Part shown: positions 1 to 64,000 of the stretch, one piece after another | Layout of the letters: every line of letters starts with the position of its first letter | How positions within the stretch are numbered: position 1 is the first letter of the stretch | NCBI RefSeq assembly: GCF_003334405.1 | Contig: NZ_QOWM01000012.1 | Source: Escherichia coli | GTDB taxonomy: Bacteria; Pseudomonadota; Gammaproteobacteria; Enterobacterales; Enterobacteriaceae | DNA length: 64,000 bases | Strand: one strand, 5' to 3' | Made by a program: the position numbers and the translations under genes | The notes under the pieces: generated by a model | The model's database searches: none | What the model was told of the DNA's origin: nothing | Seen by the model: the letters and a program-made list of their open reading frames with translations, nothing else

Positions 1-36
1 CAACATGTCCCAGGTGACGATGTATTTTTCGCTCAT
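1..36 (-). CDS. gpt: xanthine-guanine phosphoribosyltransferase, first 12 codons only (gene runs off the window start)
   Basis: Reverse complement of 1-36 reads ATG AGC GAA AAA TAC ATC GTC ACC TGG GAC ATG TTG = MSEKYIVTWDML, the Gpt N-terminus; divergent from pepD as in E. coli. Confidence 0.6.
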   Translation of the reverse strand, partial: MSEKYIVTWDML

Positions 37-296
37 GTGAAGTGTCCCAGCCTGTTTATCTACGGCTTAAAAAGTGTTCGAGGGGAAAATAGGTTGCGCG
101 AGATTATAGAGATCTGGCGCACTAAAAACCAGTATTTCACATGAGTCCGCGTCTTTTTACGCACTGCCTCTCCCTGACGCGGGATAAAGTGGTATTCTCA
201 AACATATCTCGCAAGCCTGTCTTGTGTTGACAACATTTTCTGCTAACCCTGTGACCTGCAATACTGTTTTGCGGGTGATCGACAAGGAGACTTAAC

Positions 297-1754
297 GTGT
301 CTGAACTGTCTCAATTATCTCCACAGCCGCTGTGGGATATTTTTGCCAAAATCTGTTCTATTCCTCACCCGTCCTATCATGAAGAGCAACTCGCTGAATA
401 CATTGTTGGTTGGGCAAAAGAGAAAGGTTTCCATGTCGAACGCGATCAGGTAGGTAATATCCTGATTCGTAAACCTGCTACCGCAGGTATGGAAAATCGT
501 AAACCGGTCGTCTTACAGGCCCACCTCGATATGGTGCCGCAGAAAAATAACGACACCGTGCATGACTTCACGAAAGATCCTATCCAGCCTTATATTGATG
601 GCGAATGGGTTAAAGCGCGCGGCACCACGCTGGGTGCGGATAACGGCATTGGTATGGCCTCTGCGCTGGCGGTTCTGGCTGACGAAAACGTGGTTCACGG
701 CCCGCTGGAAGTGCTGCTGACCATGACCGAAGAAGCCGGTATGGACGGTGCGTTCGGCTTACAGGGCAACTGGTTGCAGGCTGATATTCTGATTAACACC
801 GACTCCGAAGAAGAAGGTGAAATCTACATGGGTTGTGCGGGGGGTATCGACTTCACCTCCAACCTGCATTTAGATCGTGAAGCGGTTCCAGCTGGTTTTG
901 AAACCTTCAAGTTAACCTTAAAAGGTCTGAAAGGCGGTCACTCCGGCGGGGAAATCCACGTTGGGCTGGGTAATGCCAACAAACTGCTGGTGCGCTTCCT
1001 GGCGGGTCATGCGGAAGAACTGGATCTGCGCCTTATCGATTTCAACGGCGGCACACTGCGTAACGCCATCCCGCGTGAAGCCTTTGCGACCATTGCTGTC
1101 GCAGCTGATAAAGTCGACGTCCTGAAATCTCTGGTGAATACCTATCAGGAGATCCTGAAAAACGAGCTGGCAGAAAAAGAGAAAAATCTGGCCTTATTGC
1201 TGGACTCTGTAGCGAACGATAAAGCTGCCCTGATTGCGAAATCTCGCGATACCTTTATTCGTCTGCTGAACGCCACCCCGAACGGTGTGATTCGTAACTC
1301 CGATGTAGCCAAAGGTGTGGTTGAAACCTCCCTGAACGTCGGTGTGGTGACCATGACTGACAATAACGTAGAAATTCACTGCCTGATCCGTTCACTGATC
1401 GACAGCGGTAAAGACTACGTGGTGAGCATGCTGGATTCGCTGGGTAAACTGGCTGGCGCGAAAACCGAAGCGAAAGGCGCATATCCTGGCTGGCAGCCGG
1501 ACGCTAATTCTCCGGTGATGCATCTGGTACGTGAAACCTATCAGCGCCTGTTCAACAAGACGCCGAACATCCAGATTATCCACGCGGGCCTGGAATGTGG
1601 TCTGTTCAAAAAACCGTATCCGGAAATGGACATGGTTTCTATCGGGCCAACTATCACCGGTCCACACTCTCCGGATGAGCAAGTTCACATCGAAAGCGTA
1701 GGTCATTACTGGACACTGCTGACTGAACTGCTGAAAGAAATTCCGGCGAAGTAA
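297..1754 (+). CDS. pepD: aminoacyl-histidine dipeptidase (cytosol non-specific dipeptidase)
   Basis: 485-aa ORF, GTG start, M20-family metallopeptidase hallmarks (HLDMVP, GADNGIG, EEEGE); synteny with gpt. Confidence 0.95.
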   Translation: MSELSQLSPQPLWDIFAKICSIPHPSYHEEQLAEYIVGWAKEKGFHVERDQVGNILIRKPATAGMENRKPVVLQAHLDMVPQKNNDTVHDFTKDPIQPYIDGEWVKARGTTLGADNGIGMASALAVLADENVVHGPLEVLLTMTEEAGMDGAFGLQGNWLQADILINTDSEEEGEIYMGCAGGIDFTSNLHLDREAVPAGFETFKLTLKGLKGGHSGGEIHVGLGNANKLLVRFLAGHAEELDLRLIDFNGGTLRNAIPREAFATIAVAADKVDVLKSLVNTYQEILKNELAEKEKNLALLLDSVANDKAALIAKSRDTFIRLLNATPNGVIRNSDVAKGVVETSLNVGVVTMTDNNVEIHCLIRSLIDSGKDYVVSMLDSLGKLAGAKTEAKGAYPGWQPDANSPVMHLVRETYQRLFNKTPNIQIIHAGLECGLFKKPYPEMDMVSIGPTITGPHSPDEQVHIESVGHYWTLLTELLKEIPAK

Positions 1755-1766
1755 TTATTTGATTTG

Positions 1767-1804
1767 CTGCCGGATGGCGTTTAATCGCCTTCCGGCAGTT
1801 TCAT
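1767..1804. terminator. bidirectional intrinsic terminator between pepD and prfH
   Basis: Inverted repeat ctgccgga...tccggcag followed by T-rich run immediately after pepD stop. Confidence 0.5.
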
Positions 1805-1810
1805 CCTTCA

Positions 1811-2368
1811 TTATCCTTCGATAAAAGCCATCCCTGTAAATGTCCGTCGCGGGTTGCCACGTTCAATCTGGTGATGGAACATTCGCCGCTGCGATTTCAG
1901 CGCCGCGCTATTTTCCTGTTGCTGTTGCTCCAGCTTCCAGGCAATCAGCAATCGTGCCAGCCGCTTGTTAGCATGCTGACTACGCTCTGACTGAACCTTC
2001 ACGCTAATACCGGATGCCAAATGCGTGGCGCGTACCGCCGAGTCGGTTTTATTGACATGTTGACCGCCCGGCCCCGACGAACGCAGCGTCTCATAACGGA
2101 TTGCATCCGATTGTTCCTGCTCATCAGCGGTAAAACGCCCAATGCCCAGAAACCAGTTTTTGCGCCCATGATGAGGCCGATACGGACTCGGACAAATCCA
2201 CTGAATAGTGCCACACCAGCTTTCGCTTAATGCCCATGCGTTATCGCCATCGAGAGAAACCAGCGCCGAACGCAGTGTGTCAGAGTAGCGGCCCGTTTCT
2301 GTTTCCAGCACCGTTACCGCGACGTCTTGCCGGGTAAAAACGACCAACAGAGAAGAACGCTGCGCCAA
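1811..2368 (-). pseudogene. prfH: peptide chain release factor homolog PrfH, 5-prime disrupted
   Basis: C-terminal part carries GGQ release-factor motif ([16 protein letters not shown]); N-terminal part of the ORF is out-of-frame read-through from an rtcB-like fragment. Confidence 0.6.
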
Positions 2369-2546
2369 TCGGGTAGCCGCGTCCGGGGTGTAAATCTGGC
2401 ATCCCCACTACGCGCTGCATGTTGGGTAAATTTGCCGTGGTGTGTAATTGTTGGATCGCTAAACTCTCGATCCACAGGTCATCAGATGCGATGGTAAATA
2501 CCGCATCGGATAAGGGACGAATATATTTGCCCATGTACCATTCCAT
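2280..2546 (-). pseudogene. ykfJ: RtcB-family RNA ligase, N-terminal fragment only
   Basis: First ~55 aa match RtcB N-terminus including [16 protein letters not shown] metal-binding motif, then frame is lost and overlaps prfH frame: deletion scar. Confidence 0.5.
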
Positions 2547-2680
2547 TTATACTCGTCATACTTCAAGTTGCATGTACTGCGACTGCGTTCGTTCACCCCA
2601 GTCACTTACTTATGTAAGCTCCTGGCGATTCACTCGCTTGTCGCCTTCCTGCAACTCGAATTATTTAGAGTATATAAATA
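2538..2680 (-). repeat. ERIC/IRU intergenic repeat
   Basis: Reverse complement contains GTGAATCGCCAGGAGCTTACATAAGTAAGTGACTGGGGTGAACG and ACATGCAACTTGAAGTATGACGAGTATAAATGG, matching the enterobacterial ERIC consensus. Confidence 0.7.
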
Positions 2681-2851
2681 TAAAAATCAGGAAATGGCAG
2701 ACGAATCCAGGGCAAGAAAAAAAGAATTAATCCTGGAAAGGTCTGCAAAGAGTCATTGATAAAGGATTTGTCATGATTTACCTCCTTGCAGTTTGTGGAA
2801 TCAGAAAACGCGCACATACCAGGCGGGCGTTATTTTCATTGCAAGCTGGAT

Positions 2852-3304
2852 TTAATGTTGCGGTTTATATCGCATATAAAAATTAGTAAACCACGCTCCC
2901 CGGCATTCAACGCGCTGCTGCTTAACTGTCTGAAAACCATAACGTTCAAAAAAGGGTTTTGCGGTTATGCTTGCGTCCACCGTAAGTTCGGATTCAGACT
3001 TAATCAAAGGTTTTAACAAAGCGCTGGCAACCCCACGGCGGGTGTATTCAGGGTCAACAAATAACATATCGATATAATGTTCAATGCGGGAAATAAAACC
3101 AACCGGTTGTGCATTAATGATCGCAACCCACACTTGTGATTTCGCGAGTTTCTCCTTCCAGCGAGATTCGTCAATCTGCGCCCAGGCGGAAATTTGTTGT
3201 GGTGAATAATGCTGACTGGCGGTCATCGTAACCGCTCTAATGAAAATAGCGCATAGTTGCTGAAAATCGCCAGGCTGATAGTTTCTTATTTGTATGTTAT
3301 TCAT
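2852..3304 (-). CDS. yafP: GNAT-family N-acetyltransferase YafP
   Basis: 150-aa ORF, last gene of dinB-yafN-yafO-yafP arrangement. Confidence 0.85.
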   Translation of the reverse strand: MNNIQIRNYQPGDFQQLCAIFIRAVTMTASQHYSPQQISAWAQIDESRWKEKLAKSQVWVAIINAQPVGFISRIEHYIDMLFVDPEYTRRGVASALLKPLIKSESELTVDASITAKPFFERYGFQTVKQQRVECRGAWFTNFYMRYKPQH

Positions 3305-3313
3305 AATATAAAT

Positions 3314-3712
3314 TCAAAAACGCATGCGAAACGCTTCTGCCATTTTCCCAATTTTATGCATTTGGTTGTTATCTCGAGCCAGTTTATGAGGTTCAGGTTT
3401 CAGAATGGCAATGAGCAACCATGCTTGCTCATCAAACGCCCCCTGACAATATACCAAATGCGCTTCGTCATTCGTTCTGCTGAATTGGCGCAACTGTGGC
3501 GGAAATGGATTATTCTCATTTGCCAGATGAATATGAGCAACTCGCTCAAATTTGATTAATGGCCAGGTAAAGGAGTCGTCGTAGAGTGCATCGCGACCAA
3601 ATATATCTGGCAAAACACCGTCACGCTTATAGGAAATAAAATCCGCCGTTAACGCATCAAGTTCCTCTGCTGTAAGTTGCAGGCGAATAAGTTTTGTTTT
3701 GAATACCCGCAT
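3314..3712 (-). CDS. yafO: ribosome-dependent mRNA interferase toxin YafO
   Basis: 132-aa ORF directly downstream of yafN, conserved operon position. Confidence 0.85.
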   Translation of the reverse strand: MRVFKTKLIRLQLTAEELDALTADFISYKRDGVLPDIFGRDALYDDSFTWPLIKFERVAHIHLANENNPFPPQLRQFSRTNDEAHLVYCQGAFDEQAWLLIAILKPEPHKLARDNNQMHKIGKMAEAFRMRF

Positions 3713-3714
3713 CC

Positions 3715-4008
3715 TTATTCCTTAAAGTCATTGAAATCATCATCCGTCATATCATTAAGATATTGTTCAGCGCGGCGTGTAATTTCCTCTAATCTTGCAG
3801 CACTTGGACGGAAGCGCGCCTTTATGGGCTTTTTCTCCTCTTGTTCAGCAAGCATGTCCATTAACGCTTCGAATGCGCTGGCACTTAAGAGATATCCTGC
3901 GGGGCGATTATTAGAAAGAACCGCAACCGGTTGATCAATAAAGTATTTAGCTGGGTTTTTACGTAACTCAGTGATATTGACCGATTTTTCAGCGAGAATT
4001 CGATGCAT
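3715..4008 (-). CDS. yafN: antitoxin YafN (Phd/YefM-like)
   Basis: 97-aa ORF between dinB and yafO; acidic C-terminus typical of antitoxins. Confidence 0.85.
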   Translation of the reverse strand: MHRILAEKSVNITELRKNPAKYFIDQPVAVLSNNRPAGYLLSASAFEALMDMLAEQEEKKPIKARFRPSAARLEEITRRAEQYLNDMTDDDFNDFKE

Positions 4009-4059
4009 ACAGTGATACCCTCATAATAATGCACACCAGAATATACATAATAGTATACA

Positions 4060-5115
4060 TCATAATCCCAGCACCAGTTGTCTTTCCATTTGCGGGTCAA
4101 GCAACGTCACATGCAGCCCCACCAGACGCACACCGCGCCCGCCGCGGCGTTCATCCCAGGTTTTACGCGCGGTGGCGATTAGATCAGCTTTATTCAGCCG
4201 CGGCCAGACGTGCTCCTGGGTGGTTTGCTGAAAATCGTCGAACTTTAATTTCACCCCCTGGCGAGCAATCAGTAAATCAGGTTTTACCTTTGCCAGACGG
4301 CGTTCAAGTTCCGGATACAGCCGCTCGATAATCGCTTCACATTCAGACCAGTGATGAATATCTTCCGCCATCGTGCGTTCCACGCCGACGGATTTTCGCA
4401 ACCGTTCGCTGTTAACATCGCGTTCGTCAATCCCCTGACTACGCTCCCACAAAATGCGGCCAAATTTGCCAAAGCGTTTAAGCAGCATCACCAGATCACA
4501 CTTTTGTACATCACCGCAGGTCCGCAGCCCCATCGCTTCCAGTTTTGCCGCTGAGACTTTGCCGACGCCGGGGATTTTTGCCAGCGGTAAGGTTTGTAAA
4601 AATGCCGGAACTTCTGCCGGCGTAATCACAAACTGGCCGTTGGGTTTATTCATGTCGGAGGCGATTTTGGCGAGAAACTTTACTGGTGCCACGCCCGCAG
4701 ACGCCGTCAGTTGCAGCTCGTTGAAGATTGTCTGGCGGATTTCCTGGGCGATGAGGGTCGCAGAACCGTGGCAATGGACGCTATCGGTGACATCGAGATA
4801 AGCCTCATCCAGTGACAACGGTTCAATGCGCGAGGTGTAGCGCGAGAAGATTTCACGGATATGATTTGAGGCTTCTTTGTAGGCGTCAAAGCGCCCCGGA
4901 AGCAAGGTGAGATGTGGGCATAATTTGAGCGCCATCCCTGTCGGCATAGCGCTACGTACGCCAAATTTACGCGCGGGATAATTGGCGGTGCTGATCACCC
5001 CCCGACGTTCGCGGCTGCCGCCAATAGCAATAGGGATATCGCGCAGGGCGGGATTGTCGCGCATCTCCACTGCGGCGAAAAAGCAGTCCATATCCACATG
5101 AATGATTTTACGCAT
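4060..5115 (-). CDS. dinB: DNA polymerase IV (Y-family translesion polymerase)
   Basis: 351-aa ORF starting [22 protein letters not shown], canonical DinB N-terminus. Confidence 0.95.
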
Positions 5116-5129
5116 TGCTCACCTCTCAA

Positions 5130-5149
5130 CACTGGTAAAGTATACAGTG
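5130..5149 (-). promoter_or_regulatory. LexA operator (SOS box) of dinB
   Basis: cactggtaaagtatacagtg = CACTGTATACTTTACCAGTG on the coding strand, CTG-N10-CAG palindrome 15 nt upstream of dinB ATG. Confidence 0.8.
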
Positions 5150-5185
5150 ATTTCAGGGTTTGAGAAATGCGTAAAGATTCAGCAT

Positions 5186-6109
5186 TTAACGCGTTCGCTG
5201 CGAAAGCACCTGCTGCTTATCCAGCTTTTGCACCAGCGGCTGCACCACTTTATCCCCATGCTGACCAAAGTATTGATACAGCGTATCGGACGCACTTTTG
5301 GTCAGCACCATAATCTCAATGCGCCGGTTGCCCGCGCTTTGCGGATTTTTGGAATCCAGCAGCATCTGGTCCGCCATTGCGCTTACCTGCATCACTTTAT
5401 CTTCCGGCATTCCGGCCTCTTCCAGCACCCGACGAGCCGAAAGCGCGCGGTCACCCGAAAGGTTCCAGTTGTTGTAGATATTGTTTTTGTAGGCCATCGC
5501 ATCGGTATGCCCGGTAATAATAATTTTATTATCGAGCGAGTCGAACACTGGCGCGAGCTCCACCAGCAGCGTTTTAAAGAACGGCATAATCTTCGCGCTG
5601 CCGCGTTCAAACATATTGCGGTTCTGGTCGTCTTTAATCAGCACGCGTAATCCCTGGGGAACAATCTCCATCTCCAGATTCGCTTCCATATGCGCATCAC
5701 GGGCAATGGTGTTGATACTGGTTGCCAGCTCACCAAGCTCGGTGGCGGATTTCTTCTTCAGCAGCGCCGTTTTCTCATTCACATCACGCGCTTTTTTCTC
5801 CGTCTCTTCCGGCACCGCCACGGTGGCAGGTTTTGGCGGATGAGACGGGCTGATTTTATTTAACGGCGACAGCCCACCACCGTTAAAAATCGACTGCCCG
5901 TGCAGCGCGGCGATAATGCTTTCACGCTCGGATTTACTGACGCTGTTGACAATCCACAGCGTCATAAACAGCGCCATCATTGCCAAAGTAAAGTCGGCGA
6001 ACGCCACCTTCCACGCCCCGCCGTGGTGCCCGGCATGATTCTTTTTGATCTGCCGCCGGACGATGGTGGTTTTTGCCCCACGATCGCGGCGGTTACCCGT
6101 CTTTCTCAT
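5186..6109 (-). CDS. lafU: lateral flagellar stator protein LafU (MotB-like)
   Basis: N-terminus ...HGGAWKVAFADFTLAMMALFMTLWIV matches the MotB TM/plug region; C-terminal OmpA-like domain; ATG placed at MRKTGNRR 2 nt after lafT stop. Confidence 0.85.
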   Translation of the reverse strand: MRKTGNRRDRGAKTTIVRRQIKKNHAGHHGGAWKVAFADFTLAMMALFMTLWIVNSVSKSERESIIAALHGQSIFNGGGLSPLNKISPSHPPKPATVAVPEETEKKARDVNEKTALLKKKSATELGELATSINTIARDAHMEANLEMEIVPQGLRVLIKDDQNRNMFERGSAKIMPFFKTLLVELAPVFDSLDNKIIITGHTDAMAYKNNIYNNWNLSGDRALSARRVLEEAGMPEDKVMQVSAMADQMLLDSKNPQSAGNRRIEIMVLTKSASDTLYQYFGQHGDKVVQPLVQKLDKQQVLSQRTR

Positions 6110-6111
6110 GC

Positions 6112-6975
6112 TTATTCTTGCTCCAGCATCGCATTCACCCACGCGTCGAGGTTGGCGAAGGTCGGTTTGGACGCCAGATGCAGTAGCTTACGCCCGGCGT
6201 CCACCGCCAGCAGCGTCGGTTTGCCGCCTGCCTGCGCCACCAGCACGGTACGCACGCATTCCAGCAAAGAATGTTCTGCCCGCGCCTGTTGTTCCATGGC
6301 GTTGGCGAGTGGGTCCATCAGGCAGTAGCAGATAAAGACGCCTAAAAATGTCCCCACCAGCGCTGCCGCCACTTTCAGGCCAATCAGGGCGATAGAGCCG
6401 TCAATCGACTGCATGGTGATGATGATGCCCAACACCGCCGCACAAATGCCAAACCCCGGCATCGCTTCGGCGGTACGTTGCAGCGAGCGCGACGGCGTTA
6501 GCAGCGACTCTTCCGCGGTGTCCAGTTCCTGATCGAGAATGCCTTCCAGTTCATGGGCGTCGATTTTACCCATCGCCATCAGGCGAAAGTTATCGGCAAT
6601 AAAGGTCACCAGCCGCTTCTGGGTTAACACCAGCGGGTATTTCTGGAAAATGGTGCTCTCTTCCGGTTGCTCAATATGTTGATCCAGCATGCGCAGACCA
6701 CCGTTTTGCACCATTTCGAGTAACTCATACAGGCACATTAATAGCTGGCGCTGAAACTCCGGCCCGAGCTGTTTTTTACTGATTACGCCTTTAATTTGAT
6801 GGGCAATCTCTTTCAGCACATGTTTCGGGTTACCAATAATCATCGCCCCGAAACCGGCACCCAAAATAATGATCATTTCCGCCGGTTGCCAGATAGCCAC
6901 TAATTGCCCGCCCGCTTCAAAATAACCGCCAAATACGCAGCCGAGCACCACCAGTAAACCTAATATTTTTTGCAT
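6112..6975 (-). CDS. lafT: lateral flagellar stator protein LafT (MotA-like)
   Basis: 287-aa multi-TM protein upstream of and coupled to MotB-like gene. Confidence 0.85.
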   Translation of the reverse strand: MQKILGLLVVLGCVFGGYFEAGGQLVAIWQPAEMIIILGAGFGAMIIGNPKHVLKEIAHQIKGVISKKQLGPEFQRQLLMCLYELLEMVQNGGLRMLDQHIEQPEESTIFQKYPLVLTQKRLVTFIADNFRLMAMGKIDAHELEGILDQELDTAEESLLTPSRSLQRTAEAMPGFGICAAVLGIIITMQSIDGSIALIGLKVAAALVGTFLGVFICYCLMDPLANAMEQQARAEHSLLECVRTVLVAQAGGKPTLLAVDAGRKLLHLASKPTFANLDAWVNAMLEQE

Positions 6976-6987
6976 GATTTCTTCACT

Positions 6988-7704
6988 TTAATTCGGATAG
7001 ACAAAATCACGAATTTTCTGCGCGATCTGTTTATTCAGTTGACAAATTCGGGCCTCGGTTAGCCCTAATACCAGCGCAATCTCTTTGAGATTCATCTCAT
7101 GCTGGTAATACATGGAGAGGATCAGTTGCTCTTTTTCGCTTAATTGTGAAAGCGCCTGTTGCAGCATTTGCTGGGTGACAAACTGATCTTCCAGCTCCCT
7201 GCCAGCAAGCAGAATGCCAGGCCCTTCGCCGTTCAGCAGTTCGTCCAGGCTGGCGAGCGTTTCCGCCCCTTCCAGTTGCTGATATTCGAGATAATCTTCA
7301 TGCGAGATCCCTTCCACGGCCAGTTCTGACCACTCCGGTTCGTGCCCCAGTTTTTTGCGCGTTTCGCGAATCAGATCTTTCATCTGATGATATTTCTGTC
7401 GCAGCTGGCGCGGTCGCCAGTCGAGAGCGCGCAGCTCATCCAGGATCGCGCCGCGAATACGGTGCACGGCATAGCCCGCAAAACCTTCGTCCGGCAGCCC
7501 GTAGCGACGGATGGCATTAAGCAGCCCCATTAACGCCGTTTGTTCCATATCCTGACGATCAATAATGCAATTACACTGCGGGGCAAGTTGCCGCACCACT
7601 TTACGCACCAACGGTAAATAGGCCTGCAAGTAGTGGCTCTCCTGCTGCGGGGTTAATACCGGCGCGGCAGCAAATTCTTCCGACTCGAATACATCCTGTA
7701 GCAT
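6988..7704 (-). CDS. lafS: lateral flagellar sigma factor LafS (FliA/sigma-28 family)
   Basis: 238 aa; sigma-70 region 2/4 like segments and C-terminal HTH (LKEIALVLGLTEARICQL). Confidence 0.85.
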   Translation of the reverse strand: MLQDVFESEEFAAAPVLTPQQESHYLQAYLPLVRKVVRQLAPQCNCIIDRQDMEQTALMGLLNAIRRYGLPDEGFAGYAVHRIRGAILDELRALDWRPRQLRQKYHQMKDLIRETRKKLGHEPEWSELAVEGISHEDYLEYQQLEGAETLASLDELLNGEGPGILLAGRELEDQFVTQQMLQQALSQLSEKEQLILSMYYQHEMNLKEIALVLGLTEARICQLNKQIAQKIRDFVYPN

Positions 7705-7723
7705 ATTTATATCCGCCTGGTGA

Positions 7724-8191
7724 TTACTGGAAGACCACTTTTTTCACCAGCAAATCCTTATACGGTGCGCTCATTTTGCGACGCTGAAGATCTTTCTTTA
7801 ACGCGTCAGAAATGAGTTTGCGGATGGCGGATATTTTCATGCCACGCAAATCTTCAAATTTCATTTCCGTCAGGCATTCAACCGCAATACTTTGATACAG
7901 CGGCTCCTGATGTTTTATTTTTTCCGCTTCTTTGTCACTGGCGACCACCATCACTAATTCCGCCGACAAATAATGGTCCGCGCCGTTGTTGTCATGCAGC
8001 GTGACAATGGTTTCCGGCAACGTCACAAACACGCTTTTGCTTTCATCCAGGGTTTCCACCGTTTCCGTCTGCGCGGCGGCAGTCGGTTTTCCTTTTCCGG
8101 CATAATGATGCCAGACACCCCATCCAGCTCCGGCCCCCACCACCAACGCCAGAACGGCGCTGACCACGCCCGCCACCACGATTTTCTTCAT
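7724..8191 (-). CDS. lafF: FliL-like basal-body-associated protein LafF
   Basis: 155 aa, single N-terminal TM helix, position between fliK-like and fliA-like genes. Confidence 0.7.
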   Translation of the reverse strand: MKKIVVAGVVSAVLALVVGAGAGWGVWHHYAGKGKPTAAAQTETVETLDESKSVFVTLPETIVTLHDNNGADHYLSAELVMVVASDKEAEKIKHQEPLYQSIAVECLTEMKFEDLRGMKISAIRKLISDALKKDLQRRKMSAPYKDLLVKKVVFQ

Positions 8192-8198
8192 ATTGCCT

Positions 8199-9260
8199 TT
8201 ACACTTTGATCAAAACGGATTCGTTCTGTTGAAATTGAGGCGCATCATCAAGCTGTAAGGCGGCACTCACCTCTTCCTGCTGATGGCCCGACTGTTGTTG
8301 TTGCTGCGACTGCCCTTCGGAGGAGACCTGTACGTTCACCTCCATAAAATTTTGCGCCGTCAGATGCTGGCGGAGATCGTCGCTAAACTGCTGTAACGCG
8401 CGGCAAACTTCACTTTGGTTCGCGCCGATGTGCACCATCAGTTTGCCGTTGTCGAGTTGTACGGCGATCTCGAGCTTGCCAAGCGACGGTGGATCGAGAC
8501 GGATGGTGGAGATCTGCTGTTGTTTGTTGAGCTGAAAGTGGATCTGATCTTTCAAAAGCGTCGTCAGTTTTTCGCCCAGTTCGTCCATCGAAAGCGTGGC
8601 TGGTTTGGCGACAATCTCCTGATGCTCGCTGAGCAGCTCCGGCGTCTTAACCTGCAACACCGCACGCGCAATAACCGGTTCGCTGTCCGGCACTTTTTCC
8701 GTTTTACGCTCGACCTGCGGGCGCGCGGTCACACGGGTTAGTTCAGGTTTTGGGCGAGCTGGCTGTGTTGAAACGCGCGGCTGCGTCGGCGCAATGGCAT
8801 GTAAATCTTCACTGGCGTAAGTCGCCAGTCTGGCCTGCTGTTCGGGCTTCGCCTGTGGCAACTGACTGATCAGTTCCTGCAACTGCGGCGGCAACGGCGT
8901 GAGTTCCTGCTGTTGCGTCTGGCGTTGCGGCGCGTTTTGCACCACCGCTTTCGTCAATTGCTGGATAACCGGCGATGTTGCGACGTTTCGCGGCTGCGGC
9001 GTGTGCTGATGCGGCGCGGCAGGTTGTGGAAGTAACAGCGCCATTAGCGCCTGCATCGCCACCGGATCGTTCTCCTGCGGGCGCGTCGCCTGTTGCTGAC
9101 TGGTTTTAGCGCTATGAACGCGCTCCGCCACCGCCGCGACCGCCATTTTCGGCAGGGTAAACGCGGGCGCGTTTTCACCGCTCACCGGCGGTAAAATATC
9201 CGCCTTCAACGAAGCGGTTTCCGCAAGCGTTCCGAGCGTGGCAAGCAATGCCGGATTCAT
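8199..9260 (-). CDS. lafE: hook-length control protein LafE (FliK-like)
   Basis: 353 aa, Q/P-rich central region and conserved FliK C-terminal domain (IRLDPPSLGKLEIAVQLDNGKLMVHIGANQSEV). Confidence 0.7.
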   Translation of the reverse strand: MNPALLATLGTLAETASLKADILPPVSGENAPAFTLPKMAVAAVAERVHSAKTSQQQATRPQENDPVAMQALMALLLPQPAAPHQHTPQPRNVATSPVIQQLTKAVVQNAPQRQTQQQELTPLPPQLQELISQLPQAKPEQQARLATYASEDLHAIAPTQPRVSTQPARPKPELTRVTARPQVERKTEKVPDSEPVIARAVLQVKTPELLSEHQEIVAKPATLSMDELGEKLTTLLKDQIHFQLNKQQQISTIRLDPPSLGKLEIAVQLDNGKLMVHIGANQSEVCRALQQFSDDLRQHLTAQNFMEVNVQVSSEGQSQQQQQSGHQQEEVSAALQLDDAPQFQQNESVLIKV

Positions 9261-9568
9261 GACTTCTCCGAAAGTAAATTAACAATTGAGTAGGCGAGCA
9301 CACCTTCCTGATGCCGCTGATGCTGTTCCATACGCGCCTTCAACACTTCTGCGCGCTGCTCGCGCCGTTTAATCAGGGCATTAAACGCGCCGTACAAATG
9401 CGCCTTTACCGCACAGAACTGCGCCGCGTCGGTTTCCGCCGCCGCGTAATCGTGAAACTGGCGCATCAACTGCTGATGCAGTGCCGGAAGGCGTCGCCAG
9501 CGTTGCTTGTCGAGGGCTTCATTCATCGCCTCGACCAGTGCGAAAAGTTGCCTGCGTTGTTTTTCCAT
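9257..9568 (-). CDS. lafD: FliT-like export chaperone LafD
   Basis: 103-aa helical protein between fliS-like and fliK-like genes. Confidence 0.55.
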   Translation of the reverse strand: MEKQRRQLFALVEAMNEALDKQRWRRLPALHQQLMRQFHDYAAAETDAAQFCAVKAHLYGAFNALIKRREQRAEVLKARMEQHQRHQEGVLAYSIVNLLSEKS

Positions 9569-9572
9569 CGTC

Positions 9573-9965
9573 TTAACCCAGCTTGCCCGAAAGCCCTTCC
9601 CAGCCTTCGCGCAGGTTGCTTAAGATCAGCATCACTTCATCGATTTTCTCTGCCGATAATTCGCCGCTGGCCTCATACAATCGGTAAACGCAGTGGTCAT
9701 AGAGTCGCGAAAGGTTGACCACCAGCTCACCGCCGGTTTCAAACTCCAGCGAACTGGTAAGCGCATTGAGAATGTCGATGCATTTATTGATGCTCTGGGC
9801 TTTCTTCTCGAAACGCCGCCCTTCAATATGGCTTTTGGCGCGTTCCAGCTCGTCCATCAGGCCAGAAAACAGCACCAGCACCAGTTCCAGAGGCGATGCC
9901 GCCGCAGTACGCGCCGCGAGATCGATCTCTTTATATTGTGAATAGCCGTCCTGTACTTGGTACAT
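9573..9965 (-). CDS. lafC: flagellin-specific chaperone LafC (FliS-like)
   Basis: 130 aa; FliS-like N-terminus MYQVQDGYSQYKEIDL. Confidence 0.8.
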   Translation of the reverse strand: MYQVQDGYSQYKEIDLAARTAAASPLELVLVLFSGLMDELERAKSHIEGRRFEKKAQSINKCIDILNALTSSLEFETGGELVVNLSRLYDHCVYRLYEASGELSAEKIDEVMLILSNLREGWEGLSGKLG

Positions 9966-9987
9966 CTTTAGGGATATTCCTTCTGAG

Positions 9988-11304
9988 TTACGCGAATGCC
10001 GCCATGCTGGCTTTCATGGTGTACACCTCGACCAGCGTGTTGGTGTACTCCTCGAGATAACGGTCGTAGTTGGCGTTATAGGTATCGGTAAGCTGATCGC
10101 CTTCGTCCTGAATTTTGCTCATCTGATCGTCAATGTTCTGCTGGCGCAGGGTGATGATGCCGTTGCTGGAGTCCGTGTAGGTGTTAATCAGGTCGTCCAT
10201 CTGCGCCACCATGCTGTTGTCGCCAACGAAAATAGAGGTCAGACCGTCAGGATTTTTCGCCATTTCGTCGTTGAACTGGTCGGAGTCAATCTGTAAGTGG
10301 CCGTGAGAATCAAGCGTGATGCCATAGTCAACAATCGACACGCCGTTGTAGTTGGCATGGGCGATGTCATCGAGCTGGTTCGCCAGTGAATTGAGTCCGG
10401 CGTCGCCTGCAAATACCCCGGCGCTGGTACTGTCATCACCATGAGTAGTCAGTGAATCAACCGTATCAATCAAGGTGTTATAGGCATCGACAAAGGTCTG
10501 TACTTTCTCCTGACTGGCGCTGGAATCTTCGCTGATGTTAAAGGTAGTGAGATCGCTGTCAGAATCGCTGACTTCGGTGAAAGTCATGGTGACGCCGGGG
10601 ATCACATCATCAAATGTATTGCTGCTGTTGGTGATCTCAGGCCCTGTGGCGCTACCGAGATGAATAATCGCGTCCTGAGCGGAGGAAACATCCGTGGCAA
10701 CGGGCGCGCTGGCGCTATCGTTGCTGGCATCATGCCCCGTTACGCTCACCGAAAACGCGCTCTGCGCCCCGGTGCTATCCGAGGTGAGCATAATCGTGGT
10801 GGTGCCGTCGGTTTTTACCAGCGCAGCCGACACGCCCGGATTGTCATCGGAGTCGTTAATCGCATTCACCAGTTCACTGGCGTCGATAAAACCGTCGCCG
10901 TCACCGTTCTGATCCGCCGCCGCCAGATCAATATCCATGGTGCTGTCGCCCATGGTCATTTCGAACGTCCCCGTCGCAGAAAAGGTGTCATCACCCATAC
11001 TGAACGTGGTCTGCTGCCCCTGCGCCAGTTGTTCAACGAAAAACGAGTAGCTTCCCGCCTGCGCCTGCGAGTTAGCGGAAACGGTCGCCGAGTCATTATT
11101 GCTGGTGGCAGCGAAGGTCACCGGGCCGTCGGTATCGCTGTTTAGCGCATCCACGGCGCTCTGGAAATCGCTCAACGCCGAGCTGAGCGAGTCCAGGCCG
11201 CTGCTTTCGGCATCCAGCTCCGTTTGCTTCTCCTGCAAGTTTGCCGCCTGAGTGGCGACATCTGCATAAGCGATTTCTTGCGCAATGGTTCTTGGGTTGA
11301 TCAT
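9988..11304 (-). CDS. lafB: filament cap protein LafB (FliD-like)
   Basis: 438 aa, S/T/D-rich, conserved FliD termini. Confidence 0.8.
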   Translation of the reverse strand: MINPRTIAQEIAYADVATQAANLQEKQTELDAESSGLDSLSSALSDFQSAVDALNSDTDGPVTFAATSNNDSATVSANSQAQAGSYSFFVEQLAQGQQTTFSMGDDTFSATGTFEMTMGDSTMDIDLAAADQNGDGDGFIDASELVNAINDSDDNPGVSAALVKTDGTTTIMLTSDSTGAQSAFSVSVTGHDASNDSASAPVATDVSSAQDAIIHLGSATGPEITNSSNTFDDVIPGVTMTFTEVSDSDSDLTTFNISEDSSASQEKVQTFVDAYNTLIDTVDSLTTHGDDSTSAGVFAGDAGLNSLANQLDDIAHANYNGVSIVDYGITLDSHGHLQIDSDQFNDEMAKNPDGLTSIFVGDNSMVAQMDDLINTYTDSSNGIITLRQQNIDDQMSKIQDEGDQLTDTYNANYDRYLEEYTNTLVEVYTMKASMAAFA

Positions 11305-11486
11305 TGATGACTCCGGATAACGATGTCAGGTTATTGGCAAAAGGCGTGCCAATAATTTTTATGTGAATAATCAATAGATTGAAAAATGGGCGGAAAGGCC
11401 ATTTCCGGTCTGGTGGAAATACGCCTGCCGCAGAAAGAACAACACCGCCCGCAGGCGGTGTTGAGACTGATGACAAACGCAACACT

Positions 11487-11585
11487 GCCTGATGCGCTGC
11501 GCTTATCAGGCCTACAAGGTTTCTGCAATATATTGAATTTGCAATATTTTGTAGGCCGGATAAGGCGTTCACGCCGCATCCGGCA
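11487..11585. repeat. REP pair (BIME) between lafA and lafB
   Basis: gcctgatgcgctgcgcttatcaggcctac and gtaggccggataaggcgttcacgccgcatccggca. Confidence 0.7.
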
Positions 11586-11594
11586 AGTCCGCCA

Positions 11595-12509
11595 TTACTG
11601 CAGCAGGCTGGAAACCATGCTGGACATGCTGTTGGACTGTTTCAGCATGGTGATGCCGGTCTGCATCAGCACCTGCTGTTTGGTCATATTGGACGCTTCC
11701 GTAGCGTAGTCGGTATCCATGATGTTACCGATAGCAACTTCGGTGTTGTCCTGCATACTGGTCAGGTTATTAGCCGTGTCGTTCAGACGGTTGATAGACG
11801 CACCCAGCTTGGACTGGATCTGCGAAACATCATCCATCGCGGTAGAAATGCTGGTGATCATCTGGTTAGCCGAGCCAGACGCAGTCAGTTCAGTACCGCC
11901 AGAAACGCCTGCGGTGCCTGTGGTGTCTGCCTGATCCGCACTGAAGGAGTTGCTGATAGCAGAAAGGTCAGTCACCAGCGTGTTCAGTTGGCTAGAGATG
12001 TTCACGGTCATGGTGTCGGAAGATTCCGCGCCCACCTGGAAAGTTACCGCGCTCTGGAACAGGCCGTCAGTACCGGTGTTGCTGGTGCCGGAAACACCGA
12101 ACAGGTTGGTGCCGCCGTAGGTGGTGTTTTGCAGCATGTCAGACATCTGCTGGCCCAGTTCGTCGTATTCGTCCTGCATCGCCTGCAGATCGTCGTCGCT
12201 GTAGGTGCCGTTCGCTGCCTGAGTTGACAGGTCTTTCATACGACCCAGCACGTCAGACATTTCGTCGAACATGCTGTCGGCGGTTTGCAGCATCGCGGTG
12301 GCATCATTGATGTTGCTCAGCGCAACATCCATACCGCTGGACTGTGCTGTCAGACGGTTAGCAATTTGTTTGCCTGCGGCGTCATCGGCAGAAGAGTTAA
12401 TCCGGTTACCTGTCGCCAGGCGTTCCATAGATGTAGACAGAGAAGAGCTGCTTTTGCTGATTGCATTAACGGCGGCCATTGAGGCGTTATTGGTGTTAAT
12501 AGATAACAT
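11595..12509 (-). CDS. lafA: lateral flagellin LafA
   Basis: Start set at MLSINTNNASMAAVNA...; conserved flagellin D0 termini (N-term ...RLATGNRINSSADDAAGKQIANRL, C-term ...MLKQSNSMSSMVSSLLQ). Confidence 0.9.
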   Translation of the reverse strand: MLSINTNNASMAAVNAISKSSSSLSTSMERLATGNRINSSADDAAGKQIANRLTAQSSGMDVALSNINDATAMLQTADSMFDEMSDVLGRMKDLSTQAANGTYSDDDLQAMQDEYDELGQQMSDMLQNTTYGGTNLFGVSGTSNTGTDGLFQSAVTFQVGAESSDTMTVNISSQLNTLVTDLSAISNSFSADQADTTGTAGVSGGTELTASGSANQMITSISTAMDDVSQIQSKLGASINRLNDTANNLTSMQDNTEVAIGNIMDTDYATEASNMTKQQVLMQTGITMLKQSNSMSSMVSSLLQ

Positions 12510-12554
12510 GATACTGCTCCTTGGGATTAATCGTTTTCGTTTCGATACCCTGTA

Positions 12555-12580
12555 AAAACGACACCTCGGGAGCAAACTTA
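12555..12580 (-). promoter_or_regulatory. possible sigma-28 (LafS)-type promoter of lafA
   Basis: Coding-strand TTAAGTTT-N11-GTCGTTTT about 45 nt upstream of lafA ATG; weak -10 match to GCCGATAA. Confidence 0.25.
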
Positions 12581-12994
12581 AAACCGCCGTTAAAAAAATT
12601 TCACTGCGGTTTATCTGATGCCACTTTTAGCTAAAAAAAGCAGAGTTTAAATTCAGATAAAAAGATTATTAGCAATATCTGCCACATGGCCAGGTATCAA
12701 AATATGTCTTTATCAAACGCTTGATATAGTTAAGATTACCATCAATTAACGCGTTTTCTTCTCAATGTACTGATGCCAAAATTTACATTGCGTTGCAAAT
12801 AGTACACATTTGGCTATTGTACCTGTCCTGTCATTTCGTTACATTTCCACGCCATATAGTGATTAAGAATAATCCTATTACCATAAAATATTAATTATCA
12901 CGCAGAAAAATCATCTTCTCAGGGACGTATAAGACTGTGCTTTATGCAAAGCACTATCAGGAAACATTTATCCCTTGCTAAGGTAAACTCAACT

Positions 12995-13837
12995 ATGAGT
13001 ATTATTATCAACAACTGGCGGATGGACCCGTCGCTTAATGCCTTAATACATTGCGAAACGGGTGAAACACGTCGTCTCGGCGAATACCATTTTATTTTGC
13101 TGGAAACATTAGCAAAAAATGCCGATGTGGTTTTATCGCGATCTTATTTATGTGCCGAAGTATGGAAGAACCGCATTGTCGGCGGTAACAGCCTGCCGAC
13201 GGCGATACATGCATTACGCGTTGCTATCGACGATGATGGCAAACAACAGAACATTATTAAAACCATCCCGAAAAAAGGTTACCTGTGCAATAAAGAGTAT
13301 GTGTCTTTGCCGGAGTCATCGCCTGCGGAAGCGCTGATTATTACCAACCAGGTACAGGAAACTGTGCCAGGAGAGATATCTTCGACAACCCTGCCTGTGC
13401 CTGTTAGAAAAAAACATAAAGGACTGATGGGGTTAGCGTTGACCGCGGCTGTTATATTTATTGGCTCGACCGTGGGGTATTCACACTTGAAAAGTACACC
13501 TGACGCCCCGCAACTGGTAAAAGAGTCAATTAACAGCCCAAGAATAAAAATATTTCACCTTAGTTCTGGAAAAGAAAATAATTCCGCACCGTTACTGTCA
13601 CAAACCCTCGCACCAGGAAAAGACAAACTCGATAATTTATTGTCAGCGCATAATATGACAATGACAACCTATTATAAATATGTTCGTAACCGACTGGAGA
13701 GTGATATTGTTCTGCGCAACCAGTGCAACGGTAGCTGGCAATTAACCTTTAATGTGGATGAGTGGCAGAATAGCGATATTAATAGCGCGATGTATCAGAA
13801 TTTAGAGAAGTTGTTAAATACTGTGCAGAAGTGCTGA
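12995..13837 (+). CDS. lafZ: ToxR/CadC-like membrane-bound transcriptional regulator LafZ
   Basis: N-terminal OmpR-type winged helix (…LPTAIHALRVAIDDDGKQQNIIKTIPKKGYLC), single TM helix (GLMGLALTAAVIFIGSTVGY), periplasmic C-terminal domain. Confidence 0.65.
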   Translation: MSIIINNWRMDPSLNALIHCETGETRRLGEYHFILLETLAKNADVVLSRSYLCAEVWKNRIVGGNSLPTAIHALRVAIDDDGKQQNIIKTIPKKGYLCNKEYVSLPESSPAEALIITNQVQETVPGEISSTTLPVPVRKKHKGLMGLALTAAVIFIGSTVGYSHLKSTPDAPQLVKESINSPRIKIFHLSSGKENNSAPLLSQTLAPGKDKLDNLLSAHNMTMTTYYKYVRNRLESDIVLRNQCNGSWQLTFNVDEWQNSDINSAMYQNLEKLLNTVQKC

Positions 13838-13852
13838 TGAGTGCCAATATAT

Positions 13853-13889
13853 GCCGGATGCGACGCTAAACGCGTCTTATCCGGCCTAC
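13853..13889. repeat. REP element
   Basis: gccggatgcgacgctaaacgcgtcttatccggcctac. Confidence 0.6.
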
Positions 13890-13895
13890 CGATAA

Positions 13896-14873
13896 TTATC
13901 CCAATAAACTCCTCACCGTCTGGCTGGAAATTCGCGCCTGACCATTCACCGCCTGCAATAACACCTGATAGTTATGATTCGCGCTATCCAACACGCCGCC
14001 GAGATTTTCCGACGCCTGCACGGCGTTTTCCGTTTGCGGGAAGCGGGACATGCCGTCGATCAACTGGCGGGCTTTTTCCTGCTGCACCGCCATTTGCGCG
14101 CGCTGCTGATTAATGTTTTCTAACATCTGGGAAATCCCTGCCCCGCCCTGTTGCAGGCTTTGCGCTAAACGCTCGGCCTGCGACGGTTCGGCAAAGGTTT
14201 TTAGCGGCATAAACGCCGACTTATCACCATCGGTGCGCACGCTTAAGGTGCTTTCAATGTTGGGCCACTGCTTTTCGGTGGTGGAGAAGCTGATGCCGTC
14301 CGCTTGCTGATGCAGTTGCACACCCACGCGGCGCAGGGCGTTGGTCAGCCGCGTCTGATACTGCGCGGCGCTGTCATCCTCAGACAGCATCACCGCCGAA
14401 AGCTGAGTCTGCCGCCCGTCAGAGACGCTGAACATGCGCGTTCCCGGCGTGGGGTTGTGTACGAGATTCGCCAGATCCGGCGAGTGAAAAGTCACCCGCG
14501 CCTCGCCCTGCAACACTGGCTGCAACTGGCGGTCTACCGCACCGCCGGAAAGCGCGGTGCGTTTGTCCAGCATCTGCATCAGCGCCGTACTCTGCGCCTG
14601 CCCGCCCTTACGCTGGCTGTGACGATAATCGAGCAACTGCTGCTCCAGTTGCCCGAGGTAGTGATCCGCCTGCTGCAACGTGGTGAGCTGGTCGTTAAGC
14701 TGCACGCTGTAACGCTGCGGGCGAGTGGTAATCAGCGGCGAGGCCGGATATTCACTCGCCGTCGCCGGGAGTTTTTGCCGCACCGCCTGAGTGGGCGCAA
14801 CGGTTGACGACGATACCGCAGCGCTATGCGCGCTGCCGGTGGCGAGTGACGAAGAAGTAAGTCCGACCTGCAT
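13896..14873 (-). CDS. lafW: lateral flagellar protein LafW (function unknown)
   Basis: 325-aa ORF 16 nt downstream of lfgL in same orientation; Q-rich, no recognisable catalytic motif. Confidence 0.5.
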   Translation of the reverse strand: MQVGLTSSSLATGSAHSAAVSSSTVAPTQAVRQKLPATASEYPASPLITTRPQRYSVQLNDQLTTLQQADHYLGQLEQQLLDYRHSQRKGGQAQSTALMQMLDKRTALSGGAVDRQLQPVLQGEARVTFHSPDLANLVHNPTPGTRMFSVSDGRQTQLSAVMLSEDDSAAQYQTRLTNALRRVGVQLHQQADGISFSTTEKQWPNIESTLSVRTDGDKSAFMPLKTFAEPSQAERLAQSLQQGGAGISQMLENINQQRAQMAVQQEKARQLIDGMSRFPQTENAVQASENLGGVLDSANHNYQVLLQAVNGQARISSQTVRSLLG

Positions 14874-14889
14874 ACGGTTCCTGAAAGAG

Positions 14890-15843
14890 TTAGAGAACGC
14901 TGAACAAATTCAACTCACTCACTTTCGAGTAAGTCTTGAGAGTAGCTTCCATTGCCACTTCCAGTCCGGTAAAGGTGATCGACGCCGGGCCGTAATCGAG
15001 ATCCTGTAAAGAACCAATCAACTCATCATTAGAGGTAGAAATATCGGTCTGCGCATCGCTCAGCATCGACATGGTGTTCTGCGTCTCGCCAAGCGACGCA
15101 ATTGAGGCGTTGAGATCGTCCGAAGCGGTATCCACCACATCAACGGCGTTCTGAATATCGCTCTGCACCTGCGGATCTGCCGGGTCAACGTTGGGGGCTT
15201 GCAACTCCTGAGAGAGCGAATTGAGCGTGTTGAGCACATCTAAATTGCTACCGAAGAAATCGCTCGCCGCCACGTTGGTATCCACTTCCACGCCGTTCGA
15301 AACGGTGGTCTGGCGGTGGTCGCTGTTGCCCTGATAGCTGTAGCTATCGGTCACGCCGTCGCCGTCATCGTCCACCGCCACAATCGGCGGCTGATCGTTG
15401 ATAGTGCCGCCAAACACGTAGTGCCCGTCTTCGTCCTGATAGTTCAGCGCCGCGACCATTGATTCGGTGAGCGACTCAATATCCTGCCCGAGACTTGCGA
15501 GCGAATCGGCGGTATTGGTGCCGTTCGCTGCTTCCAGCAGGTCGTCACGCACCGCCAGCAGGCTGTTGTTGACGCCATCGAGAATTGATTCCTGCTGGCT
15601 TAACCCCGCCGACGCGGAGTCGATATTGCTCTGATACTGCTCAATCGCCGACTGCTGGCGGTTTAACTGGGTAATGCGCGTGGCGGCGATCGGGTCATCG
15701 GACGGCTGCAAAATCTGCTTGCCGGTTGCCATCTGCTCGACCACATGCGCCAGATCGCCGGAGAGATCATTAAAACTTTGCGTCATCGAGACGTAGGTTT
15801 GTTGGGTGGTTACTCGCATTTTCGCGCTCCCGCTTAGCTGCAC
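14890..15843 (-). CDS. lfgL: hook-filament junction protein LfgL (FlgL-like)
   Basis: 317 aa; flagellin-like N-terminus (…SDDPIAATRITQLNRQQSAIEQYQSNI). Confidence 0.8.
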   Translation of the reverse strand: MQLSGSAKMRVTTQQTYVSMTQSFNDLSGDLAHVVEQMATGKQILQPSDDPIAATRITQLNRQQSAIEQYQSNIDSASAGLSQQESILDGVNNSLLAVRDDLLEAANGTNTADSLASLGQDIESLTESMVAALNYQDEDGHYVFGGTINDQPPIVAVDDDGDGVTDSYSYQGNSDHRQTTVSNGVEVDTNVAASDFFGSNLDVLNTLNSLSQELQAPNVDPADPQVQSDIQNAVDVVDTASDDLNASIASLGETQNTMSMLSDAQTDISTSNDELIGSLQDLDYGPASITFTGLEVAMEATLKTYSKVSELNLFSVL

Positions 15844-17210
15844 ATTTCCAGCACCGAATCGAAAATCTCGGCCCCGGCGGAAATGACTTTCAGATTGGCT
15901 TCATAAATTTGTTGATAGGTGATCAGGTTAACCGCCTCTTCGTCCATGCTGACGCCGCTGACGCTGCTCTGCTGGTTTTGCGCTGCGGAATAGACATTGG
16001 ACGCGGCATCGACTTCCGTCTGGTTTTGCTGGCTGTAAATGCCGATATTGCTGATGATTGACGAGCACGCCTGCCCGACCGTCACACTGCCAAGATTGGC
16101 AATTTCCAGCGGTTCGGTGGAGATGTTGATCAGCGCCTGCAGGTTGTCGCTGTTACCGCTTTCGTCCGGCGAACTGGAAAACGCCAGCTCATCGGCGGTG
16201 ATATCCGGGTTAACGGTCAGTGGGCCATCGGCATTGCTGGCGTCATAAATAAACAGCGGCTCGCCGGGGTTACCGTTGAGATCGTAGCCCTGCGCCAGCT
16301 GGTTGTTGACCGCATCGGCAAACTGCGAGGCCATGCTGTTGATGGTGTCGGTCAACGGCGTCAGCACATCGTTTTGATAATCAAACAGTGCGCCTAATGA
16401 ACCTCCAGTGTCGGTGGTCATCGTCGAGGTGGTGCCAGCGAAGGTCAGCGACATGGTCGGCGTGCCGTCGGCGTTGGTTTCCAGCGCGATGGTCGAGCTT
16501 TGTTGCCCGCTCACCAGCGGCTGACCGTTTTTCAGGGTGACGTTGTAGTTGCCCTGGTCGTCGATATTGACCTGCACTTCCATCATCCCGCTCAGTTCTT
16601 CCACCATCTGATCGCGGGCGTCGTACAGCGCAGAGGCGTTATCACCGTTGGCTTCGGCCTGAGCAATTTGCTGGTTATAGCTGGCGATACCGCTGGTGAG
16701 CGTGTTGATTTGCGACACCATCGCCTGCTGCTGGCTGATGATTTCCGTGCTTTGCGAGTCGACGTAATCGAGCGTGTTATCAATACGCAACGACAGCGCC
16801 CCGGCTTCGCTGATCACCTGCTCGCGCAGGGCGGAATCATCGGGGCTGGTGGTCGCTTCGTTAAGGGCGGCGAAGAAGTTATCGAAGCCGCCGCTCAGGC
16901 TGCTGTTATCGTCGCTTAGTACCGCTTCCAGTTGGCTGAGATACCCCTGCTGGGTGCTGTAATAGCCGTAATCGCTGGCGGCATACCACACCTGATTCAC
17001 CTGATACTGGTTGGAGACGCGGCGAATGCTGTCCACCTGTACGCCGTTACCGGCGCTGTTCGGCGAACCGCCGCTGGCACCGATGGTGCTGATCTCCGCC
17101 ACCTGGCGAGTGTAGCCAGTGATCATGGCGTTAGCGGTGTTTTGCGCCGTGACGTTCAGCTCCACCTGCGCGGTTGATGCGCCGCTGTAGCCGATGTTAA
17201 TCATGTCCAT
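15834..17210 (-). CDS. lfgK: hook-associated protein LfgK (FlgK-like)
   Basis: 458 aa; N-terminus MDMINIGYSGASTAQVELNVTAQNTANAMITGYTRQ matches FlgK. Confidence 0.85.
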   Translation of the reverse strand: MDMINIGYSGASTAQVELNVTAQNTANAMITGYTRQVAEISTIGASGGSPNSAGNGVQVDSIRRVSNQYQVNQVWYAASDYGYYSTQQGYLSQLEAVLSDDNSSLSGGFDNFFAALNEATTSPDDSALREQVISEAGALSLRIDNTLDYVDSQSTEIISQQQAMVSQINTLTSGIASYNQQIAQAEANGDNASALYDARDQMVEELSGMMEVQVNIDDQGNYNVTLKNGQPLVSGQQSSTIALETNADGTPTMSLTFAGTTSTMTTDTGGSLGALFDYQNDVLTPLTDTINSMASQFADAVNNQLAQGYDLNGNPGEPLFIYDASNADGPLTVNPDITADELAFSSSPDESGNSDNLQALINISTEPLEIANLGSVTVGQACSSIISNIGIYSQQNQTEVDAASNVYSAAQNQQSSVSGVSMDEEAVNLITYQQIYEANLKVISAGAEIFDSVLEMCS

Positions 17211-17289
17211 GTTGGATCCTTACCGGTAAATCGTGCCGGTTAAAAGCGGCGTGAAGATGGGGATTCTTAAATTCCGTAAACCGGGTGCC

Positions 17290-17505
<216 letters not shown>

Positions 17506-17513
17506 TCGGAGCC

Positions 17514-17813
17514 TCACCTATGCTTCGGCGACAACTGCTTCACAATCATCGCCGCAATCCCAATCCCGTGCTGCTGCGCCAGGGTGTTACACAACTCATC
17601 GTCATAAAATCCCTGCATCATGCGCACCGAATCGCTGTTAAATGGGTTATCTTTCGAATCAAACAACTCGTTGGTTTTACGCATCTCTTTCAGCATGTTG
17701 CGTAAAAAAATCGCCTCAAACTGTTCGGCGGCCTGCCTGATATCATTGGCCTGAACCTTCGGCCCCATTAACGCATCGCTGCCGTCAATCCCGCCGCTGC
17801 CGTTAACTTTCAT
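17514..17813 (-). CDS. lfgJ: rod-binding protein LfgJ (FlgJ N-domain-like, no muramidase domain)
   Basis: 99 aa; FlgJ rod-binding-like segment; directly downstream of flgI-like gene. Confidence 0.7.
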   Translation of the reverse strand: MKVNGSGGIDGSDALMGPKVQANDIRQAAEQFEAIFLRNMLKEMRKTNELFDSKDNPFNSDSVRMMQGFYDDELCNTLAQQHGIGIAAMIVKQLSPKHR

Positions 17814-18928
17814 CAGATCACCTCCAGGTCGGCATCCAGCGCGCCCGCTTCATGCAGCGCCTGCAAAATTGACATAATGTCATCCGGCGTCGCACCTAAA
17901 CTGTTCAACGCATTGACCAGCGTTTTCAGGCTGCTCGACTCCGGCAAACTCACCACGCCCGGACGGGCATGATTCACCGCGATATTGCTCTGCGGCGTTA
18001 CCGCTGTGCGCCCGCCCGCAAAGGCATTCGGCTGGCTGACGTTGCTGGTTTCGTTAATCGAAACGGTCAAACTGCCGTGCGACACCGCCGCCGCGTGCAG
18101 CGCAACGCCATCGCCCATCACCACCGTGCCGGTACGCGAGTTAAACACCACGCGAGCGCGGATTTTCTCTGCCTGCACCTGCACATCGTCCAGTTGCGAC
18201 ATAAACGCCACCCGCGCACCGGGGCTGGTAGGCGCACGCACGGTAACGTTGGTGGAACTCTGTGCGGTGGCAATGCCACCAAACGAGGCGTTAATCGCCG
18301 CCGCAATGTTGTTAGCGTCTTTAAACGACGGACGTTTCAGGTTGAGGGTGATAGTGTCGCCCATCTGAAAATCGCTGGGGATCTCGCGCTCCACCGTTGC
18401 GCCGTTAGGAATTAACCCGGCGGTTGGAGTATTAACCGTTACGCTGGAGCCACTAGCCCCGGTGGCGTTCATCCCGCCGACCACCACGCTGCCCTGCGCC
18501 AGGGCATACACTTCACCATCTGCGCCGTGCAACTGCGTCAACAGCAAGGTGCCGCCGCGAATACTTTTCGCATCGCCAATCGACGAGACGGTGACATCAA
18601 TGGTCTGCCCGCGCGAGTACATCGGCGGCAACGTGGCGCTCACCGCCACTGCGGCGACGTTTTTCACCTTCGGGTCGATTTTATTCGGCAACTGCACGCC
18701 AAACTGGCGCAGCATATTGGTGATGGTCTGGTTGGTGAATTTGACCTGGTTTTTATCACCGGTACCGTCGAGGCCGACCACCAGGCTGTAGCCGACCAGT
18801 TGGTTTTCACGCACGCCCTGTACGTTAACCAGTGACTCCAGCGATTGCGCCAGCACCACGCCGGGTAGCGCCAGGCTTACGGCTACGACCACTGTTTTTA
18901 TCCAGTTTTGCATTGCACTCTCCGGCAT
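17813..18928 (-). CDS. lfgI: P-ring protein LfgI (FlgI-like)
   Basis: 371 aa with signal peptide; FlgI family. Confidence 0.9.
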
Positions 18929-19593
18929 TAAATCGGGAACAGAGGATGGTTAAACAACCGCGTCAGCCAGCCTGCGGCATTGGCGTCGCTTAACGCGCCA
19001 CGTCCGGCATAGGAGATACGGGCGTCGGCGATCCGCTGGGAGGAAACCGAGTTGTCGTTCTGGATGTCGTCGGCGCGCACCAGGCCGCTTAAGCGGATGT
19101 ACTCATCGCCCTGGTTGAGGGTGAGCCATTTCTCGCCGCGAATTTCCAGGATGCCGTTGGGCTGCACCGCATGGACGGAAACGGTGATCTCCCCGCGCAG
19201 GCTGTTCTGCTGCTGGGAAGTGGCGCTGCCGTCAAAGTCGCGGTTGGCGTCGATAGAGCCGGAAAGCTTATCTTTAGTGTGACCAAAAATGGTCGGTGCG
19301 CCGATATCGACGGTGTTGCTTTTGCCGAAGTTGGTTTTCGCCTGTTTGCTCGACTGGGTGGATTCTTCGAGGATCACCGTCAGGATATCGCCCACGCGAT
19401 AAGCCCGCCGATCGGCGGTCAGCGACCAGTTGTAGCCAGTTTCAAATACACCGCCAGCACGCCCGTCTGCCGGAGGCGGTGCTTCGGTTTTCGGTGGCGC
19501 AAAGTATGCGTCGTCTTTTTTGACCAGAATGGCCTGCGATTCACACCCGCTAAGCAGGGGAAGCAGTGCCACCAGCCAGAGATAATTTTTCAC
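18928..19593 (-). CDS. lfgH: L-ring lipoprotein LfgH (FlgH-like)
   Basis: 221 aa; lipobox LLSGC; FlgH family. Confidence 0.85.
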
Positions 19594-19631
19594 GTTCTGC
19601 CTGTTTTAAATACAGTGAGTTATGTGCTCTT

Positions 19632-19790
19632 GTAGGTCGGATAAGACGCGTCAGCGTCGCATCCGACAACAAGCGTGTGCACATTGCCCGATGCGCGTGT
19701 GGACGGTTTATAAACGGTTAATCAACCAAACTATGTGCACCGTCCACTCGCTTATCGTGCCTACAAGGGCGTCAGCGTCGCATCCGACAT
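19632..19790. repeat. REP-like palindromic units
   Basis: gtaggtcggataagacgcgtcagcgtcgcatccgac at both ends of the interval. Confidence 0.5.
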
Positions 19791-19796
19791 TTCGCC

Positions 19797-20582
19797 TTAC
19801 AGCGTCTGGCTGATGTACTGCAACATATCGTCCGCCGCCGACACCATTTTGGCGTTCATCTCGTACGCGCGTTGCACCGTAATCATCGCCACCATTTCGT
19901 TGACGATATCCACGTTCGAGCCTTCCAGTGCGTTGTCCTGCAAAGTGCCAAGCCCATCTTCGCCCGGCACACCTTCTGTCGGCTGACCGCTGGCGGCGGT
20001 TTCCAGATACAGGTTGTCGCCCTCGGCGGAAAGCCCCGCCGGGTTGGCGAAGTTAACCAGCGTCAGTTGCCCTAACTCGGTCGCGTCGCTGTCGCCGGGT
20101 AAGATCGCCGTCACTGTGCCATCCTCACCAAACGCGACGTTGGTGGCCCCTGCCGGAACGTCGATTTCCGGCTGCAACGGCAAGCCCTGCGAGTTGGTCA
20201 GCACGCCGTCGGCGTTCACCTGCAAGTTGCCATCGCGGATATAGGCGATATCGCCGTTAGCCTTTTGCACCTGCAAAAATCCCTGCCCCATAATGGCGAC
20301 ATTCATCGCGTTGTCGGTGGTTTCGACGTTGCCTTCGGTGAAGGTTTTCTGGGTACCGACAATGCGCACGCCGCTACCGAATTGCAGCCCGGTCGGCATG
20401 ATGTTGTTCTGGTCGAGCATCGCGCCCGGCGCTTCCTGGGTCTGGTAGAACAGATCCTGAAACATCACCCGGTCGCGCTTGAAGCCGGTGGTATTAACGT
20501 TGGCGATGTTGTTGGCAATCGCGCTCATTTCAGCATCCTGCGCCGAGAGGCCGGTTTTGCTGATCCATAATGCTGCGTTCAT
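19797..20582 (-). CDS. lfgG: distal rod protein LfgG (FlgG-like)
   Basis: 261 aa; N-term MNAALWISKTGLSAQDAEMSAIANNIANVNTTGFK. Confidence 0.9.
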   Translation of the reverse strand: MNAALWISKTGLSAQDAEMSAIANNIANVNTTGFKRDRVMFQDLFYQTQEAPGAMLDQNNIMPTGLQFGSGVRIVGTQKTFTEGNVETTDNAMNVAIMGQGFLQVQKANGDIAYIRDGNLQVNADGVLTNSQGLPLQPEIDVPAGATNVAFGEDGTVTAILPGDSDATELGQLTLVNFANPAGLSAEGDNLYLETAASGQPTEGVPGEDGLGTLQDNALEGSNVDIVNEMVAMITVQRAYEMNAKMVSAADDMLQYISQTL

Positions 20583-20607
20583 GGTGGTAAATTCCGTGTT
20601 ATTTTTG

Positions 20608-20650
20608 GGCCGCGGTTGCCGGATGCGGCGTGAACGCCTTATCCGGCCTA
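20608..20650. repeat. REP element
   Basis: gccggatgcggcgtgaacgccttatccggcctac. Confidence 0.65.
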
Positions 20651-20660
20651 CGATGTGCGG

Positions 20661-21398
20661 TTACGAGCCGCGCAATAAGCGGTTGCCCGCGTCGCTGATA
20701 TCTTCGGCGGTTTTCATCATCTTGATCTGCGCTTCGAACTGGCGGTTCATGGCGATGGACGACATCATTTCGCTCACCGCCGAGACGTTGCTGCCCTCGA
20801 GAAAACCGCCGCTGACTTTGATATTTTCATCGCGCTGGGCCGGAACGCCGTCCGCCGTTATCAACATCCCTTCAGGATTTTTCGCCAGGTTAGCGACCGG
20901 GATATCCACCAGCTTCAGGCGGTCGATATCCATCGTCGCGGTCACGTCGCCGTCATCGGGCGTCACCGACAGCGTGCCGTCGCTGCCAAACGAAGCAATG
21001 GCATTCGGCGGCAGAATGATCGGGCCGTTATCCCCCAGCACCAGATTGCCGTCGATGGCCAGTTGCCCCTGGTCGTCCTGCTGAATGTTGCCGTTGCGGG
21101 TATACACTTCGTTGCCGTTTTTATCCTGCACCGCAATGTAACCCGCGCCCTGAATCGCCACGTCCAGCGGGCGTTCGGTTTTCTCCGCTACACCCGTGCT
21201 GTCGTTCACGCCGCTGGCCCCTTCCTGCGCCATATAGCGCGTGTCGAAGCCGCCGCCTTTCACCTTGTCGTTGGTTGCCATTGCCATATCGGCGCGAAAA
21301 CCGTTGGTGTTGACGTTCGCCAGGTTGTTGGCGCTAATCTGCTGCTCGTACAGGGTCTGAGAAGCACCGCTCAGGGCGGTATAAATCAGGCGGTCCAT
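20661..21398 (-). CDS. lfgF: proximal rod protein LfgF (FlgF-like)
   Basis: 245 aa; N-term MDRLIYTALSGASQTLYEQQISANNLANVNTNGFRAD. Confidence 0.9.
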   Translation of the reverse strand: MDRLIYTALSGASQTLYEQQISANNLANVNTNGFRADMAMATNDKVKGGGFDTRYMAQEGASGVNDSTGVAEKTERPLDVAIQGAGYIAVQDKNGNEVYTRNGNIQQDDQGQLAIDGNLVLGDNGPIILPPNAIASFGSDGTLSVTPDDGDVTATMDIDRLKLVDIPVANLAKNPEGMLITADGVPAQRDENIKVSGGFLEGSNVSAVSEMMSSIAMNRQFEAQIKMMKTAEDISDAGNRLLRGS

Positions 21399-22600
21399 TA
21401 CATTGCCTGGAACAGCGCGTCATCGAGCTGCGTGCTGGTAGCGATAACTTTGGTGTTGGCCTGATAGTTACGCTGGGCGGTCATCAGGTTGACCAGTTCG
21501 CTGGTGATATCGACGTTAGAGCTTTCGAGCACGCCGGACGACAGCGTACCGCAGGTACCGGAGCCGGGAACGCCAATCAGCGGGGTACCGGATTCCCCGG
21601 TTTGTACCCACGCGGTGCCGCTTACCGCTTCGAGTCCGTTTTCATTCGGGAAAGTCGCCAGCACCACCTGGCCCTGCAACATGCGCTCGCCGTTGCTGTA
21701 GGTAGCGTAAACTTTGCCATCGTCATCGACCTGCACACCGTTCTGAGTCGCGGAAGCGTAGCCGTTGGCGGCGTTGGTGGTGACCGAGAAGTCCGAGCCG
21801 TATTGCGTACAGGTCGAGTAATCGACGGTTAAGTCGATGGGTGCGGCGGCGTCGGTTTGAAATTCAATGGTCTGCGGCGTGGTTGGCGAGGTCAGCTTCC
21901 CGGTGTTCGGGTCGAAGGTTAACGTCGTCGCCGGAACACCAGTCTGCTGCTGACCGTCGAAGGTGTACTGCACTTCCCAGGTGTTATCGCTGGTTTTGGT
22001 GAAGTACTGGCATACCGAATGTTCGTTGCCTAATGAGTCATATACCGTGGTGGTGTAGCTGTCGGTGTACGAGCTGCTGTTGGTCGCATCAAACGGTACG
22101 GTTGTACGGTCGATAGCATCGTCGCTGGCATCGAAGTTGGCGGTAAAAGTCAGGCTGCTGCTGGCCTGCGCCGGGATATTGCCGGTTTTGATCTGGATAT
22201 CGGTGACCGTACCGGTTTGCAGAGTGCCAGTGTCATCGACCGGATAGCCCTGCAAATAAGCGCCCGAGGCGTTGACGATATAGCCGTTTTTGTCGGTTTC
22301 AAACGATCCGGCGCGGGTGTAGGAAATGTTGCCCGCGCTGTCGCAGGTAACAAAAAAGCCGTCGTCGTTAATCGCCAGATCCAGCGCGTTACCGGTGGAG
22401 ACCAGCGAACCGCCGCGCGAAATGCTCTGCGCCGTACCCGCCACGCTGACGCCCATCGCCTGACTTCCGGCATACATAGCTGAAAACTGAGTGGTCATCG
22501 ACTTATAGCCCACCGTTCCGGCGTTGGCGATGTTGTTACTGATCCCGTCCAGTTGTTCGTTAACGGCATTCAGCCCCGTCGCGGCAATTTCATAACTCAT
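21398..22600 (-). CDS. lfgE: hook protein LfgE (FlgE-like)
   Basis: 400 aa; N-term MSYEIAATGLNAVNEQLDGISNNIANAGTVGYK. Confidence 0.9.
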   Translation of the reverse strand: MSYEIAATGLNAVNEQLDGISNNIANAGTVGYKSMTTQFSAMYAGSQAMGVSVAGTAQSISRGGSLVSTGNALDLAINDDGFFVTCDSAGNISYTRAGSFETDKNGYIVNASGAYLQGYPVDDTGTLQTGTVTDIQIKTGNIPAQASSSLTFTANFDASDDAIDRTTVPFDATNSSSYTDSYTTTVYDSLGNEHSVCQYFTKTSDNTWEVQYTFDGQQQTGVPATTLTFDPNTGKLTSPTTPQTIEFQTDAAAPIDLTVDYSTCTQYGSDFSVTTNAANGYASATQNGVQVDDDGKVYATYSNGERMLQGQVVLATFPNENGLEAVSGTAWVQTGESGTPLIGVPGSGTCGTLSSGVLESSNVDITSELVNLMTAQRNYQANTKVIATSTQLDDALFQAM

Positions 22601-22646
22601 TGTGTCTTCCTGTTAATTCAAATTTTGACAGCGTGCCCGTTGTTTT

Positions 22647-22732
22647 GCCGGATGCGGCGTGAACACCTTATCCGGCCTACAAAACAATGCAGTTTCATGT
22701 AGGCCTGATAAGCGAAGCGCATCAGGCAATTT
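22647..22732. repeat. REP pair
   Basis: gccggatgcggcgtgaacaccttatccggcctac ... gtaggcctgataagcgaagcgcatcaggc. Confidence 0.65.
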
Positions 22733-22743
22733 GGCACCGGACA

Positions 22744-23457
22744 TCACGCCACATCACTGTCGGCATCGGGTACGCCAAACTGGCTAATCATGGTGAACGG
22801 CACTTCGCCCACGCCTGCAACGTTGAGCACCGGAGAGCTGCCGTCGAGCGGGATGCGCACATCTTCTACTTCGCCGGAGACTTCAATCGGCACCTCTTCT
22901 TCGCCGGTGTTGGTCACCACCGAAACGTCGTAATCGCCCGGCGGGATGCCGTAATCGGCGGGATCCACCGAGAAATCCACCTGGCCTGGCCCGACGGACG
23001 AACTACCTTGCGGGATCAGCGAGACGGTGTAGTCATCGCCTGCGGCATCGGTAAAGTGGAGATCGGCGGTGGTACAGGCGTCGTCCAGCGTGGCGCGACC
23101 GTTAATGGTCTGGTCGCTGACCTGCAAGGCGGTGGTCTGCACCATAATGTCGTCGCCCACCAGGTTGCCGAGCGCCATCACCTGAATGTTGCTCATCAGC
23201 ACCGCGTTGGTGTTGGCCTGCACGCTCATCTCTTCCATCATCGCCACCTGCGCCATCGACGAAAGCTGGTCGATATATTCGGTGGCGTCGGTTGGGTCGG
23301 TCGGGTCCTGGTTTTGGATCTCGGCGACAAACAGCGTCAGGAAGGTATCGACGGGCGAGCTATCGCTGCTGCTTGTCGTGTCGCTGGCCGCCACATTATT
23401 GCTTTCCGCCGTGGCGGTCGGCTGCGGCGATTGCGCATTCAGCGCCAGGGTATTCAT
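22744..23457 (-). CDS. lfgD: hook capping/scaffold protein LfgD (FlgD-like)
   Basis: 237 aa; conserved FlgD N-terminal segment (DTFLTLFVAEIQNQDPTDPTD). Confidence 0.8.
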   Translation of the reverse strand: MNTLALNAQSPQPTATAESNNVAASDTTSSSDSSPVDTFLTLFVAEIQNQDPTDPTDATEYIDQLSSMAQVAMMEEMSVQANTNAVLMSNIQVMALGNLVGDDIMVQTTALQVSDQTINGRATLDDACTTADLHFTDAAGDDYTVSLIPQGSSSVGPGQVDFSVDPADYGIPPGDYDVSVVTNTGEEEVPIEVSGEVEDVRIPLDGSSPVLNVAGVGEVPFTMISQFGVPDADSDVA

Positions 23458-23888
23458 CAGGCTTCTCCCAGTTTCAGCAAACTTTGCTGCATACTTTTCA
23501 CGTTGTTGAGCACATCGACATTGGTTTCGAAATCGCGCGAAGCCGACATCATGTCCGCCATCTGTTCCACCACGTTGACGTCGGGATACCAGACATCCCC
23601 GTTAGCATCCGCCAGAGGTGAATGCGGTTCATAGCGTTTCACCGCCCCGCCGGTTTGCAGCACGTCCTGCACCTGCACGCTGGCAGCGTCAATGGCATGA
23701 CGATGTGTACCCGCCAGCAAGCTGTGGTGATACACCGCCGCAAACACCGGGCTGCGCGCTTTATACGCCTGCGCCTCGCTACCGGCAGGCGCCTCGGCGT
23801 TCGCCAGGTTACTGGCGACGGTATTCAGGCGAATGGTCTGTGCCGTCATCGCCGAGCCGGAAATCTGATAGATATCAGTAAATGACAT
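23457..23888 (-). CDS. lfgC: rod protein LfgC (FlgC-like), apparently intact
   Basis: 143 aa; N-term MSFTDIYQISGSAMTAQTIRLNTVASNLANAEA. Confidence 0.9.
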   Translation of the reverse strand: MSFTDIYQISGSAMTAQTIRLNTVASNLANAEAPAGSEAQAYKARSPVFAAVYHHSLLAGTHRHAIDAASVQVQDVLQTGGAVKRYEPHSPLADANGDVWYPDVNVVEQMADMMSASRDFETNVDVLNNVKSMQQSLLKLGEA

Positions 23889-23890
23889 GC

Positions 23891-24226
23891 TTATTTCCCT
23901 TCAATGGCCTCTCTGATGCCGCTGATTTGCAGATTCAGAAAGGTCAGACTGCTTTGATAATCCATACTATTTTGTGAAAACCGCGCCTGTTCGCTGTTCA
24001 GCTCCACGGTGTTGCCATCTTCCGACGGCTGCATCGGCACGCGGTACTGGACATCCACCGCCGCGTTATTTGCCCGTTGCATCTCCCTGGCAAAATCAAT
24101 ATCTTTAGCCTTGAAATTTGGCGTATCGACGTTCGCCAGATTCGCAGTCAGTAGCTCGGTCCTCTCAAGACGTAACTTCACTGCCTGCGGATGTACTCCC
24201 AATGCCTGTTGAAAACTGATCCCCAT
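23891..24226 (-). CDS. lfgB: rod protein LfgB (FlgB-like)
   Basis: Start set at MGISFQQALGV (RBS AGGAG upstream); ...LTANLANVDTPNFKAKDIDFAREM aligns to FlgB. Confidence 0.85.
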   Translation of the reverse strand: MGISFQQALGVHPQAVKLRLERTELLTANLANVDTPNFKAKDIDFAREMQRANNAAVDVQYRVPMQPSEDGNTVELNSEQARFSQNSMDYQSSLTFLNLQISGIREAIEGK

Positions 24227-24262
24227 TTCCTGCGTCACTCCTGCTTCAATCCGCATACGCTA

Positions 24263-24278
24263 AGCAATCGCCGTGCCA
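24263..24278 (-). promoter_or_regulatory. sigma-54 (-24/-12) promoter of lfgB operon
   Basis: Coding strand TGGCACGGCGATTGCT: GG-N10-GC with TGGCAC and TTGC elements, ~35 nt upstream of lfgB ATG. Confidence 0.55.
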
Positions 24279-24307
24279 TTTTTTAAGTGACTGATGAGAA
24301 AGGGTTT

Positions 24308-25045
24308 ATGAGTTTTCAATTTTGCAGGCGGAAGTTTTATTTCCTCCTGGCGCTGGCCTTACCGGGCTACGCCGCCGTCCACCCCGTGCAGCACAGCGCG
24401 CGGGAACAAGTCAACGCCCAGGTGCTGAATGCCGCGAGCCAAAAAATTGAATCGCTGGCGCAACAGCGGCAGTGGCATGACTATCACTACACCTTTAAGG
24501 TCTACATTCCCTCGCAGATTGCGACCGCCGCGCCCTGTGCGACTACACCCGGCGTTACGCTCACTTCGCCTGCGGAAATCGCCCTCAACCGGATGAACTT
24601 CACCGTCAGTTGCCCGCAAAGCTGGCAGATGAACGTGGCGGTGCGCCCGGATGTGCTGGTGCCGGTGGTGATGACAAAGTCACTGGTTGCCCGCGATACG
24701 CCGCTCACGGCAAATGATGTGGAGTTGAAGCCCTACAACGTCAGCGCCCAGCGCAGGGAGGTGTTGATGGAACTCGATGACGCGATTGGTTTCAGCAGTA
24801 AACACGCGCTGCAACCAGGCAGGCCAATCACCAAAGAAGAGCTGGTGTCTCCGGTGCTGGTCGGGCGCGATCAGCCGGTGATGATTGTTTACCAGAGCGC
24901 GGGGATCACCGCCTCGATGCCCGGCGTGGCGCTGAAAAATGGTCGCAAAGGCGAGATGGTGAAAGTGCGTAACGCCAGCAGCCAGCGGGTCATCAGCGCG
25001 ATGGTGGCGGAAAGCGGCGTGGTGACAACGGTAAGCGCGGAGTAA
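24308..25045 (+). CDS. lfgA: P-ring assembly chaperone LfgA (FlgA-like)
   Basis: Divergent from lfgB; signal peptide, SAF/FlgA-type C-terminal domain; start set at MSFQFCRR. Confidence 0.75.
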   Translation: MSFQFCRRKFYFLLALALPGYAAVHPVQHSAREQVNAQVLNAASQKIESLAQQRQWHDYHYTFKVYIPSQIATAAPCATTPGVTLTSPAEIALNRMNFTVSCPQSWQMNVAVRPDVLVPVVMTKSLVARDTPLTANDVELKPYNVSAQRREVLMELDDAIGFSSKHALQPGRPITKEELVSPVLVGRDQPVMIVYQSAGITASMPGVALKNGRKGEMVKVRNASSQRVISAMVAESGVVTTVSAE

Positions 25046-25069
25046 TTTGCGCTGGCGATTAAAGTTTTG

Positions 25070-25096
25070 CCGCCTGTTAACCGCTTTACCGGAGTA
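25070..25096 (+). promoter_or_regulatory. possible sigma-28 promoter of lfgMN
   Basis: TAAAGTTT (exact -35 consensus) -N11- AACCGCTT, ~30 nt upstream of lfgM ATG. Confidence 0.35.
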
Positions 25097-25125
25097 ACCC
25101 ACCCAAATACCGAGACGAGGTTGCG

Positions 25126-25404
25126 ATGAAAATCACCCCGACTATGCCAGGCAATCGCCCAACAACCACAACGGCAGGCTCCAGCCAGCCGCGCAAAACC
25201 ACGGCGACCACCACCACGACGCTGAGCGCCGACGACATTACTCAGGCGGGATTGCAGTCTGCCCAGCAAACGCTGAACGACCAGCAAGAGAGCGATATCG
25301 ACAGCAACAAAGTGGCGCAAGTGCAGGCGATGCTGGCGTCCGGCAGCCCGCAAGTGGACACTGAACAGTTAGCCAGCGACATGCTGAGTTTTTTCCAGAA
25401 CTAA
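25126..25404 (+). CDS. lfgM: anti-sigma-28 factor LfgM (FlgM-like)
   Basis: 92 aa, unstructured N-terminus, small acidic protein preceding flgN-like gene. Confidence 0.65.
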   Translation: MKITPTMPGNRPTTTTAGSSQPRKTTATTTTTLSADDITQAGLQSAQQTLNDQQESDIDSNKVAQVQAMLASGSPQVDTEQLASDMLSFFQN

Positions 25405-25416
25405 GAGGCCGATGAA

Positions 25417-25845
25417 GTGAGTATCCGGTTACAACAGGTGAAGGCGTTGTTGCAGGGAATTCGTGACGACGACGCGCTGTATGATTCCCTGCGCGAACGT
25501 CTCCAGCGCCAGCGGATCTGCATGATTCGCCGCGCCAGCGAGGAGTTGCTGGCGGTAAACGATGAGATTACGCATCACTATGAGCAGTTACACAGCCATA
25601 GCCATCAGCGGCATAGCCTGCTGAAAATGCTCGGTGTTAGCGTAAATCGTGACGGTCTGGCGCAGGTGTTTGCCTGGCTTCCGGCGGTACAAAAAGCGGC
25701 AGCACAACAATTGTGGCAACACCTTGAGCAAAAAGCGGAACGCTGCAAAGCCTACAACGATAAAAACGGCGAGTTGTTGATTCGCCAGTATGAATTTATT
25801 CAGTCGTTTTTAGGCAGCGAAGCAGATTTTCTGTATCAGGAATAA
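25417..25845 (+). CDS. lfgN: export chaperone LfgN (FlgN-like)
   Basis: 142-aa helical protein downstream of flgM-like gene. Confidence 0.65.
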   Translation: MSIRLQQVKALLQGIRDDDALYDSLRERLQRQRICMIRRASEELLAVNDEITHHYEQLHSHSHQRHSLLKMLGVSVNRDGLAQVFAWLPAVQKAAAQQLWQHLEQKAERCKAYNDKNGELLIRQYEFIQSFLGSEADFLYQE

Positions 25846-25922
25846 CGACAATACCTTCCCCCATCGCGGAAACGGATTTTCCGCCTGATTGCCAATCCCT
25901 TGTTTTTGACTACAAAAAATCC

Positions 25923-25938
25923 CGGCACGCTTATTGCA
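25923..25938 (+). promoter_or_regulatory. sigma-54 (-24/-12) promoter upstream of unknown gene
   Basis: CGGCACGCTTATTGCA: GG-N10-GC, one mismatch to TGGCACG-N4-TTGCA; ~35 nt upstream of ATG 25973. Confidence 0.5.
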
Positions 25939-25972
25939 CATCCTGCACAGCATTAAAGACTGGAAGCCACCT

Positions 25973-26902
25973 ATGAGTTTTATTGAATGTTACGAACCGG
26001 AATACGTGCGCAATTTTATGACGCAATACCCCGGTTCGCCTTTATACGTCCGCAAGGTGTGGAAAAACGAGATTCGCCTGAGCCTGATGCTGACAGAGCC
26101 AGAAAGCTGCGAAGCGATGCTCAACGATGTCAGGGCCTTTGATTTACAGCTCACCTACCGTCCTGTGGAAGAAAATGCCGCAGAGCTTTCCGCGCGCGAT
26201 GCGATAGTAAACCAGGTGATTTTGAGTACCCTCACGCTCCGTGATTTAACACCAGAACTGTCATTGTATGCCGTCGGTATCCTGCTCTCCCGCGCCAGTA
26301 AAATGCCGGGCAGAGACGGAGATATTCTTGCCCGTTTGACGACGCTGCCGCAGGCGCTGGCCGATCATGCGAAAAAAGGCATCCTACAGGCACAGTTCGC
26401 CCAGCTGCCGCCCGTGCCACAGCTGGTGCGTCACCTGGCCACGTTACTCGGGAGTTTTACGTTTGACTGGTCGATTTTGCCGGAAAGCCCGCGCAAAACT
26501 TCGCTGCCGTTGCAGATGCCTTTGCTGACGCTGCATGACGCTAACAGCGAAGCCCTGTTACAACAGCAGCTTCAGACGCAGTGGCAAACCACCTGGCAAC
26601 AGCATTTTGCCACCGCGCCCTGGATGATGCGTAACTGGCTGATTTACCGCGTTTACCACGATGTGATTGGGCAGACTGACGGGGCGGATTATTTCCCGCT
26701 GGTGTGCGATTTTTATCTCCTCCGCACGTTAATCAGTTTATGGACGCTGGATGGTTCTTCGCTGCGGCAGGAGGATATTTTCGCCCTCTTTGCCATGTTT
26801 GAACGCTGGCGAGCCAGTGAAAATGCGCTGTTGGTTCGCCAGCAAATTCAGTCGTTATGTGCCGCCGACCCGCTGCTTTCAGCGTTTTCGCTGCTAACGT
26901 GA
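25973..26902 (+). CDS. hypothetical protein (309 aa) of the Flag-2 embedded modification module
   Basis: ORF with RBS GGAAG, start MSFIECYEPEY; no motif I can recognise; preceded by sigma-54 promoter. Confidence 0.6.
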   Translation: MSFIECYEPEYVRNFMTQYPGSPLYVRKVWKNEIRLSLMLTEPESCEAMLNDVRAFDLQLTYRPVEENAAELSARDAIVNQVILSTLTLRDLTPELSLYAVGILLSRASKMPGRDGDILARLTTLPQALADHAKKGILQAQFAQLPPVPQLVRHLATLLGSFTFDWSILPESPRKTSLPLQMPLLTLHDANSEALLQQQLQTQWQTTWQQHFATAPWMMRNWLIYRVYHDVIGQTDGADYFPLVCDFYLLRTLISLWTLDGSSLRQEDIFALFAMFERWRASENALLVRQQIQSLCAADPLLSAFSLLT

Positions 26903-26904
26903 GT

Positions 26905-27047
26905 CGCTCTGTGCGCGCTTTGCCCCTCACCCTAACCCTCTCCCCAAAGGGGCGAGGGGACCGATCGAGCACAGTGTTAAAATCGGCGCTGATTTTCTCC
27001 CTCTCCCTGTGGGAGAGGGTTGGGGTGAGGGCATCAGCGCGCACATT
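26905..27047. repeat. ~140-bp GC-rich composite palindromic element (MITE-like)
   Basis: Arm cctcaccctaaccctctcccc (26925-26945) vs gggagagggttggggtgagg (27012-27031) are reverse complements with one mismatch; outer tgtgcgcgc / gcgcgcaca also inverted. Confidence 0.5.
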
Positions 27048-27080
27048 CATCACATTCACCCATTAACTCACCCAAACACC

Positions 27081-29525
27081 ATGCCAACACCAACCATCAT
27101 CAAAACACTCAACACCCACCGCGAAAAACCGTTTGTCAGCGTCGTCACGCCAACCTGGAACCGCGGCGCATTCCTGCCGTACCTGCTCTATATGTACCGC
27201 TATCAGGATTACCCGGCAGACCGCCGCGAACTCATCATCCTCGACGATTCCCCACAAAGCCATCAACACATCATCGACCGCCTGACCAATGGCACGCCGG
27301 AAGCCTTTAACATCCGCTACATCCATCACCCGGAAAAACTGCCGCTGGGCAAAAAACGCAACATGCTCAACGAACTGGCGCGCGGCGAATACATCCTCTG
27401 CATGGACGATGACGACTACTACCCGGCAGATAAAATCTCTTACACCATCGCCATGATGCAAAAACACCGGGCGCTCATCTCCGGCTCCGATCAGATCCCC
27501 ATCTGGTACAGCCACATCAACCGCATCTTTCAAAGCCGCAGCTTTGGCCCGCATAACATCCTCAACGGCACCTTTTGCTATCACCGTAACTACCTGAAAA
27601 AGCACCGTTACGACGATGATTGCAATTTAGGCGAAGAGAAACGTTTCACCGACAATTTCAGCGTAAACCCGCTGCAACTGCCCGGCGAGCGCACGATTCT
27701 GTGTATCTCGCATAGTCAAAACACCTTTGATAAAGATTTTATTCTCGGGGCCAGCACGCCAGTAAACGCGGCGCTTACGGATATCGTCCGCGATCCGCTG
27801 CTGCGCAATGCTTATCTGAGTCTGCATAACGCCACTCATCACCAGGCGATCAACCATCAGGCGATCGATCAGATCGTTCTGCTGAATCTGGATAAACGCC
27901 CGGATCGCTTACAACAGATCCGTGAAGAACTGGCATTGCTGCATATTCCACCTGAGAAGATCACCCGCCTTGCCGCCAGTGAAGATGAAAACGGTCAACG
28001 GGGCCGCCGTCAGTCGCACTTACAGGCGCTGCGCCTGGCGCAACAGCACGGCTGGCAAAACTACCTGCTGCTGGAAGATGACGCGGTTATTCTCAAGCAG
28101 GAGAAACATATTCAGGTACTGAACACGCTGCTGGCGAGCCTGGCGAAAATTCCCTGGCAGGTGATGATCCTCGGTGGCGAAATTTCGCAGGGAACGATGC
28201 TAAAAAGTTTGCCGGGGCTGGTGCACGCGCGGGACTGCCGCAAAGTGTGCGCGTATCTGGTGAACAGCCGCTACTACCCGCAACTGGCGCAGCAGATGAG
28301 CAACGATGAGCACTCGCTGGAAGCCTGCTGGCAGCCGCTGCTACGCGCCGACAAATGGCTGGCCTGTTACCCGAGCCTTTGCTACCAGCGACCGGGTTTT
28401 AGTGATATCGAGAAAAAAACGACTGATAATATTGCTCACTATTTCAATAAGTTACCCGTAGCCACCAAGCCATCTACATTACCCATCGCCGATACCATCG
28501 GCTTTTTTATGGAAACCTCATTCCACTACACGCTGTACCGCCCAATCATCACCGCTCTACAGGCGCAGGGGCAGAGCTGCACACTAGTGATCAATGACCG
28601 CGTGTTTAAACCGTTTCTTGATGAGATGCTGGAAACACTGAAAAACATCGACGATCCGCAGCTTAAAGGTATGCGTCTGTCAGAAATGCAGACACATGGT
28701 CAGCGGGTGAAATGCCTGGTCAGCCCCTACCACACGCCTGCGCTCAATGGCCTGGCGGCGGTGAACATCCGCGCTATGTACGGCTTAGCCAAAGAGACGT
28801 GGAACCACGCCGACTGGAATCGTTTTTACCAAAGCATTTTGTGTTATAGCCACTACAGTCAGCAGGCGCTGGCGCATTTCGGCAGCGCAAAAGTGGTCGG
28901 CAACCCGCGCTTCGACGCCTGGCATAACGGCACGTTCGATCGCGCGTTGCCGGAAAACATCCAATCAGATTACCGTAAACCTACGGTGCTCTATGCCCCA
29001 ACGTTTAGCGCATTAAGCTCCCTGCCCCACTGGGCTGAAAAATTGGGCCGCTTGAGCGGTGATGTGAACCTGATTTGCAAACTGCACCATGGCACCTGCT
29101 CACGCCCGGAAGAAGCAGCATCGCTGGCCCTGGTGCGCAGGCATTTAAAACAGCGCACCGACTCCGCCCGCCACACGCTGGCGCTGCTGGCAAAAGCCGA
29201 TTACGTGCTGACCGATAACAGCGGGTTTATTTTCGATGCTATCCACGTTGATAAGCGGGTGATCCTGCTCGACTTTCCGGGCATGAATGATTTGCTCGAC
29301 GGTGAGAAAAGTTATTCCACGGCAGAGAGCGCCGACCAGCGAATCCGCGAAATATTGCCGGTTGCTCATGATGTTGCAGAACTGCGTTATTTGTTGTCAG
29401 AGGCGTTTGACTGGGGGTCGGTGCAGGCGCGGCTTACGGAGATTCGCCATCACTATTGCGATGCGTTTATGGATGGCAAGGCGGGAGAACGGGCGGCGAT
29501 TGTGATTGTGGAGGCGCTGGGGTAA
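27081..29525 (+). CDS. three-domain glycosyltransferase / glycerophosphotransferase (GT2-like + GT25-like + TagB/TagF-like)
   Basis: N-term GT-A signature VSVVTPTWNR...ILDDSP...CMDDDDYY (DxD); central domain IVLLNLDKRPDRLQQIREEL... resembles family-25 transferases; C-terminal ...VLYAPTFS...KLHHG...VLTDNSGFIFDAIHVDKRVILLD resembles CDP-glycerol glycerophosphotransferases. Confidence 0.8.
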   Translation: MPTPTIIKTLNTHREKPFVSVVTPTWNRGAFLPYLLYMYRYQDYPADRRELIILDDSPQSHQHIIDRLTNGTPEAFNIRYIHHPEKLPLGKKRNMLNELARGEYILCMDDDDYYPADKISYTIAMMQKHRALISGSDQIPIWYSHINRIFQSRSFGPHNILNGTFCYHRNYLKKHRYDDDCNLGEEKRFTDNFSVNPLQLPGERTILCISHSQNTFDKDFILGASTPVNAALTDIVRDPLLRNAYLSLHNATHHQAINHQAIDQIVLLNLDKRPDRLQQIREELALLHIPPEKITRLAASEDENGQRGRRQSHLQALRLAQQHGWQNYLLLEDDAVILKQEKHIQVLNTLLASLAKIPWQVMILGGEISQGTMLKSLPGLVHARDCRKVCAYLVNSRYYPQLAQQMSNDEHSLEACWQPLLRADKWLACYPSLCYQRPGFSDIEKKTTDNIAHYFNKLPVATKPSTLPIADTIGFFMETSFHYTLYRPIITALQAQGQSCTLVINDRVFKPFLDEMLETLKNIDDPQLKGMRLSEMQTHGQRVKCLVSPYHTPALNGLAAVNIRAMYGLAKETWNHADWNRFYQSILCYSHYSQQALAHFGSAKVVGNPRFDAWHNGTFDRALPENIQSDYRKPTVLYAPTFSALSSLPHWAEKLGRLSGDVNLICKLHHGTCSRPEEAASLALVRRHLKQRTDSARHTLALLAKADYVLTDNSGFIFDAIHVDKRVILLDFPGMNDLLDGEKSYSTAESADQRIREILPVAHDVAELRYLLSEAFDWGSVQARLTEIRHHYCDAFMDGKAGERAAIVIVEALG

Positions 29526-29532
29526 ACCGCGC

Positions 29533-29620
<88 letters not shown>

Positions 29621-29642
29621 AATACATCTCTGTTTTAGTACT

Positions 29643-30038
29643 TTATAAAAGCCCTCTAATCACCTCAATAATCCCCGTCGTCGACACCGACGGCGTGCGG
29701 GGGAAATAGACCACCTCACAAATATACGCAAAGCTGTCAAACTTCCCTGCCCAGTCATCCCCCATCACTAAAATATCCGCACTGTACCCGCGCAAATACT
29801 CCGCTTTTTGCTCCAGCGACTCTTCCAGAAATACGCCATCCACGCACGCCAGCCCGGCGATGATCGCCATGCGGTCATCCTGATGGTAAACCGGTGCCCT
29901 GCCCTTTTTGGCGATGTTCAGGGCGTCGGACGATACGCCGACCAGCAGCCGCTCGCCCAATGCGCGGGCGCGTTGTAAAAGGCGCAGATGACCGACATGA
30001 AACACATCGAAGGTGCCGAAGGTGATGACCGTTTTCAT
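29643..30038 (-). CDS. TagD-like cytidylyltransferase (glycerol-3-phosphate cytidylyltransferase family)
   Basis: 131 aa from MKTVITFGTFDVFHVGHLRLL (HxGH) with RTPSVSTTGI motif; ATG lies 2 nt after lfiJ stop (TAG-CC-ATG), RBS GGAG. Confidence 0.8.
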   Translation of the reverse strand: MKTVITFGTFDVFHVGHLRLLQRARALGERLLVGVSSDALNIAKKGRAPVYHQDDRMAIIAGLACVDGVFLEESLEQKAEYLRGYSADILVMGDDWAGKFDSFAYICEVVYFPRTPSVSTTGIIEVIRGLL

Positions 30039-30040
30039 GG

Positions 30041-30475
30041 CTACTCCGCTAATTTGTGCCGCAGCCAGCACTGCACGGCGATGTCGTCCACCGCTTTTTG
30101 CGCTTTCGCCGTGGCGCTTTCTTGTTGCTCGCGGCGTTTGTCGTCCAGCGTCAGGGCGACTACTTTCTCTTCGCACGCCGCCGCCGTGAGGTTTTTCTGC
30201 ATTCGCGTGGCTTTGATATTGGCCAGCGTTTTTTCCTGCTCCTGCCAGGCGATTACCTTGCGCAGGGTGCCTTTGTAGCCGCTGACGTTTTTCAGCGATT
30301 CCACCGACACCGCCGCACCCGCAGATGTTTTCTCGACAAGGTAGCCTAACGCCTTGATATTGTTGTCATAACCCGCGCAAATCTGTTTTTGCTTTGCCAG
30401 CTCGACGGTTTTGTCTTTGACCGATTTATCCCGCAGGCGCTGCAACTGCGCCAGGGTGTCGATGATTTGTCGCAT
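30041..30475 (-). CDS. lfiJ: export apparatus protein LfiJ (FliJ-like)
   Basis: 144-aa coiled-coil protein immediately downstream of fliI-like gene. Confidence 0.7.
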   Translation of the reverse strand: MRQIIDTLAQLQRLRDKSVKDKTVELAKQKQICAGYDNNIKALGYLVEKTSAGAAVSVESLKNVSGYKGTLRKVIAWQEQEKTLANIKATRMQKNLTAAACEEKVVALTLDDKRREQQESATAKAQKAVDDIAVQCWLRHKLAE

Positions 30476-30477
30476 AG

Positions 30478-31815
30478 TTACTGTTCTGCCTTTTTGGCAC
30501 AAGGAAAGAGGATTTGCAGGCGGCTTTGCACCAGTTCGAGGGAGGCGGGTTCGCGCATCTCCTGGCGCAAAAATCGCTCAATGGCCGGAAACATTTTCAC
30601 CGCTTTGTCGACGCTGGCGTCGGCACCTGCCACATAGCCGCCGAGCGGGATCAGAGGTTTGATCTCCATATAGGCGGCATAGTTTTGCTTTAACGCGCGG
30701 GCGGATTGCTGATGTTCCAGGCTGGTGACCTGGTTCATGCAGCGGCTGATCGACTGGCCGATATCAATGGCCGGATAGTGCCCCGCTTCCGCCAGTTTGC
30801 GGGTTAATACGATATGCCCGTCCAGCACCGCGCGCGCGCAGTCGACAATCGGATCTTGCTGGTCGTCACCTTCCGCCAGCACGGTGTAGATGGCGGTCAT
30901 CGATCCCGCGCTTTCGCTGTTGCCTGCGCTTTCGACCAGTTTGGGGATCATGCCGAATGCCGATGGCGGATAACCTTTGGTGGCGGGCGGTTCGCCGAGC
31001 GAGAGGGCGATTTCCCGCTGCGCCATCGCGTAGCGGGTCAGGGAATCCACCAGCAGTAAGACGTGATGCCCGCGGTCGCGAAACCAGGCGGCGATGGAGT
31101 GGCACAGTTCGGTGGCTTTCAGACGCATCAGCGGCGATTCATCGGCAGGCGCGACGACGACGATAGACTTTGCCAGCCCGTCCGCGCCCAGCGAGTGGTC
31201 GATAAACTCTTTCACTTCGCGCCCGCGTTCCCCAATCAGCCCAACCACCACGATATCGGCTTTGGTCTGGCGGGTGATCATCCCCAGCAGCACGCTTTTC
31301 CCGACGCCGCTGCCTGCCATTAGTCCGACGCGCTGGCCTTTGCCGATGGTCAGCAGGCCGTTGATCGCTTTCACGCCCACGTCCAGCGGTTCGTCTACCG
31401 AACGACGAGTTAAGGGATTAACCGAGGGCGGCAACGGCGGCAGAAGGTCGTTGCCGTTCAGGCGGCCTTTGCCATCCAGCGGTTCGCCGAGGCCATTCAC
31501 CACGCGGCCTAACCAGCTTTCGCCTATCAGGATGTCGTGGGCTTTTTCTTCCGGGAAGACGCGTGCGCCTGCCATCAGGCCGACCGGCTGTTTAAACGGC
31601 ATTAAATAGGTGATGTCGCGATTAAAGCCCACGGCCTGCGCGTCGATCAGCGTGTGATTGGCACTTTCGATGCGGCACAGCTGCCCGGTCATTAGCGGGC
31701 AGCCGACACTCTCCAGCAGGATGCCGTTAAGGCGCACCAGCCGCCCGGCGACGCGGGCCAGCGGGATCGACTCCAGCGAGCGCAGGGCGTTATCGAACGC
31801 AGAAAAATCACTCAC
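30478..31815 (-). CDS. lfiI: flagellum-specific ATPase LfiI (FliI-like)
   Basis: 445 aa; Walker A GSGVGKS, Walker B region; F1/T3SS ATPase family. Confidence 0.95.
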   Translation of the reverse strand: MSDFSAFDNALRSLESIPLARVAGRLVRLNGILLESVGCPLMTGQLCRIESANHTLIDAQAVGFNRDITYLMPFKQPVGLMAGARVFPEEKAHDILIGESWLGRVVNGLGEPLDGKGRLNGNDLLPPLPPSVNPLTRRSVDEPLDVGVKAINGLLTIGKGQRVGLMAGSGVGKSVLLGMITRQTKADIVVVGLIGERGREVKEFIDHSLGADGLAKSIVVVAPADESPLMRLKATELCHSIAAWFRDRGHHVLLLVDSLTRYAMAQREIALSLGEPPATKGYPPSAFGMIPKLVESAGNSESAGSMTAIYTVLAEGDDQQDPIVDCARAVLDGHIVLTRKLAEAGHYPAIDIGQSISRCMNQVTSLEHQQSARALKQNYAAYMEIKPLIPLGGYVAGADASVDKAVKMFPAIERFLRQEMREPASLELVQSRLQILFPCAKKAEQ

Positions 31816-32518
31816 CCTGCGACTCCGGCGTGAGTGTTTCTTTCAGCGCGGTCATGCATTGTTCAAGGCGATGCTCGCAGCCGATATCCAGTTCGGATTT
31901 GTCGGTGATCACCCGGCATTCGCCCGGTGGCAGATCCGGCGAAGGCGTCAGCCCCCATTCGCTGACCTTTTCCGGCACCGCGTCGCGCAGGCGGTTAAAC
32001 TCTTCCGTACTCAGCATCACTTGCAGGGTTTCCGGCATCGCCGGGAAGGCCGCCAGCGCCTCTTCCACCAGCGCCAGCAACTGCGTCGGTTGCAGCGCCA
32101 GTTCGCAGCGGATCACCTGCCGCGTCACCTTTTCCACCAGTTGCAGCAAATCTTCCCGCTGTTTACGTTCGATATGGGCGAGAAAGTCGTTCACTTTACC
32201 GGTGATGGCTTCCAGCGGCTGCGCCGCCTCAACAAACTGTTTGCGCCCTTCCTGCTGCCCGGCGAGACTGCCTTCGGTGTAGCCCTGGCGTCGCCCCTCG
32301 GCAAAACCTTGCTGATGACCTTCGCTAAAGCCCTGCTCCTGACCTTCGGTCATTCCCTGAGCAAAACCTTTTTGCAGCCCTTCCTGAAAACCGTCCATCA
32401 ACTGGCGCTGGTAATCGGCGGCGCTAATGCTGGCGGTGAGCGGTTCTCCGGTCACCGCACGCTGGCGCGGCGGGAAGCGGTGCAGGCGATAGCGCCCGCG
32501 CAGTGTTTCAATGGTCAT
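31808..32518 (-). CDS. lfiH: export ATPase regulator LfiH (FliH-like)
   Basis: 236 aa; repeated GxxxG-rich stretch (EGLQKGFAQGMTEGQEQGFSEG...) typical of FliH. Confidence 0.75.
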   Translation of the reverse strand: MTIETLRGRYRLHRFPPRQRAVTGEPLTASISAADYQRQLMDGFQEGLQKGFAQGMTEGQEQGFSEGHQQGFAEGRRQGYTEGSLAGQQEGRKQFVEAAQPLEAITGKVNDFLAHIERKQREDLLQLVEKVTRQVIRCELALQPTQLLALVEEALAAFPAMPETLQVMLSTEEFNRLRDAVPEKVSEWGLTPSPDLPPGECRVITDKSELDIGCEHRLEQCMTALKETLTPESQGE

Positions 32519-32521
32519 GGG

Positions 32522-33532
32522 TTACTCCGCCGTCTGTTCCGCAAAGAGCTGTAGCTGAATTTCGCCCGCCTCTTCCAGTTCACGGGCGATGCCCATGATT
32601 TCGCGGCGGATCTGTTCGATACGGCTGACCGGCACCGGCCCCAGGCGCGCGGTGATCGCTTCCAGTTGTTGCACCTGACGTTTTGGCATTACCGCGTAAA
32701 TCGAGCGCCGCAACAGGGCTTCGGTGCCTTTCAGCGCCACCGCCCAGTCTTCCATCGGCACTTCGTCGAGCAGACGTCGACGTACCTCTTCGTTCTGGCG
32801 GCTGAGGATAAAGAAGTCGTACATCTCATCCTGGAGCTGCTCCAGCACCTCTTCGTCGCGCTCGCGCATCTGGTCGAGGATCACCTGCTGGTTACCCTGG
32901 AAGCGGTTGACGATATCCGCCGCCTGTTTGATGCCTTTCACCTTCGAGCCATGTTCAGAGAGCACCGACAGGCCGCGTTCGATCAGCCTGTCCAGTTCAT
33001 CCACCACGTCGCGGTTAACGTCGTTGAGTTTCGCCACCCGATAGAGAATTTCGTTTTGCACCGATTCATTGAGATACGAGAGCACCGCCGCCGAGATTTC
33101 CGGCGTCAGAAACGCGAGGAACACCGCCTGTAATTGCAAATGCTCTTCGGAGATCAGCATCGCCAGCTGGCGTGGTTCCACCCATTGCAGGCGCGCCATC
33201 CGCGAGCGGATCTCATCGCCGTAGATGCCGTTGATCACGCTGCTGGCGATCTCGGTGCCGAGGGCTTTGTTGAGAATACCCTGCAACATGGATCGCGATG
33301 CGCCGTTGATCCCGCTCTGTTCGCGGAACTCATCAAAGAAGTTATTGATCACTTTGCGCGCCATGCTGGTTTTGACGCCGGAAAGCCGCGCCATGTTTTC
33401 GCTCAGGCGCACTACTTCTTCGCGGCTGAGTTTTTGCATCACCGTCGCCGCCGCCTCTTCGCCCAGACACAGCAGCAGGATCGCCGCCTGTTCCAGGTAG
33501 CTGTTGCTCTTATTTGTTGTCAATTCGCTCAT
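32522..33532 (-). CDS. lfiG: rotor/switch protein LfiG (FliG-like)
   Basis: 336 aa; FliG family, follows fliF-like gene. Confidence 0.9.
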   Translation of the reverse strand: MSELTTNKSNSYLEQAAILLLCLGEEAAATVMQKLSREEVVRLSENMARLSGVKTSMARKVINNFFDEFREQSGINGASRSMLQGILNKALGTEIASSVINGIYGDEIRSRMARLQWVEPRQLAMLISEEHLQLQAVFLAFLTPEISAAVLSYLNESVQNEILYRVAKLNDVNRDVVDELDRLIERGLSVLSEHGSKVKGIKQAADIVNRFQGNQQVILDQMRERDEEVLEQLQDEMYDFFILSRQNEEVRRRLLDEVPMEDWAVALKGTEALLRRSIYAVMPKRQVQQLEAITARLGPVPVSRIEQIRREIMGIARELEEAGEIQLQLFAEQTAE

Positions 33533-35156
33533 TGCTGGTGATCCATTGTCTGAGAACTTCGGCTACGCGATCGGTGTCGCTCATGGCCAGTTTTTGCAGG
33601 AACTCGAGTTTCACTTCGAGGCCGGAACTCTGCGAAGGCAGGCTGTCATCGCCGGGCAGCGACGGCAGATCGACGTTTTTGCGCTCCTCTTCCGGCATAG
33701 CGATCCACGGTTCGCTGACAGCTTCCGGTTCTGGTGTGATAACCGGCGCACGCACCGCCGTCAGGCGTTTCATTACCGGGCGCACCACAAAGAACAGCAA
33801 CAACAGCGCCAGCAGGCCGCAGCCAATCAGCCGCACCCAGGCCAGCACGCTGTCATCTTTCCACAGCGGGATCACCGGTTCGACCGGGACCACCTGCGGG
33901 ACAAAGTTAAGCAGTGAAAGCGTCAGGTTATCTCCACGTTGCGCGTCGATCCCGGCGGCATTGTTCAGCAACGCGGTAAGCTGCGTGGTCTGTTCCGGCT
34001 TCCAGTTTTTCAGCGCCGGGGCGTTTTGATTGAGCACCACCGCCACGTTGAGGCGTTTCACCGCAAAGCCGGGATGCTGAATATGCTGGACGCTGCGGTC
34101 GTAAGAGTAATCGCGCTTGCTTTCGCTGTGTTTGGATAACGCTTCCGGCGAGCGATTTTCTTCCGTGCCGTTGGTCATCTGATTCGCCGCAACCGGCGGA
34201 CGGTTGCTGAGAGAGCCGGGCACACCCATCGCCACCTGATTGGTGTCGCTGTCCAGCACGCTCTCTTCGCGGTTTATTTTCGGCGCGTCTCCGTAGTGTT
34301 CCTGAGTTTCGTCGATGGTGCTGAGGTCGAGATCCGGCATCACGCTGACACGGTAATTCCCGCTGCCGACCAGCGAATCCAGCACGTTCGCCACGCTGGC
34401 GCGGGTTTTGTCCTGAATGTCTTTGAGGATCTGATCGCGTTTACGGGTAGCGGCAGAGACCGCCTCGCCCGCGCCAATGCCGTCGGTTAGCAGATTTCCC
34501 GCCTGATCGACGACGCTGACTTTGCTGGCCTGCAGCCCCGGAATACTGCCGGAAACCAGATGCACGATGGCGTTCACCTGGTCCATATTCAGCTTCGCGC
34601 CGTAGTGCAGACGCACCACCACCGAGGCGCTGTTTTGCGGCTCATCGCTGACCACAAACGAGCTTTCTTCGTTGAGCGCCAGATGCACCCGCGCGCTCTC
34701 CACCGCGTCCAGCGACATAATGCTCTGCGCCAGCTCCCCTTCGAGGCTGCGTTTATAGCGCACGTTCTGCACGAACTGGCTGCTGCCGAGCACTTCGTCT
34801 TTGTCCATCAGCTCGTAGCCGCTGGGCAATATCGCCTGCACGCCTTTCGCGGCAAGGGTCATACGCGTTTTCGACAGTTCATCTTCCGGCACCAGAATCT
34901 GCCCGCTCTGCGGGTCGATGCGGTAGCTGAGCTTTTCGCCGTCCAGCACCGTGACAATCTGCGACACGGGCAGATTTTCCTGGCGTCCGTAGAGCGAAAC
35001 GTAGCCGCGATTACCGGTCCACAGCACGCTGACGATAATCGCCGTCGCCGCCACGGCAAGCCCCACTCCCGCCATCAACGCCCAGCGTTTGTTATCTACG
35101 AGACGCAGTCGAAACGCCGGAAACGCCTGGGTTAACTTCTTTATTTGTGCATTCAT
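33510..35156 (-). CDS. lfiF: MS-ring protein LfiF (FliF-like)
   Basis: 548 aa with N- and C-proximal TM helices. Confidence 0.9.
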   Translation of the reverse strand: MNAQIKKLTQAFPAFRLRLVDNKRWALMAGVGLAVAATAIIVSVLWTGNRGYVSLYGRQENLPVSQIVTVLDGEKLSYRIDPQSGQILVPEDELSKTRMTLAAKGVQAILPSGYELMDKDEVLGSSQFVQNVRYKRSLEGELAQSIMSLDAVESARVHLALNEESSFVVSDEPQNSASVVVRLHYGAKLNMDQVNAIVHLVSGSIPGLQASKVSVVDQAGNLLTDGIGAGEAVSAATRKRDQILKDIQDKTRASVANVLDSLVGSGNYRVSVMPDLDLSTIDETQEHYGDAPKINREESVLDSDTNQVAMGVPGSLSNRPPVAANQMTNGTEENRSPEALSKHSESKRDYSYDRSVQHIQHPGFAVKRLNVAVVLNQNAPALKNWKPEQTTQLTALLNNAAGIDAQRGDNLTLSLLNFVPQVVPVEPVIPLWKDDSVLAWVRLIGCGLLALLLLFFVVRPVMKRLTAVRAPVITPEPEAVSEPWIAMPEEERKNVDLPSLPGDDSLPSQSSGLEVKLEFLQKLAMSDTDRVAEVLRQWITSNERIDNK

Positions 35157-35160
35157 AGGG

Positions 35161-35502
35161 TTAGATCGACATACTCATCAGGTCGTTAAACCCGGTGGCG
35201 ATTTTATTGCGCACCTGCACCAGCGCGGAGAAAGAGAGCGACGCCTGCTGGCTGGCGATCATCGCACCTGCCAGGTCATCACTTTTGCCCGTGTCGACAG
35301 CCGTTTGCTGCTGCTCCGCCACCTGCTGGAACTGATCAACATGACCAAGCGCGCCGTACATAATGCGGTTAAACGACACGTCCGGGTCTGTGGAACTGAA
35401 GGTCATGGCGGGTAGCACCGGCGCCTGGGCGTTGGCCTGCATCCGCTGCACGTCCTGCATGATTTGCGCCTGCATGGTGCTGTTGATTGTGGTAATGCTC
35501 AT
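35161..35502 (-). CDS. lfiE: basal body protein LfiE (FliE-like)
   Basis: 113 aa, 14 nt downstream of lafK. Confidence 0.8.
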   Translation of the reverse strand: MSITTINSTMQAQIMQDVQRMQANAQAPVLPAMTFSSTDPDVSFNRIMYGALGHVDQFQQVAEQQQTAVDTGKSDDLAGAMIASQQASLSFSALVQVRNKIATGFNDLMSMSI

Positions 35503-35516
35503 TTTTAACTTCCGGG

Positions 35517-36503
35517 TCAGGAGAAAACTTCGATACCTTGCTTGCGCATGGAGGCCAGTCGATAGCGCAGTGCGCGCGGGGTAATGCCTAACAGGTCGGC
35601 GATTTTGCTGCGGTTGCCCTGATATTTACGCATCAGGTCAGCGATATATTGATACTGGGCGCTTCGTCCGTGCTGGCCCAAATCGCTGGTTTCGGCAATG
35701 TGGACGGCGGGCTGAACAGGCCATTGCAGTTCGCTGCGGTCGGCAACGTCCGTTTCCGGCAGGCCTAAGGCATCCGGGTAAATCACGCCGTCGCGATTTA
35801 AAATCATTCCCCGCTGAATGGCGTTCTCCAGCTGGCGCACGTTGCCGGGCCAGCGGTAATTGAGCAGCGCCCGGCGGGTAGATTCTGAAAGGGTGATATT
35901 TTTCACCAGCACCGTGGAGTACTTTTTTATAAATGACTCTGCCAGCGGAATAATATCGTTCAGACGTTCACGCAGTGGCGGCATGGTAATAGGAATAACC
36001 GCCAGACGATAATAGAGATCTTCACGAAAACGCCCGGCAGCCACTTCCTGTTCAAGGTTTTTATTGGTGCAGGCAATCAGGCGAAAATTGAGTTTAATTT
36101 GTCGGTTGCTGCCTAATCGCTCAACCTGTTGCTCCTGCAATACGCGTAATATTTTGGCCTGTAGCGCCAGCGGCATATCGCCAATTTCATCGAGTAATAA
36201 GGTGCCGTTATTCGCTAGTTCCATTTTTCCTGGCACACTGGCAATTGCGCCGGTAAATGCGCCTTTGTCGTAGCCAAATAATGTAGCTTCCAGCATGTTT
36301 TCCGGGATCGCTGCACAGTTCACGCCGATATAGGGCGCGTTATCATTTTCACCAAAGGCTACGGTGTGAATATATTTCGCCACGCATTCTTTGCCCGCGC
36401 CGGTTTCGCCCTGAATGAGCACCGGCACGTTAAATGCGGCGACACGCTTTGCCAGAGTAAAAGCGTTAATGCTGGAAGCGGCAGTTGCAATAAGTTCAGA
36501 CAT
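35517..36503 (-). CDS. lafK: sigma-54-dependent transcriptional activator LafK (no receiver domain)
   Basis: 328 aa: AAA+ domain with GETGAGKE Walker A, GAFTGA sigma-54 contact motif, C-terminal HTH. Confidence 0.85.
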   Translation of the reverse strand: MSELIATAASSINAFTLAKRVAAFNVPVLIQGETGAGKECVAKYIHTVAFGENDNAPYIGVNCAAIPENMLEATLFGYDKGAFTGAIASVPGKMELANNGTLLLDEIGDMPLALQAKILRVLQEQQVERLGSNRQIKLNFRLIACTNKNLEQEVAAGRFREDLYYRLAVIPITMPPLRERLNDIIPLAESFIKKYSTVLVKNITLSESTRRALLNYRWPGNVRQLENAIQRGMILNRDGVIYPDALGLPETDVADRSELQWPVQPAVHIAETSDLGQHGRSAQYQYIADLMRKYQGNRSKIADLLGITPRALRYRLASMRKQGIEVFS

Positions 36504-36626
36504 AGGGTGAACGATATCAGTAGCGACAGAAAACAGGATATTGTGAAGCGTATCACCGGCGGGATTAACAAGTTCGAATTAAACGATAATAAAAATATTA
36601 TTTTATGGTAAACAATGAGTTATCCA

Positions 36627-36710
<84 letters not shown>

Positions 36711-36889
36711 GGTTCGTGCAATGTGTTATGACGATGCCTGATATCTAGCCCTTTAATAATTTAATTATTTTTTCATCCTATTAATAATTTGCCCCTTTCA
36801 CTCCCCCTCTATTTAATACCTCACCTTGTGTCACTGCCGGATTTGCGTGCACAAAATCGCCCATACCATTACAGCAGAGAAAGTAAGCC

Positions 36890-37741
36890 ATGCTGAAGTA
36901 CAGTAAAACGCCAGGCATCTTTAAATTAGAAGGTAATCGGCTCGGACGCCCCTACCATCACCTGCCGACCCTGTTTACGGGGAATTTTGACGTGATTGAT
37001 TCGCATCTGGGCAGCTACTTTCTCAAAAAGCATCGCAGCAATATCACCTTAAAAAAGATTGGCTGCGAAATGGATATTATTAATAAAAACGCTGAACTAA
37101 TGATTTCCCAGGTCGGGCATCTGGCGTTTGATATTGATCGCTCCTTGCTGTTAATGCTGCTGGGCAATTTTTATGGTCTGGAGTCGTCTCTTGAAGAGGC
37201 GAAAGCGCATAACGGCCTGCCGACCAAAACCGAAACACGATTAAAGAACCGACTCGCGCTGGATATCTGCACGCTGATATTTAATCTGCAAACCTCCGGT
37301 ATTGCGCTGAAATTAAAGCTGGACAGCAGCACGGTGATTACCCACTGGGCGTATCAATTAACCTTTACCCTTGCGGGCGATGAAGAGAGCTGTTTTCGTA
37401 TTTTGCTCGACGACGCCCACACCGATTTTATTTTAAATCTGATCCGCCACAGCGAGCACAGTAAACCGCAGCAGGTGGCGAAATCCGTCAATAAACCGGC
37501 CCTGATTAAAGAGATCATCCGCTCCCTGCCGCTGACCCTGAACGTCAAAATCGCCGAGCTATCGATGAATGTCGCGGATCTCACGCAGATAAAAGCCGGG
37601 GATATTTTACCCATCTCGCTGGGAGAAACGTTCCCGGTGGCGATTGGGCAATCTGAATTATTTAGCGCCCTGATTGTGGAAGACAAAGACAAACTGTTTT
37701 TGTCGGAGCTGGCGGGCAAAAATGAGAATAGCCATGAGTAA
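36890..37741 (+). CDS. lfiM: switch protein LfiM (FliM-like)
   Basis: 283 aa, position upstream of fliN-like gene, C-terminal SpoA-like region. Confidence 0.7.
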   Translation: MLKYSKTPGIFKLEGNRLGRPYHHLPTLFTGNFDVIDSHLGSYFLKKHRSNITLKKIGCEMDIINKNAELMISQVGHLAFDIDRSLLLMLLGNFYGLESSLEEAKAHNGLPTKTETRLKNRLALDICTLIFNLQTSGIALKLKLDSSTVITHWAYQLTFTLAGDEESCFRILLDDAHTDFILNLIRHSEHSKPQQVAKSVNKPALIKEIIRSLPLTLNVKIAELSMNVADLTQIKAGDILPISLGETFPVAIGQSELFSALIVEDKDKLFLSELAGKNENSHE

Positions 37742-38105
37742 GCAAGAAGATATTTTAGCCGGGGATTTTGGCCTCACCGATGAAGTTGCGCCTGTCGCAA
37801 AATCCGCCGACGCTGAAACGCTGGTCACCCGCCTGGAAGACCGTTTTTCCGACTCGATGACGCTGCTAAAACGCATTCCGGTGACCTTAACGCTGGAAGT
37901 GTCGTCGGTGGAGATCATGTTAGCCGACCTCCTTAACATCGACGACGACACGGTGATTGAGCTGGATAAACTCGCCGGGGAGCCGCTGGATATTAAAGTG
38001 AACAATATCCTGCTGGGCAAAGCGGAAGTGGTGGTGGTCAACGAGAAGTACGGCCTGCGCGTGCTGGAATTTAACACCCGCGATATCAACGACCTGGCAC
38101 CATGA
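37734..38105 (+). CDS. lfiN: switch protein LfiN (FliN-like)
   Basis: SpoA domain (…LEVSSVEIMLADLLNIDDDTVIELDKLAGEPLDIKVNNILLGKAEVVVVNEKYGLRVLEF); start ambiguous (37722 or 37734). Confidence 0.8.
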   Translation: MSKQEDILAGDFGLTDEVAPVAKSADAETLVTRLEDRFSDSMTLLKRIPVTLTLEVSSVEIMLADLLNIDDDTVIELDKLAGEPLDIKVNNILLGKAEVVVVNEKYGLRVLEFNTRDINDLAP

Positions 38106-38854
38106 AACGCCGCACTCAACTGACGCTGGGCCTTGGGCTGCTGGCGCTTGCGCCGCTGGCAATCGCCCAGGGCGGCGATATTGCGCTGCTTAACGTGGTC
38201 ACCCACGGCAACACTCAGGAGTACAGCGTCAAAATTCAGGTACTGATTCTGATGACCCTCGTCGGTTTGCTGCCGACGATGGCGCTGATGATGACCTGCT
38301 TTGCGCGCTTTATTATCGTGCTGTCGCTGCTGCGCCAGGCGCTAGGGCTGCAACAAACGCCGCCAAACCGCATTCTGATTGGCATTGCGCTCTCCCTCAC
38401 CATGCTGGTGATGCGCCCCATCTGGCTCAATATTTACGACCACGCAGTAGTGCCGTTCGAAAACGATCAGATTACCCTGACCGATGCGTTAAGCACCGCC
38501 GCGACGCCACTCAAACGCTTTATGCTGGCGCAGACCGACAAAAAAGCGATGGCGCAAATCATGACCATCGGAGGCGCGAAGGGCAATGCCGCCGACCAGG
38601 ATCTCTCTATCGTGGTGCCCGCCTATGTGTTGAGCGAGCTGAAAACCGCTTTCCAGATTGGCTTTATGATTTACATCCCGTTTCTGGTTATCGACCTGAT
38701 TGTCGCAAGCGTACTGATGGCGATGGGGATGATGATGCTGTCGCCGCTGATTGTTTCGCTGCCCTTTAAGCTGATGCTGTTTGTGCTGATCGACGGCTGG
38801 TCGCTGACCATCGGCACGCTCACCACCAGCATTCGCGGGCTGGGGCTGGGCTGA
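38102..38854 (+). CDS. lfiP: export gate protein LfiP (FliP-like)
   Basis: 250 aa, signal peptide plus TM helices, FliP family. Confidence 0.9.
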   Translation: MKRRTQLTLGLGLLALAPLAIAQGGDIALLNVVTHGNTQEYSVKIQVLILMTLVGLLPTMALMMTCFARFIIVLSLLRQALGLQQTPPNRILIGIALSLTMLVMRPIWLNIYDHAVVPFENDQITLTDALSTAATPLKRFMLAQTDKKAMAQIMTIGGAKGNAADQDLSIVVPAYVLSELKTAFQIGFMIYIPFLVIDLIVASVLMAMGMMMLSPLIVSLPFKLMLFVLIDGWSLTIGTLTTSIRGLGLG

Positions 38855-38856
38855 TT

Positions 38857-39129
38857 ATGTTGACCGTAGACGTTGCCGCCGACATTGTCGCCAGCGGCAT
38901 AAAAGTAGTGATTTTGCTGGTTTCGGTACTGGTGGTGCCGAGTTTGCTGGTCGGCCTGCTGGTGAGCGTGTTCCAGGCGGTAACGCAGATTAACGAACAG
39001 ACCCTGAGCTTTTTGCCGAGGCTGATTGTCACGCTGGTGGTGCTGGGCGTGTGCGGCAAATGGATGATTATCCAGTTGCATGATCTCTGCATTCACCTGT
39101 TTACCCAGGCCGCCCTGCTGGTGCATTAA
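38857..39129 (+). CDS. lfiQ: export gate protein LfiQ (FliQ-like)
   Basis: 90 aa, two TM helices. Confidence 0.9.
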   Translation: MLTVDVAADIVASGIKVVILLVSVLVVPSLLVGLLVSVFQAVTQINEQTLSFLPRLIVTLVVLGVCGKWMIIQLHDLCIHLFTQAALLVH

Positions 39130-39130
39130 G

Positions 39131-39913
39131 ATGCGCACAAGCGACGTTACGCAACTGATGGATCTGGCGCTGGGGCTGTGGTTTCCCTTTGTGCGCATTA
39201 TGGCGTTTCTGCGCTATGTGCCAGTGCTGGATAACAGCGCCCTGACCGTGCGCGTGCGGATTATTTTGTCGCTGGCGCTGGCAATCATCATCACGCCGTT
39301 AATTCCGCATCCCATTCCCCACGACCTGCTTTCACTCAACAGCCTGATCCTGACGGTGGAGCAAATTTTATGGGGCATGTTATTCGGGCTGATGTTTCAG
39401 TTTTTGTTTCTGGCGCTACAGCTGGCCGGGCAAATTCTCTCGTTCAATATGGGGATGAGCATGGCGGTGATGAACGACCCGAGCAGTGGCGCATCGACCA
39501 CCGTGCTGGCGGAGCTCATCAACGTCTACGCGATCCTGCTGTTTTTTGCCATGGACGGGCATCTGCTGCTGGTGAGTGTGCTGTATAAGGGCTTTACCTA
39601 CTGGCCGATTGGCAACGCGCTGCATCCGCAAACCCTGCGCACCATCGCGCTGGCCTTTAGCTGGGTGCTGGCGTCCGCATCGCTGCTGGCGCTGCCAACC
39701 ACTTTTATCATGCTGATTGTGCAGGGCTGCTTTGGCCTGCTCAACCGCATTGCGCCGCCGCTGAACCTTTTTTCACTCGGTTTTCCCATCAACATGCTGG
39801 CGGGGCTGGTCTGCTTTGCCACCCTGCTCTACAACCTGCCGGATCACTATCTGCATCTGGCGAATTTTGTGTTGCAGCAACTCGACGCGCTGAAAGGTCA
39901 CTATGGCGGATAG
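39131..39913 (+). CDS. lfiR: export gate protein LfiR (FliR-like)
   Basis: 260 aa polytopic membrane protein; ATG 1 nt after lfiQ stop. Confidence 0.85.
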   Translation: MRTSDVTQLMDLALGLWFPFVRIMAFLRYVPVLDNSALTVRVRIILSLALAIIITPLIPHPIPHDLLSLNSLILTVEQILWGMLFGLMFQFLFLALQLAGQILSFNMGMSMAVMNDPSSGASTTVLAELINVYAILLFFAMDGHLLLVSVLYKGFTYWPIGNALHPQTLRTIALAFSWVLASASLLALPTTFIMLIVQGCFGLLNRIAPPLNLFSLGFPINMLAGLVCFATLLYNLPDHYLHLANFVLQQLDALKGHYGG

Positions 39914-41042
39914 CAGCAGCGAAGAAAAAACAGAAAAACCCTCGGCGCAAAAGCTGCGTAAAGCGCGTGAAGAGGGGCAACTGCCGCGCTCGAAGGATAT
40001 GGGGCTGGCGGCGAGCCTGTTTGCGGCGTTTGTGGTGATCTCCAGCAGCTTCCCGTGGTATGCCGATTTTGTGCGCGAGAGTTTTATCAGCGTGCATCAG
40101 TACGCGCAGGAGATTAATAACCCGGAGGTGATCGGCCAGTTTCTGCGCCATCACCTGTTAATACTCGGCAAGTTTATTCTCACCTTGCTGCCGATGCCCG
40201 CTGCCGCGCTACTCTCTTCGCTGGTGCCCGGCGGCTGGCTGTTTCTGCCGAAAAAAATCCTCCCGGATTTCAGCAAAATCAGCCCGTTAAAAGGCATTGG
40301 GCGGCTGTTTTCCAGTGAACATCTGGCGGAAACGGGAAAGATGACGGTGAAGTCGGTGGTGGTGCTGGTGATGCTGTGGGTAAGCCTGCGCAATAACTTT
40401 GCCGCCTTTCTCGGCCTGCAGGCGCTACCGTTCAAACTGGCGATGAATGAGGGTTTATCGCTCTACGCCTGCGTGATGCGCAACTTTGTCATCCTGTTTA
40501 TCTTCTTTGCGTTAATCGACGTGCCGCTGGCGAAAGCCCTGTTTACCAAAGGGCTGAAGATGACCAAACAGGAGCTGAAAGAAGAGTATAAAAACCAGGA
40601 AGGCAAGCCGGAAGTGAAGGCGCGCGTGCGGCGTCTGCAACGGCAGTTGGCGATGGGGCAAATTCGCAAAGTGGTGCCGAAAGCCAACGTGGTGATCACC
40701 AACCCGACCCACTACGCCGTGGCGTTGCAGTATGACTCGTCGCGCGCCGCCGCGCCGTTTGTGGTGGCGAAAGGCACCGATGAAATCGCCCTCTATATTC
40801 GCCAGGTCGCCGCTGAGAATCAGGTGGAAGTGGTCGAGTTCCCGCGACTGGCGCGCTCGGTTTACTACACCACCCAGGTGAACCAGCAAATTCCGTTTCA
40901 GCTTTACCGGGCCATCGCCCACGTTCTGACCTACGTCCTGCAAATGAAACACTGGCGCGAGGGTGCACAGCCGCGCCCGGCCCTGAACAGACATATTTCC
41001 ATTCCCAAAGAGGTGCTTAAACTGGATGGCGAAAACAACTAA
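39903..41042 (+). CDS. lfhB: export switch protein LfhB (FlhB-like)
   Basis: 379 aa; NPTH autocleavage motif (VITNPTHYAVAL). Confidence 0.9.
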   Translation: MADSSSEEKTEKPSAQKLRKAREEGQLPRSKDMGLAASLFAAFVVISSSFPWYADFVRESFISVHQYAQEINNPEVIGQFLRHHLLILGKFILTLLPMPAAALLSSLVPGGWLFLPKKILPDFSKISPLKGIGRLFSSEHLAETGKMTVKSVVVLVMLWVSLRNNFAAFLGLQALPFKLAMNEGLSLYACVMRNFVILFIFFALIDVPLAKALFTKGLKMTKQELKEEYKNQEGKPEVKARVRRLQRQLAMGQIRKVVPKANVVITNPTHYAVALQYDSSRAAAPFVVAKGTDEIALYIRQVAAENQVEVVEFPRLARSVYYTTQVNQQIPFQLYRAIAHVLTYVLQMKHWREGAQPRPALNRHISIPKEVLKLDGENN

Positions 41043-43119
41043 ATCGTTCCTCGCGCTGCTGCGCGGCGGCAATCTCGGCGTGCCGCTGGTGATCCTGTGT
41101 ATTCTGGCGATGGTTATTTTGCCGCTGCCGCCTGCGCTGCTGGATATTCTGTTCACCTTCAACATTGTGCTGGCGGTGATGGTGCTGCTGGTGGCGGTGT
41201 CGGCGAAACGACCGCTGGAATTCAGCCTGTTCCCGACCATTTTGCTGATCACCACCTTAATGCGCCTGACGCTTAACGTTGCTTCTACGCGCGTGGTGCT
41301 GCTGCACGGGCATCTCGGCGCGGGCGCGGCGGGTAAGGTGATTGAGTCGTTTGGTCAGGTGGTGATCGGCGGCAACTTTGTCGTCGGCTTCGTGGTGTTT
41401 ATCATCCTGATGATCATCAACTTTATTGTCGTCACCAAAGGGGCCGAGCGTATTTCCGAGGTTTCTGCCCGCTTTACCTTAGACGCGATGCCCGGCAAAC
41501 AGATGGCGATTGACGCCGATCTTAACGCCGGATTGATCAACCAGGCGCAGGCGCAAACCCGGCGTAAAGATGTTGCCAGCGAGGCCGATTTCTACGGCGC
41601 GATGGACGGGGCATCGAAGTTTGTGCGCGGGGACGCCATCGCCGGGATGATGATTCTGGCGATCAACCTGATCGGCGGCGTCTGTATCGGGATCTTCAAA
41701 TACAACCTGAGCGCCGATGCTGCCTTCCAGCAGTATGTGCTGATGACCATCGGCGACGGCCTGGTGGCGCAGATCCCTTCCCTGCTGCTCTCCACCGCGG
41801 CGGCGATTATCGTCACCCGCGTCAGCGACAACGGCGATATCGCCCATGACGTGCGTAACCAGCTGCTGGCAAGCCCGTCGGTGCTCTACACCGCCACCGG
41901 GATTATGTTCGTGCTGGCGGTGGTACCGGGAATGCCGCACCTGCCGTTTTTGCTGTTCAGCGCCCTGCTTGGTTTTACCGGCTGGCGGATGAGCAAACAG
42001 CCGCTGGCGGCGGAGGCGGAAGAGAAAAGCCTCGAAACGCTGACCCGCACCATCACCGAAACCAGCGAGCAGCAGGTCAGTTGGGAAACCATTCCGCTGA
42101 TCGAGCCTATCAGTTTAAGCCTCGGTTACAAACTGGTGGCGCTGGTGGACAAAGCACAGGGTAACCCGCTCACCCAGCGGATTCGCGGCGTGCGGCAGGT
42201 GATTTCTGACGGCAACGGCGTGCTGCTGCCGGAGATCCGCATTCGGGAAAACTTCCGCCTTAAGCCCAGTCAGTACGCCATTTTCATCAACGGCATAAAG
42301 GCTGATGAAGCGGATATTCCGGCGGATAAACTGATGGCCCTGCCCTCCAGCGAAACCTACGGCGAGATTGACGGCGTGCAGGGGAACGACCCGGCGTACG
42401 GGATGCCGGTCACCTGGATCCAGGCGGCGCAGAAAGCGAAGGCGCTGAATATGGGGTATCAGGTGATCGACAGCGCCAGCGTGATCGCTACCCATGTAAA
42501 TAAGATTGTGCGCAGCTATATTCCTGATTTGTTTAACTATGATGATATTACGCAGTTGCATAACCGTTTATCGTCGACGGCACCGCGTCTGGCGGAAGAT
42601 TTGAGCGCGGCGCTCAATTACAGCCAGTTGCTGAAAGTGTACCGGGCGCTGCTGACCGAAGGCGTTTCCCTGCGCGATATCGTCACCATCGCCACCGTGC
42701 TGGTCGCCAGTAGCACGGTGACGAAAGATCATATTCTGCTGGCGGCCGATGTGCGCCTGGCATTGCGGCGCAGCATTACCCATCCGTTCGTTCGCAAGCA
42801 GGAGCTGACGGTGTATACGCTGAATAATGAGCTGGAAAATCTGCTGACCAACGTGGTGAATCAGGCGCAACAGGGCGGGAAAGTGATGCTCGACAGCGTG
42901 CCGGTCGATCCGAATATGCTCAACCAGTTCCAGAGTACGATGCCACAGGTGAAAGAGCAGATGAAAGCGGCGGGGAAAGACCCGGTGCTGCTGGTGCCAC
43001 CGCAGCTGCGCCCTTTGCTGGCGCGTTATGCAAGGTTGTTTGCGCCGGGGCTGCATGTGCTGTCGTATAACGAAGTGCCGGATGAGCTGGAGTTGAAGAT
43101 TATGGGGGCGTTGATGTAA
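41026..43119 (+). CDS. lfhA: export apparatus protein LfhA (FlhA-like)
   Basis: 697 aa; N-terminal 8-TM domain and cytoplasmic domain, FlhA family. Confidence 0.95.
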   Translation: MAKTTKSFLALLRGGNLGVPLVILCILAMVILPLPPALLDILFTFNIVLAVMVLLVAVSAKRPLEFSLFPTILLITTLMRLTLNVASTRVVLLHGHLGAGAAGKVIESFGQVVIGGNFVVGFVVFIILMIINFIVVTKGAERISEVSARFTLDAMPGKQMAIDADLNAGLINQAQAQTRRKDVASEADFYGAMDGASKFVRGDAIAGMMILAINLIGGVCIGIFKYNLSADAAFQQYVLMTIGDGLVAQIPSLLLSTAAAIIVTRVSDNGDIAHDVRNQLLASPSVLYTATGIMFVLAVVPGMPHLPFLLFSALLGFTGWRMSKQPLAAEAEEKSLETLTRTITETSEQQVSWETIPLIEPISLSLGYKLVALVDKAQGNPLTQRIRGVRQVISDGNGVLLPEIRIRENFRLKPSQYAIFINGIKADEADIPADKLMALPSSETYGEIDGVQGNDPAYGMPVTWIQAAQKAKALNMGYQVIDSASVIATHVNKIVRSYIPDLFNYDDITQLHNRLSSTAPRLAEDLSAALNYSQLLKVYRALLTEGVSLRDIVTIATVLVASSTVTKDHILLAADVRLALRRSITHPFVRKQELTVYTLNNELENLLTNVVNQAQQGGKVMLDSVPVDPNMLNQFQSTMPQVKEQMKAAGKDPVLLVPPQLRPLLARYARLFAPGLHVLSYNEVPDELELKIMGALM

Positions 43120-43134
43120 GTATCCAGCATTGGT

Positions 43135-43338
43135 GCACAACTGCCGGATGCGGCGTGAACGCCTTATCCGTCCTACCGTTCAGGCACAAGTTTGTAGGCA
43201 TGATAAGACGCGCCAGCGTCGCATCAGGCATCTGCGCATAACTGCCGGATGCGGCATAAACGCCTTATCCGGCCTACCGATCCGGCACAAGTTTGTAGGC
43301 ATGATAAGACGCGCTAGCGTCGCATCAGGCATCTGCGC
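43135..43338. repeat. BIME: two tandem ~100-bp REP-pair units
   Basis: Unit ctgccggatgcggcrtraacgccttatccgkcctacc...gtaggcatgataagacgcgcyagcgtcgcatcaggcatctgcgca repeated twice. Confidence 0.75.
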
Positions 43339-43342
43339 ACAA

Positions 43343-43840
43343 TTATGAAATGATACGCTCCCCGGCACTAAAATCCGTTACGTCCCCCGCCCAATCGATG
43401 GGATATAACCCTCGCGCGACATCGCGATGGAACGTTGAGAATGGCCAATCACTCACTTGCTTTACCCAACCATGCTTTACTGGATTTATATAAATATAAT
43501 CAACATGATGCCTATAATCTTTGGTATTGCGGATGGCGTGCTCCCAAAAACGTGGTTGCCAGATATTTTTCAATCCACAAGCATGGGTAAATTGCTTTTT
43601 AATTTCCCGCCAGCGCGAGGAAAAATCATCATCGCCTTCAGGTAATGTCCAGATACAGTGCATATGCTCTGGCAAAACGACCCAGGCGTTGATTTCAAAA
43701 GGCCTGTCTCGCTTAACTTTAATAATGGCGTGACGGAGCATCTGGTACTGGGTGGTCAAAAGTTGGCTTCGACGATTTCGTAAATTCACCGTGAAAAACC
43801 ATGTTCCCCCCTTGATGTAATAACGACGATATTCAGACAT
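43343..43840 (-). CDS. rayT: REP-associated tyrosine transposase RayT (TnpA-REP)
   Basis: 165 aa starting MSEYRRYYIKGGTWFFTV; HUH-family motif (LPEHMHCIW); flanked on both sides by BIMEs. Confidence 0.85.
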   Translation of the reverse strand: MSEYRRYYIKGGTWFFTVNLRNRRSQLLTTQYQMLRHAIIKVKRDRPFEINAWVVLPEHMHCIWTLPEGDDDFSSRWREIKKQFTHACGLKNIWQPRFWEHAIRNTKDYRHHVDYIYINPVKHGWVKQVSDWPFSTFHRDVARGLYPIDWAGDVTDFSAGERIIS

Positions 43841-43919
43841 GGCGACTCCTTTTTCTCAACGGTAAGAAGAAAAGGAAAGGTTGGCAATGAGGTTGTTTTA
43901 TATCGGGAAAGCGGCTCGC

Positions 43920-44025
43920 AAATATTCGCGGGCTCGTAGGCATGATAAGACGCGCCAGCGTCGCATCAGGCACCTGCGTACAACTGCCGGATGCGGCGTA
44001 AACGCCTTATCCGTCCTACAAAATC
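43920..44025. repeat. REP pair (BIME)
   Basis: gtaggcatgataagacgcgccagcgtcgcatcaggcacc ... ctgccggatgcggcgtaaacgccttatccgtcctac. Confidence 0.7.
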
Positions 44026-44765
44026 GTCTCTTCCGTCAAAATCCTGCGCGCGCCCAAAAAATGGTCCTGCCAGAAAGGTTCGGCTAATCGGCTTATCCGA
44101 ATGGTTTCGCCGGTACGTGGCGACTCGATAAATTGCCCATCGCCCAAATACACGCCCATATGATCGGCTATCTCGCGGCTGTGGATATGGAAAAACAGCA
44201 AATCTCCCCGGCGCAGGTCGTTGTTCGCCACAATCGTTGCCCGGCGATAGTGGTACATCTCATTGGCCGTGCGCGGGAGCTTAGCCTCAAGGATCTTGTT
44301 GTAGGCATAAAAAACCAACCCGCTACAGTCAAAGCCTTTATCAGGCCGCGTACCGCCCCAGACGTAAGGCTTGCCAAGCTGCTGCTCCAGGCGGTGAATC
44401 GCCACTTCGGTAATGTTATGCAGATGGTCGCTGCTTAAAAAGTGGTTGTTTTCCGCCAGCGCCTGCCAGCGTCTGTCACTCGCCTTGAGCGGAGCAGGAA
44501 ACCATTCTGGATGCTGTTTTATCTGCTCCCGGTTGTGCTGGCGTAGCGCCCTTTTGCTTTCGGCATTGCCTTCCACAATATAGCTGGCCTGCTTTTTCAG
44601 ATGAGTTTGGTACTGTTTTAATAAACGCGCACGGTTTTGCATCCGCTGGCGGGCGGCGTAGCTGAAAGAGATATGTGATGTGGTGGCGCTGGCAAATGAA
44701 GAAAACGGCAAACAAATCAACAGTAATCCCGACAATACAAAGGATGGAATCGACGGCAAGGACAT
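44016..44765 (-). CDS. yafL: NlpC/P60-family peptidoglycan endopeptidase lipoprotein YafL
   Basis: Start set at MSLPSIPSFVLSGLLLICLPFSSFA; C-terminal NlpC/P60 domain with Cys (...GFDCSGLVFYAY) and His. Confidence 0.8.
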   Translation of the reverse strand: MSLPSIPSFVLSGLLLICLPFSSFASATTSHISFSYAARQRMQNRARLLKQYQTHLKKQASYIVEGNAESKRALRQHNREQIKQHPEWFPAPLKASDRRWQALAENNHFLSSDHLHNITEVAIHRLEQQLGKPYVWGGTRPDKGFDCSGLVFYAYNKILEAKLPRTANEMYHYRRATIVANNDLRRGDLLFFHIHSREIADHMGVYLGDGQFIESPRTGETIRISRLAEPFWQDHFLGARRILTEETIL

Positions 44766-44942
44766 ACTCAATAATGGCTGGTCATGCTTTAATGTTGCAG
44801 TGTATCCCGGATCGTTTCTGAACAAACTTAATAAACCATTATTATAAAATTAACATATATATTTCAGTTAATTATGTAAAAACATCCGTTTATTAAATTA
44901 CTCATGGATTGTCGCTGTTGCTCATTTGAGCTACAATTCAAG

Positions 44943-44958
44943 CTGAATAAATATACAG
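44943..44958 (+). promoter_or_regulatory. LexA-box-like operator upstream of dinJ
   Basis: CTGAATAAATATACAG (CTG-N10-CAG) 17 nt upstream of dinJ ATG. Confidence 0.55.
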
Positions 44959-44974
44959 CACAGGAGATACCCCA

Positions 44975-45235
44975 ATGGCTGCTAACGCGTTTGTTCGCGC
45001 CCGAATCGATGAAGATCTGAAGAATCAGGCAGCGGACGTACTGGCCGGGATGGGGCTGACCATCTCTGACCTGGTTCGCATAACCCTCACAAAGGTCGCG
45101 CGTGAAAAGGCATTGCCGTTTGATTTACGCGAGCCTAATCAATTAACCATTCAATCAATCAAAAACAGCGAAGCTGGCATTGATGTTCATAAGGCCAAAG
45201 ACGCCGATGATTTATTTGATAAATTAGGAATTTAA
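44975..45235 (+). CDS. dinJ: antitoxin DinJ
   Basis: 86-aa RHH-type protein immediately upstream of yafQ. Confidence 0.85.
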   Translation: MAANAFVRARIDEDLKNQAADVLAGMGLTISDLVRITLTKVAREKALPFDLREPNQLTIQSIKNSEAGIDVHKAKDADDLFDKLGI

Positions 45236-45237
45236 AT

Positions 45238-45516
45238 ATGATTCAAAGGGATATTGAATACTCGGGACAATATTCAAAGGATGTAAAACTTGCACAAAAG
45301 CGTCATAAGGATATGAATAAATTGAAATATCTTATGACGCTTCTTATCAATAATACTTTACCGCTTCCAGCTGTTTATAAAGACCACCCGCTGCAAGGTT
45401 CATGGAAAGGTTATCGCGATGCTCATGTCGAACCGGACTGGATCCTGATTTACAAACTTACCGATAAACTTTTACGATTTGAGAGAACTGGAACTCACGC
45501 GGCGCTCTTTGGGTAA
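45238..45516 (+). CDS. yafQ: RelE-family mRNA interferase toxin YafQ
   Basis: 92 aa, start 3 nt after dinJ stop. Confidence 0.85.
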   Translation: MIQRDIEYSGQYSKDVKLAQKRHKDMNKLKYLMTLLINNTLPLPAVYKDHPLQGSWKGYRDAHVEPDWILIYKLTDKLLRFERTGTHAALFG

Positions 45517-45671
45517 AGCCCGCTTCCGATGAAATTTGTAAACCCTGCGCCGACAGGCTTGCGTAAAACTCTTTTGGTGATAATGTGAGCCTTCCAAATC
45601 CAGACTATTCCGATTTGGGATCCATTTTGCCGTCCTGGCGTGTGTAACCGTTTTATCAAGGAATAAGCAGT

Positions 45672-46412
45672 ATGCGTAAAATCGCATTAATTCTTGCGAT
45701 GTTGTTGATCCCGTGCGTTTCATTTGCCGGTTTGCTGGGCAGCAGTAGCTCTACCACGCCTGTGAGCAAAGAGTATAAGCAGCAGTTGATGGGATCCCCT
45801 GTCTACATCCAGATCTTCAAGGAAGAACGTACGCTCGATCTCTACGTCAAAATGGGCGAGCAATATCAACTGCTCGACAGCTATAAAATCTGTAAATATT
45901 CCGGCGGCTTAGGGCCAAAACAGCGTCAGGGCGATTTCAAAAGCCCGGAAGGGTTTTATAGCGTCCAGCGTAATCAGTTAAAACCAGACAGCCGTTACTA
46001 CAAAGCGATTAATATTGGTTTCCCCAATGCCTATGACCGTGCGCATGGTTATGAAGGGAAATACCTGATGATCCACGGCGATTGTGTTTCCATCGGCTGC
46101 TACGCAATGACCAATCAGGGTATTGATGAGATATTCCAGTTCGTTACTGGTGCGCTGGTGTTTGGTCAGCCGAGCGTGCAAGTGAGTATTTACCCGTTCC
46201 GCATGACCGACGCCAATATGAAGCGCCATAAATATTCCAACTTTAAGGACTTCTGGGAGCAACTGAAGCCGGGTTACGACTACTTTGAGCAAACCCGTAA
46301 GCCACCAACCGTTTCTGTGGTCAATGGTCGTTACGTGGTCAGCAAGCCGTTAAGCCACGAAGTTGTGCAGCCACAACTGGCATCAAACTACACGCTCCCC
46401 GAGGCAAAATAA
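45672..46412 (+). CDS. yafK: L,D-transpeptidase-fold periplasmic protein YafK
   Basis: 246 aa with signal peptide; YkuD-type motif [17 protein letters not shown]. Confidence 0.85.
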
Positions 46413-47150
46413 GCGCCATTCGCCTGGCATAATCTTTTGCCAGGTTTCATTGCCCGTCAGCGGCTGTGTTGCAATCACCGTGACCACATCATTCGGTGTG
46501 GTCTGCGAGCTGAAGTCGATTTCCACATCCTGATCCAGCAACGTTGCCACGCCAAACGGCGCGCGGCGGGTGATCCAGTGTAAATTAGTCGAGCAATACG
46601 CCATTACATAGCGCCCGTCCGAAAGCAGCATGTTGAAAACGCCCTTCTGCCGCAGTTCATCCGCCAGTGAGGCGATATATTTAAATACCGCCGCCATGTT
46701 GCCCGGTGTGCGCGGGTAACGCTGCGTTAATTTATGCAGGAGCCAGCAGAAGGCTTTTTCGCTGTCGGTTTCGCCTACCGGGCGGAAGTTGCCGGTTTCC
46801 AGTGATTTGTAGCCCGTCAGTTGTCCGTTATGGGCATAAGTCCAGTTACGCCCCCATAACTCGCGGGTAAATGGGTGAGTATTTTCCAGCGCCACCTCGC
46901 CCCGATTAGCCTGGCGAATATGAGCCACCACCGAACAGGATTTTATCGGGTAGTCCTGGACAAGTTTGGCGATGGGGGAATTAAAGCTGGGTTGTGGATC
47001 TTTAAATGTGCGACAGCCTTTACCTTCGTAAAAGGTAATGCCCCAGCCATCTTTATGTGGCCCGGTTCCACCACCACGCTGTACAAGCCCGGTGAAACTA
47101 AAGCAGATATCGGTAGGGACGTTGGCGCTCATCCCGAGCAATTCGCACAT
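46383..47150 (-). CDS. yafJ: class II (Ntn) glutamine amidotransferase-like protein YafJ
   Basis: Start [10 protein letters not shown] with Cys2 nucleophile typical of Ntn amidotransferases; RBS GGAGG. Confidence 0.85.
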
Positions 47151-47214
47151 GGGTAACCTCCACAACAGCGGGAGCGCATGGCCCCCGGCGAAGATTGATT
47201 TAAGAATTTTCAGG

Positions 47215-47345
47215 TCGGATGCGGCGTGAACGCATTATTCGGCCTACGGTTCGCGTACAGATTTGTAGGCATGATAAGACGCGTCAGCGTCGCATCAGGC
47301 ATCAGCGCACAAATGCCGGATGCGGCGTAAACGTCTTATCCGGCC
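47215..47345. repeat. BIME (REP cluster)
   Basis: tcggatgcggcgtgaacgcattattcggcctac ... gtaggcatgataagacgcgtcagcgtcgcatcaggcatc ... gccggatgcggcgtaaacgtcttatccggcctac. Confidence 0.7.
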
Positions 47346-47355
47346 TACGCCAGAC

Positions 47356-47934
47356 TTACTTAACCATCTCTTTTTCAATCAACTGGATCAGGATATGGAT
47401 CACTTTAATGTGAATCTCCTGAATGCGGTCGGCATAACCAAAGTGCGGTACGCGAATTTCGATATCCGCCGTGCCAGCCATTTTGCCGCCGTCTTTACCG
47501 GTCAGGGTGATCACTTTCATTCCCTTCTCACGCGCCGCTGCGATCGCTTTGATCACGTTTGCAGAGTTACCGGAGGTGGAGATCCCCAGCAGTACATCGC
47601 CTTCGCGACCTACCGCTTCAACGTAGCGGGAGAAAATATCATTGAAACCGAAATCATTACCGACGCAGGAAATATGACTAACGTCAGAAATAGCAATCGC
47701 CGGGTAGCCCGGACGGTTTTCACGGTAGCGACCGGTCAACTCTTCGGCAAAGTGCATAGCGTCGCAATGGGAACCGCCGTTGCCGCAGGAAAGCACTTTG
47801 CCACCGGCTTTAAAGCTGTCTGCTAACAGGACCGCCGCGCGCTGAATGGCGTGAATATTGGCGTCATCTTTTAAAAAGTTAGCCAGCGTTTCCGCCGCTT
47901 CGTTCAGTTCGTTACGAATAAGATCCTGGTACAT
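47356..47934 (-). CDS. gmhA: phosphoheptose isomerase
   Basis: 192 aa from [17 protein letters not shown]; SIS domain. Confidence 0.95.
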
Positions 47935-48173
47935 GAGGATATCCTTCAGCATAAATGTAATAGACAAAATGCAGTGTACCGGATACCGCCAAAAGCGAGA
48001 AGTACGGGCAGGTGCTATGACCAGGACTTTTTGACCTGAAGTGCGGATAAAAACAGCAACAATGTGAGCTTTGTTGTAATTATATTGTAAACATATTGCT
48101 AAATGTTTTTACATCCACTACAACCATATCATCACAAGTGGTCAGACCTCCTACAAGTAAGGGGCTTTTCGTT

Positions 48174-50618
48174 ATGATGATTTTGAGTATTCTCGCTACG
48201 GTTGTCCTGCTCGGCGCGTTGTTCTATCACCGCGTGAGCTTATTTATCAGCAGTCTGATTTTGCTCGCCTGGACAGCCGCCCTCGGCGTTGCTGGTCTGT
48301 GGTCGGCGTGGGTACTGGTGCCTCTGGCCATTATCCTCGTGCCATTTAACTTTGCGCCTATGCGTAAGTCGATGATTTCCGCGCCGGTATTTCGCGGTTT
48401 CCGTAAGGTGATGCCGCCGATGTCGCGCACTGAGAAAGAAGCGATTGATGCGGGCACCACCTGGTGGGAGGGCGACTTGTTCCAGGGCAAGCCGGACTGG
48501 AAAAAGCTGCATAACTATCCGCAGCCGCGTCTGACCGCCGAAGAGCAAGCGTTTCTCGACGGCCCGGTAGAAGAAGCCTGCCGGATGGCGAATGATTTCC
48601 AGATCACCCATGAGCTGGCGGATCTGCCGCCGGAGTTGTGGGCGTACCTTAAAGAGCATCGTTTCTTCGCGATGATCATCAAAAAAGAGTACGGCGGGCT
48701 GGAGTTCTCGGCTTATGCCCAGTCTCGCGTGCTGCAAAAACTCTCCGGCGTGAGCGGGATCCTGGCGATTACCGTCGGCGTGCCAAACTCATTAGGCCCG
48801 GGCGAACTGTTGCAACATTACGGCACTGACGAGCAGAAAGATCACTATCTGCCGCGTCTGGCGCGTGGTCAGGAGATCCCCTGCTTTGCACTGACCAGCC
48901 CGGAAGCGGGTTCCGATGCGGGCGCGATTCCGGACACCGGGATTGTCTGCATGGGCGAATGGCAGGGCCAGCAGGTGCTGGGGATGCGTCTGACCTGGAA
49001 CAAACGCTACATTACGCTGGCACCGATTGCGACCGTGCTTGGGCTGGCGTTTAAACTCTCCGACCCGGAAAAATTACTCGGCGGTGCAGAAGATTTAGGC
49101 ATTACCTGTGCGCTGATCCCAACCACCACGCCGGGCGTGGAAATTGGTCGTCGCCACTTCCCGCTGAACGTACCGTTCCAGAACGGACCGACGCGCGGTA
49201 AAGATGTCTTCGTGCCGATCGATTACATCATCGGCGGGCCGAAAATGGCCGGGCAAGGCTGGCGGATGCTGGTGGAGTGCCTCTCGGTAGGCCGCGGCAT
49301 CACCCTGCCTTCCAACTCAACCGGCGGCGTGAAATCGGTAGCGCTGGCAACCGGCGCGTATGCTCACATTCGCCGTCAGTTCAAAATCTCTATTGGTAAG
49401 ATGGAAGGGATTGAAGAGCCGCTGGCGCGTATTGCCGGTAATGCCTACGTGATGGATGCTGCGGCATCGCTGATTACCTACGGCATTATGCTCGGCGAAA
49501 AACCTGCCGTGCTGTCGGCTATCGTTAAGTATCACTGTACCCACCGCGGGCAGCAGTCGATTATTGATGCGATGGATATTACCGGCGGTAAAGGCATTAT
49601 GCTCGGGCAAAGCAACTTCCTGGCGCGTGCTTACCAGGGCGCACCGATTGCCATCACCGTTGAAGGGGCTAACATTCTGACCCGCAGCATGATGATCTTC
49701 GGACAAGGAGCGATTCGTTGCCATCCGTACGTGCTGGAAGAGATGGAAGCGGCGAAGAACAATGACGTCAACGCGTTCGATAAACTGTTGTTCAAACATA
49801 TCGGTCACGTCGGTAGCAACAAAGTTCGCAGCTTCTGGCTGGGCCTGACGCGCGGTTTAACCAGCAGCACGCCAACCGGCGATGCCACTAAACGCTACTA
49901 TCAGCACCTGAACCGCCTGAGCGCCAACCTCGCCCTGCTTTCTGATGTCTCGATGGCAGTGCTGGGCGGCAGCCTGAAACGTCGCGAGCGCATCTCGGCC
50001 CGTCTGGGGGATATTTTAAGCCAGCTCTACCTCGCCTCTGCCGTGCTGAAGCGTTATGACGACGAAGGCCGTAATGAAGCCGACCTGCCGCTGGTGCACT
50101 GGGGCGTACAAGATGCGCTGTATCAGGCTGAACAGGCGATGGATGATTTACTGCAAAACTTCCCGAACCGCGTGGTTGCCGGGCTGCTGAATGTGGTGAT
50201 CTTCCCGACCGGACGTCATTATCTGGCACCTTCTGACAAGCTGGATCATAAAGTGGCGAAGATTTTACAAGTGCCGAACGCCACCCGTTCCCGCATTGGT
50301 CGCGGTCAGTACCTGACGCCGAGCGAGCATAATCCGGTTGGCTTGCTGGAAGAGGCGCTGGTGGATGTGATTGCCGCCGACCCAATTCATCAGCGGATCT
50401 GTAAAGAGCTGGGTAAAAACCTGCCGTTTACCCGTCTGGATGAACTGGCGCACAACGCGCTGGTGAAGGGGCTGATTGATAAAGATGAAGCCGCTATTCT
50501 GGTGAAAGCTGAAGAAAGCCGTCTGCGCAGTATTAACGTTGATGACTTTGATCCGGAAGAGCTGGCGACGAAGCCGGTAAAGTTGCCGGAGAAAGTGCGG
50601 AAAGTTGAAGCCGCGTAA
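48174..50618 (+). CDS. fadE: acyl-CoA dehydrogenase FadE
   Basis: 814 aa from [14 protein letters not shown]; N-terminal TM helices plus acyl-CoA dehydrogenase domains. Confidence 0.95.
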
Positions 50619-50626
50619 ATGAATAA

Positions 50627-50652
50627 CGGAGCCGAAAGGCTCCGTTTCTTTA
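50627..50652. terminator. bidirectional intrinsic terminator between fadE and ivy
   Basis: cggagccgaaaggctccg hairpin followed by TTTCTTT. Confidence 0.6.
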
Positions 50653-50660
50653 TCCGCTAA

Positions 50661-51134
50661 TTATTTAAAATTAAAGCCATCCGGATGGTTTTCCAGGCTG
50701 CCGGTCAACGCCGCGAACAACACCGTTTTACCATCAATCGAAAGCGCATCGTTCACATTCAGCCAGGTGAGTTTCTCTTGCGACGTTTTCTCATCAATAG
50801 TCGAGAACAGCCCCGTCATCTGATTAGATTTCTCGGACCACATCACAGCGATACGTTGCGAGCCACAGTCATGCGGTTTGCACGCGCTCATCACCTGATA
50901 CGTCTCATCTCCCAACGTTACGGTTTGTGCGGGAGTATAAGTACCGCCTTTCATCACCCAGGCAGGCAGCTTATGCCCTTGTACCATCTGATTAAATGCA
51001 GCTTTGGTGGTTTCGCCCTTTGCAAGGCTGCTAATGGTTAAATCATCCTGCGCCATTGCACTGGTGGCGATGACCAGAGCGGCGACTGTCGTTATTGCCT
51101 TAAACATCATTCCTCCCGAGCTTATCCTGCCCAT
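50661..51134 (-). CDS. ivy: inhibitor of vertebrate lysozyme
   Basis: 157 aa with signal peptide and CKPHDCG loop motif. Confidence 0.9.
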   Translation of the reverse strand: MGRISSGGMMFKAITTVAALVIATSAMAQDDLTISSLAKGETTKAAFNQMVQGHKLPAWVMKGGTYTPAQTVTLGDETYQVMSACKPHDCGSQRIAVMWSEKSNQMTGLFSTIDEKTSQEKLTWLNVNDALSIDGKTVLFAALTGSLENHPDGFNFK

Positions 51135-51287
51135 GTTATTAACCTCCTAAAGCCTGGCGATAACACGATAATTTGCAAATCAGATATTTCCAATATCAGC
51201 ATTTGTTATCAATTTATTCTGCGCTAAGGCAACTGCCTGATAAGGTGTTAAAGTTATAAAACCCTTCGCATAAAGGAGTTGTACACC

Positions 51288-52058
51288 GTGCCTGGTTTGA
51301 AGATTACGCTTTTGCAGCAACCACTGGTGTGGATGGATGGTCCTGCCAACCTGCGTCATTTTGATCGTCAACTGGAAGGTATTACCGGGCGCGATGTGAT
51401 CGTTCTACCGGAGATGTTTACCAGCGGCTTTGCCATGGAAGCGGCAGCTTCGTCGCTAGCACAAGATGACGTAGTGAACTGGATGACAGCTAAGGCGCAG
51501 CAGTGCAATGCGCTGATTGCAGGCAGTGTTGCATTACAAACGGAGTCTGGTTCGGTTAACCGCTTTTTGCTGGTTGAGCCGGGCGGCACGGTACATTTTT
51601 ATGATAAGCGTCATCTGTTCCGCATGGCAGATGAGCATCTACATTATAAAGCGGGCAATGCGCGAGTGATTGTGGAATGGCGCGGCTGGCGTATTTTGCC
51701 GCTGGTGTGCTACGACTTACGTTTTCCTGTGTGGTCGCGCAATCTCAACGATTATGACCTCGCCCTGTACGTCGCCAACTGGCCTGCTCCGCGCTCTCTG
51801 CACTGGCAGGCATTGCTGACGGCCCGCGCGATTGAGAATCAGGCGTATGTGGCGGGATGCAATCGCGTCGGCAGCGATGGCAACGGCTGCCATTATCGCG
51901 GTGACAGCCGGGTGATTAATCCGCAAGGAGAGATTATCGCTACTGCCGACGCGCATCAGGCAACGCGCATTGATGCGGAGCTGTCGATGGCAGCATTGCG
52001 GGAATATAGAGAAAAGTTTCCGGCATGGCAGGATGCGGATGAGTTTAGGTTGTGGTGA
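51288..52058 (+). CDS. yafV: nitrilase-superfamily omega-amidase YafV
   Basis: 256 aa from GTG (MPGLKITLLQQPLVW), RBS AAGGAG; carbon-nitrogen hydrolase fold (E...K...C triad context, CYDLRFP). Confidence 0.85.
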   Translation: MPGLKITLLQQPLVWMDGPANLRHFDRQLEGITGRDVIVLPEMFTSGFAMEAAASSLAQDDVVNWMTAKAQQCNALIAGSVALQTESGSVNRFLLVEPGGTVHFYDKRHLFRMADEHLHYKAGNARVIVEWRGWRILPLVCYDLRFPVWSRNLNDYDLALYVANWPAPRSLHWQALLTARAIENQAYVAGCNRVGSDGNGCHYRGDSRVINPQGEIIATADAHQATRIDAELSMAALREYREKFPAWQDADEFRLW

Positions 52059-52098
52059 GTGGGGGTTGTGTTTAAGGACGGGGAGAGTCGGGGTATTA

Positions 52099-53235
52099 CT
52101 ACGAAAGCCCGCTCCCCGCAAGGACTGACGCCAGGTAGTTTCTGTCCATGGCTGCTTTTCGCATCTTACGTCTTAACCCTGCCTTGAATACCTTCTCATT
52201 CGTCAAAATATTAATAGCAATGTGCCGTATCCCTGAAAATAATTCTGCTGCGTTTCCTCTTCTTATTTTGTAGTCGTCTTCATTCATTACCACGTCCAGA
52301 CGCCTGTGCAGCTTATTCTCCACGTGCCAGTGGTTTCGGATTGCTGTGGCGAACTTCTCTGCGGTTAAATCAGCAGAACTGATATAATATCTGACCGTCA
52401 TTTCTGGCTCTTTCTTTTGTTCTGCTATTATTGACCGAAAGGAGACTGCCACGCATAATTTCTTCAGCCCTTTCCATTCAAACGTGAAATCAATAAGTTC
52501 ATCAGGGACATCGCAAACAATATGAAGACGGATTTCTTCTCTGCCGTGACTCTTTTCACTCATTGCGTAACTGTCATGCGCTGGATTATTTAATTCTTTC
52601 AGCGGAAATTTTTCCTCAAAGGCTTTATTTAGCCGCCCCTGGTTTCCTTTTACCGCGAATAAATAATCACCTCCCTGTTTTTGTATCTTCTCTGCAATAT
52701 CTTTCTGGCAACCCATCGCATCAGTTGTGATGATTTTTCCTTTAATATCCAGCATGTTAAGAAGTTCTGGGATAGCTGTAATCTCATTAGATTTCTCATC
52801 CGTCCTGATCTGTCCGATGACCAGACTGTGCATTGTTGAGAACGCACTAATGACATGAATCGCTCCCTTGCGGCGACTCTTGTCATAAGAATGCCGGAGT
52901 GTTTTTCCATCAATTGCGATGACGTCTTTATCATCTGAAGTATGGCAATCTCGCATCCAGTTAATAAAGCACTCGTGAAATTTTGAAGGACTGATACAGG
53001 ATACAACTCTGGCGATGGTATCGTGAACAGGAATACCATTTTCAAAATCACCATATTGTTTTAAAAAATCGAGATGTGTTTCCCCAAAATCCTCTATATC
53101 TTCCCAGCCTTCTGCACCAGAAATAACGGCACAAATAGTCAACAGTAGAATATCCGATAATTTATGTTCCACTTTCCAGGCTTGTCTGTAATCGGGGATA
53201 ATAGAAATATGTTCCATCAATTTTTTAAGTTCCAT
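52099..53235 (-). mobile_element. ISAs1-family (H-repeat) transposase, full-length ORF
   Basis: 378-aa [21 protein letters not shown]...; H-repeat-associated protein family typical next to Rhs elements; corresponds positionally to K-12 pseudogene yafF. Confidence 0.8.
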
Positions 53236-53333
53236 TTTGTTCTCCTTAATTATGTAAGGAGTATTTGATCATGTATAAGCAATAAAAAACAGCTTCAGGT
53301 AATGAGGAATATCTCAATTTTTAAACATAAAAT

Positions 53334-53632
53334 GCGAATTATTTAGTACAAAAAATCAGCGTTACGTGATCTTTCCCTGCCCCTGCGCTCACTACCATGG
53401 CTCTTTACCACAGCAGCCGGGGTTGTTTGGGACCGACTTCCGACAGCAGATCCCGGTGGGCCTGCCACCATCTCTTCACAAGCTTATGCTTATTACATGC
53501 AAAACGTCCCGTTTTGCATCTTTGTGCCTACGGCACACCGGTGATCTTTCCCTGATGAGGGATATATTAACTATTGAACATTAGCGCGAATTATTTAGTG
53601 CAAAAAATCAGCATCACGTGATGCTTTTCCTG
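53334..53632. repeat. pair of ~45-bp direct repeats flanking a ~200-bp GC-rich segment
   Basis: gcgaattatttagtRcaaaaaatcagcRtYacgtgatSttttcctgc at 53334-53379 and 53586-53632; core gtgatctttccctg also at 53541-53554. Confidence 0.4.
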
Positions 53633-53665
53633 CTATTAATAACCTCCTCTATTTAACTATATTTT

Positions 53666-54058
53666 TCATTGATGCAATTCGTAGATTTGAAGAAGTTCAA
53701 CTGCCACATTTTTATTTTTACTATCGCAATTTTTATACCATACCCATGCTTCCGTATTTTTTACTTTTTTTAAATCATCCATAATAAAATCCCCACCAAA
53801 AACAGTAAAATACAATGTTTCCTCATTAAAAATAAAACTCACTGCCCCCCCCTCTTTTATTTTAATTTCCGCTTCATTTGTGTTCAAATCAACTTTTTTA
53901 ATTACTCCATGTAAGTTGGGTTTTGATAGTTTTTCTACGCCACCATCAGGAGCGGGTAATATACATCGTTTAAGAACTTTAGCATTTGCACATCCAATAA
54001 CCCAAATTAGAATGCACACTCCCATGTTAATCGCATTAACGTGTCTTAAAACGTTCAT
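53666..54058 (-). CDS. candidate immunity lipoprotein for the Rhs C-terminal toxin
   Basis: 130-aa AT-rich ORF immediately downstream of rhs tip; N-terminal signal sequence with lipobox-like VIGC; start codon uncertain. Confidence 0.45.
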
Positions 54059-55478
54059 ATCTAATTCTCTCTCCAGGATGCGAATACATCCAACTTGTCA
54101 CTTTCTTACACAACTCATCTACATCTTCATTCTGTGCACGGGTACATCCCATAGTTGGTTTCCAGCCTTGTCGAGGAGCATAAGGATCGCGCAACGATGA
54201 TCCCCCACCATGTAGCCATCTTGCTCTAGTATCTGTAGTATAGATCTTCGTTGTGCCATATGCTGCCGATATTCCTGATTCATTTGTCTCACAACCAACG
54301 ACTTCACCTGTATATGGATCACCAGCACCACGTTGAGAACGACGATCAATTCTATTGCTACTATCAAAAGTCATTGAATCACCTGTTTCAGGATCATAAT
54401 AAATAGTCACTCCTCCAGTCATATCAGTAAGAACAAGAGGAGTTTCAGCACCTGCCCGGTCTGGAGCGGGAGGCCCATATACACTTATAACTCGTTCTAA
54501 CCCCAGTGGATCAGTGTAACGTATTGGTACCAGTGGATACGTGTATAGATTTATTCCCCCCTTCAACCCTATCGGATCCTGGGTGATATACCGCCCCTGC
54601 AACGGATCGTAGTACCGGTGACGGTTGTAATACAGTCCCGACTCCTCATCATACTGCTGCCCCGGCAGACGGAGTGACTGTTGAAGGTGCTGCGCACTGG
54701 TTTCGCCCAGCAGGTTTCCCCATTCGTCATACTCCCCGCACCACGCCGTTTCCCCTTCCGGGCTGATAAGCGCCTGCGGCAGTCCCCGGTGGTCACAGTG
54801 GTAAAGATGAAGTTTCCTCTCCGGGATGTATTCCGCCTCCATCTGCGCGGCCATCTGTTCCGCCGTCAGCCCGCACTGCGCAAGCCATGCCTCACTCTCC
54901 GCACTCACCGCTCCCGCGCGCAGTTCCCGCTCCAGCCTCCCCAGCATCACCGCCAGCTCCGCCGGGAGCGTCACACCCGTGTCCTCCTGCAACACCTCCG
55001 CCAGGCTCCGGTGCCGCGCCTTCGCCTGTTCGCCATTCTCTGTTTCGATTCTGATGAGCGGCGTGAAGCTCCCCGGCTGGTATACCGTCTGGATACGCGT
55101 GGTGCCGGTCTGTACCGTCGTCAGCCTGTCACCGTCCCACCCGTACCATGTCACCTCCGGTTTACGCGACAGCGACATCCACCCCGTCAGGTCACGCTCC
55201 CGCCGCCATACCCGTTTTCCCGTCCGGCGGCCCAGCGGGTCATAGAGGTACCGGCTCTCCACCTGTGGTTCGCCGTGCTGTATCCGCGTGTAGAACACCA
55301 GGCGGTGCTGGCTGTCGTAGTGGTAGTGGTGGGTCCGCTCGTCGTGCATCCGTATCACCCCTTCCGGGATGCGGTCCGTCTTCTCCGCCAGCCTGCCGTA
55401 TTCATCGTGGCGGTAGACATAGTGCGCATCTTCCGCGATGCGGTTACCCGGCGTTTTCCCCGATGCTGGTTGAGTGGC
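54036..55478 (-). CDS. rhs: Rhs protein C-terminal fragment (core repeats + DPLGL boundary + L,D-transpeptidase-like toxin domain)
   Basis: YD/Rhs repeats ([20 protein letters not shown]), conserved ...[26 protein letters not shown]...DPLGL core end, then 153-aa tip with LHGG...[15 protein letters not shown]; frame opens only at 55478, so N-terminal ~1000 aa absent. Confidence 0.7.
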
Positions 55479-57958
55479 TTAAAGAGGGCTGGCTGCTGGC
55501 GTCGGCTGAGATGCAGCACAGCGAACTGCGCGGCGGCGTGTTGCTGCTGGCCCTGCTGCATTCGCCGCTGCGTTATATACCGCCTGCTGCCGCCCGGCTG
55601 TTGACCGGCATTAACCGTGACCGTCTGCAACAGGACTTTGTGCAGTGGACACAGGAGTCGGCGGAATCAGTCGTGCCGGATGCAGACGGTAAAGGCGCAG
55701 GCACAATGACGGACGCCTCTGACACCCTGCTTGCCCGCTATGCCAAAAACATGACCGCAGACGCCCGTAACGGCAGGCTTGACCCGGTACTGTGCCGCGA
55801 CCACGAAATCGACCTGATGATCGACATTCTCTGCCGCCGCCGTAAAAACAACCCGGTGGTGGTGGGCGAAGCGGGCGTGGGCAAAAGCGCACTGATTGAA
55901 GGGCTGGCGCTGCGCATCGTGGCAGGCCAGGTGCCGGACAAGCTGAAAAACACCGATATCATGACCCTTGACTTGGGCGCATTGCAGGCCGGGGCGTCGG
56001 TGAAGGGTGAATTCGAAAAACGTTTCAAAGGGCTGATGGCGGAGGTCATTTCCTCCCCGGTGCCGGTCATTCTGTTTATCGACGAAGCACATACCCTGAT
56101 TGGCGCGGGCAACCAGCAGGGCGGGCTGGATATCTCCAACCTGCTCAAACCGGCGCTGGCGCGCGGCGAGCTGAAAACCATCGCCGCCACCACCTGGAGC
56201 GAGTACAAAAAATACTTCGAAAAAGATGCCGCCCTGTCGCGCCGCTTCCAGTTGGTGAAGGTCAGCGAACCCAACGCTGCCGAAGCCACCATTATTCTGC
56301 GCGGTCTGTCGGCGGTCTATGAACAGTCTCACGGCGTGCTGATTGATGATGACGCCTTGCAGGCCGCTGCGACATTAAGCGAGCGTTATCTCTCCGGGCG
56401 TCAGTTACCGGACAAAGCGATTGATGTGCTGGATACCGCCTGCGCCCGTGTGGCCATCAACCTGTCGTCGCCGCCGAAGCAAATCTCGGCGCTGACCACT
56501 CTGAGCCACCAGCAGGAGGCGGAAATTCGCCAGCTTGAGCGCGAGCTTCGCATCGGACTGCGTACCGACACATCACGGATGACAGAGGTGCTGGTGCAGT
56601 ATGATGAAACGCTGACGGCGCTGGATGAACTGGAAGCGGCCTGGCACCAGCAGCAGACGCTGGTCCGGGAGATTATCGCGCTGCGCCAGCAGTTACTGGG
56701 CGTGGCAGAGGACGATGCGGCGCCGTTGCCGGACGCAGATACCGTGGAGGATACGCAGCCAGAGTCAGAGTCAGAACAGGATAATACCGGTGCCGTACCG
56801 GCTGATGAGGCCGACAGAGAACAACCGGAAGAGACCGCTGAAACAGTTTCCCCGGTACAGCGGCTGGCCCAGCTCACTGCCGAACTGGACGCCCTGCATA
56901 ACGACCGGTTGCTGGTCTCCCCGCACGTCGATAAAAAACAGATTGCGGCGGTGATTGCCGAATGGACCGGCGTGCCGCTCAACCGCCTGTCGCAGAATGA
57001 AATGTCGGTCATCACCGACCTGACGAAATGGCTGGGTGACACCATCAAAGGCCAGGACCTGGCGATTGCCAGCCTGCATAAGCATCTACTGACCGCACGC
57101 GCCGACCTGCGTCGTCCGGGACGCCCGCTCGGTGCGTTCCTGCTGGCTGGCCCCAGCGGTGTGGGTAAAACCGAAACCGTCCTGCAACTGGCAGAGCTGC
57201 TCTACGGCGGTCGCCAGTACCTGACCACCATCAATATGTCCGAATTCCAGGAGAAACACACCGTCTCGCGGCTGATTGGTTCGCCTCCGGGCTACGTTGG
57301 CTACGGTGAAGGCGGCGTACTGACCGAAGCGATTCGTCAGAAACCCTACTCGGTAGTACTGCTCGATGAAGTGGAAAAAGCGCACCCGGATGTGCTCAAC
57401 CTGTTCTACCAGGCGTTCGATAAGGGCGAAATGGCAGACGGTGAAGGCCGCCTGATTGACTGCAAAAATATCGTCTTCTTCCTGACGTCCAACCTCGGCT
57501 ACCAGGTAATAGTCGAGCATGCCGATGACCCGGAAACCATGCAGGAAGTACTGTATCCGGTGCTGGCCGACTTCTTCAAACCTGCCCTGCTGGCGCGTAT
57601 GGAAGTGGTGCCGTATCTGCCGCTGTCGAAAGAGACGCTCGCCACCATTATCGCCGGAAAACTGGCCCGTCTGGATAACGTGCTGCGCAGTCGCTTTGGT
57701 GCAGAAGTGGTCATTGAACCGGAAGTGACGGACGAAATCATGAGCCGCGTCACCCGCGCGGAAAACGGCGCGAGGATGCTGGAATCGGTCATCGATGGCG
57801 ACATGCTACCGCCGCTCTCGCTGCTGCTGTTGCAGAAAATGGCGGCTAACACGGCGATTGCCCGGATTCGGTTGTCGGCAGTGGACGGCGCATTTACGGC
57901 AGACGTGGAAGATGCTCAGAACGACGAGTCCGTCACAAAGGATGAAACGGTTTTATGA
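55463..57958 (+). CDS. clpV: ClpV-like AAA+ ATPase (TssH), 5-prime end abutting rhs fragment; N-domain short or truncated
   Basis: Two AAA+ modules (GEAGVGKSA; GPSGVGKTE); N-terminal segment [10 protein letters not shown]...; only ~85 aa precede the linker ([19 protein letters not shown]) versus ~150 expected; no RBS or intergenic space. Confidence 0.7.
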
Positions 57959-58698
57959 GCAGGTTGCGCGTTTTCCGGCAGACAGGATGGTTTATCGCGG
58001 GCCTGATGACGGGCTTACCCGCCACTGCCGCGCCCGCAGAAGCATCGTCAATGGCCGGTGTGGCGGTCGCCGTCGCCACCACGACCCCGCCGGATGCGAC
58101 AGCCACGTTACAGGCCATACAGTCCTGTCGGCGGGAGTCCGCGGCGCTGGAGCGGCTTGACTGCTATGACCGCCTGCTGGCACCGCTGTCCCCGTCAGGG
58201 TTTGACGGGGCGCTGGTCAAAGCCGGTTTTGTGGGCGAGGCCTGGACCCGCGCCACAGAGCAGGAAAAACGCCGCGAGGGCAACACCACAGAACTGCTGG
58301 TGACGCAGGTGCCGGGGGAGCGCCCGACGGTGGTGATAACCACCCCGGCTATCGGTCATGTTCCGCCACGCCCGGTGCTGATGTTCAGTTGCGTGGACAA
58401 TATCACCCGGATGCAGGTGGCGCTGATGCACCCTCTGGATGTCCATGATATCGCCGTCACTCTGAATGCCGACAACCGGGCATTGCGCAGCCACTGGTTT
58501 GTGCGCGAGAACGGCACCCTGCTGGAGTCCAGCCGGGGGTTATCCGGGATTGATGAAATTAAGCAACTGTTCGGCGCAAAAACGCTGACGGTGGATACCA
58601 GGGACGACGTATCGGGCCTTATGTGGAACAGACCTATCTGCAACTGCTGGAGCAACGTTACCTGCCCTCGCTGTTTAACGGGCTGGTCAAAGCGATGA
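57955..58698 (+). CDS. secreted protein, possibly T6SS-associated (VasI-like); 3-prime end runs into tssM fragment
   Basis: Signal peptide [30 protein letters not shown]; ATGA overlap with clpV stop; assignment by position and composition only. Confidence 0.35.
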   Translation: MSRLRVFRQTGWFIAGLMTGLPATAAPAEASSMAGVAVAVATTTPPDATATLQAIQSCRRESAALERLDCYDRLLAPLSPSGFDGALVKAGFVGEAWTRATEQEKRREGNTTELLVTQVPGERPTVVITTPAIGHVPPRPVLMFSCVDNITRMQVALMHPLDVHDIAVTLNADNRALRSHWFVRENGTLLESSRGLSGIDEIKQLFGAKTLTVDTRDDVSGLMWNRPICNCWSNVTCPRCLTGWSKR

Positions 58699-60521
58699 AC
58701 GCCGCGCCGCCGGAGAGTGAAGAAAAACTCGCGGTGCTGCGCGTAATGCGAATGCTGGAGGACAAAAGCGGACGTAACAATGAGGTGGTGAAGCAGTATA
58801 TGGCAAAACGCTGGAGCGAAAAATTCCACGGCCAGCGCGATATCCAGGCACAACTGATGTCCCATCTTGACTACGCGCTGGCTCATACTGACTGGCATGC
58901 AGAGCGTCAGGCGGGCGACGGTGACGCCATCAGCCGCTGGACGCCATATGACAAGCCCGTGGTATCAGCACAGAAAGAACTGAGCAAACTGCCTGTCTAC
59001 CAGCGGGTTTACCAGAGCCTGAAAACGCGGGCGCTGGGCGTTCTTCCTGCCGACCTCAATCTGCGTGACCAGGTAGGGCCAACCTTTGACCAGGTGTTTA
59101 CATCTGCCGATGACAACAAACTGGTTGTTCCACAGTTTCTTACCCGTTACGGCCTGCAAAGCTATTTTGTAAAACAGCGCGATGAACTGGTTGAACTGAC
59201 GGCGATGGATTCCTGGGTACTTAACCTTACCCGCAGCGTGAAATACAGTGACGCCGACCGCGCGGAAATCCAGCGCCAGTTGACCGAGCAGTATATCAGC
59301 GACTACACCGCCACCTGGCGGGCCGGGATGGACAATCTGAATATCCGCAATTTTGAGTCCATCGGACAACTGACCGGGGCGCTGGAGCAGGTTATCAGCG
59401 GCGACCAGCCTTTGCAGCGGGCGCTGACCGTCCTGCGTGACAACACACAGCCAGGCGTCTTTTCTGAAAAACTCTCTGCCAAAGAACGGGAGGAAGCCCT
59501 GGCAGAGCCGGATTACCAGTTACTCACCCGCCTCGGGCATGAATTCGCCCCGGAAAACAGTACCCTGGCAGTACAGAAAGACAAAGAAAGCACGATGCAG
59601 GCCGTGTATCAGCAACTCACCGAGTTGCACCGCTACCTGCTGGCAATCCAGAACGCGCCTGTACCAGGGAAATCGGCGCTGAAAGCCGTGCAGTTACGGC
59701 TTGATCAGAACAGCAGCGATCCGATATTCGCCACCCGCCAGATGGCAAAAACGCTGCCTGCTCCGCTCAACCGCTGGGTTGGCAGACTGACTGACCAGGC
59801 CTGGCATGTGGTGATGGTGGAGGCTGTTCATTATATGGAAGTGGACTGGCGCGACAGCGTGGTGAAACCGTTTAACGAGCAACTGGCAAATAACTATCCG
59901 TTTAATCCGCGTTCTGCACAGGATGCCTCACTGGATGCCTTCGAACGCTTCTTTAAACCGGATGGCATACTGGATACCTTCTACCAGCAGAACCTGAAGC
60001 TGTTTATCGATAATGACCTGAGTCTGGAGGATGGCGATAACAACGTCATTATTCGCGAAGATATTATTGCGCAACTGGAAACTGCGCAGAAAATCCGTGA
60101 CATCTTCTTCAGCAAACAGAACGGTCTGGGAACATCCTTTGCCGTGGAAACGGTATCGCTTTCAGGCAATAAACGCCGCAGTGTACTGAACCTTGACGGT
60201 CAGTTAGTCGATTACAGCCAGGGCCGTAACTATACCGCCCATCTGGTCTGGCCTAACAACATGCGCGAAGGCAACGAAAGTAAGCTGACGCTCATCGGCA
60301 CCAGCGGCAACGCGCCGCGCAGTATCAGCTTCAGCGGGCCGTGGGCGCAGTTCCGCCTGTTCGGGGCCGGACAACTGACCGGAGTACAGGATGGCAACTT
60401 TACCGTGCGCTTTAGCGTGGACGGTGGCGCGATGACCTACCGTGTGCATACCGACACGGAAGATAACCCGTTCAGCGGTGGGTTGTTCAGCCAGTTTGGT
60501 CTGTCAGACACACTGTACTGA
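58623..60521 (+). pseudogene. tssM: TssM (IcmF) C-terminal fragment, lacks N-terminal TM/NTPase region
   Basis: 632-aa ORF resembling the periplasmic IcmF-related and C-terminal domains (…FERFFKPDGILDTFYQQNL…, …FRLFGAGQLTG…); frame opens at ~58563 with GTG start only. Confidence 0.5.
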
Positions 60522-60531
60522 GGAGGCAGGG

Positions 60532-61884
60532 ATGAATAGTAACGTACTGACACAAACTATCGTTACCGGCAGTGACCCGCGCGGGCTGCCGGAATTCAGC
60601 GCCATCCGCGAGGAAATAAACAAAGCCAGCCACCCGTCACAGCCTGAGCTGAACTGGAAACTGGTGGAGTCGCTGGCGCTGGCGATTTTTAAAGCCAACG
60701 GTGTGGATTTACACACCGCCACCTACTATACGCTTGCCCGGACACGGACACAGGGACTGGCGGGATTCTGCGAAGGTGCGGAACTGCTGGCGGCAATGGT
60801 AAGCCACGACTGGGATAAGTTCTGGCCGCAGGGCGGCCCGGCGCGTACTGAAATGCTGGACTGGTTTAACTCCCGAACCGGCAATATTCTGCGTCAGCAA
60901 ATCTCCTTTGCGGAATCCGACCTACCACTGATCTACCGCACAGAGCGGGCATTGCAGCTTATCTGCGATAAGCTCCAGCAGGTGGAACTGAAGCGCGTTC
61001 CGCGCGTGGAGAATCTGCTCTATTTTATGCAGAACACGCGTAAACGGCTTGAACCCCAGCTGAAGAGTAACACTGAGAACGCCGCACAGACCACGGTCAG
61101 AACGCTGATTTATGCCCCGGAAACACAGGCATCTTCCACACCAGAAGCGGTAGTGCCTCCCCTGCCCGGCCTGCCTGAGATGAAAGTGGAAGTGCGCAGT
61201 CTGACAGAGAATCCCCCACAGGCCAGTGTGATAAAGCAAGGCAGTACGGTAAGAGGGTTTATCGCAGGGATCGCCTGTTCAGTGGCTGTCGCCTCAGCAT
61301 TGTGGTGGTGGCAGGTCTATCCGGTGCAGCAGCAACTGTTACAGGTTAACGACACCGCTCAGGGCGCAGCAACGGTGTGGATGGCCTCACCTGAACTCGA
61401 AAACTATGAGCGCAGGCTGCAACAACTTCTTGATACCTCCCCGGTACAGCCGCTGGAAACCGGGATGCAGATGATGCGTGTTGCCGACAGTCGCTGGCCG
61501 GAAAGCCTGCAACAGCAACAGGCCTCGACACAATGGAATGAGGCACTCAAAACCCGCGCACAGAGTAGCCCGCAGTTGCGTGGCTGGTTGCAGACCCGCC
61601 AGGACTTACATGCTTTTGCAGATCTAGTGATGCAGCGCGAGAAAGAGGGACTAACCCTTTCCTATATCAAAAATGTCATCTGGCAGGCGGAGCGGGGACT
61701 GGGGCAGGAAACACCCGTTGAGTCTCTGTTGACGCAGTACCATGATGCCCGTGCGCAGAAGCAGAATACAGATGCGCTGGAAAAACAAATTAATGAGCGA
61801 CTCGAAGGTGTGTTAAGCCGCTGGCTGCTGCTGAAGAATAACGTCATGCCAGAGGCGGCAACCGGTACCACGGCCGAAAAATAA
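60532..61884 (+). CDS. TssA-like (ImpA N-domain) protein with C-proximal TM helix (VasL/TagA-like)
   Basis: RBS GAGGAGG then ATG; N-terminal ...LPEFSAIREEINK...NWKLVESLALAIFKANGVDLHTATYYTLARTRTQGLAGFCEGAELLAAM resembles ImpA_N; TM segment GFIAGIACSVAVASALWWW. Confidence 0.55.
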   Translation: MNSNVLTQTIVTGSDPRGLPEFSAIREEINKASHPSQPELNWKLVESLALAIFKANGVDLHTATYYTLARTRTQGLAGFCEGAELLAAMVSHDWDKFWPQGGPARTEMLDWFNSRTGNILRQQISFAESDLPLIYRTERALQLICDKLQQVELKRVPRVENLLYFMQNTRKRLEPQLKSNTENAAQTTVRTLIYAPETQASSTPEAVVPPLPGLPEMKVEVRSLTENPPQASVIKQGSTVRGFIAGIACSVAVASALWWWQVYPVQQQLLQVNDTAQGAATVWMASPELENYERRLQQLLDTSPVQPLETGMQMMRVADSRWPESLQQQQASTQWNEALKTRAQSSPQLRGWLQTRQDLHAFADLVMQREKEGLTLSYIKNVIWQAERGLGQETPVESLLTQYHDARAQKQNTDALEKQINERLEGVLSRWLLLKNNVMPEAATGTTAEK

Positions 61885-61907
61885 TTATTTAATTAAAGGA
61901 GATTATC

Positions 61908-62390
61908 ATGGCAAATATAAGTTATTTATCTTTGAGTGGAGAGACACAAGGGCTAATTTCAGCAGGTTGCTCAACGCTTGATTCTGTCGGAAACAAAGCG
62001 CAGCCAGAACATAAAGATCAGATCATGGTTTATGCGTTAATGCATTCCATCTCAAGAAGTCAAAATGTCAATCATCATGAATTAATTATCACCAAACCGG
62101 TTGATAAATCCTCACCATTGCTGGCAAAAGCACTTAGTGACAATGAAAAAATGGCAATATGTGAATTTATACTCTACCGAACCAGTAAAGCGGGTATTTA
62201 CCAGCCTTATTATAAAATAAATCTGTCAAAAGCCCGAATATCAAGTATTGATTTTGTCACACCGCATGCTGTCCTGGAAAAAGAACTGGAACCACAGGAG
62301 AGAATTGCCTTTATTTATGAAGATATTTCCTGGGAGCATACGTTAGCCGGTACGAATGCAATGAGTAAATGGCAGGATCGTGTACAGTAA
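61908..62390 (+). CDS. hcp: Hcp (TssD) type VI secretion tube protein
   Basis: 160 aa; alignable to Hcp blocks: ITKPVDKSSPLLAKALSDNEKMAICEF, YYKINLSKARISSIDF, ERIAFIYEDISWEH; RBS AAGGAG. Confidence 0.85.
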   Translation: MANISYLSLSGETQGLISAGCSTLDSVGNKAQPEHKDQIMVYALMHSISRSQNVNHHELIITKPVDKSSPLLAKALSDNEKMAICEFILYRTSKAGIYQPYYKINLSKARISSIDFVTPHAVLEKELEPQERIAFIYEDISWEHTLAGTNAMSKWQDRVQ

Positions 62391-62433
62391 CTTACTGTAA
62401 TAACATAATAAATTACTATTGCGGAGAGATAAA

Positions 62434-63348
62434 ATGGCTGGTTTAAGGAATAACAACAACACACAGAATGCACAGTGGGCTGATTATGTGGGTGACATTC
62501 TTCGGGGGGCTCAGCCGATAAACCAGCTAGTACCTCAGCACCCTTATCTTAACGACGTCCCACTCATTGATGAGTTAAGGCATCAGAACACTCATCATGT
62601 TATTCCCTTGACACTTGATGTTGCAAAAAAAATACTCAGCCCAATAACATCATTTGATTACATTCATTTTATCACTACACATCCTTCAGGTATAAAAGAT
62701 ACACTCGCCTGGTTAGTTAACGCGGGTAAATTAATGACTGAGTTTGATGACAATGGGAAAATTATATTTAACCTTAATGCCTTAAAGTATACAAAAGCAA
62801 GTTACTTTGAAATACTTGGAGAGAAATATATAAAAATCACAACATCCAGCCCCTGGCTTTTAGAAAAGCTCGGTAAATATATTTTCTCTTCACGAGCGCC
62901 TCAAGTTCTGGAACTCGCTATTGGCTGGCGAGGAGCTTTATCTGAATCAATAAAAGGAGTTAAGTTCTGTATCTGGTTTTCAGTAGCCTGGAGAACCATA
63001 GAATTTATTATGAGTTCAGAGCGAGATCTGGTTAATTTTCTTGGCGATTTTTCAATGGATGTGGCCAAAGCAGTTATAGCCGGTGGTGTTGCAACCGCTA
63101 TTGGAAGTCTGGCTTCTTTTGCCTGTGTTAGCTTTGGCTTTCCAGTAATTCTTGTCGGAGGAGCAATTTTACTGACAGGGATAGTGTGTACAGTTGTTTT
63201 AAATGAAATCGATGCTCAATGCCATTTATCAGAAAAATTAAAATATGCAATTAGAGATGGACTAAAACGGCAACAGGAACTTGATAAATGGAAAAGGGAA
63301 AACATGACTCCATTTATGTATGTTCTTAACACTCCACCCGTGATATGA
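62434..63348 (+). CDS. candidate Hcp-linked membrane-targeting effector (glycine-zipper C-terminal region), function unknown
   Basis: 304-aa ORF 44 nt after hcp, RBS GGAGAG; C-terminal hydrophobic segments AVIAGGVATAIGSLASFACVSFGFPVILVGGAILLTGIV with small-xxx-small spacing; AT-rich. Confidence 0.4.
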   Translation: MAGLRNNNNTQNAQWADYVGDILRGAQPINQLVPQHPYLNDVPLIDELRHQNTHHVIPLTLDVAKKILSPITSFDYIHFITTHPSGIKDTLAWLVNAGKLMTEFDDNGKIIFNLNALKYTKASYFEILGEKYIKITTSSPWLLEKLGKYIFSSRAPQVLELAIGWRGALSESIKGVKFCIWFSVAWRTIEFIMSSERDLVNFLGDFSMDVAKAVIAGGVATAIGSLASFACVSFGFPVILVGGAILLTGIVCTVVLNEIDAQCHLSEKLKYAIRDGLKRQQELDKWKRENMTPFMYVLNTPPVI

Positions 63349-63357
63349 GGATTAACC

Positions 63358-63837
63358 ATGCGTTTACATGTTAAATTAAAAGAGTTTCTTTCGATGTTTT
63401 TTATGGCCATATTATTTTTCCCTGCATTCAATGCTTCTTTGTTTTTTACCGGAGTTAAACCTCTATATTCAATAATAAAATGCTCCACGGAAATATTTTA
63501 TGATTGGAGAATGTTGATTCTGTGCTTCGGTTTCATGTCGTTTTCCTTTTTAAATATTCATGTAATTTTACTTACGATAATAAAATCATTCTTAATCAAA
63601 AAAACGAAGGTAGTCAATTTCGCCACAGACATAACAATACAGCTAACTCTTATATTTTTACTAATAGCTATCGTAATAGCACCTTTAATAGCTCCTTTTG
63701 TCACAGGATATGTCAATACTAATTATCACCCCTGCGGTAATAATACGGGAATTTTCCCAGGAGCAATCTATATTAAAAATGGCATGAAATGTAATAATGG
63801 ATATATTTCTCGCAAGGAAGATTCAGCAGTTAAATAA
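63358..63837 (+). CDS. candidate cognate immunity protein (polytopic membrane protein)
   Basis: 159-aa ORF 10 nt after previous stop, 3-4 predicted TM helices, very AT-rich. Confidence 0.4.
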   Translation: MRLHVKLKEFLSMFFMAILFFPAFNASLFFTGVKPLYSIIKCSTEIFYDWRMLILCFGFMSFSFLNIHVILLTIIKSFLIKKTKVVNFATDITIQLTLIFLLIAIVIAPLIAPFVTGYVNTNYHPCGNNTGIFPGAIYIKNGMKCNNGYISRKEDSAVK

Positions 63838-64000
63838 TTAAATATTCTAAAACAAACAGTTTTTAACTCCGGATTCCATGTCCTTTCTTGCACTGTCTTT
63901 GTCAAGAAAAATTTCTTATGCAAAGAATTTTGTATTATTGCCGCCAGAAATTCCTGGCGGCAGATATAATTTATTATTGATAGCGGTTAACCAAATCTTT

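Follow-up and report, generated by a model that had tools for sequence, protein, structure and literature searches.

An rhs–tssH pseudogene junction in Escherichia coli, very probably left by a deletion of about 16.2 kb in the aspV-island T6SS-2 cluster

Loss of T6SS-2 by deletion has been described in Escherichia coli ST410, in which clade B/H24 carries a 21.0-kb rhsG–tssM deletion that inactivates the system, with no accompanying mobile element (Cummins et al. 2023, PMC10711316). We also found an independent rhs–tssM junction in strain CP8-3. Structures of the N-domain of ClpV (TssH) are available from V. cholerae (3ZRI and 3ZRJ) and for ClpV1 of EAEC (4HH5 and 4HH6), and a helix of TssC docks in the groove of this domain that is formed by H0, H1 and the H4–H5 loop (PMC5048182). 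Here we analysed a stretch of 64,000 nucleotides from E. coli (assembly GCF_003334405.1, contig NZ_QOWM01000012.1; hereafter the window), in which an rhs fragment and a tssH gene lie head to head. The locus shares with the ST410 deletion the island and the T6SS-2 cluster, breakpoints in a vgrG-linked rhs and a tss structural gene, the lack of a mobile element at the site and a clonally inherited junction that can be used as a lineage marker. It differs in extent (about 16.2 kb, compared with 21.0 kb) and in position, as the rhs breakpoint here is at residue ~939 and the tssH breakpoint at codon 85, with tssH', vasI and the genes downstream kept at first. The ST410 deletion is the only analogue that we found in the searchable literature, and the exact rhs–tssH junction was not found there.

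The aspV-island T6SS-2 clusters of IAI1 (locus L002; NC_011741, tssH WP_000614405.1) and strain 214-4 (locus L003) served as intact references. In IAI1, the order is rhs, vgrG and hcp on the minus strand, followed on the plus strand by tssB, tssC, tssE, tssF, tssG, tagH, tssJ, tssK, tssL and tssH. Alignment placed window positions 54555–55452 on rhs (L002 2845–3742) and the window from 55445 on tssH (L002 19991 onward). The two flanks are collinear with the intact cluster and joined directly, with gene order and orientation the same as in IAI1 on both sides of the scar, at 92.9% identity in rhs and 96.7–99.8% from tssH to ykfM. Missing between them are L002 positions 3743–19990, or 16,248 bp, which IAI1 retains as the 5' part of rhs, vgrG, hcp, tssBCEFG, tagH, tssJKL and tssH codons 1–84; IAI1 also retains tssA and the 5' half of tssM. 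The window has thus lost Rhs residues 1 to ~939, vgrG, hcp, eleven tss/tag genes and the first 84 codons of tssH. The preliminary description, made from the window alone, had read the arrangement as a deletion or rearrangement scar and looked to intact aspV-island clusters for the breakpoint. The alignments to IAI1 and 214-4 located it and bore out a plain deletion of about 16.2 kb, but left nothing for a rearrangement to explain: since gene order and orientation are intact, a single deletion without inversion accounts for the junction. An inversion or complex rearrangement was rejected, as rhs and tssH are oriented to each other in the window as they are in the intact clusters. We consider it very probable that one such deletion in the aspV-island T6SS-2 cluster left the junction as its scar.

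At base level, the last Rhs-derived base lies within 55444–55452 and the first tssH-derived base within 55445–55447, so that the true join is an 8-bp stretch with zero intergenic and zero inserted bases (Table 1). The stretch reads TACCCGGC, as in the tssH parent (TACCCGGC), and the Rhs parent has TATCCGGC. The resulting microhomology, TA(C/T)CCGGC, is imperfect, with 7 of its 8 bases matching and only the 2 bp TA exact. Because exact identity is this short, illegitimate recombination at short homology is put forward as the probable mechanism only. It would have acted on an ancestor with the gene order of the intact clusters, linking codon 85 of tssH with rhs about two-thirds along its length; all sequence between the two points would have been lost in one event, leaving both flanking genes as pseudogenes without promoters or start sites. 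Loss through a mobile element or through homologous recombination between long repeats (ISAs1/H-rpt or rhs–rhs) would be another route to the same structure, and ISAs1-family elements do lie at 52099–53235, while the rhs fragment itself bears the trace of an rhs–rhs exchange at 54637–54667. The base-level three-way alignment, however, revealed no IS sequence, inverted repeat, target duplication or filler DNA at the join; the closest IS lies over 2 kb from it, and rhs and tssH have no similarity apart from the 7 of 8 matching bases there. We regard this route as very improbable, and an IS-mediated deletion in particular was rejected on account of the missing IS sequence.

Table 1. Features of the rhs–tssH junction region and its surroundings in the window.
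Feature	Position in window	Strand	Basis or remark
ORF of 130 aa directly downstream of rhs tip	53666..54058	-	ORF list; candidate immunity gene by position
rhs pseudogene fragment	54036..55452	-	Homology to full-length Rhs genes ends at 55452
rhs–rhs crossover interval	54637..54667	none	Identity switch between two L001 rhs copies
Chance upstream extension of tssH frame via antisense Rhs core	55148..55444	+	ORF list; without TssH homology
Deletion junction	55445..55452	none	Three-way alignment: window, Rhs parents (L001 copy 1, IAI1), tssH parents (214-4, IAI1)
tssH/clpV pseudogene, 5' end deleted	55445..57958	+	Codons 85–921 of 921-aa TssH of 214-4
Chance Rhs-frame read-through into antisense tssH	55453..55478	-	Not Rhs-derived; Rhs homology stops at 55452
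vasI, 3' end truncated, last 33 codons lost	57955..58599	+	Alignment and translation
Second deletion junction	58596..58599	none	4-bp microhomology TACC
3' part of tssM, codon 504 to end	58596..60521	+	TIGR03348 positions 526–1167 of 1168

The open reading frames extend past this join on both strands. The minus-strand Rhs frame has its stop at 54036 and is open up to 55478, where it is closed by TTA (TAA on the minus strand) at 55479–55481, exactly as first described. On the plus strand, the ATG at 55463–55465, named earlier as the first plausible start of tssH, is indeed the first ATG past the junction, but the frame itself continues upstream to an ATG at 55148, through sequence that is not TssH, to give an ORF of 936 aa (55148..57958). 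Further long antisense ORFs cover the Rhs core, for example 54681..55604. The tssH frame stays open to 55148 because the antisense strand of the Rhs core, with a G+C content of 0.62, has few stop codons, and the overlap of open frames past the breakpoint likewise arises by chance from G+C-rich sequence. Judged by the alignments, positions 55478 and 55463 are mechanical limits of the frames rather than limits of genes. The earlier statement that the coding sequences abut or overlap therefore holds for the abutment, with no base between them, but any overlap beyond 55445–55452 is chance read-through. The lack of space for a promoter or ribosome-binding site also held up: a scan with a simple consensus found no sigma-70-like promoter in 54900–55700, and no Shine–Dalgarno-like purine run directly precedes the ATG at 55463, where the sequence is GGCGTTTTCCCCG. 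The rhs–tssH junction is an ordinary pseudogene junction. The remnant genes are probably not expressed, and transcription may to some extent read through from the antisense rhs side.

The tssH remnant is 99.97% identical to tssH of 214-4 from L003 position 19991 onward. As the gene starts at 19739 in the reference locus, homology begins at codon 85 (Tyr85) and the ATG at 55463 encodes Met91. From Met91, the product scores 1072 bits against the TssH model TIGR03345 (cut-off 884.95) over profile positions 80–851 of 852, and positions 1–79 are unmatched. Both AAA+ modules are intact, and Walker A and Walker B motifs can be read in the translation. The N-domain is incomplete, as had been noticed from about 85 residues ahead of AAA-1 where about 150 were expected. 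Those figures were approximately right: aligned to V. cholerae ClpV-N (PDB 3ZRI, E = 1.7e-34), as had been advised, the N-domain of the intact protein comprises 159 residues (2–159 in the alignment), and the window keeps 69–75 of them, so that more than half of the domain is gone. Compared with the ClpV-N structures, the window protein starts at Tyr85 and retains the C-terminal part of the domain but lacks residues 1–84, including helices H0 and H1; the domain that distinguishes the family is therefore incomplete. Most elements of the groove for TssC lie among the lost residues. No strain with a working T6SS was found to combine this arrangement with a full-length N-domain, and tssL (icmH) precedes tssH in both intact-type clusters that we inspected.

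Could the two remnants nonetheless work as a head-to-head pair, with a short ClpV-type ATPase made from Met91 (or from the ATG at 55148), an orphan Rhs toxin fragment made from an internal start, and the expression signals of each lying inside the coding sequence of the other? The tssH frame is unbroken for 831–936 codons with its AAA+ modules preserved, and the rhs tip and the 130-aa ORF downstream of it are intact. The remnant also lacks internal stops and matches intact alleles at 99.97–100% identity, so that decay of the tssH sequence itself cannot be demonstrated. Against such a pair stand the missing promoter-like and Shine–Dalgarno-like sequences and the loss of H0 and H1. In addition, antisense rhs without TssH homology makes up the 105 codons before Met91, the native start codon is deleted together with 84 codons, and the island lacks tssB and tssC, the genes for the substrate of ClpV. 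In other genomes with this junction, such as UMNF18, more of tssH has been lost, which indicates that there is no selection to keep the remnant. We consider a functional pair highly unlikely and retain the reading of two pseudogenes joined by a deletion.

An identical junction was present in 38 of 5,426 complete E. coli genomes, at 99.8–100% identity over 1,401 bp, and the uninterrupted tssL–tssH site was present in 2,704. The carriers were sequenced independently and come from several hosts and countries. A chimeric join of repeat-rich regions, with collapsed rhs repeats, might have been suspected, given that rhs cores are a known source of misassembly and match at a median of 8 places per genome; the tssH side, however, is single-copy (median of 1 place per genome), and an assembly artefact was rejected because the junction is common to 38 independent complete genomes, which makes it scarcely credible. 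In the carriers, RefSeq/PGAP annotates both genes as pseudogenes ('incomplete; missing N-terminus'). Secondary lesions differ among them, with an additional tssH'–'vasI deletion in UMNF18, an additional deletion of the 5' part of tssA in BR1220 and IS1 insertions, as expected for a dead locus.

The window carries a secondary lesion of its own. A second deletion of about 3.13 kb removed the end of vasI, the whole of tssA and tssM codons 1–503, and this vasI–tssM junction occurs in none of the complete E. coli genomes searched. Likewise, no complete genome in the collection combines it with the rhs chimera of the window (best match 98.9%). Comparison with annotated clusters identified only tssH', vasI', 'tssM, a gene with a VasL domain, a single hcp and one hypothetical gene between yafV and ykfM, and thus not the intact set of 13 core genes (tssA–tssM) of a functional T6SS-2. 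As genes for the sheath, baseplate and membrane complex are gone, the locus can no longer produce the apparatus. The order of events was probably that the primary deletion came first and that the remnant then continued to decay in this lineage through the rhs–rhs crossover and the vasI–tssM deletion. A tandem-repeat search reported no tandem repeats behind a 118-bp length difference near 17292–17501.

Beyond correct annotation, the relevance of the junction is small. Gene callers may produce a false 936-aa 'AAA family ATPase', the first 105 residues of which are antisense rhs, and may also produce an 'Rhs protein' that runs into tssH. Both remnants are best annotated as pseudogenes, with the strain scored as T6SS-2-negative. 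The junction sequence offers a clean clonal marker for a small group of E. coli (38 of 5,426 genomes) and, together with the ST410 and CP8-3 cases, represents another independent loss of T6SS-2 by a deletion anchored in a vgrG-linked rhs.

The rhs fragment lacks about 939 N-terminal residues and consists of the final ~318 residues of the Rhs core, with the PxxxxDPxGL motif, followed by a C-terminal tip of 153 residues. Its match to the NCBIfam model RHS_core (NF041261) spans positions 939–1261 of 1261 with 656 bits against a cut-off of 2000, short of a full-length core, and TIGR03696 (Rhs-associated core) matches with 83 bits, in keeping with a core-end motif followed by a variable tip. The profile truncations on the two sides of the join (RHS_core 939–1261 and TssH 80–851) are as the deletion model expects. 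The tip has a G+C content of 0.435, compared with 0.622 in the core. It gave a weak match to YkuD (L,D-transpeptidase) in Pfam (E = 4.4e-4) and nothing below E = 0.79 in a sequence search of the PDB, and a single-sequence AlphaFold model was unusable (mean pLDDT 33.7). The position of the 130-aa ORF suggests an immunity gene. Its protein is WP_001101839.1, annotated by PGAP in BR1220, with only a weak DUF4367 match in Pfam; neither this ORF nor a 309-aa ORF (62419–63348) matched NCBIfam or PADLOC.

In its 5' truncation, core end, DPxGL motif, variable tip and small downstream ORF, the fragment resembles the orphan rhs C-terminal toxin/immunity modules of Enterobacteriaceae. Those modules arise by displacement of tips within an rhs array, whereas this fragment stems from a deletion that also took the secretion apparatus; and unlike orphan fragments downstream of a full-length rhs, it has no full-length rhs left beside it in the window. 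Positions 53846–54667 are identical to the distal full-length rhs of locus L001, and positions 54637–55700 to the tssH-adjacent rhs fragment of the same locus, so the present fragment is a chimera produced by homologous recombination between two tandem rhs copies. The remnant might have been kept because it is partly useful, either as an immunity cassette that protects from kin firing the same Rhs toxin or as a reservoir of tips that recombines with other rhs loci, or, in a weaker version, because the shortened ClpV acts on a target other than the sheath; we think this unlikely. The position of the rhs–rhs crossover differs between the window and BR1220, and if the remnant did serve as a tip reservoir, these crossovers would be traces of that traffic.

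The preliminary description had read the head-to-head arrangement of an rhs fragment and a clpV-like gene (tssH) as a deletion or rearrangement scar, and had proposed alignment with intact clusters of the aspV island. We took comparison loci from complete E. coli genomes, aligned the window to them and then made a base-level three-way alignment of the Rhs parent, the tssH parent and the window. Rhs homology reaches as far as 55452, and that to tssH starts at 55445. At the join, the Rhs parent reads ...GCGGTTATCCGGCCA..., the tssH parent ...CAGCTACCCGGCGTTTT... and the window ...GCGGTTACCCGGCGTTTT...; the two parental sequences meet directly, without any inserted base, at the microhomology TA[C/T]CCGGC, in which TA is exact and seven of eight bases are common to both parents. 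This join shows neither an IS end nor an inverted repeat or target duplication. The IAI1 island, which adjoins tRNA-Asp (aspV), consists of a first block of rhs, vgrG and hcp, all on the minus strand, and a second block on the plus strand (tssB, a small ORF, tssC, tssE, tssF, tssG, tagH, tssJ, tssK, tssL (icmH), tssH, vasI, tssA, tssM, a VasL-domain gene, hcp, a hypothetical gene and ykfM), with yafT and aspV beyond ykfM; gene order is the same in strain 214-4. Both flanks of the join map to the IAI1 locus in the same relative orientation, so that a single 16,248-bp deletion suffices and no inversion is needed. The proposed alignment thus located both breakpoints, and the direct join and collinear flanks support the scar interpretation, as a deletion. 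The junction is not an unusual gene arrangement but a scar left by a deletion at short homology, within a decayed T6SS-2 island (the aspV-island type VI secretion cluster).

Coordinates of features in the window and in the loci used for comparison
Sequence	Feature	Coordinates	Strand
Window	Flag-2 lateral flagellar cluster	~5186-43119	
Window	Equivalent of CP8-3 fliK-like gene	~8199-9260	
Window	Intergenic region, rod-binding protein gene/flgK	~17292-17501	
Window	130-aa ORF	53666-54058	-
Window	Rhs C-terminal tip	54036-54497	-
Window	rhs fragment	54036-55452	-
Window	rhs-rhs crossover interval	54637-54667	
Window	rhs-tssH join	55445-55452	
Window	tssH remnant	55445-57958	+
Window	ClpV/TssH-like frame from ATG	55463-57958	+
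Window	TTA (read as TAA on the minus strand) closing the Rhs frame upstream	55479-55481	-
Window	vasI-tssM join (TACC)	58596-58599	
Window	Context of vasI-tssM join	57955-60521	
Window	309-aa ORF	62419-63348	+
IAI1 locus	rhs breakpoint	3742	
IAI1 locus	tssH start	19739	
IAI1 locus	tssH breakpoint	19991	
UMNF18 locus (L006)	tssH'-'vasI deletion	10646-12414	
BR1220 locus (L005)	tssA without 5' end	15439-16374	
214-4 locus (L003)	ISEc23 within tssF	10369-14761	
CP8-3 locus (L004)	rhs-tssM junction	13792-15802	

The deletion left both genes truncated. About 939 of ~1,410 residues are missing from rhs, and the NCBIfam RHS_core match covers only profile positions 939-1261. Given the tssH start in IAI1, the first homologous codon is 85 (Tyr) and the ATG at 55463 is Met91; the match to the NCBIfam TssH model starts at profile position 80. 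The ClpV N-domain brings the ATPase to contracted sheaths. Residues 2-159 of intact TssH align to the crystal structure of the V. cholerae domain (3ZRI, E = 1.7e-34), more strongly than to EAEC ClpV1-N (4HH5). The remnant lacks residues 1-84, with H0 and H1 of the TssC-binding groove gone, and only 69-75 N-domain residues are left; both AAA+ modules are intact. A single base separates the remnant from the 214-4 allele (99.97% identity), so that the deletion is young compared with the pace of point mutation.

The minus-strand frame has Rhs character, with YD repeats, a 10-residue motif and then a variable tip before the stop at 54036, and it stays open upstream to 55478. The tssH frame is mechanically open further back, to an ATG at 55148, and this extension is antisense Rhs core with 62% G+C. 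Several other long antisense ORFs overlie the same Rhs core; because they are common there, open frames past the breakpoint are uninformative. A consensus scan of 54900-55700 found no sigma-70-like promoter, and no Shine-Dalgarno-like run is present in the bases (GGCGTTTTCCCCG) leading up to ATG 55463, a weak negative in line with the other evidence. Reading of the sequence thus reproduced the frame limit of 55478 and the ATG at 55463 given in the preliminary description; its lack of promoter or RBS space is matched by these weak negatives, and its estimate of ~85 residues where ~150 are expected was close. Neither fragment shows any evidence of function.

A 1,401-bp query across the join, counted at a coverage of at least 80%, detected the junction in 38 of 5,426 complete E. 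coli genomes, with identities of 99.8-100% among the 30 matches listed. Hosts of the carriers include pigs, humans and a goose. RefSeq/PGAP labels both genes in carriers 'incomplete; partial in the middle of a contig; missing N-terminus'; the junction is already implicit in RefSeq, as two partial pseudogenes. The undisturbed tssL-tssH site was present in 2,704 genomes and tssH sequence in 2,793, and a 601-bp query over a second, vasI-tssM junction of the window, the right half of which is the 3' part of tssM, had matches in 3,150; these differing counts imply that other lineages carry other partial deletions. In CP8-3, for example, rhs and tssM meet at an independent junction, and the breakpoint in rhs is another one, corresponding to position 55162 of the window. 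E. coli ST410-B/H24 lost T6SS-2 through a 21.0-kb rhsG-tssM deletion without a mobile element at the site, and the 100-bp junction served as a clonal marker (Cummins et al. 2023; PMC10711316). The event described here is of the same kind and in the same island, but its breakpoints differ; our literature search found no paper on this particular rhs-tssH junction. T6SS-2 loss appears to be frequent and polyphyletic.

The window also carries two private changes. Its rhs is identical over 53846-54667 to the distal full-length rhs of WP5-S17-ESBL-10, and the window is identical over 54637-55700 to the tssH-adjacent rhs fragment of that strain, a carrier of the rhs-tssH junction that keeps two tandem rhs copies with an ISEc1 element between them and has no extra tss lesion. 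The 31-bp overlap of these stretches marks a homologous rhs-rhs crossover that removed ~6.2 kb, and the window fragment is thus chimeric, built from two tandem rhs copies. BR1220 has a chimera of the same type, but one that mismatches the window over 54668-54786, indicating that its crossover lies further along and that the two events were independent. A second deletion, of ~3.13 kb at a 4-bp microhomology, removed tssA and fused a vasI lacking its final 33 codons to codon 504 of tssM, in a different reading frame; a search of all 5,426 genomes did not find this junction. The fused vasI-frame ORF is 247 aa, coincidentally the length of intact VasI, and could mislead an annotator. Carriers of the rhs-tssH junction vary in subsequent lesions, including an additional tssH'-'vasI deletion in UMNF18, loss of the tssA 5' end in BR1220 and IS1 insertions in two genomes. 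Separately, tssF of 214-4 is interrupted by ISEc23.

The Rhs tip (153 residues) has an H-G-G-G ... G-C-T-R pattern and a weak Pfam match to YkuD (L,D-transpeptidase catalytic domain, E = 4.4e-4), hints of a peptidoglycan-targeting, Tlde1-like toxin. It had no PDB sequence match, and modelling of its structure from the single sequence gave an unusable result (pLDDT 33.7). The 130-aa ORF that follows, presumed to be the immunity gene, matched no family except a weak DUF4367 and is intact in the window and BR1220 (WP_001101839.1). WP5-S17-ESBL-10 and CP8-3 have two shorter hypothetical ORFs annotated in this stretch, and their alignments depart from the window sequence at 53845 (WP5-S17-ESBL-10) and 53853 (CP8-3), which suggests a frameshift at each position. 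The orphan tip and this ORF may have been retained for immunity, or as material for recombination; this is the sole non-trivial residual possibility, and is unlikely to exceed local interest.

Elsewhere in the island, the 309-aa ORF between the second hcp and ykfM (hypothetical, WP_000908066.1) is conserved in all islands inspected and had no match in NCBIfam or PADLOC. Outside it, between rayT and dinB, lies a complete-looking Flag-2 cluster (flhA ... lafA ... motA, lafU) with 99.9% identity to that of CP8-3. The intergenic region between flgK and the rod-binding protein gene is 118 bp shorter in the window than in CP8-3; overlapping BLAST segments suggest a difference in repeat copy number, but Tandem Repeats Finder reported nothing in the window. 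The CP8-3 annotation lists the fliK-like gene as a pseudogene interrupted by an internal stop.

What the first reader, a model, noticed from the sequence alone, without database searches (positions are those of the whole stretch)
58560..58700. Second scar: VasI-like ORF runs out of frame into a tssM 3-prime fragment
The frame carrying the TssM-like C-terminal 630 residues opens only at ~58563 and has no ATG, only a GTG at 58623. The preceding secreted-protein ORF continues in another frame to 58698. The TssM N-terminal transmembrane and NTPase region is therefore missing. No tssB, tssC, tssEFG, tssJKL or vgrG are present in the window, so this is a degraded or heavily rearranged T6SS unless the core genes lie beyond 64000.
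Basis: partly seen in the sequence, partly recalled or inferred. Interest (0 to 1): 0.45.

Follow-up and report, generated by a model that had tools for sequence, protein, structure and literature searches.

The report
Deletion scar in dead T6SS locus
A 3.1-kb deletion fused the end of vasI to the second half of tssM in an E. coli type VI secretion gene cluster that an earlier 16-kb deletion had already disabled, so this is ordinary gene decay with no new function.

Summary
The window is an E. coli chromosome, 99.96-100% identical to K-12 MG1655 in the flanks. It carries the remnant of the type VI secretion cluster next to ykfM-yafT-aspV.

Against an intact locus (strain 720632), window 55445-58599 and 58596-64000 are collinear at 99.9% or better. 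3137 bp are missing between them, joined through a 4-bp microhomology (TACC, 58596-58599). The deletion removes vasI codons 216-247, all of tssA and tssM codons 1-503, which hold three transmembrane segments and the Walker A motif. It is not a multiple of three.

vasI therefore reads 32 wrong-frame codons to 58698. The tssM frame has only GTG 58623 and ATG 58695 as possible starts.

An earlier roughly 16.3-kb deletion (RHS|tssH, 55445-55452) removed vgrG and tssB to tssL. Thirty complete genomes share that junction, and one of them still has vasI-tssA-tssM intact. No searched collection holds the second junction.

Deletion loss of this locus is already described (Cummins 2023). K-12 has deleted the whole remnant.

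Side observation, unexplained: about half of 35 mapped junctions at this locus cross over at a TA dinucleotide, and the same sites recur with different partners.

The parts
52099..53235 (-). ISAs1-family (H-repeat) transposase gene between yafV and the RHS remnant
   Evidence: NCBIfam NF033564, E 4.7e-122. Same gene in related genomes.
53666..54058 (-). Small ORF downstream of the RHS tip; immunity-type position, function not tested
   Evidence: Annotated as hypothetical protein WP_001101839.1 in BR1220 and S1-CAM-01-C. No NCBIfam hit.
54036..55451 (-). RHS core C-terminal fragment (residues about 944-1414), N-terminus deleted
   Evidence: tblastn RHS 944-1414 at 96.6%. NCBIfam RHS_core profile positions 970-1261 only.
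55445..55452 (.). Scar 1: junction of RHS (minus strand) to tssH codon 85. Imperfect 8-bp overlap with crossover at TA. About 16.27 kb deleted (RHS N-terminus, vgrG, hcp, tssB to tssL, first 84 codons of tssH).
   Evidence: The identical junction is present in 30 of 5426 complete E. coli genomes.
55445..57958 (+). tssH (clpV) remnant, codons 85-921. The mechanical ORF 55148-57958 extends upstream into antisense RHS sequence.
   Evidence: TIGR03345 profile positions 74-851. tblastn 84-921 at 99.6%. Translation.
57955..58599 (+). vasI, native codons 1-215, including the signal-peptide-like N-terminus
   Evidence: Identical to L004 vasI up to ...TLTVDT.
58596..58599 (.). Scar 2: 4-bp microhomology TACC, shared by vasI (L004 16864-16867) and tssM (L004 20001-20004). 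3137 bp deleted.
58600..58698 (+). Wrong-frame tail of the chimeric vasI ORF (32 codons plus TGA), reading tssM DNA in the +1 register
   Evidence: 3137 is not a multiple of 3.
58596..60521 (+). tssM remnant, codons 504-1144 plus stop (periplasmic IcmF-related, helical and C-terminal domains). Lacks TM1-3 and Walker A. Candidate starts: GTG 58623 and ATG 58695.
   Evidence: 641 of 641 residues identical to intact TssM 504-1144. TM segments at residues 1-19, 36-54 and 420-438; Walker A at 113-120. Pfam; TIGR03348.
60532..61884 (+). VasL/ImpA-domain gene (called tssA2 by Cummins et al.), intact
   Evidence: tblastn 450 of 450 residues at 100%. Annotation.
61908..62390 (+). Orphan hcp (tssD2), intact
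   Evidence: TIGR03344, E 2.1e-60. 100%.
62434..63348 (+). Hypothetical gene, intact here. Its 3' end survives in K-12 as the pseudogene yafU.
63358..63837 (+). ykfM, the last gene of the island before yafT-aspV

Best explanation
Window 58596-58599 is the junction of a spontaneous 3137-bp chromosomal deletion. It occurred inside an E. coli aspV-adjacent type VI secretion cluster that was already non-functional. This cluster is the type Cummins et al. call T6SS-2, with rhs and vgrG.

Order of events:
1. A roughly 16.3-kb deletion joined the middle of the RHS gene to tssH codon 85. It removed vgrG, hcp1, tssB, tssC, tssE, tssF, tssG, tagH, tssJ, tssK and tssL. With no selection left on the remaining genes, further loss was free to occur.
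2. A second deletion then joined vasI codon 215 to tssM codon 504 through the 4-bp microhomology TACC. It removed the vasI 3' end, all of tssA, and the tssM part encoding the three transmembrane helices and the P-loop NTPase.

The deletion shifts the frame. vasI ends in 32 nonsense codons. The tssM remnant has no native start and encodes only the normally periplasmic domains, without any export signal or membrane anchor.

Shown: both junctions, their coordinates, the lost gene content, and the order of events (genomes exist with scar 1 alone).

Inferred: the molecular route (short-homology joining after a break, or a template switch), and that nothing here is functional.
For: Collinearity with the intact locus on both sides at 99.9-99.98% identity, with a clean 3137-bp gap and a 4-bp overlap.

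The TssM remnant is 641 of 641 residues identical to the intact protein, so the event is recent.

Thirty complete genomes share scar 1. LAU-OXA has scar 1 with intact vasI-tssA-tssM. Other scar-1 genomes carry different secondary deletions: BR1220 and ECCTRSRTH03 lose 442 bp in tssA, UMNF18 has a tssH-vasI deletion, and VG48B2 has a tssA-tssM deletion.

About 560 of 3303 genomes with a match to this segment hold it only partly, with many different breakpoints.

No IS, target-site duplication or FRT-type sequence lies at the junction.

No core genes occur elsewhere in the window.

Deletion loss of the same locus between rhsG and tssM is published for ST410-B (PMC10711316).

K-12 MG1655, almost identical in the flanks, has deleted window 52380-62991 entirely.
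Against: The exact junction was not found in any other sequence: 5426 complete E. coli genomes, GTDB species representatives or JGI metagenome contigs. The allele therefore rests on this one assembly, and no reads are available to confirm it.

Expression of the remnants was not tested.
Confidence: 0.94

Rival explanations
1. Assembly artefact: the 3.1 kb is present in the strain but was dropped during assembly.
For: The junction is unique to this window.
Against: The two flanks share only 4 bp, so there is no repeat for an assembler to collapse. Many independently assembled complete genomes carry analogous deletions in the same segment.
Confidence: 0.03
2. The remnant makes a new product. Either a TssM C-terminal fragment is re-initiated at ATG 58695 through the ATGA stop-start overlap with the chimeric vasI ORF, or a VasI(1-208)-TssM(504-1144) fusion forms by a -1 slip at A-AAA-A (58578-58582), which would carry the periplasmic TssM domains out on the VasI signal peptide.
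For: The ATGA overlap, and the tssM frame being the -1 frame of vasI and open from 58563, are read directly from the sequence. A tssM interrupted by a premature stop is rescued by transcriptional frameshifting in Citrobacter rodentium (title and abstract of PMC4256274, listed).
Against: Both features are by-products of the deletion. The A5 run is native vasI sequence and is much shorter than known slippery tracts (own knowledge). The partners TssJ and TssL are deleted. The operon's upstream part is gone, and no promoter-like site stands out above shuffled controls (3 found, 1.8 expected). No other genome shares the allele, so there is no sign of selection.
Confidence: 0.02
3. A rearranged but working T6SS, with this remnant complemented by core genes encoded elsewhere in the genome.
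For: Hcp, VasL and most of ClpV remain as open reading frames. Some E. coli strains carry more than one T6SS class (PMC12282107).
Against: tssH lacks its first 84 codons, tssM lacks its membrane half, and tssA is absent. A second system would bring its own full gene set and would not need these fragments. The near-identical K-12 lineage has lost the whole remnant.
Confidence: 0.01

Closest known systems
ST410-B/H24 rhsG-tssM 21.0-kb deletion, and the tssD1-tssA2 19.8-kb deletion, of the E. coli T6SS-2 locus (Cummins et al. 2023, PMC10711316)
   Same: Same chromosomal locus and gene set (rhs, vgrG, tssA-M, tssA2/VasL, tssD2/hcp). T6SS lost by deletion with no mobile element at the junction, leaving a tssM 3' fragment followed by tssA2 and tssD2.
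   Different: Here there are two successive deletions (RHS|tssH, then vasI|tssM), not one RHS|tssM event, and tssH' and vasI' survive. An RHS|tssM junction (strain LR-46; its sequence type was not checked) uses the same RHS position as scar 1 here but a different right end.
E. coli K-12 MG1655 yafF / yafU pseudogene junction between yafV and ykfM
   Same: Same lineage (flanks 99.96-100% identical) and same island. K-12 keeps only the ISAs1 remnant (yafF) and the 3' end of the hypothetical gene (yafU).
   Different: K-12 deleted window 52380-62991 in one piece through an AGAAC microhomology, taking both scars with it. The window shows an earlier stage of the same decay.
ISEc12-interrupted tssM of ST131 clade C (EC958)
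   Same: T6SS inactivation through tssM.
   Different: That is an insertion with a 5-bp target duplication that splits an otherwise complete cluster, not a deletion in an already gutted one.
Other secondary deletions in scar-1 genomes (VG48B2, BR1220, ECCTRSRTH03, UMNF18)
   Same: Same ancestral RHS|tssH junction. Short-homology deletions of 0.4-2.1 kb in tssH-vasI-tssA-tssM.
   Different: Different breakpoints in each. None can be derived from the window's allele, or the reverse, by deletion alone.

Membership tests
Functional type VI secretion system (13 core components TssA-TssM) | Presence of sheath (tssB, tssC), baseplate (tssE, tssF, tssG, tssK), membrane complex (tssJ, tssL, tssM), tssA and vgrG | tested here: not met
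   tblastn with the intact locus proteins finds none of tssA, B, C, E, F, G, J, K, L or vgrG in the window. Only TssH 84-921, TssM 504-1144 and Hcp are present.
TssM / IcmF family (TIGR03348) | N-terminal transmembrane helices and cytoplasmic Walker A NTPase domain | tested here: not met
   In the intact orthologue these lie at residues 1-19, 36-54, 420-438 and 113-120. The remnant starts at residue 504. The profile match covers positions 526-1167 only.
TssM / IcmF family (TIGR03348) | Periplasmic IcmF-related, helical and C-terminal (TssJ-binding) domains | tested here: met
   Pfam PF06761 (E 1.1e-62), PF21070 and PF06744 (E 3.5e-25).
VasI (TIGR03360) | Full-length match to the family profile | tested here: inconclusive
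   Score 215 bits against a cut-off of 124, so it is named VasI. The match stops at profile position 164 of 187, and the last 32 residues are wrong-frame tssM sequence.
Short-homology (illegitimate) deletion scar | Both flanks collinear with an intact reference, short shared bases at the junction, no IS or target duplication, and reading frames broken | tested here: met
   3137 bp missing, TACC overlap, frame shifted.
ST410-B type rhsG-tssM deletion allele (Cummins 2023) | RHS joined directly to tssM | tested here: not met
   In the window RHS is joined to tssH (55445-55452), and tssM is joined to vasI.

The most novel reading that the evidence does not exclude
The deletions eroding this T6SS island are not random short-homology events.

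In 35 mapped junctions from 26 genomes, 18 cross over inside a TA dinucleotide that is present in both parents. About 1.5 would be expected for junction tracts of the same lengths.

The TA sits in a weakly palindromic context, C-G-G-N-T-A|Y-C. The same sites are reused with different partners. RHS ...GCGGTTA|TCCGG is joined to five different right ends. The window's own left end at vasI ...GGATA|CC is shared, within 2 bp, with strain Eco_23-3571.

This would imply a sequence-preferring break or excision process behind T6SS loss in E. coli. Candidates are scars of IS-linked excision of the IEE type, or a TA-specific recombinase or nuclease. The window's scar 2 (GGATA|CC x CTGTA|CC) would be one product of that process.
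Probability: 0.3. Interest if true: 0.55.

Novelty: new member of a known kind. Interest (0 to 1): 0.15.

Why it matters
For the finding itself, very little. It is one more private allele in the well-documented decay of the aspV-adjacent T6SS island of E. coli, and it shows an intermediate stage of what K-12 has lost completely.

There is a practical point for annotation. The chimeric vasI ORF is exactly as long as the real gene (247 aa), and tssH' appears as a 936-aa ORF. Both could be mis-called as intact genes.

The side observation on TA-centred, reused breakpoints would matter more if it holds up in a systematic survey. It would then say something about how such islands are dismantled.

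Tried and rejected
- Exact 40-nt junction searches in GTDB representative genomes and JGI metagenome contigs: no match.
- 300-bp junction query against 5426 complete E. coli genomes: no contiguous match. The nearest is Eco_23-3571, with a different right end.
- Promoter and terminator consensus scan of 54800-60600: nothing above shuffled expectation.
- Inverted-repeat search around the ISAs1 element, to define its ends and target: uninformative.
- Literature search for TA-specific deletion junctions in E. coli: nothing relevant. The IEE review gives only a general precedent for IS-linked, IS-free deletions with 2-4-bp microhomology.
- Explanations for the TA motif, considered from my own knowledge and rejected on the sequences:
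  - An EcoRV site (GATATC) is present at only some of the sites.
  - For integron secondary sites (GWTMW, crossover G|WT), the junctions keep the left parent's base at -2.
  - The IS5 target is YTAR, but here the base after TA is a pyrimidine.
  - The gyrase consensus does not fit.
- K-12's own two junctions (Flag-2, and T6SS/RHS) are not TA-class, so the signature is not universal.
- Three of the first breakpoint coincidences came from loci I had picked because their coordinates were close. I therefore re-tested on six genomes chosen without regard to junctions: 3 of 10 junctions were TA-class, against about 0.3 expected.

Full report
**What is at the coordinates**

- A 247-aa ORF runs from 57955 to 58698.
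- A second frame is closed by TAA at 58560-58562 and opens at 58563.
- The first start-type codon in that frame is GTG 58623, and the frame runs to 60521.

NCBIfam names the first ORF VasI and the second TssM. The TssM match covers only profile positions 526-1167 of 1168. Pfam finds the IcmF-related, helical and C-terminal domains, and no N-terminal domain.

**Origin and reference**

megablast places the segment in E. coli chromosomes, in the T6SS island between yafV/RHS and ykfM-yafT-aspV.

Strain 720632 has the full island. Its gene order is RHS, vgrG, hcp, tssB, tssC, tssE, tssF, tssG, tagH, tssJ, tssK, tssL, tssH, vasI, tssA, tssM, VasL, hcp, a hypothetical gene and ykfM.

The window is nearly identical to K-12 MG1655 wherever both have sequence:
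- 99.98% over window 1-5954
- 99.96% over 41407-52379
- 100% over 62992-64000

**The scar**

blastn gives window 55445-58599 = L004 13713-16867, with three substitutions. It gives window 58596-64000 = L004 20001-25405, with one substitution.

The two blocks overlap by TACC (58596-58599). That tetramer occurs in vasI (...GTGGATACC|GGCG) and in tssM (...GACTGTACC|AGGG).

The missing 3137 bp are made up as follows:
- the last 99 bp of vasI
- a 4-bp spacer
- tssA (1413 bp)
- a 108-bp spacer
- the first 1509 bp of tssM
- one copy of the 4-bp TACC microhomology

3137 is not divisible by three. VasI therefore keeps residues 1-215 and then reads 32 wrong-frame codons. By coincidence this restores the native length of 247 aa.

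TssM keeps residues 504-1144, identical at all 641 positions to the intact protein. It loses hydrophobic segments at residues 1-19, 36-54 and 420-438, and the Walker A motif GPAGSGKT at 113-120.

No IS, target duplication or engineered scar lies at the junction.

**Context: the first scar and the order of events**

At 55445-55452 an RHS C-terminal fragment on the minus strand (residues about 944-1414) is joined to tssH codon 85. This deletes about 16.27 kb, covering vgrG through tssL.

tblastn confirms that none of tssA, tssB, tssC, tssE, tssF, tssG, tagH, tssJ, tssK, tssL or vgrG is present anywhere in the window.

The scar-1 junction occurs unchanged in 30 of 5426 complete genomes.
- LAU-OXA has scar 1 with intact vasI-tssA-tssM.
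- BR1220 and ECCTRSRTH03 have lost 442 bp of tssA.
- UMNF18 has lost 1.5 kb across tssH-vasI.
- VG48B2 has lost 2.07 kb across tssA-tssM.

Scar 1 therefore came first, and the lineages then decayed independently.

The window's scar 2 is private. It is absent from the complete genomes, from GTDB representatives and from metagenome contigs.

Across E. coli, 2745 genomes hold at least 80% of vasI-tssA-tssM in one piece. About 560 hold only parts, with many different breakpoints.

K-12 has gone further. It deleted window 52380-62991 through an AGAAC microhomology, leaving the pseudogenes yafF and yafU.

**Comparison with the literature**

Cummins et al. 2023 (PMC10711316) describe this locus as a T6SS-2 type cluster with rhsG, tssA2 and tssD2. 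They show loss by a 21.0-kb rhsG-tssM deletion and a 19.8-kb tssD1-tssA2 deletion in ST410-B, and by an ISEc12 insertion in tssM in ST131-C. The present case is the same kind of event at different breakpoints.

**Function**

Nothing indicates that the remnant works.
- TssH lacks its N-terminal 84 residues.
- TssM lacks its membrane anchor and NTPase.
- Its partners TssJ and TssL are gone.
- The upstream end of the operon is deleted.
- A consensus scan finds no promoter-like site above chance.

Two accidental features are noted as a low-probability rival. First, the chimeric vasI stop TGA (58696-58698) overlaps an in-frame tssM ATG (58695, Met537). Second, the tssM frame is the -1 frame of vasI downstream of an A5 run.

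**Side observation, unexplained**

I mapped 20 alleles on the intact reference L022 and obtained 25 junctions with both parents known.

In 15 of them, the exact crossover tract contains TA. A length-matched random model expects 1.1, and none of 2,000,000 simulations exceeded 9.

The 26 parental sites align to C-G-G-N-T-A|Y-C.

The same sites recur with different partners:
- RHS L022 6357 is joined to vgrG 10149, vgrG 10800, tssB 12954, tssH 22624 (scar 1) and tssM 28975.
- vasI 25775-25777 is the left end in both the window and Eco_23-3571.
- tssA 25916, tssA 26911-26915, vasI 25529, tssM 28972-28977 and tssM 29531-29533 are each used two or three times.

Some of these loci were chosen because their coordinates looked close. 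I therefore tested six further genomes picked without regard to junctions. 3 of 10 new junctions were TA-class against about 0.3 expected, and RHS 6357 appeared with a fifth partner.

K-12's two junctions are not TA-class.

The window's scar 2 (GGATA|CC x CTGTA|CC) is TA-class.

I could not identify a mechanism. IS-linked excision of the IEE type is a precedent for IS-free deletions anchored at a fixed site with 2-4-bp microhomology. No IS was seen at these sites in the genomes inspected.

**Verdict**

This is an ordinary pseudogenising deletion in an already dead T6SS island, representing a new private allele of a known kind, and its interest is low.

Noticed in passing
Locus-wide, in L022 coordinates. 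In the window: 55445-55452 and 58596-58599.: About half of the deletion junctions in this T6SS island cross over at a TA shared by both parents, in the context CGGNTA|YC. That is 18 of 35 junctions against about 1.5 expected. The same breakpoints are reused with different partners: RHS L022 6357 has five partners, and the window's vasI left end is shared within 2 bp with strain Eco_23-3571. The mechanism is unknown.
   Followed up: partly
window 1-5954, 41407-52379 and 62992-64000: The flanks are 99.96-100% identical to E. coli K-12 MG1655. K-12 lacks window 5955-41406 (the Flag-2 lateral flagellar cluster; junction in lafU/lfhA) and window 52380-62991 (ISAs1, RHS and the T6SS remnant; junction yafF/yafU). 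The window is thus a less-deleted relative of the K-12 lineage.
   Followed up: yes
window about 5186-43119: A complete-looking Flag-2 (lateral flagella) gene cluster, lafU to lfhA. The ORFs for the FliA-like sigma factor (6988-7704) and FliI (30478-31815) are open here, whereas the close relative BR1220 has internal stops in both.
   Followed up: partly
window 55148-57958: The tssH remnant appears as a 936-aa ATG-initiated ORF, longer than native TssH (921 aa). Its first roughly 99 codons are antisense RHS sequence upstream of scar 1. This is a trap for gene callers.
   Followed up: partly
window 58695-58698: ATGA overlap: the stop codon of the chimeric vasI ORF overlaps an in-frame ATG of tssM (Met537). 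This is the geometry of translational coupling, created by chance by the deletion.
   Followed up: partly
window 58356-58898, minus strand: A 180-aa antisense ORF spans the deletion junction. It is most likely a spurious ORF in G+C-rich coding DNA.
   Followed up: no
window 43135-43339, 43936-44019 and 17328-17430: Repeated 84-104-bp segments (87-94% alike) flank the rayT (REP-associated tyrosine transposase) gene at 43343-43840, with one more copy inside the Flag-2 cluster. They look like REP/BIME arrays.
   Followed up: no
window about 1811-2540: Fragments of prfH and an RtcB-family gene next to pepD, annotated as pseudogenes in BR1220 and in K-12 (ykfJ/prfH). This is another decayed locus in the same window.
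   Followed up: no

Follow-up and report, generated by a model that had tools for sequence, protein, structure and literature searches.

The AT-rich block at positions 61890..63840 (plus strand, 36% GC) of the window, that is, of the whole 64,000-nt stretch of Escherichia coli DNA that was analysed, is best explained as an Hcp/Tme effector/Tmi immunity module ending the T6SS-2 locus of E. coli, a reading to which we assign a probability of roughly 0.8. The block lies at the 3′ end of the T6SS-2 main operon, was delimited by its composition and its recurrence elsewhere, and comprises hcp, a 304-aa ORF (tme) encoding a member of the Tme family (type VI membrane-disrupting effector), and ykfM, the gene for a predicted immunity protein. 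Exactly these effector and immunity proteins are already catalogued in the published list of Tme proteins, and no new kind of system is represented here.

The first-pass annotation had noted a sharp fall in GC content near position 61890, and such a fall, from about 56% to 36%, was recovered. In 300-nt windows GC was 0.57–0.59 at 61300–61750 and 0.37–0.43 from 61750 onward, with the lowest values (0.29–0.33) at 63400–64000, and the break coincided with the stop codon of vasL (61884). Per gene, GC was 0.559 for vasL and 0.552 for the tssM fragment, versus 0.385 for hcp, 0.389 for the 304-aa ORF and 0.306 for ykfM; the entire cassette had a GC content of 0.363 against a window mean of 0.535. The order hcp, 304-aa ORF and 159-aa membrane protein ORF at short spacing was also as annotated, with the positions unchanged: 43 nt separate the hcp stop codon from the ATG of the 304-aa ORF, and 9 nt separate the stop codon of the latter from the ykfM start. 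The cassette is situated at the end of the T6SS-2 locus, adjoining yafT and tRNA-Asp (aspV), and its DNA (at least 80% coverage) is present in 2544 of the 5426 complete E. coli genomes.

This three-gene layout goes beyond chance, because an AT-rich triplet (35–40% GC, with flanks of 51–57%) is also carried by three other taxa or samples, represented by L002, L005 and L009, the loci whose flanks could be measured. An hcp–tme–DUF1240 triplet was observed in Salmonella at the same chromosomal site (locus L005), in Rahnella bruchi (L002), and in a metagenome contig outside any T6SS cluster (L009), and one further locus (L008) had the same layout with a downstream membrane ORF that lacked a Pfam match. 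Five other loci were examined in all, and in four of them (L002, L005, L008 and L009) hcp adjoined the Tme homologue; a DUF1240 or DUF1240-like gene followed the tme homologue in L002, L005, L009 and L011. The Salmonella locus carries a tandem array in which a second, degraded tme is followed by a second DUF1240 gene, an arrangement typical of effector/immunity arrays; this second, frameshifted paralogue begins with the same N-terminal residues (roughly 45) as the first. Both tme and ykfM are under purifying selection, with dN/dS values of 0.18–0.32 from diverged E. coli alleles and from comparison with Salmonella. The pair nevertheless diverges faster than its neighbours, since amino acid (aa) identity was 61% for the effector and 48% for the immunity protein versus 74% for Hcp and 76% for VasL.

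The hcp gene (61908..62390, plus strand) encodes a TssD tube protein of 160 aa (18.0 kDa) identical to WP_001284199.1, and its identity is backed by the RefSeq annotation of identical DNA. The protein matched TIGR03344 (TssD/Hcp) over residues 1–157 of 160 with a score of 203.4 bits (E = 2e-60), a full-length match above the curated cutoff of 58.9, thereby placing it in the TssD family. The closest solved structure was that of Pseudomonas aeruginosa Hcp3 (PDB 3HE1, E = 5e-23). In intact loci, hcp is the last gene of the operon that runs from tssB to vasL. The same place, directly after a VasL-like gene, is taken by hcp1/z0247 in T6SS-2 of EHEC EDL933, and Hcp2A of APEC T6SS-2 shares this position; 3HE1 is both the Hcp2A template and the best PDB relative. 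Judging from position and template rather than from a sequence comparison, the window hcp is probably the Hcp2A gene of APEC. The two genes downstream of hcp are not discussed in the papers on APEC Hcp2A and EHEC hcp1. The APEC Hcp2B/XmtU-XmtV pair was also considered as a counterpart of the cassette and was rejected, because it lies next to vgrG2 and is transcribed in the opposite direction.

The 304-aa protein gave no Pfam match even at E values up to 10, and no NCBIfam or PADLOC match. Direct domain searches having given nothing, the protein was identified through the DUF1240 neighbours of its homologues and then through the literature. The gene (62434..63348, plus strand; 34.0 kDa) encodes WP_000908066.1, which is annotated on DNA 100% identical to the window. 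WP_000908066.1 is a listed Tme member, with the domain at residues 122–277 (E = 2.6e-36 by RPS-BLAST), and the same listing records the Hcp WP_001284199.1 43 nt upstream and the three-TM protein WP_001236645.1 9 nt downstream (PMC7046647 Supplementary Data 5). [quoted passage not shown] In the window protein, the Tme1-like domain is evident both from the published hit, whose limits (aa 122–277) correspond to 62797..63264 on the plus strand, and from an exhaustive phmmer search, in which 147 representative clusters shared a conserved core at residues about 120–280. The signature is present as D209-V-A-K212 (63058..63069, plus strand), a hydrophobic stretch at 213–259, and D260, and linkage to a T6SS is provided by hcp, 43 nt upstream inside the T6SS-2 locus. 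In an alignment of 61 sequences, D209, K212 and D260, all present in the window protein, were conserved in at least 90%, and G129, G164, G175, D209, K212 and D260 were nearly invariant. Relatives in AFDB50 included PAAR fusions and “glycine zipper” proteins from Vibrio, Pseudomonas, Xenorhabdus, Photorhabdus and Yersinia.

The first-pass annotation had described two hydrophobic C-terminal segments with small-xxx-small (glycine-zipper) periodicity, had read the protein as an effector, and had called for remote-homology searches and structure prediction. Kyte–Doolittle analysis located the segments at about 213–236 and 238–259, and the periodicity was found in the run A216GGVATAIGSLAS228. The homology searches led to the Tme family, and both the published listing and the DxxK-TM-D motif support the effector reading. 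In the AF2 model, a small beta-sheet (aa 100–136) is followed by long helices at 164–193, 199–234, 238–263 and 265–290, with a pLDDT of 74–95 across the Tme domain; the ten-helix globular fold of pore-forming colicins is not seen. Hydropathy, the motif scan and AF2 together delineate a hydrophobic helical hairpin at aa 213–259, closed by D260 (63070..63213, plus strand), which we propose as the membrane-inserting element. The N-terminal region (about aa 1–69; 62434..62640, plus strand) is conserved among hcp-linked Tme homologues in the alignment and has low AF2 confidence (pLDDT 48–66); we propose that it may serve as a delivery or loading tag. An alternative TTG start at 62419 would give a protein of 309 aa; RefSeq uses the ATG in identical loci.

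The third gene, ykfM (63358..63837, plus strand), encodes an inner-membrane protein of 159 aa (18.1 kDa, pI 9.6; WP_001236645.1). The earlier description of a polytopic membrane protein agrees with the three to four hydrophobic segments that we found (10–33, 52–81 and 85–121) and with the published Phobius topology of YkfM, i12-32o52-75i96-119o, with three TM helices (PMC7046647 Supplementary Data 5). DUF1240 and DUF1240-like proteins constitute the published Tmi immunity family, which was delimited by similarity networks and HHpred (PMC7046647). YkfM lies directly downstream of tme, has a number of predicted TM helices within the family range of three to six, and is homologous to DUF1240 proteins: it shared 51% identity (E = 1e-47) with a Salmonella Tme-downstream protein that matches PF06836 (DUF1240), and its homologues P0176 (66% identical) and P0181 (56%) carry PF06836. 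YkfM itself had no Pfam match even at E values up to 10, PF06836 included, and no direct match in PADLOC or NCBIfam; because a Pfam match is lacking, it is designated “DUF1240-like” rather than a direct member of the Pfam family. When YkfM and nine other Tme-downstream proteins were aligned, PF06836 was matched by five of the 10 Tmi-like proteins at E ≤ 0.1, and C126, Y138 and C145 were invariant in all of them. From the alignment and the published topology, the C-terminal tail that holds Cys126...Tyr138...Cys145 (63733..63792, plus strand) is predicted to be periplasmic, and a disulfide in this tail is possible. These sequence comparisons support YkfM as a predicted Tmi immunity protein, and thus the immunity role that had been suggested for it.

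Upstream of the cassette, the T6SS-2 main operon survives as a remnant (55445..61884, plus strand), recognised from NCBIfam matches and from comparison with an intact locus (L007). In it, tssH is short of 252 nt at the 5′ end, vasI has lost its 3′ end, and tssM is reduced to its C-terminal 632 codons; vasL (60532–61884, plus strand) is intact. Window positions 55445–58599 correspond to 9881–13029 of the intact locus and 58596–64000 to 16163–21567, so that the segment 13030–16162 (the 3′ end of vasI, tssA, and the 5′ 1.5 kb of tssM) is missing from the window. Everything upstream of tssH in the intact locus is missing as well, including tssB to tssL, and in place of that half stands a stretch (52099..55358) with an ISAs1 transposase gene (52099–53235, minus strand; NF033564, E = 5e-122) and a fragment of an Rhs C-terminal core (54036–55358, minus strand; NF041261/TIGR03696). 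The local T6SS is therefore defective, a condition under which the first-pass annotation had allowed for a relic: sheath, baseplate, TssJ/K/L and TssA are absent, TssH and TssM are truncated, and the locus cannot assemble an apparatus to fire the toxin.

In E. coli K-12 decay has proceeded differently. The K-12 sequence corresponds to the window minus 52380–62991; hcp, codons 1–192 of tme and the entire T6SS remnant are gone, whereas ykfM (b4586) is intact, inside DNA 100% identical to the window. The pseudogene yafU (b0218) of K-12 corresponds to the last 112 residues (193–304) of the 304-aa toxin, with 100% identity. We therefore suggest that yafU be annotated as what is left, at the 3′ end, of a gene for a T6SS membrane toxin, with ykfM as the predicted immunity gene to that toxin. 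Recent K-12 literature regards the ykfM product as a possible porin or as a membrane protein still to be characterised, and the cassette genes are still “hypothetical protein” or “protein YkfM” in RefSeq, for which a literature-backed annotation is now supplied. Among the 5426 complete genomes, ykfM was found in 2998, the 5′ half of tme in 2574, and T6SS-2 tssBC in 2184; tssBC served for the machine count, as a tssA–tssM query cross-matched other T6SS types at 60–95% identity. Immunity thus outlasts the toxin, and the toxin outlasts the machine. When the totals are subtracted on the assumption of nested sets, ykfM exceeds the sheath genes by at least 814 genomes and the tme 5′ half by at least 424. 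Roughly 45% of the complete E. coli genomes lack the pair. This order suggests a stepwise disarmament in which the machine was lost first, the toxin next and the immunity gene last.

The closest characterised systems are Tme1/Tmi1 and Tme2/Tmi2 of Vibrio parahaemolyticus (Fridman et al. 2020, Nat Commun, PMC7046647), which share with the E. coli pair the C-terminal DxxK-TM-D domain, a multi-TM immunity gene of like kind (DUF1240-like) downstream, and linkage to a T6SS. In that work, Tme1 and Tme2 directed to the periplasm were toxic, depolarised the membrane and permeabilised E. coli, and only the cognate Tmi rescued the cells; these two Vibrio pairs are the only ones for which T6SS secretion, toxicity and immunity have been shown by experiment (PMC7046647). 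The two systems differ at the N-terminus: that of Tme1 is a RIX domain, for which a role in delivery is reported (PMC10435454), and that of the E. coli protein is of an enterobacterial kind common to hcp-linked homologues. They also differ in setting, because the Vibrio genes form an orphan pair of T6SS1, whereas the E. coli pair follows a dedicated hcp in or at the edge of T6SS-2. The searchable literature yielded no experiments on the E. coli Tme/YkfM pair, and neither of two in silico surveys of E. coli T6SS effectors mentions it. Tse4/Tsi4 of Pseudomonas aeruginosa and Ssp6/Sip6 of Serratia marcescens are similar in mode of action, being small membrane-depolarising T6SS effectors, each with a membrane immunity protein. 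Tse4 and Ssp6 act from the periplasm without enzymatic activity, have hydrophobic or glycine-zipper-like helices and dissipate the proton-motive force; both are smaller than about 25 kDa, their immunity families differ from Tmi, and Tse4 is reportedly Hcp-dependent. No sequence relation of the 304-aa protein to Tse4 or Ssp6 was detected in the searches made. The pore-forming VasX (with TsiV2) of Vibrio cholerae was the positive control phenocopied by Tme1 and Tme2 in depolarisation and permeabilisation. VasX is large (more than 1000 aa) and VgrG-associated, and it was absent from the sequence and fold matches of the 304-aa protein.

We postulate that, where T6SS-2 is intact, the Tme protein would be loaded onto the firing apparatus, likely through the adjacent dedicated Hcp and the conserved Tme N-terminal region, and would then be injected into neighbouring bacteria, reaching their periplasm. 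There, the C-terminal domain (DxxK, hairpin 213–259 and D260) would enter the inner membrane from the periplasmic side, and the membrane potential would be lost and the membrane become permeable, as demonstrated for Vibrio Tme1 and Tme2. YkfM, with its three TM helices in the inner membrane and its periplasmic Cys...Tyr...Cys tail, would protect the producer and its kin, and is predicted to neutralise its cognate Tme specifically. In the window strain, the module may be a recent relic, or a T6SS encoded at a different site in the genome may serve it; the use most likely to have been kept would be YkfM immunity against Tme-armed E. coli.

One alternative concerns the route of delivery. Hcp-dependent delivery is suggested by adjacency, shared composition, and the mobility of hcp together with tme and tmi. 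Most effectors known to ride in the Hcp lumen are smaller than 34 kDa. Because of the 34-kDa size of the protein, large for a lumen cargo, and the RIX N-terminus of Vibrio Tme1, Hcp dependence stays at the level of a proposal; the same Tme/Tmi pair could instead be delivered by VgrG/PAAR via an adaptor or tether, like the RIX-type Vibrio Tme, with hcp merely the last structural gene. The terminal place of hcp in the tssB-to-vasL operon of intact loci would fit such delivery, as would the fusion of Tme domains elsewhere to PAAR, VgrG, MIX and ImpA N-termini, PAAR being found also in the AFDB relatives. However, hcp is AT-rich like tme and ykfM and unlike the rest of the operon, it moves with tme and tmi to sites with no other T6SS genes nearby (L009 and L002), and the N-terminal region is conserved among hcp-linked homologues, all of which makes delivery independent of the adjacent Hcp rather unlikely. 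A different question is whether toxin and immunity are now unused in the window strain, a pure relic whose genes are intact only because the decay of T6SS-2 is recent. The extensive deletion of T6SS-2 agrees with this, as do the other, independent decay patterns in other strains (L001 and K-12) and the vasI–tssM junction of the window, for which no single continuous match was found in the 5426 complete genomes; moreover, the AT-rich DNA is probably silenced by H-NS, which in APEC represses T6SS-2 genes including hcp2A. A module without use would not be expected to show dN/dS well below 1, nor to leave ykfM in excess of both the sheath genes and the toxin 5′ half by the margins given above, and the intact ykfM beside a truncated toxin gene in K-12 is the asymmetry that selection for orphan immunity predicts. 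We therefore regard pure relic status as possible but doubtful.

Two further readings would take the proteins out of interbacterial killing, or out of the effector class. [quoted passage not shown] These reports hint at some activity unrelated to T6SS, and the literature on ykfM that we found makes no link to T6SS. Housekeeping genes would hardly be missing from so many complete E. coli genomes, however, nor would the full-length yafU gene be a pseudogene in K-12; the genes are carried, in several genera, by AT-rich mobile modules that include hcp, they form a tandem array in Salmonella, and T6SS secretion and toxicity have been demonstrated by experiment within their protein family. A housekeeping role is accordingly very improbable. 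Slightly less probable still is a membrane-anchored accessory or structural T6SS part, such as a TagA/VasL-like factor that stops the tube, for which one could cite the place of the 304-aa protein directly after vasL and hcp, the existence of ImpA–Tme fusions, and the label “ImpA domain-containing” given in UniProt to some homologues of Salmonella, Superficieibacter and Photorhabdus. The protein itself had no match to ImpA_N or any other Pfam family at E values up to 10, and evolves faster than the structural genes; its homologues also occur in orphan islands away from T6SS clusters, and the next gene is of the DUF1240 or DUF1240-like type in L002, L005, L009 and L011 and a Pfam-less membrane ORF in L008.

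A more far-reaching version of the Hcp/Tme/Tmi reading, which we offer tentatively and consider less probable than not, holds that the N-terminal region of Tme (about 45–70 residues) is a tag read by Hcp, and that YkfM acts as an orphan immunity protein protecting K-12 and at least 800 sheath-less E. coli. If this were so, hcp–tme–tmi would be a self-contained, mobile “ammunition clip” with a portable Hcp-loading signal for membrane toxins of the 30-kDa class. YkfM would guard K-12 and sheath-less E. coli from Tme-armed relatives in the gut, and the unexplained ykfM phenotypes and recurrent variants in K-12 evolution experiments would be reframed. Two practical points concern K-12: hosts derived from it carry ykfM and may mask Tme toxicity in heterologous tests, and where a K-12 resistance or evolution screen picks out ykfM, the predicted origin of the gene as an immunity gene deserves consideration. 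A scan for promoters and terminators gave sites no more numerous than the shuffled expectation, and Rfam detected no RNA family in 61000–64000. A GC-rich hairpin, possibly terminator-like, lies between the convergent ykfM and yafT (63938..63963, plus strand).

At the vasL stop codon, the GC content of the window drops from ~0.56–0.59 to 0.36, in agreement with the fall at ~61890 proposed in the first-pass annotation. Three genes follow at short spacing (23, 43 and 9 nt), each with a plausible ribosome-binding site: hcp (61908–62390; TIGR03344 match, 2e-60), a gene for a 304-aa protein (62434–63348) and ykfM (63358–63837), which encodes a polytopic 159-aa protein with three to four hydrophobic segments. 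The 304-aa protein carries adjoining hydrophobic segments at residues 213–236 and 238–259, with the small-xxx-small run A216GGVATAIGSLAS228. The features and coordinates given in the first-pass annotation were thus all confirmed. A match to positions 61800–64000 was present in 3402 of the 5426 complete E. coli genomes, frequently with 100% identity, indicating that the window represents E. coli chromosome; the genes annotated in the matching genomes were those for a VasL-domain protein, an Hcp family protein, a hypothetical protein, ykfM and yafT. In the identical locus of strain CFSAN061772, the three products are WP_001284199.1 (Hcp), WP_000908066.1 (hypothetical, 304 aa) and WP_001236645.1 (YkfM), and the cassette is followed on its 3′ side by a convergent yafT and then tRNA-Asp. 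A 10-bp GC-rich hairpin, TTGCCGCCAG...CTGGCGGCAG, is located at 63938–63963 between the convergent ykfM and yafT, and is probably a bidirectional terminator. E. coli hcp has a low GC content like that of its two downstream neighbours, compared with 55–60% for the rest of T6SS-2. The yafT–aspV region is also AT-rich in an intact T6SS-2 reference locus (L007; yafT 43% GC, spacers 28–32%), thereby indicating that the low-GC island reaches the tRNA-Asp gene.

Neither the 304-aa protein nor YkfM had a match in Pfam, NCBIfam or PADLOC. Salmonella enterica encodes a homologue of the 304-aa protein with 61% identity and Rahnella bruchi one with 39%; in each species a PF06836 (DUF1240) gene comes next and hcp adjoins. 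Within the searchable literature, DUF1240 appears in a single paper, Fridman et al. 2020 (PMC7046647), whose authors defined Tme as a family of T6SS effectors that disrupt membranes, and proposed DUF1240 and DUF1240-like proteins as the Tmi immunity family for Tme. Supplementary Data 5 of that paper includes WP_000908066.1 itself, encoded by many E. coli genomes, and gives its Tme domain as residues 122–277 (E 2.6e-36), with Hcp WP_001284199.1 located 43 nt upstream and the 3-TM protein WP_001236645.1 located 9 nt downstream. Since these are the exact proteins, the pair was already catalogued and known. Searched exhaustively with phmmer, a set of 1.84 billion representatives yielded 147 clusters related to the 304-aa protein (E <= 0.001), which, apart from close relatives, cover residues ~120–280. 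Besides the start Met, the only columns at least 90% conserved in a 61-sequence alignment were G129, G164, G175, D209, K212 and D260. These columns correspond to the published DxxK motif, hydrophobic stretch and flanking Asp, all of which are found in the window protein. The Tme listing, the motif columns and the DUF1240-like YkfM support and sharpen the earlier proposal of an effector and immunity pair. The cassette is accordingly read as a Tme/Tmi pair that has its own hcp and lies within a decayed T6SS-2. Several close homologues (Salmonella, Superficieibacter and Photorhabdus; AFDB50 matches) bear the UniProt label “ImpA domain-containing protein”; with the E threshold relaxed to 10, Pfam ImpA_N still gave no match in the E. 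coli 304-aa protein, whose conserved N-terminal region might be a strongly diverged relative of ImpA_N.

YkfM is 51% identical to the DUF1240 neighbour in Salmonella (E 1e-47), and PF06836 is carried by YkfM homologues at 66% and 56% identity. YkfM itself falls below Pfam detection, so “DUF1240-like” is the accurate label. C126, Y138 and C145 are invariant in ten Tme-downstream proteins and lie past the last TM helix. The published YkfM topology (i12-32o52-75i96-119o; PMC7046647) places this Cys...Tyr...Cys tail in the periplasm, where it may contain a disulfide. [quoted passage not shown] None of these three reports links ykfM to T6SS immunity, and the gene is still called uncharacterised in the latter two, both recent K-12 papers. 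Selection, a mapping artefact or a mutational hotspot in ykfM (31% GC) may lie behind these variants.

T6SS-dependent secretion has been shown for Vibrio Tme1 and Tme2. Once targeted to the periplasm of E. coli they are toxic (this holds mainly for Tme2), and they dissipate the membrane potential with a PI permeability comparable to that of VasX, and are counteracted by the cognate Tmi only. By homology, the 213–259 hairpin of E. coli Tme would most likely enter the target-cell inner membrane from the periplasm and collapse the proton-motive force, and YkfM would most likely block this action in the producer and its kin. We found no experimental test of the E. coli tme/ykfM pair in the searchable literature, and the pair is absent from two in-silico surveys of T6SS effectors in E. 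coli. The window hcp occupies the hcp1/z0247 position of EDL933 and probably corresponds to Hcp2A; the PDB entry closest to its product, 3HE1, also served as the Hcp2A template. In APEC, H-NS represses the T6SS-2 genes, hcp2A among them, and serum induces them.

The intact T6SS-2 of NADC1036 comprises tssB, tssC, tssE, tssF, tssG, tagH, tssJ, tssK, tssL, tssH, vasI, tssA, tssM, vasL, hcp, tme and ykfM. Compared with this locus, all that remains in the window is vasL and the cassette, together with tssH from nt 253, the bulk of vasI and the C-terminal 632 codons of tssM. A 3.1-kb deletion takes tssA along with the 3′ end of vasI and 1.5 kb from the start of tssM, fusing vasI to mid-tssM at 58596–58599 (a 4-nt overlap of alignment blocks); this exact junction was found as one continuous match in none of the 5426 complete E. 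coli genomes. Upstream of tssH, the whole of the locus has given way to an Rhs core fragment and an ISAs1 element (rhs/tssH junction, 55445), which together stand in for the tssB–tssL half. Both lie within 52099–55358 on the minus strand: a 378-aa ISAs1-family transposase (NF033564, E 5e-122), followed by the Rhs C-terminal core fragment (NF041261, profile positions 970–1261). Given the missing genes, no T6SS could be assembled from this locus; the first-pass annotation had allowed for a defective local system. CFSAN061772 carries different deletions of the same locus, indicating that T6SS-2 decay was repeated and independent, many times over. Small ORFs past the Rhs tip in the 52099–55358 region could be an orphan toxin tip and an immunity gene.

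The hcp-tme-DUF1240 arrangement recurs at the same yafT/dnaQ site in Salmonella, in Rahnella (hcp oppositely oriented and, within 8 kb, no further T6SS gene) and in a metagenome contig (L009) between genes for a LacI-type regulator and an acetyltransferase. A second metagenome contig (L008) has the same three-gene layout with a downstream gene that had no Pfam match. Where flanks were measurable (Salmonella, Rahnella and L009), the module has 35–40% GC against 51–57%. The hcp-linked Tme homologues have a conserved N-terminal region in common. In a Salmonella enterica locus (L005, from GCA_027232745.1), a frameshifted second tme paralogue (9586–10513 of that locus; tblastn frames 2 then 3) lies downstream of tme-tmi, with another DUF1240 gene after it (10555–11010). 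This tandem, with one toxin degraded, is typical of effector/immunity arrays. The two tme copies are almost the same over their first ~45 residues, which suggests that the Tme N-terminus is a modular loading element. This region may bind Hcp, although the 34-kDa size of the protein calls for caution.

K-12 MG1655 is 100% identical to window positions 50001–52379 and 62992–64000, and therefore corresponds to the window minus 52380–62991. The pseudogenes yafF and yafU flank the K-12 junction, which, given this identity on both sides, corresponds to a single 10.6-kb deletion that starts next to or inside ISAs1 and ends inside tme. The T6SS remnant, hcp and tme codons ~1–186 were thereby lost, and ykfM is intact. 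The yafU translation equals residues 193–304 of the 304-aa protein (100% identity), and yafF overlaps the window ISAs1 transposase ORF, judging by coordinates. At coverage of at least 80%, ykfM was present in 2998 of the 5426 complete genomes, the tme 5′ half in 2574, the whole cassette in 2544 and T6SS-2 tssBC in 2184; this order (immunity > toxin > machine) fits orphan immunity retention, but is indicative only and assumes nested sets. Pairwise dN/dS for tme and ykfM was 0.18–0.32, among diverged E. coli alleles and also against Salmonella. Divergence between E. coli and Salmonella is faster in the pair, with amino-acid identities of 61% (effector) and 48% (immunity protein) against 74% for Hcp and 76% for VasL. 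The annotation link from the cassette to K-12 yafU and ykfM keeps some value, as do two testable ideas, the N-terminal Hcp-loading tag and ykfM as an orphan immunity gene.

Elsewhere in the window, ~29600–43100 holds a second flagellar (Flag-2-like) cluster with matches to FliI, FliH, FliG, FliF, a sigma-54 activator, FliM-like, FliP, FliR, FlhB and FlhA. Its ORFs seem full length, whereas K-12 has kept no more than fragments of the locus. A REP-associated tyrosine transposase gene (43343–43840, minus strand; NF047646, E 5e-53) sits between the cluster and an NlpC/P60 peptidoglycan hydrolase gene (44016–44825).
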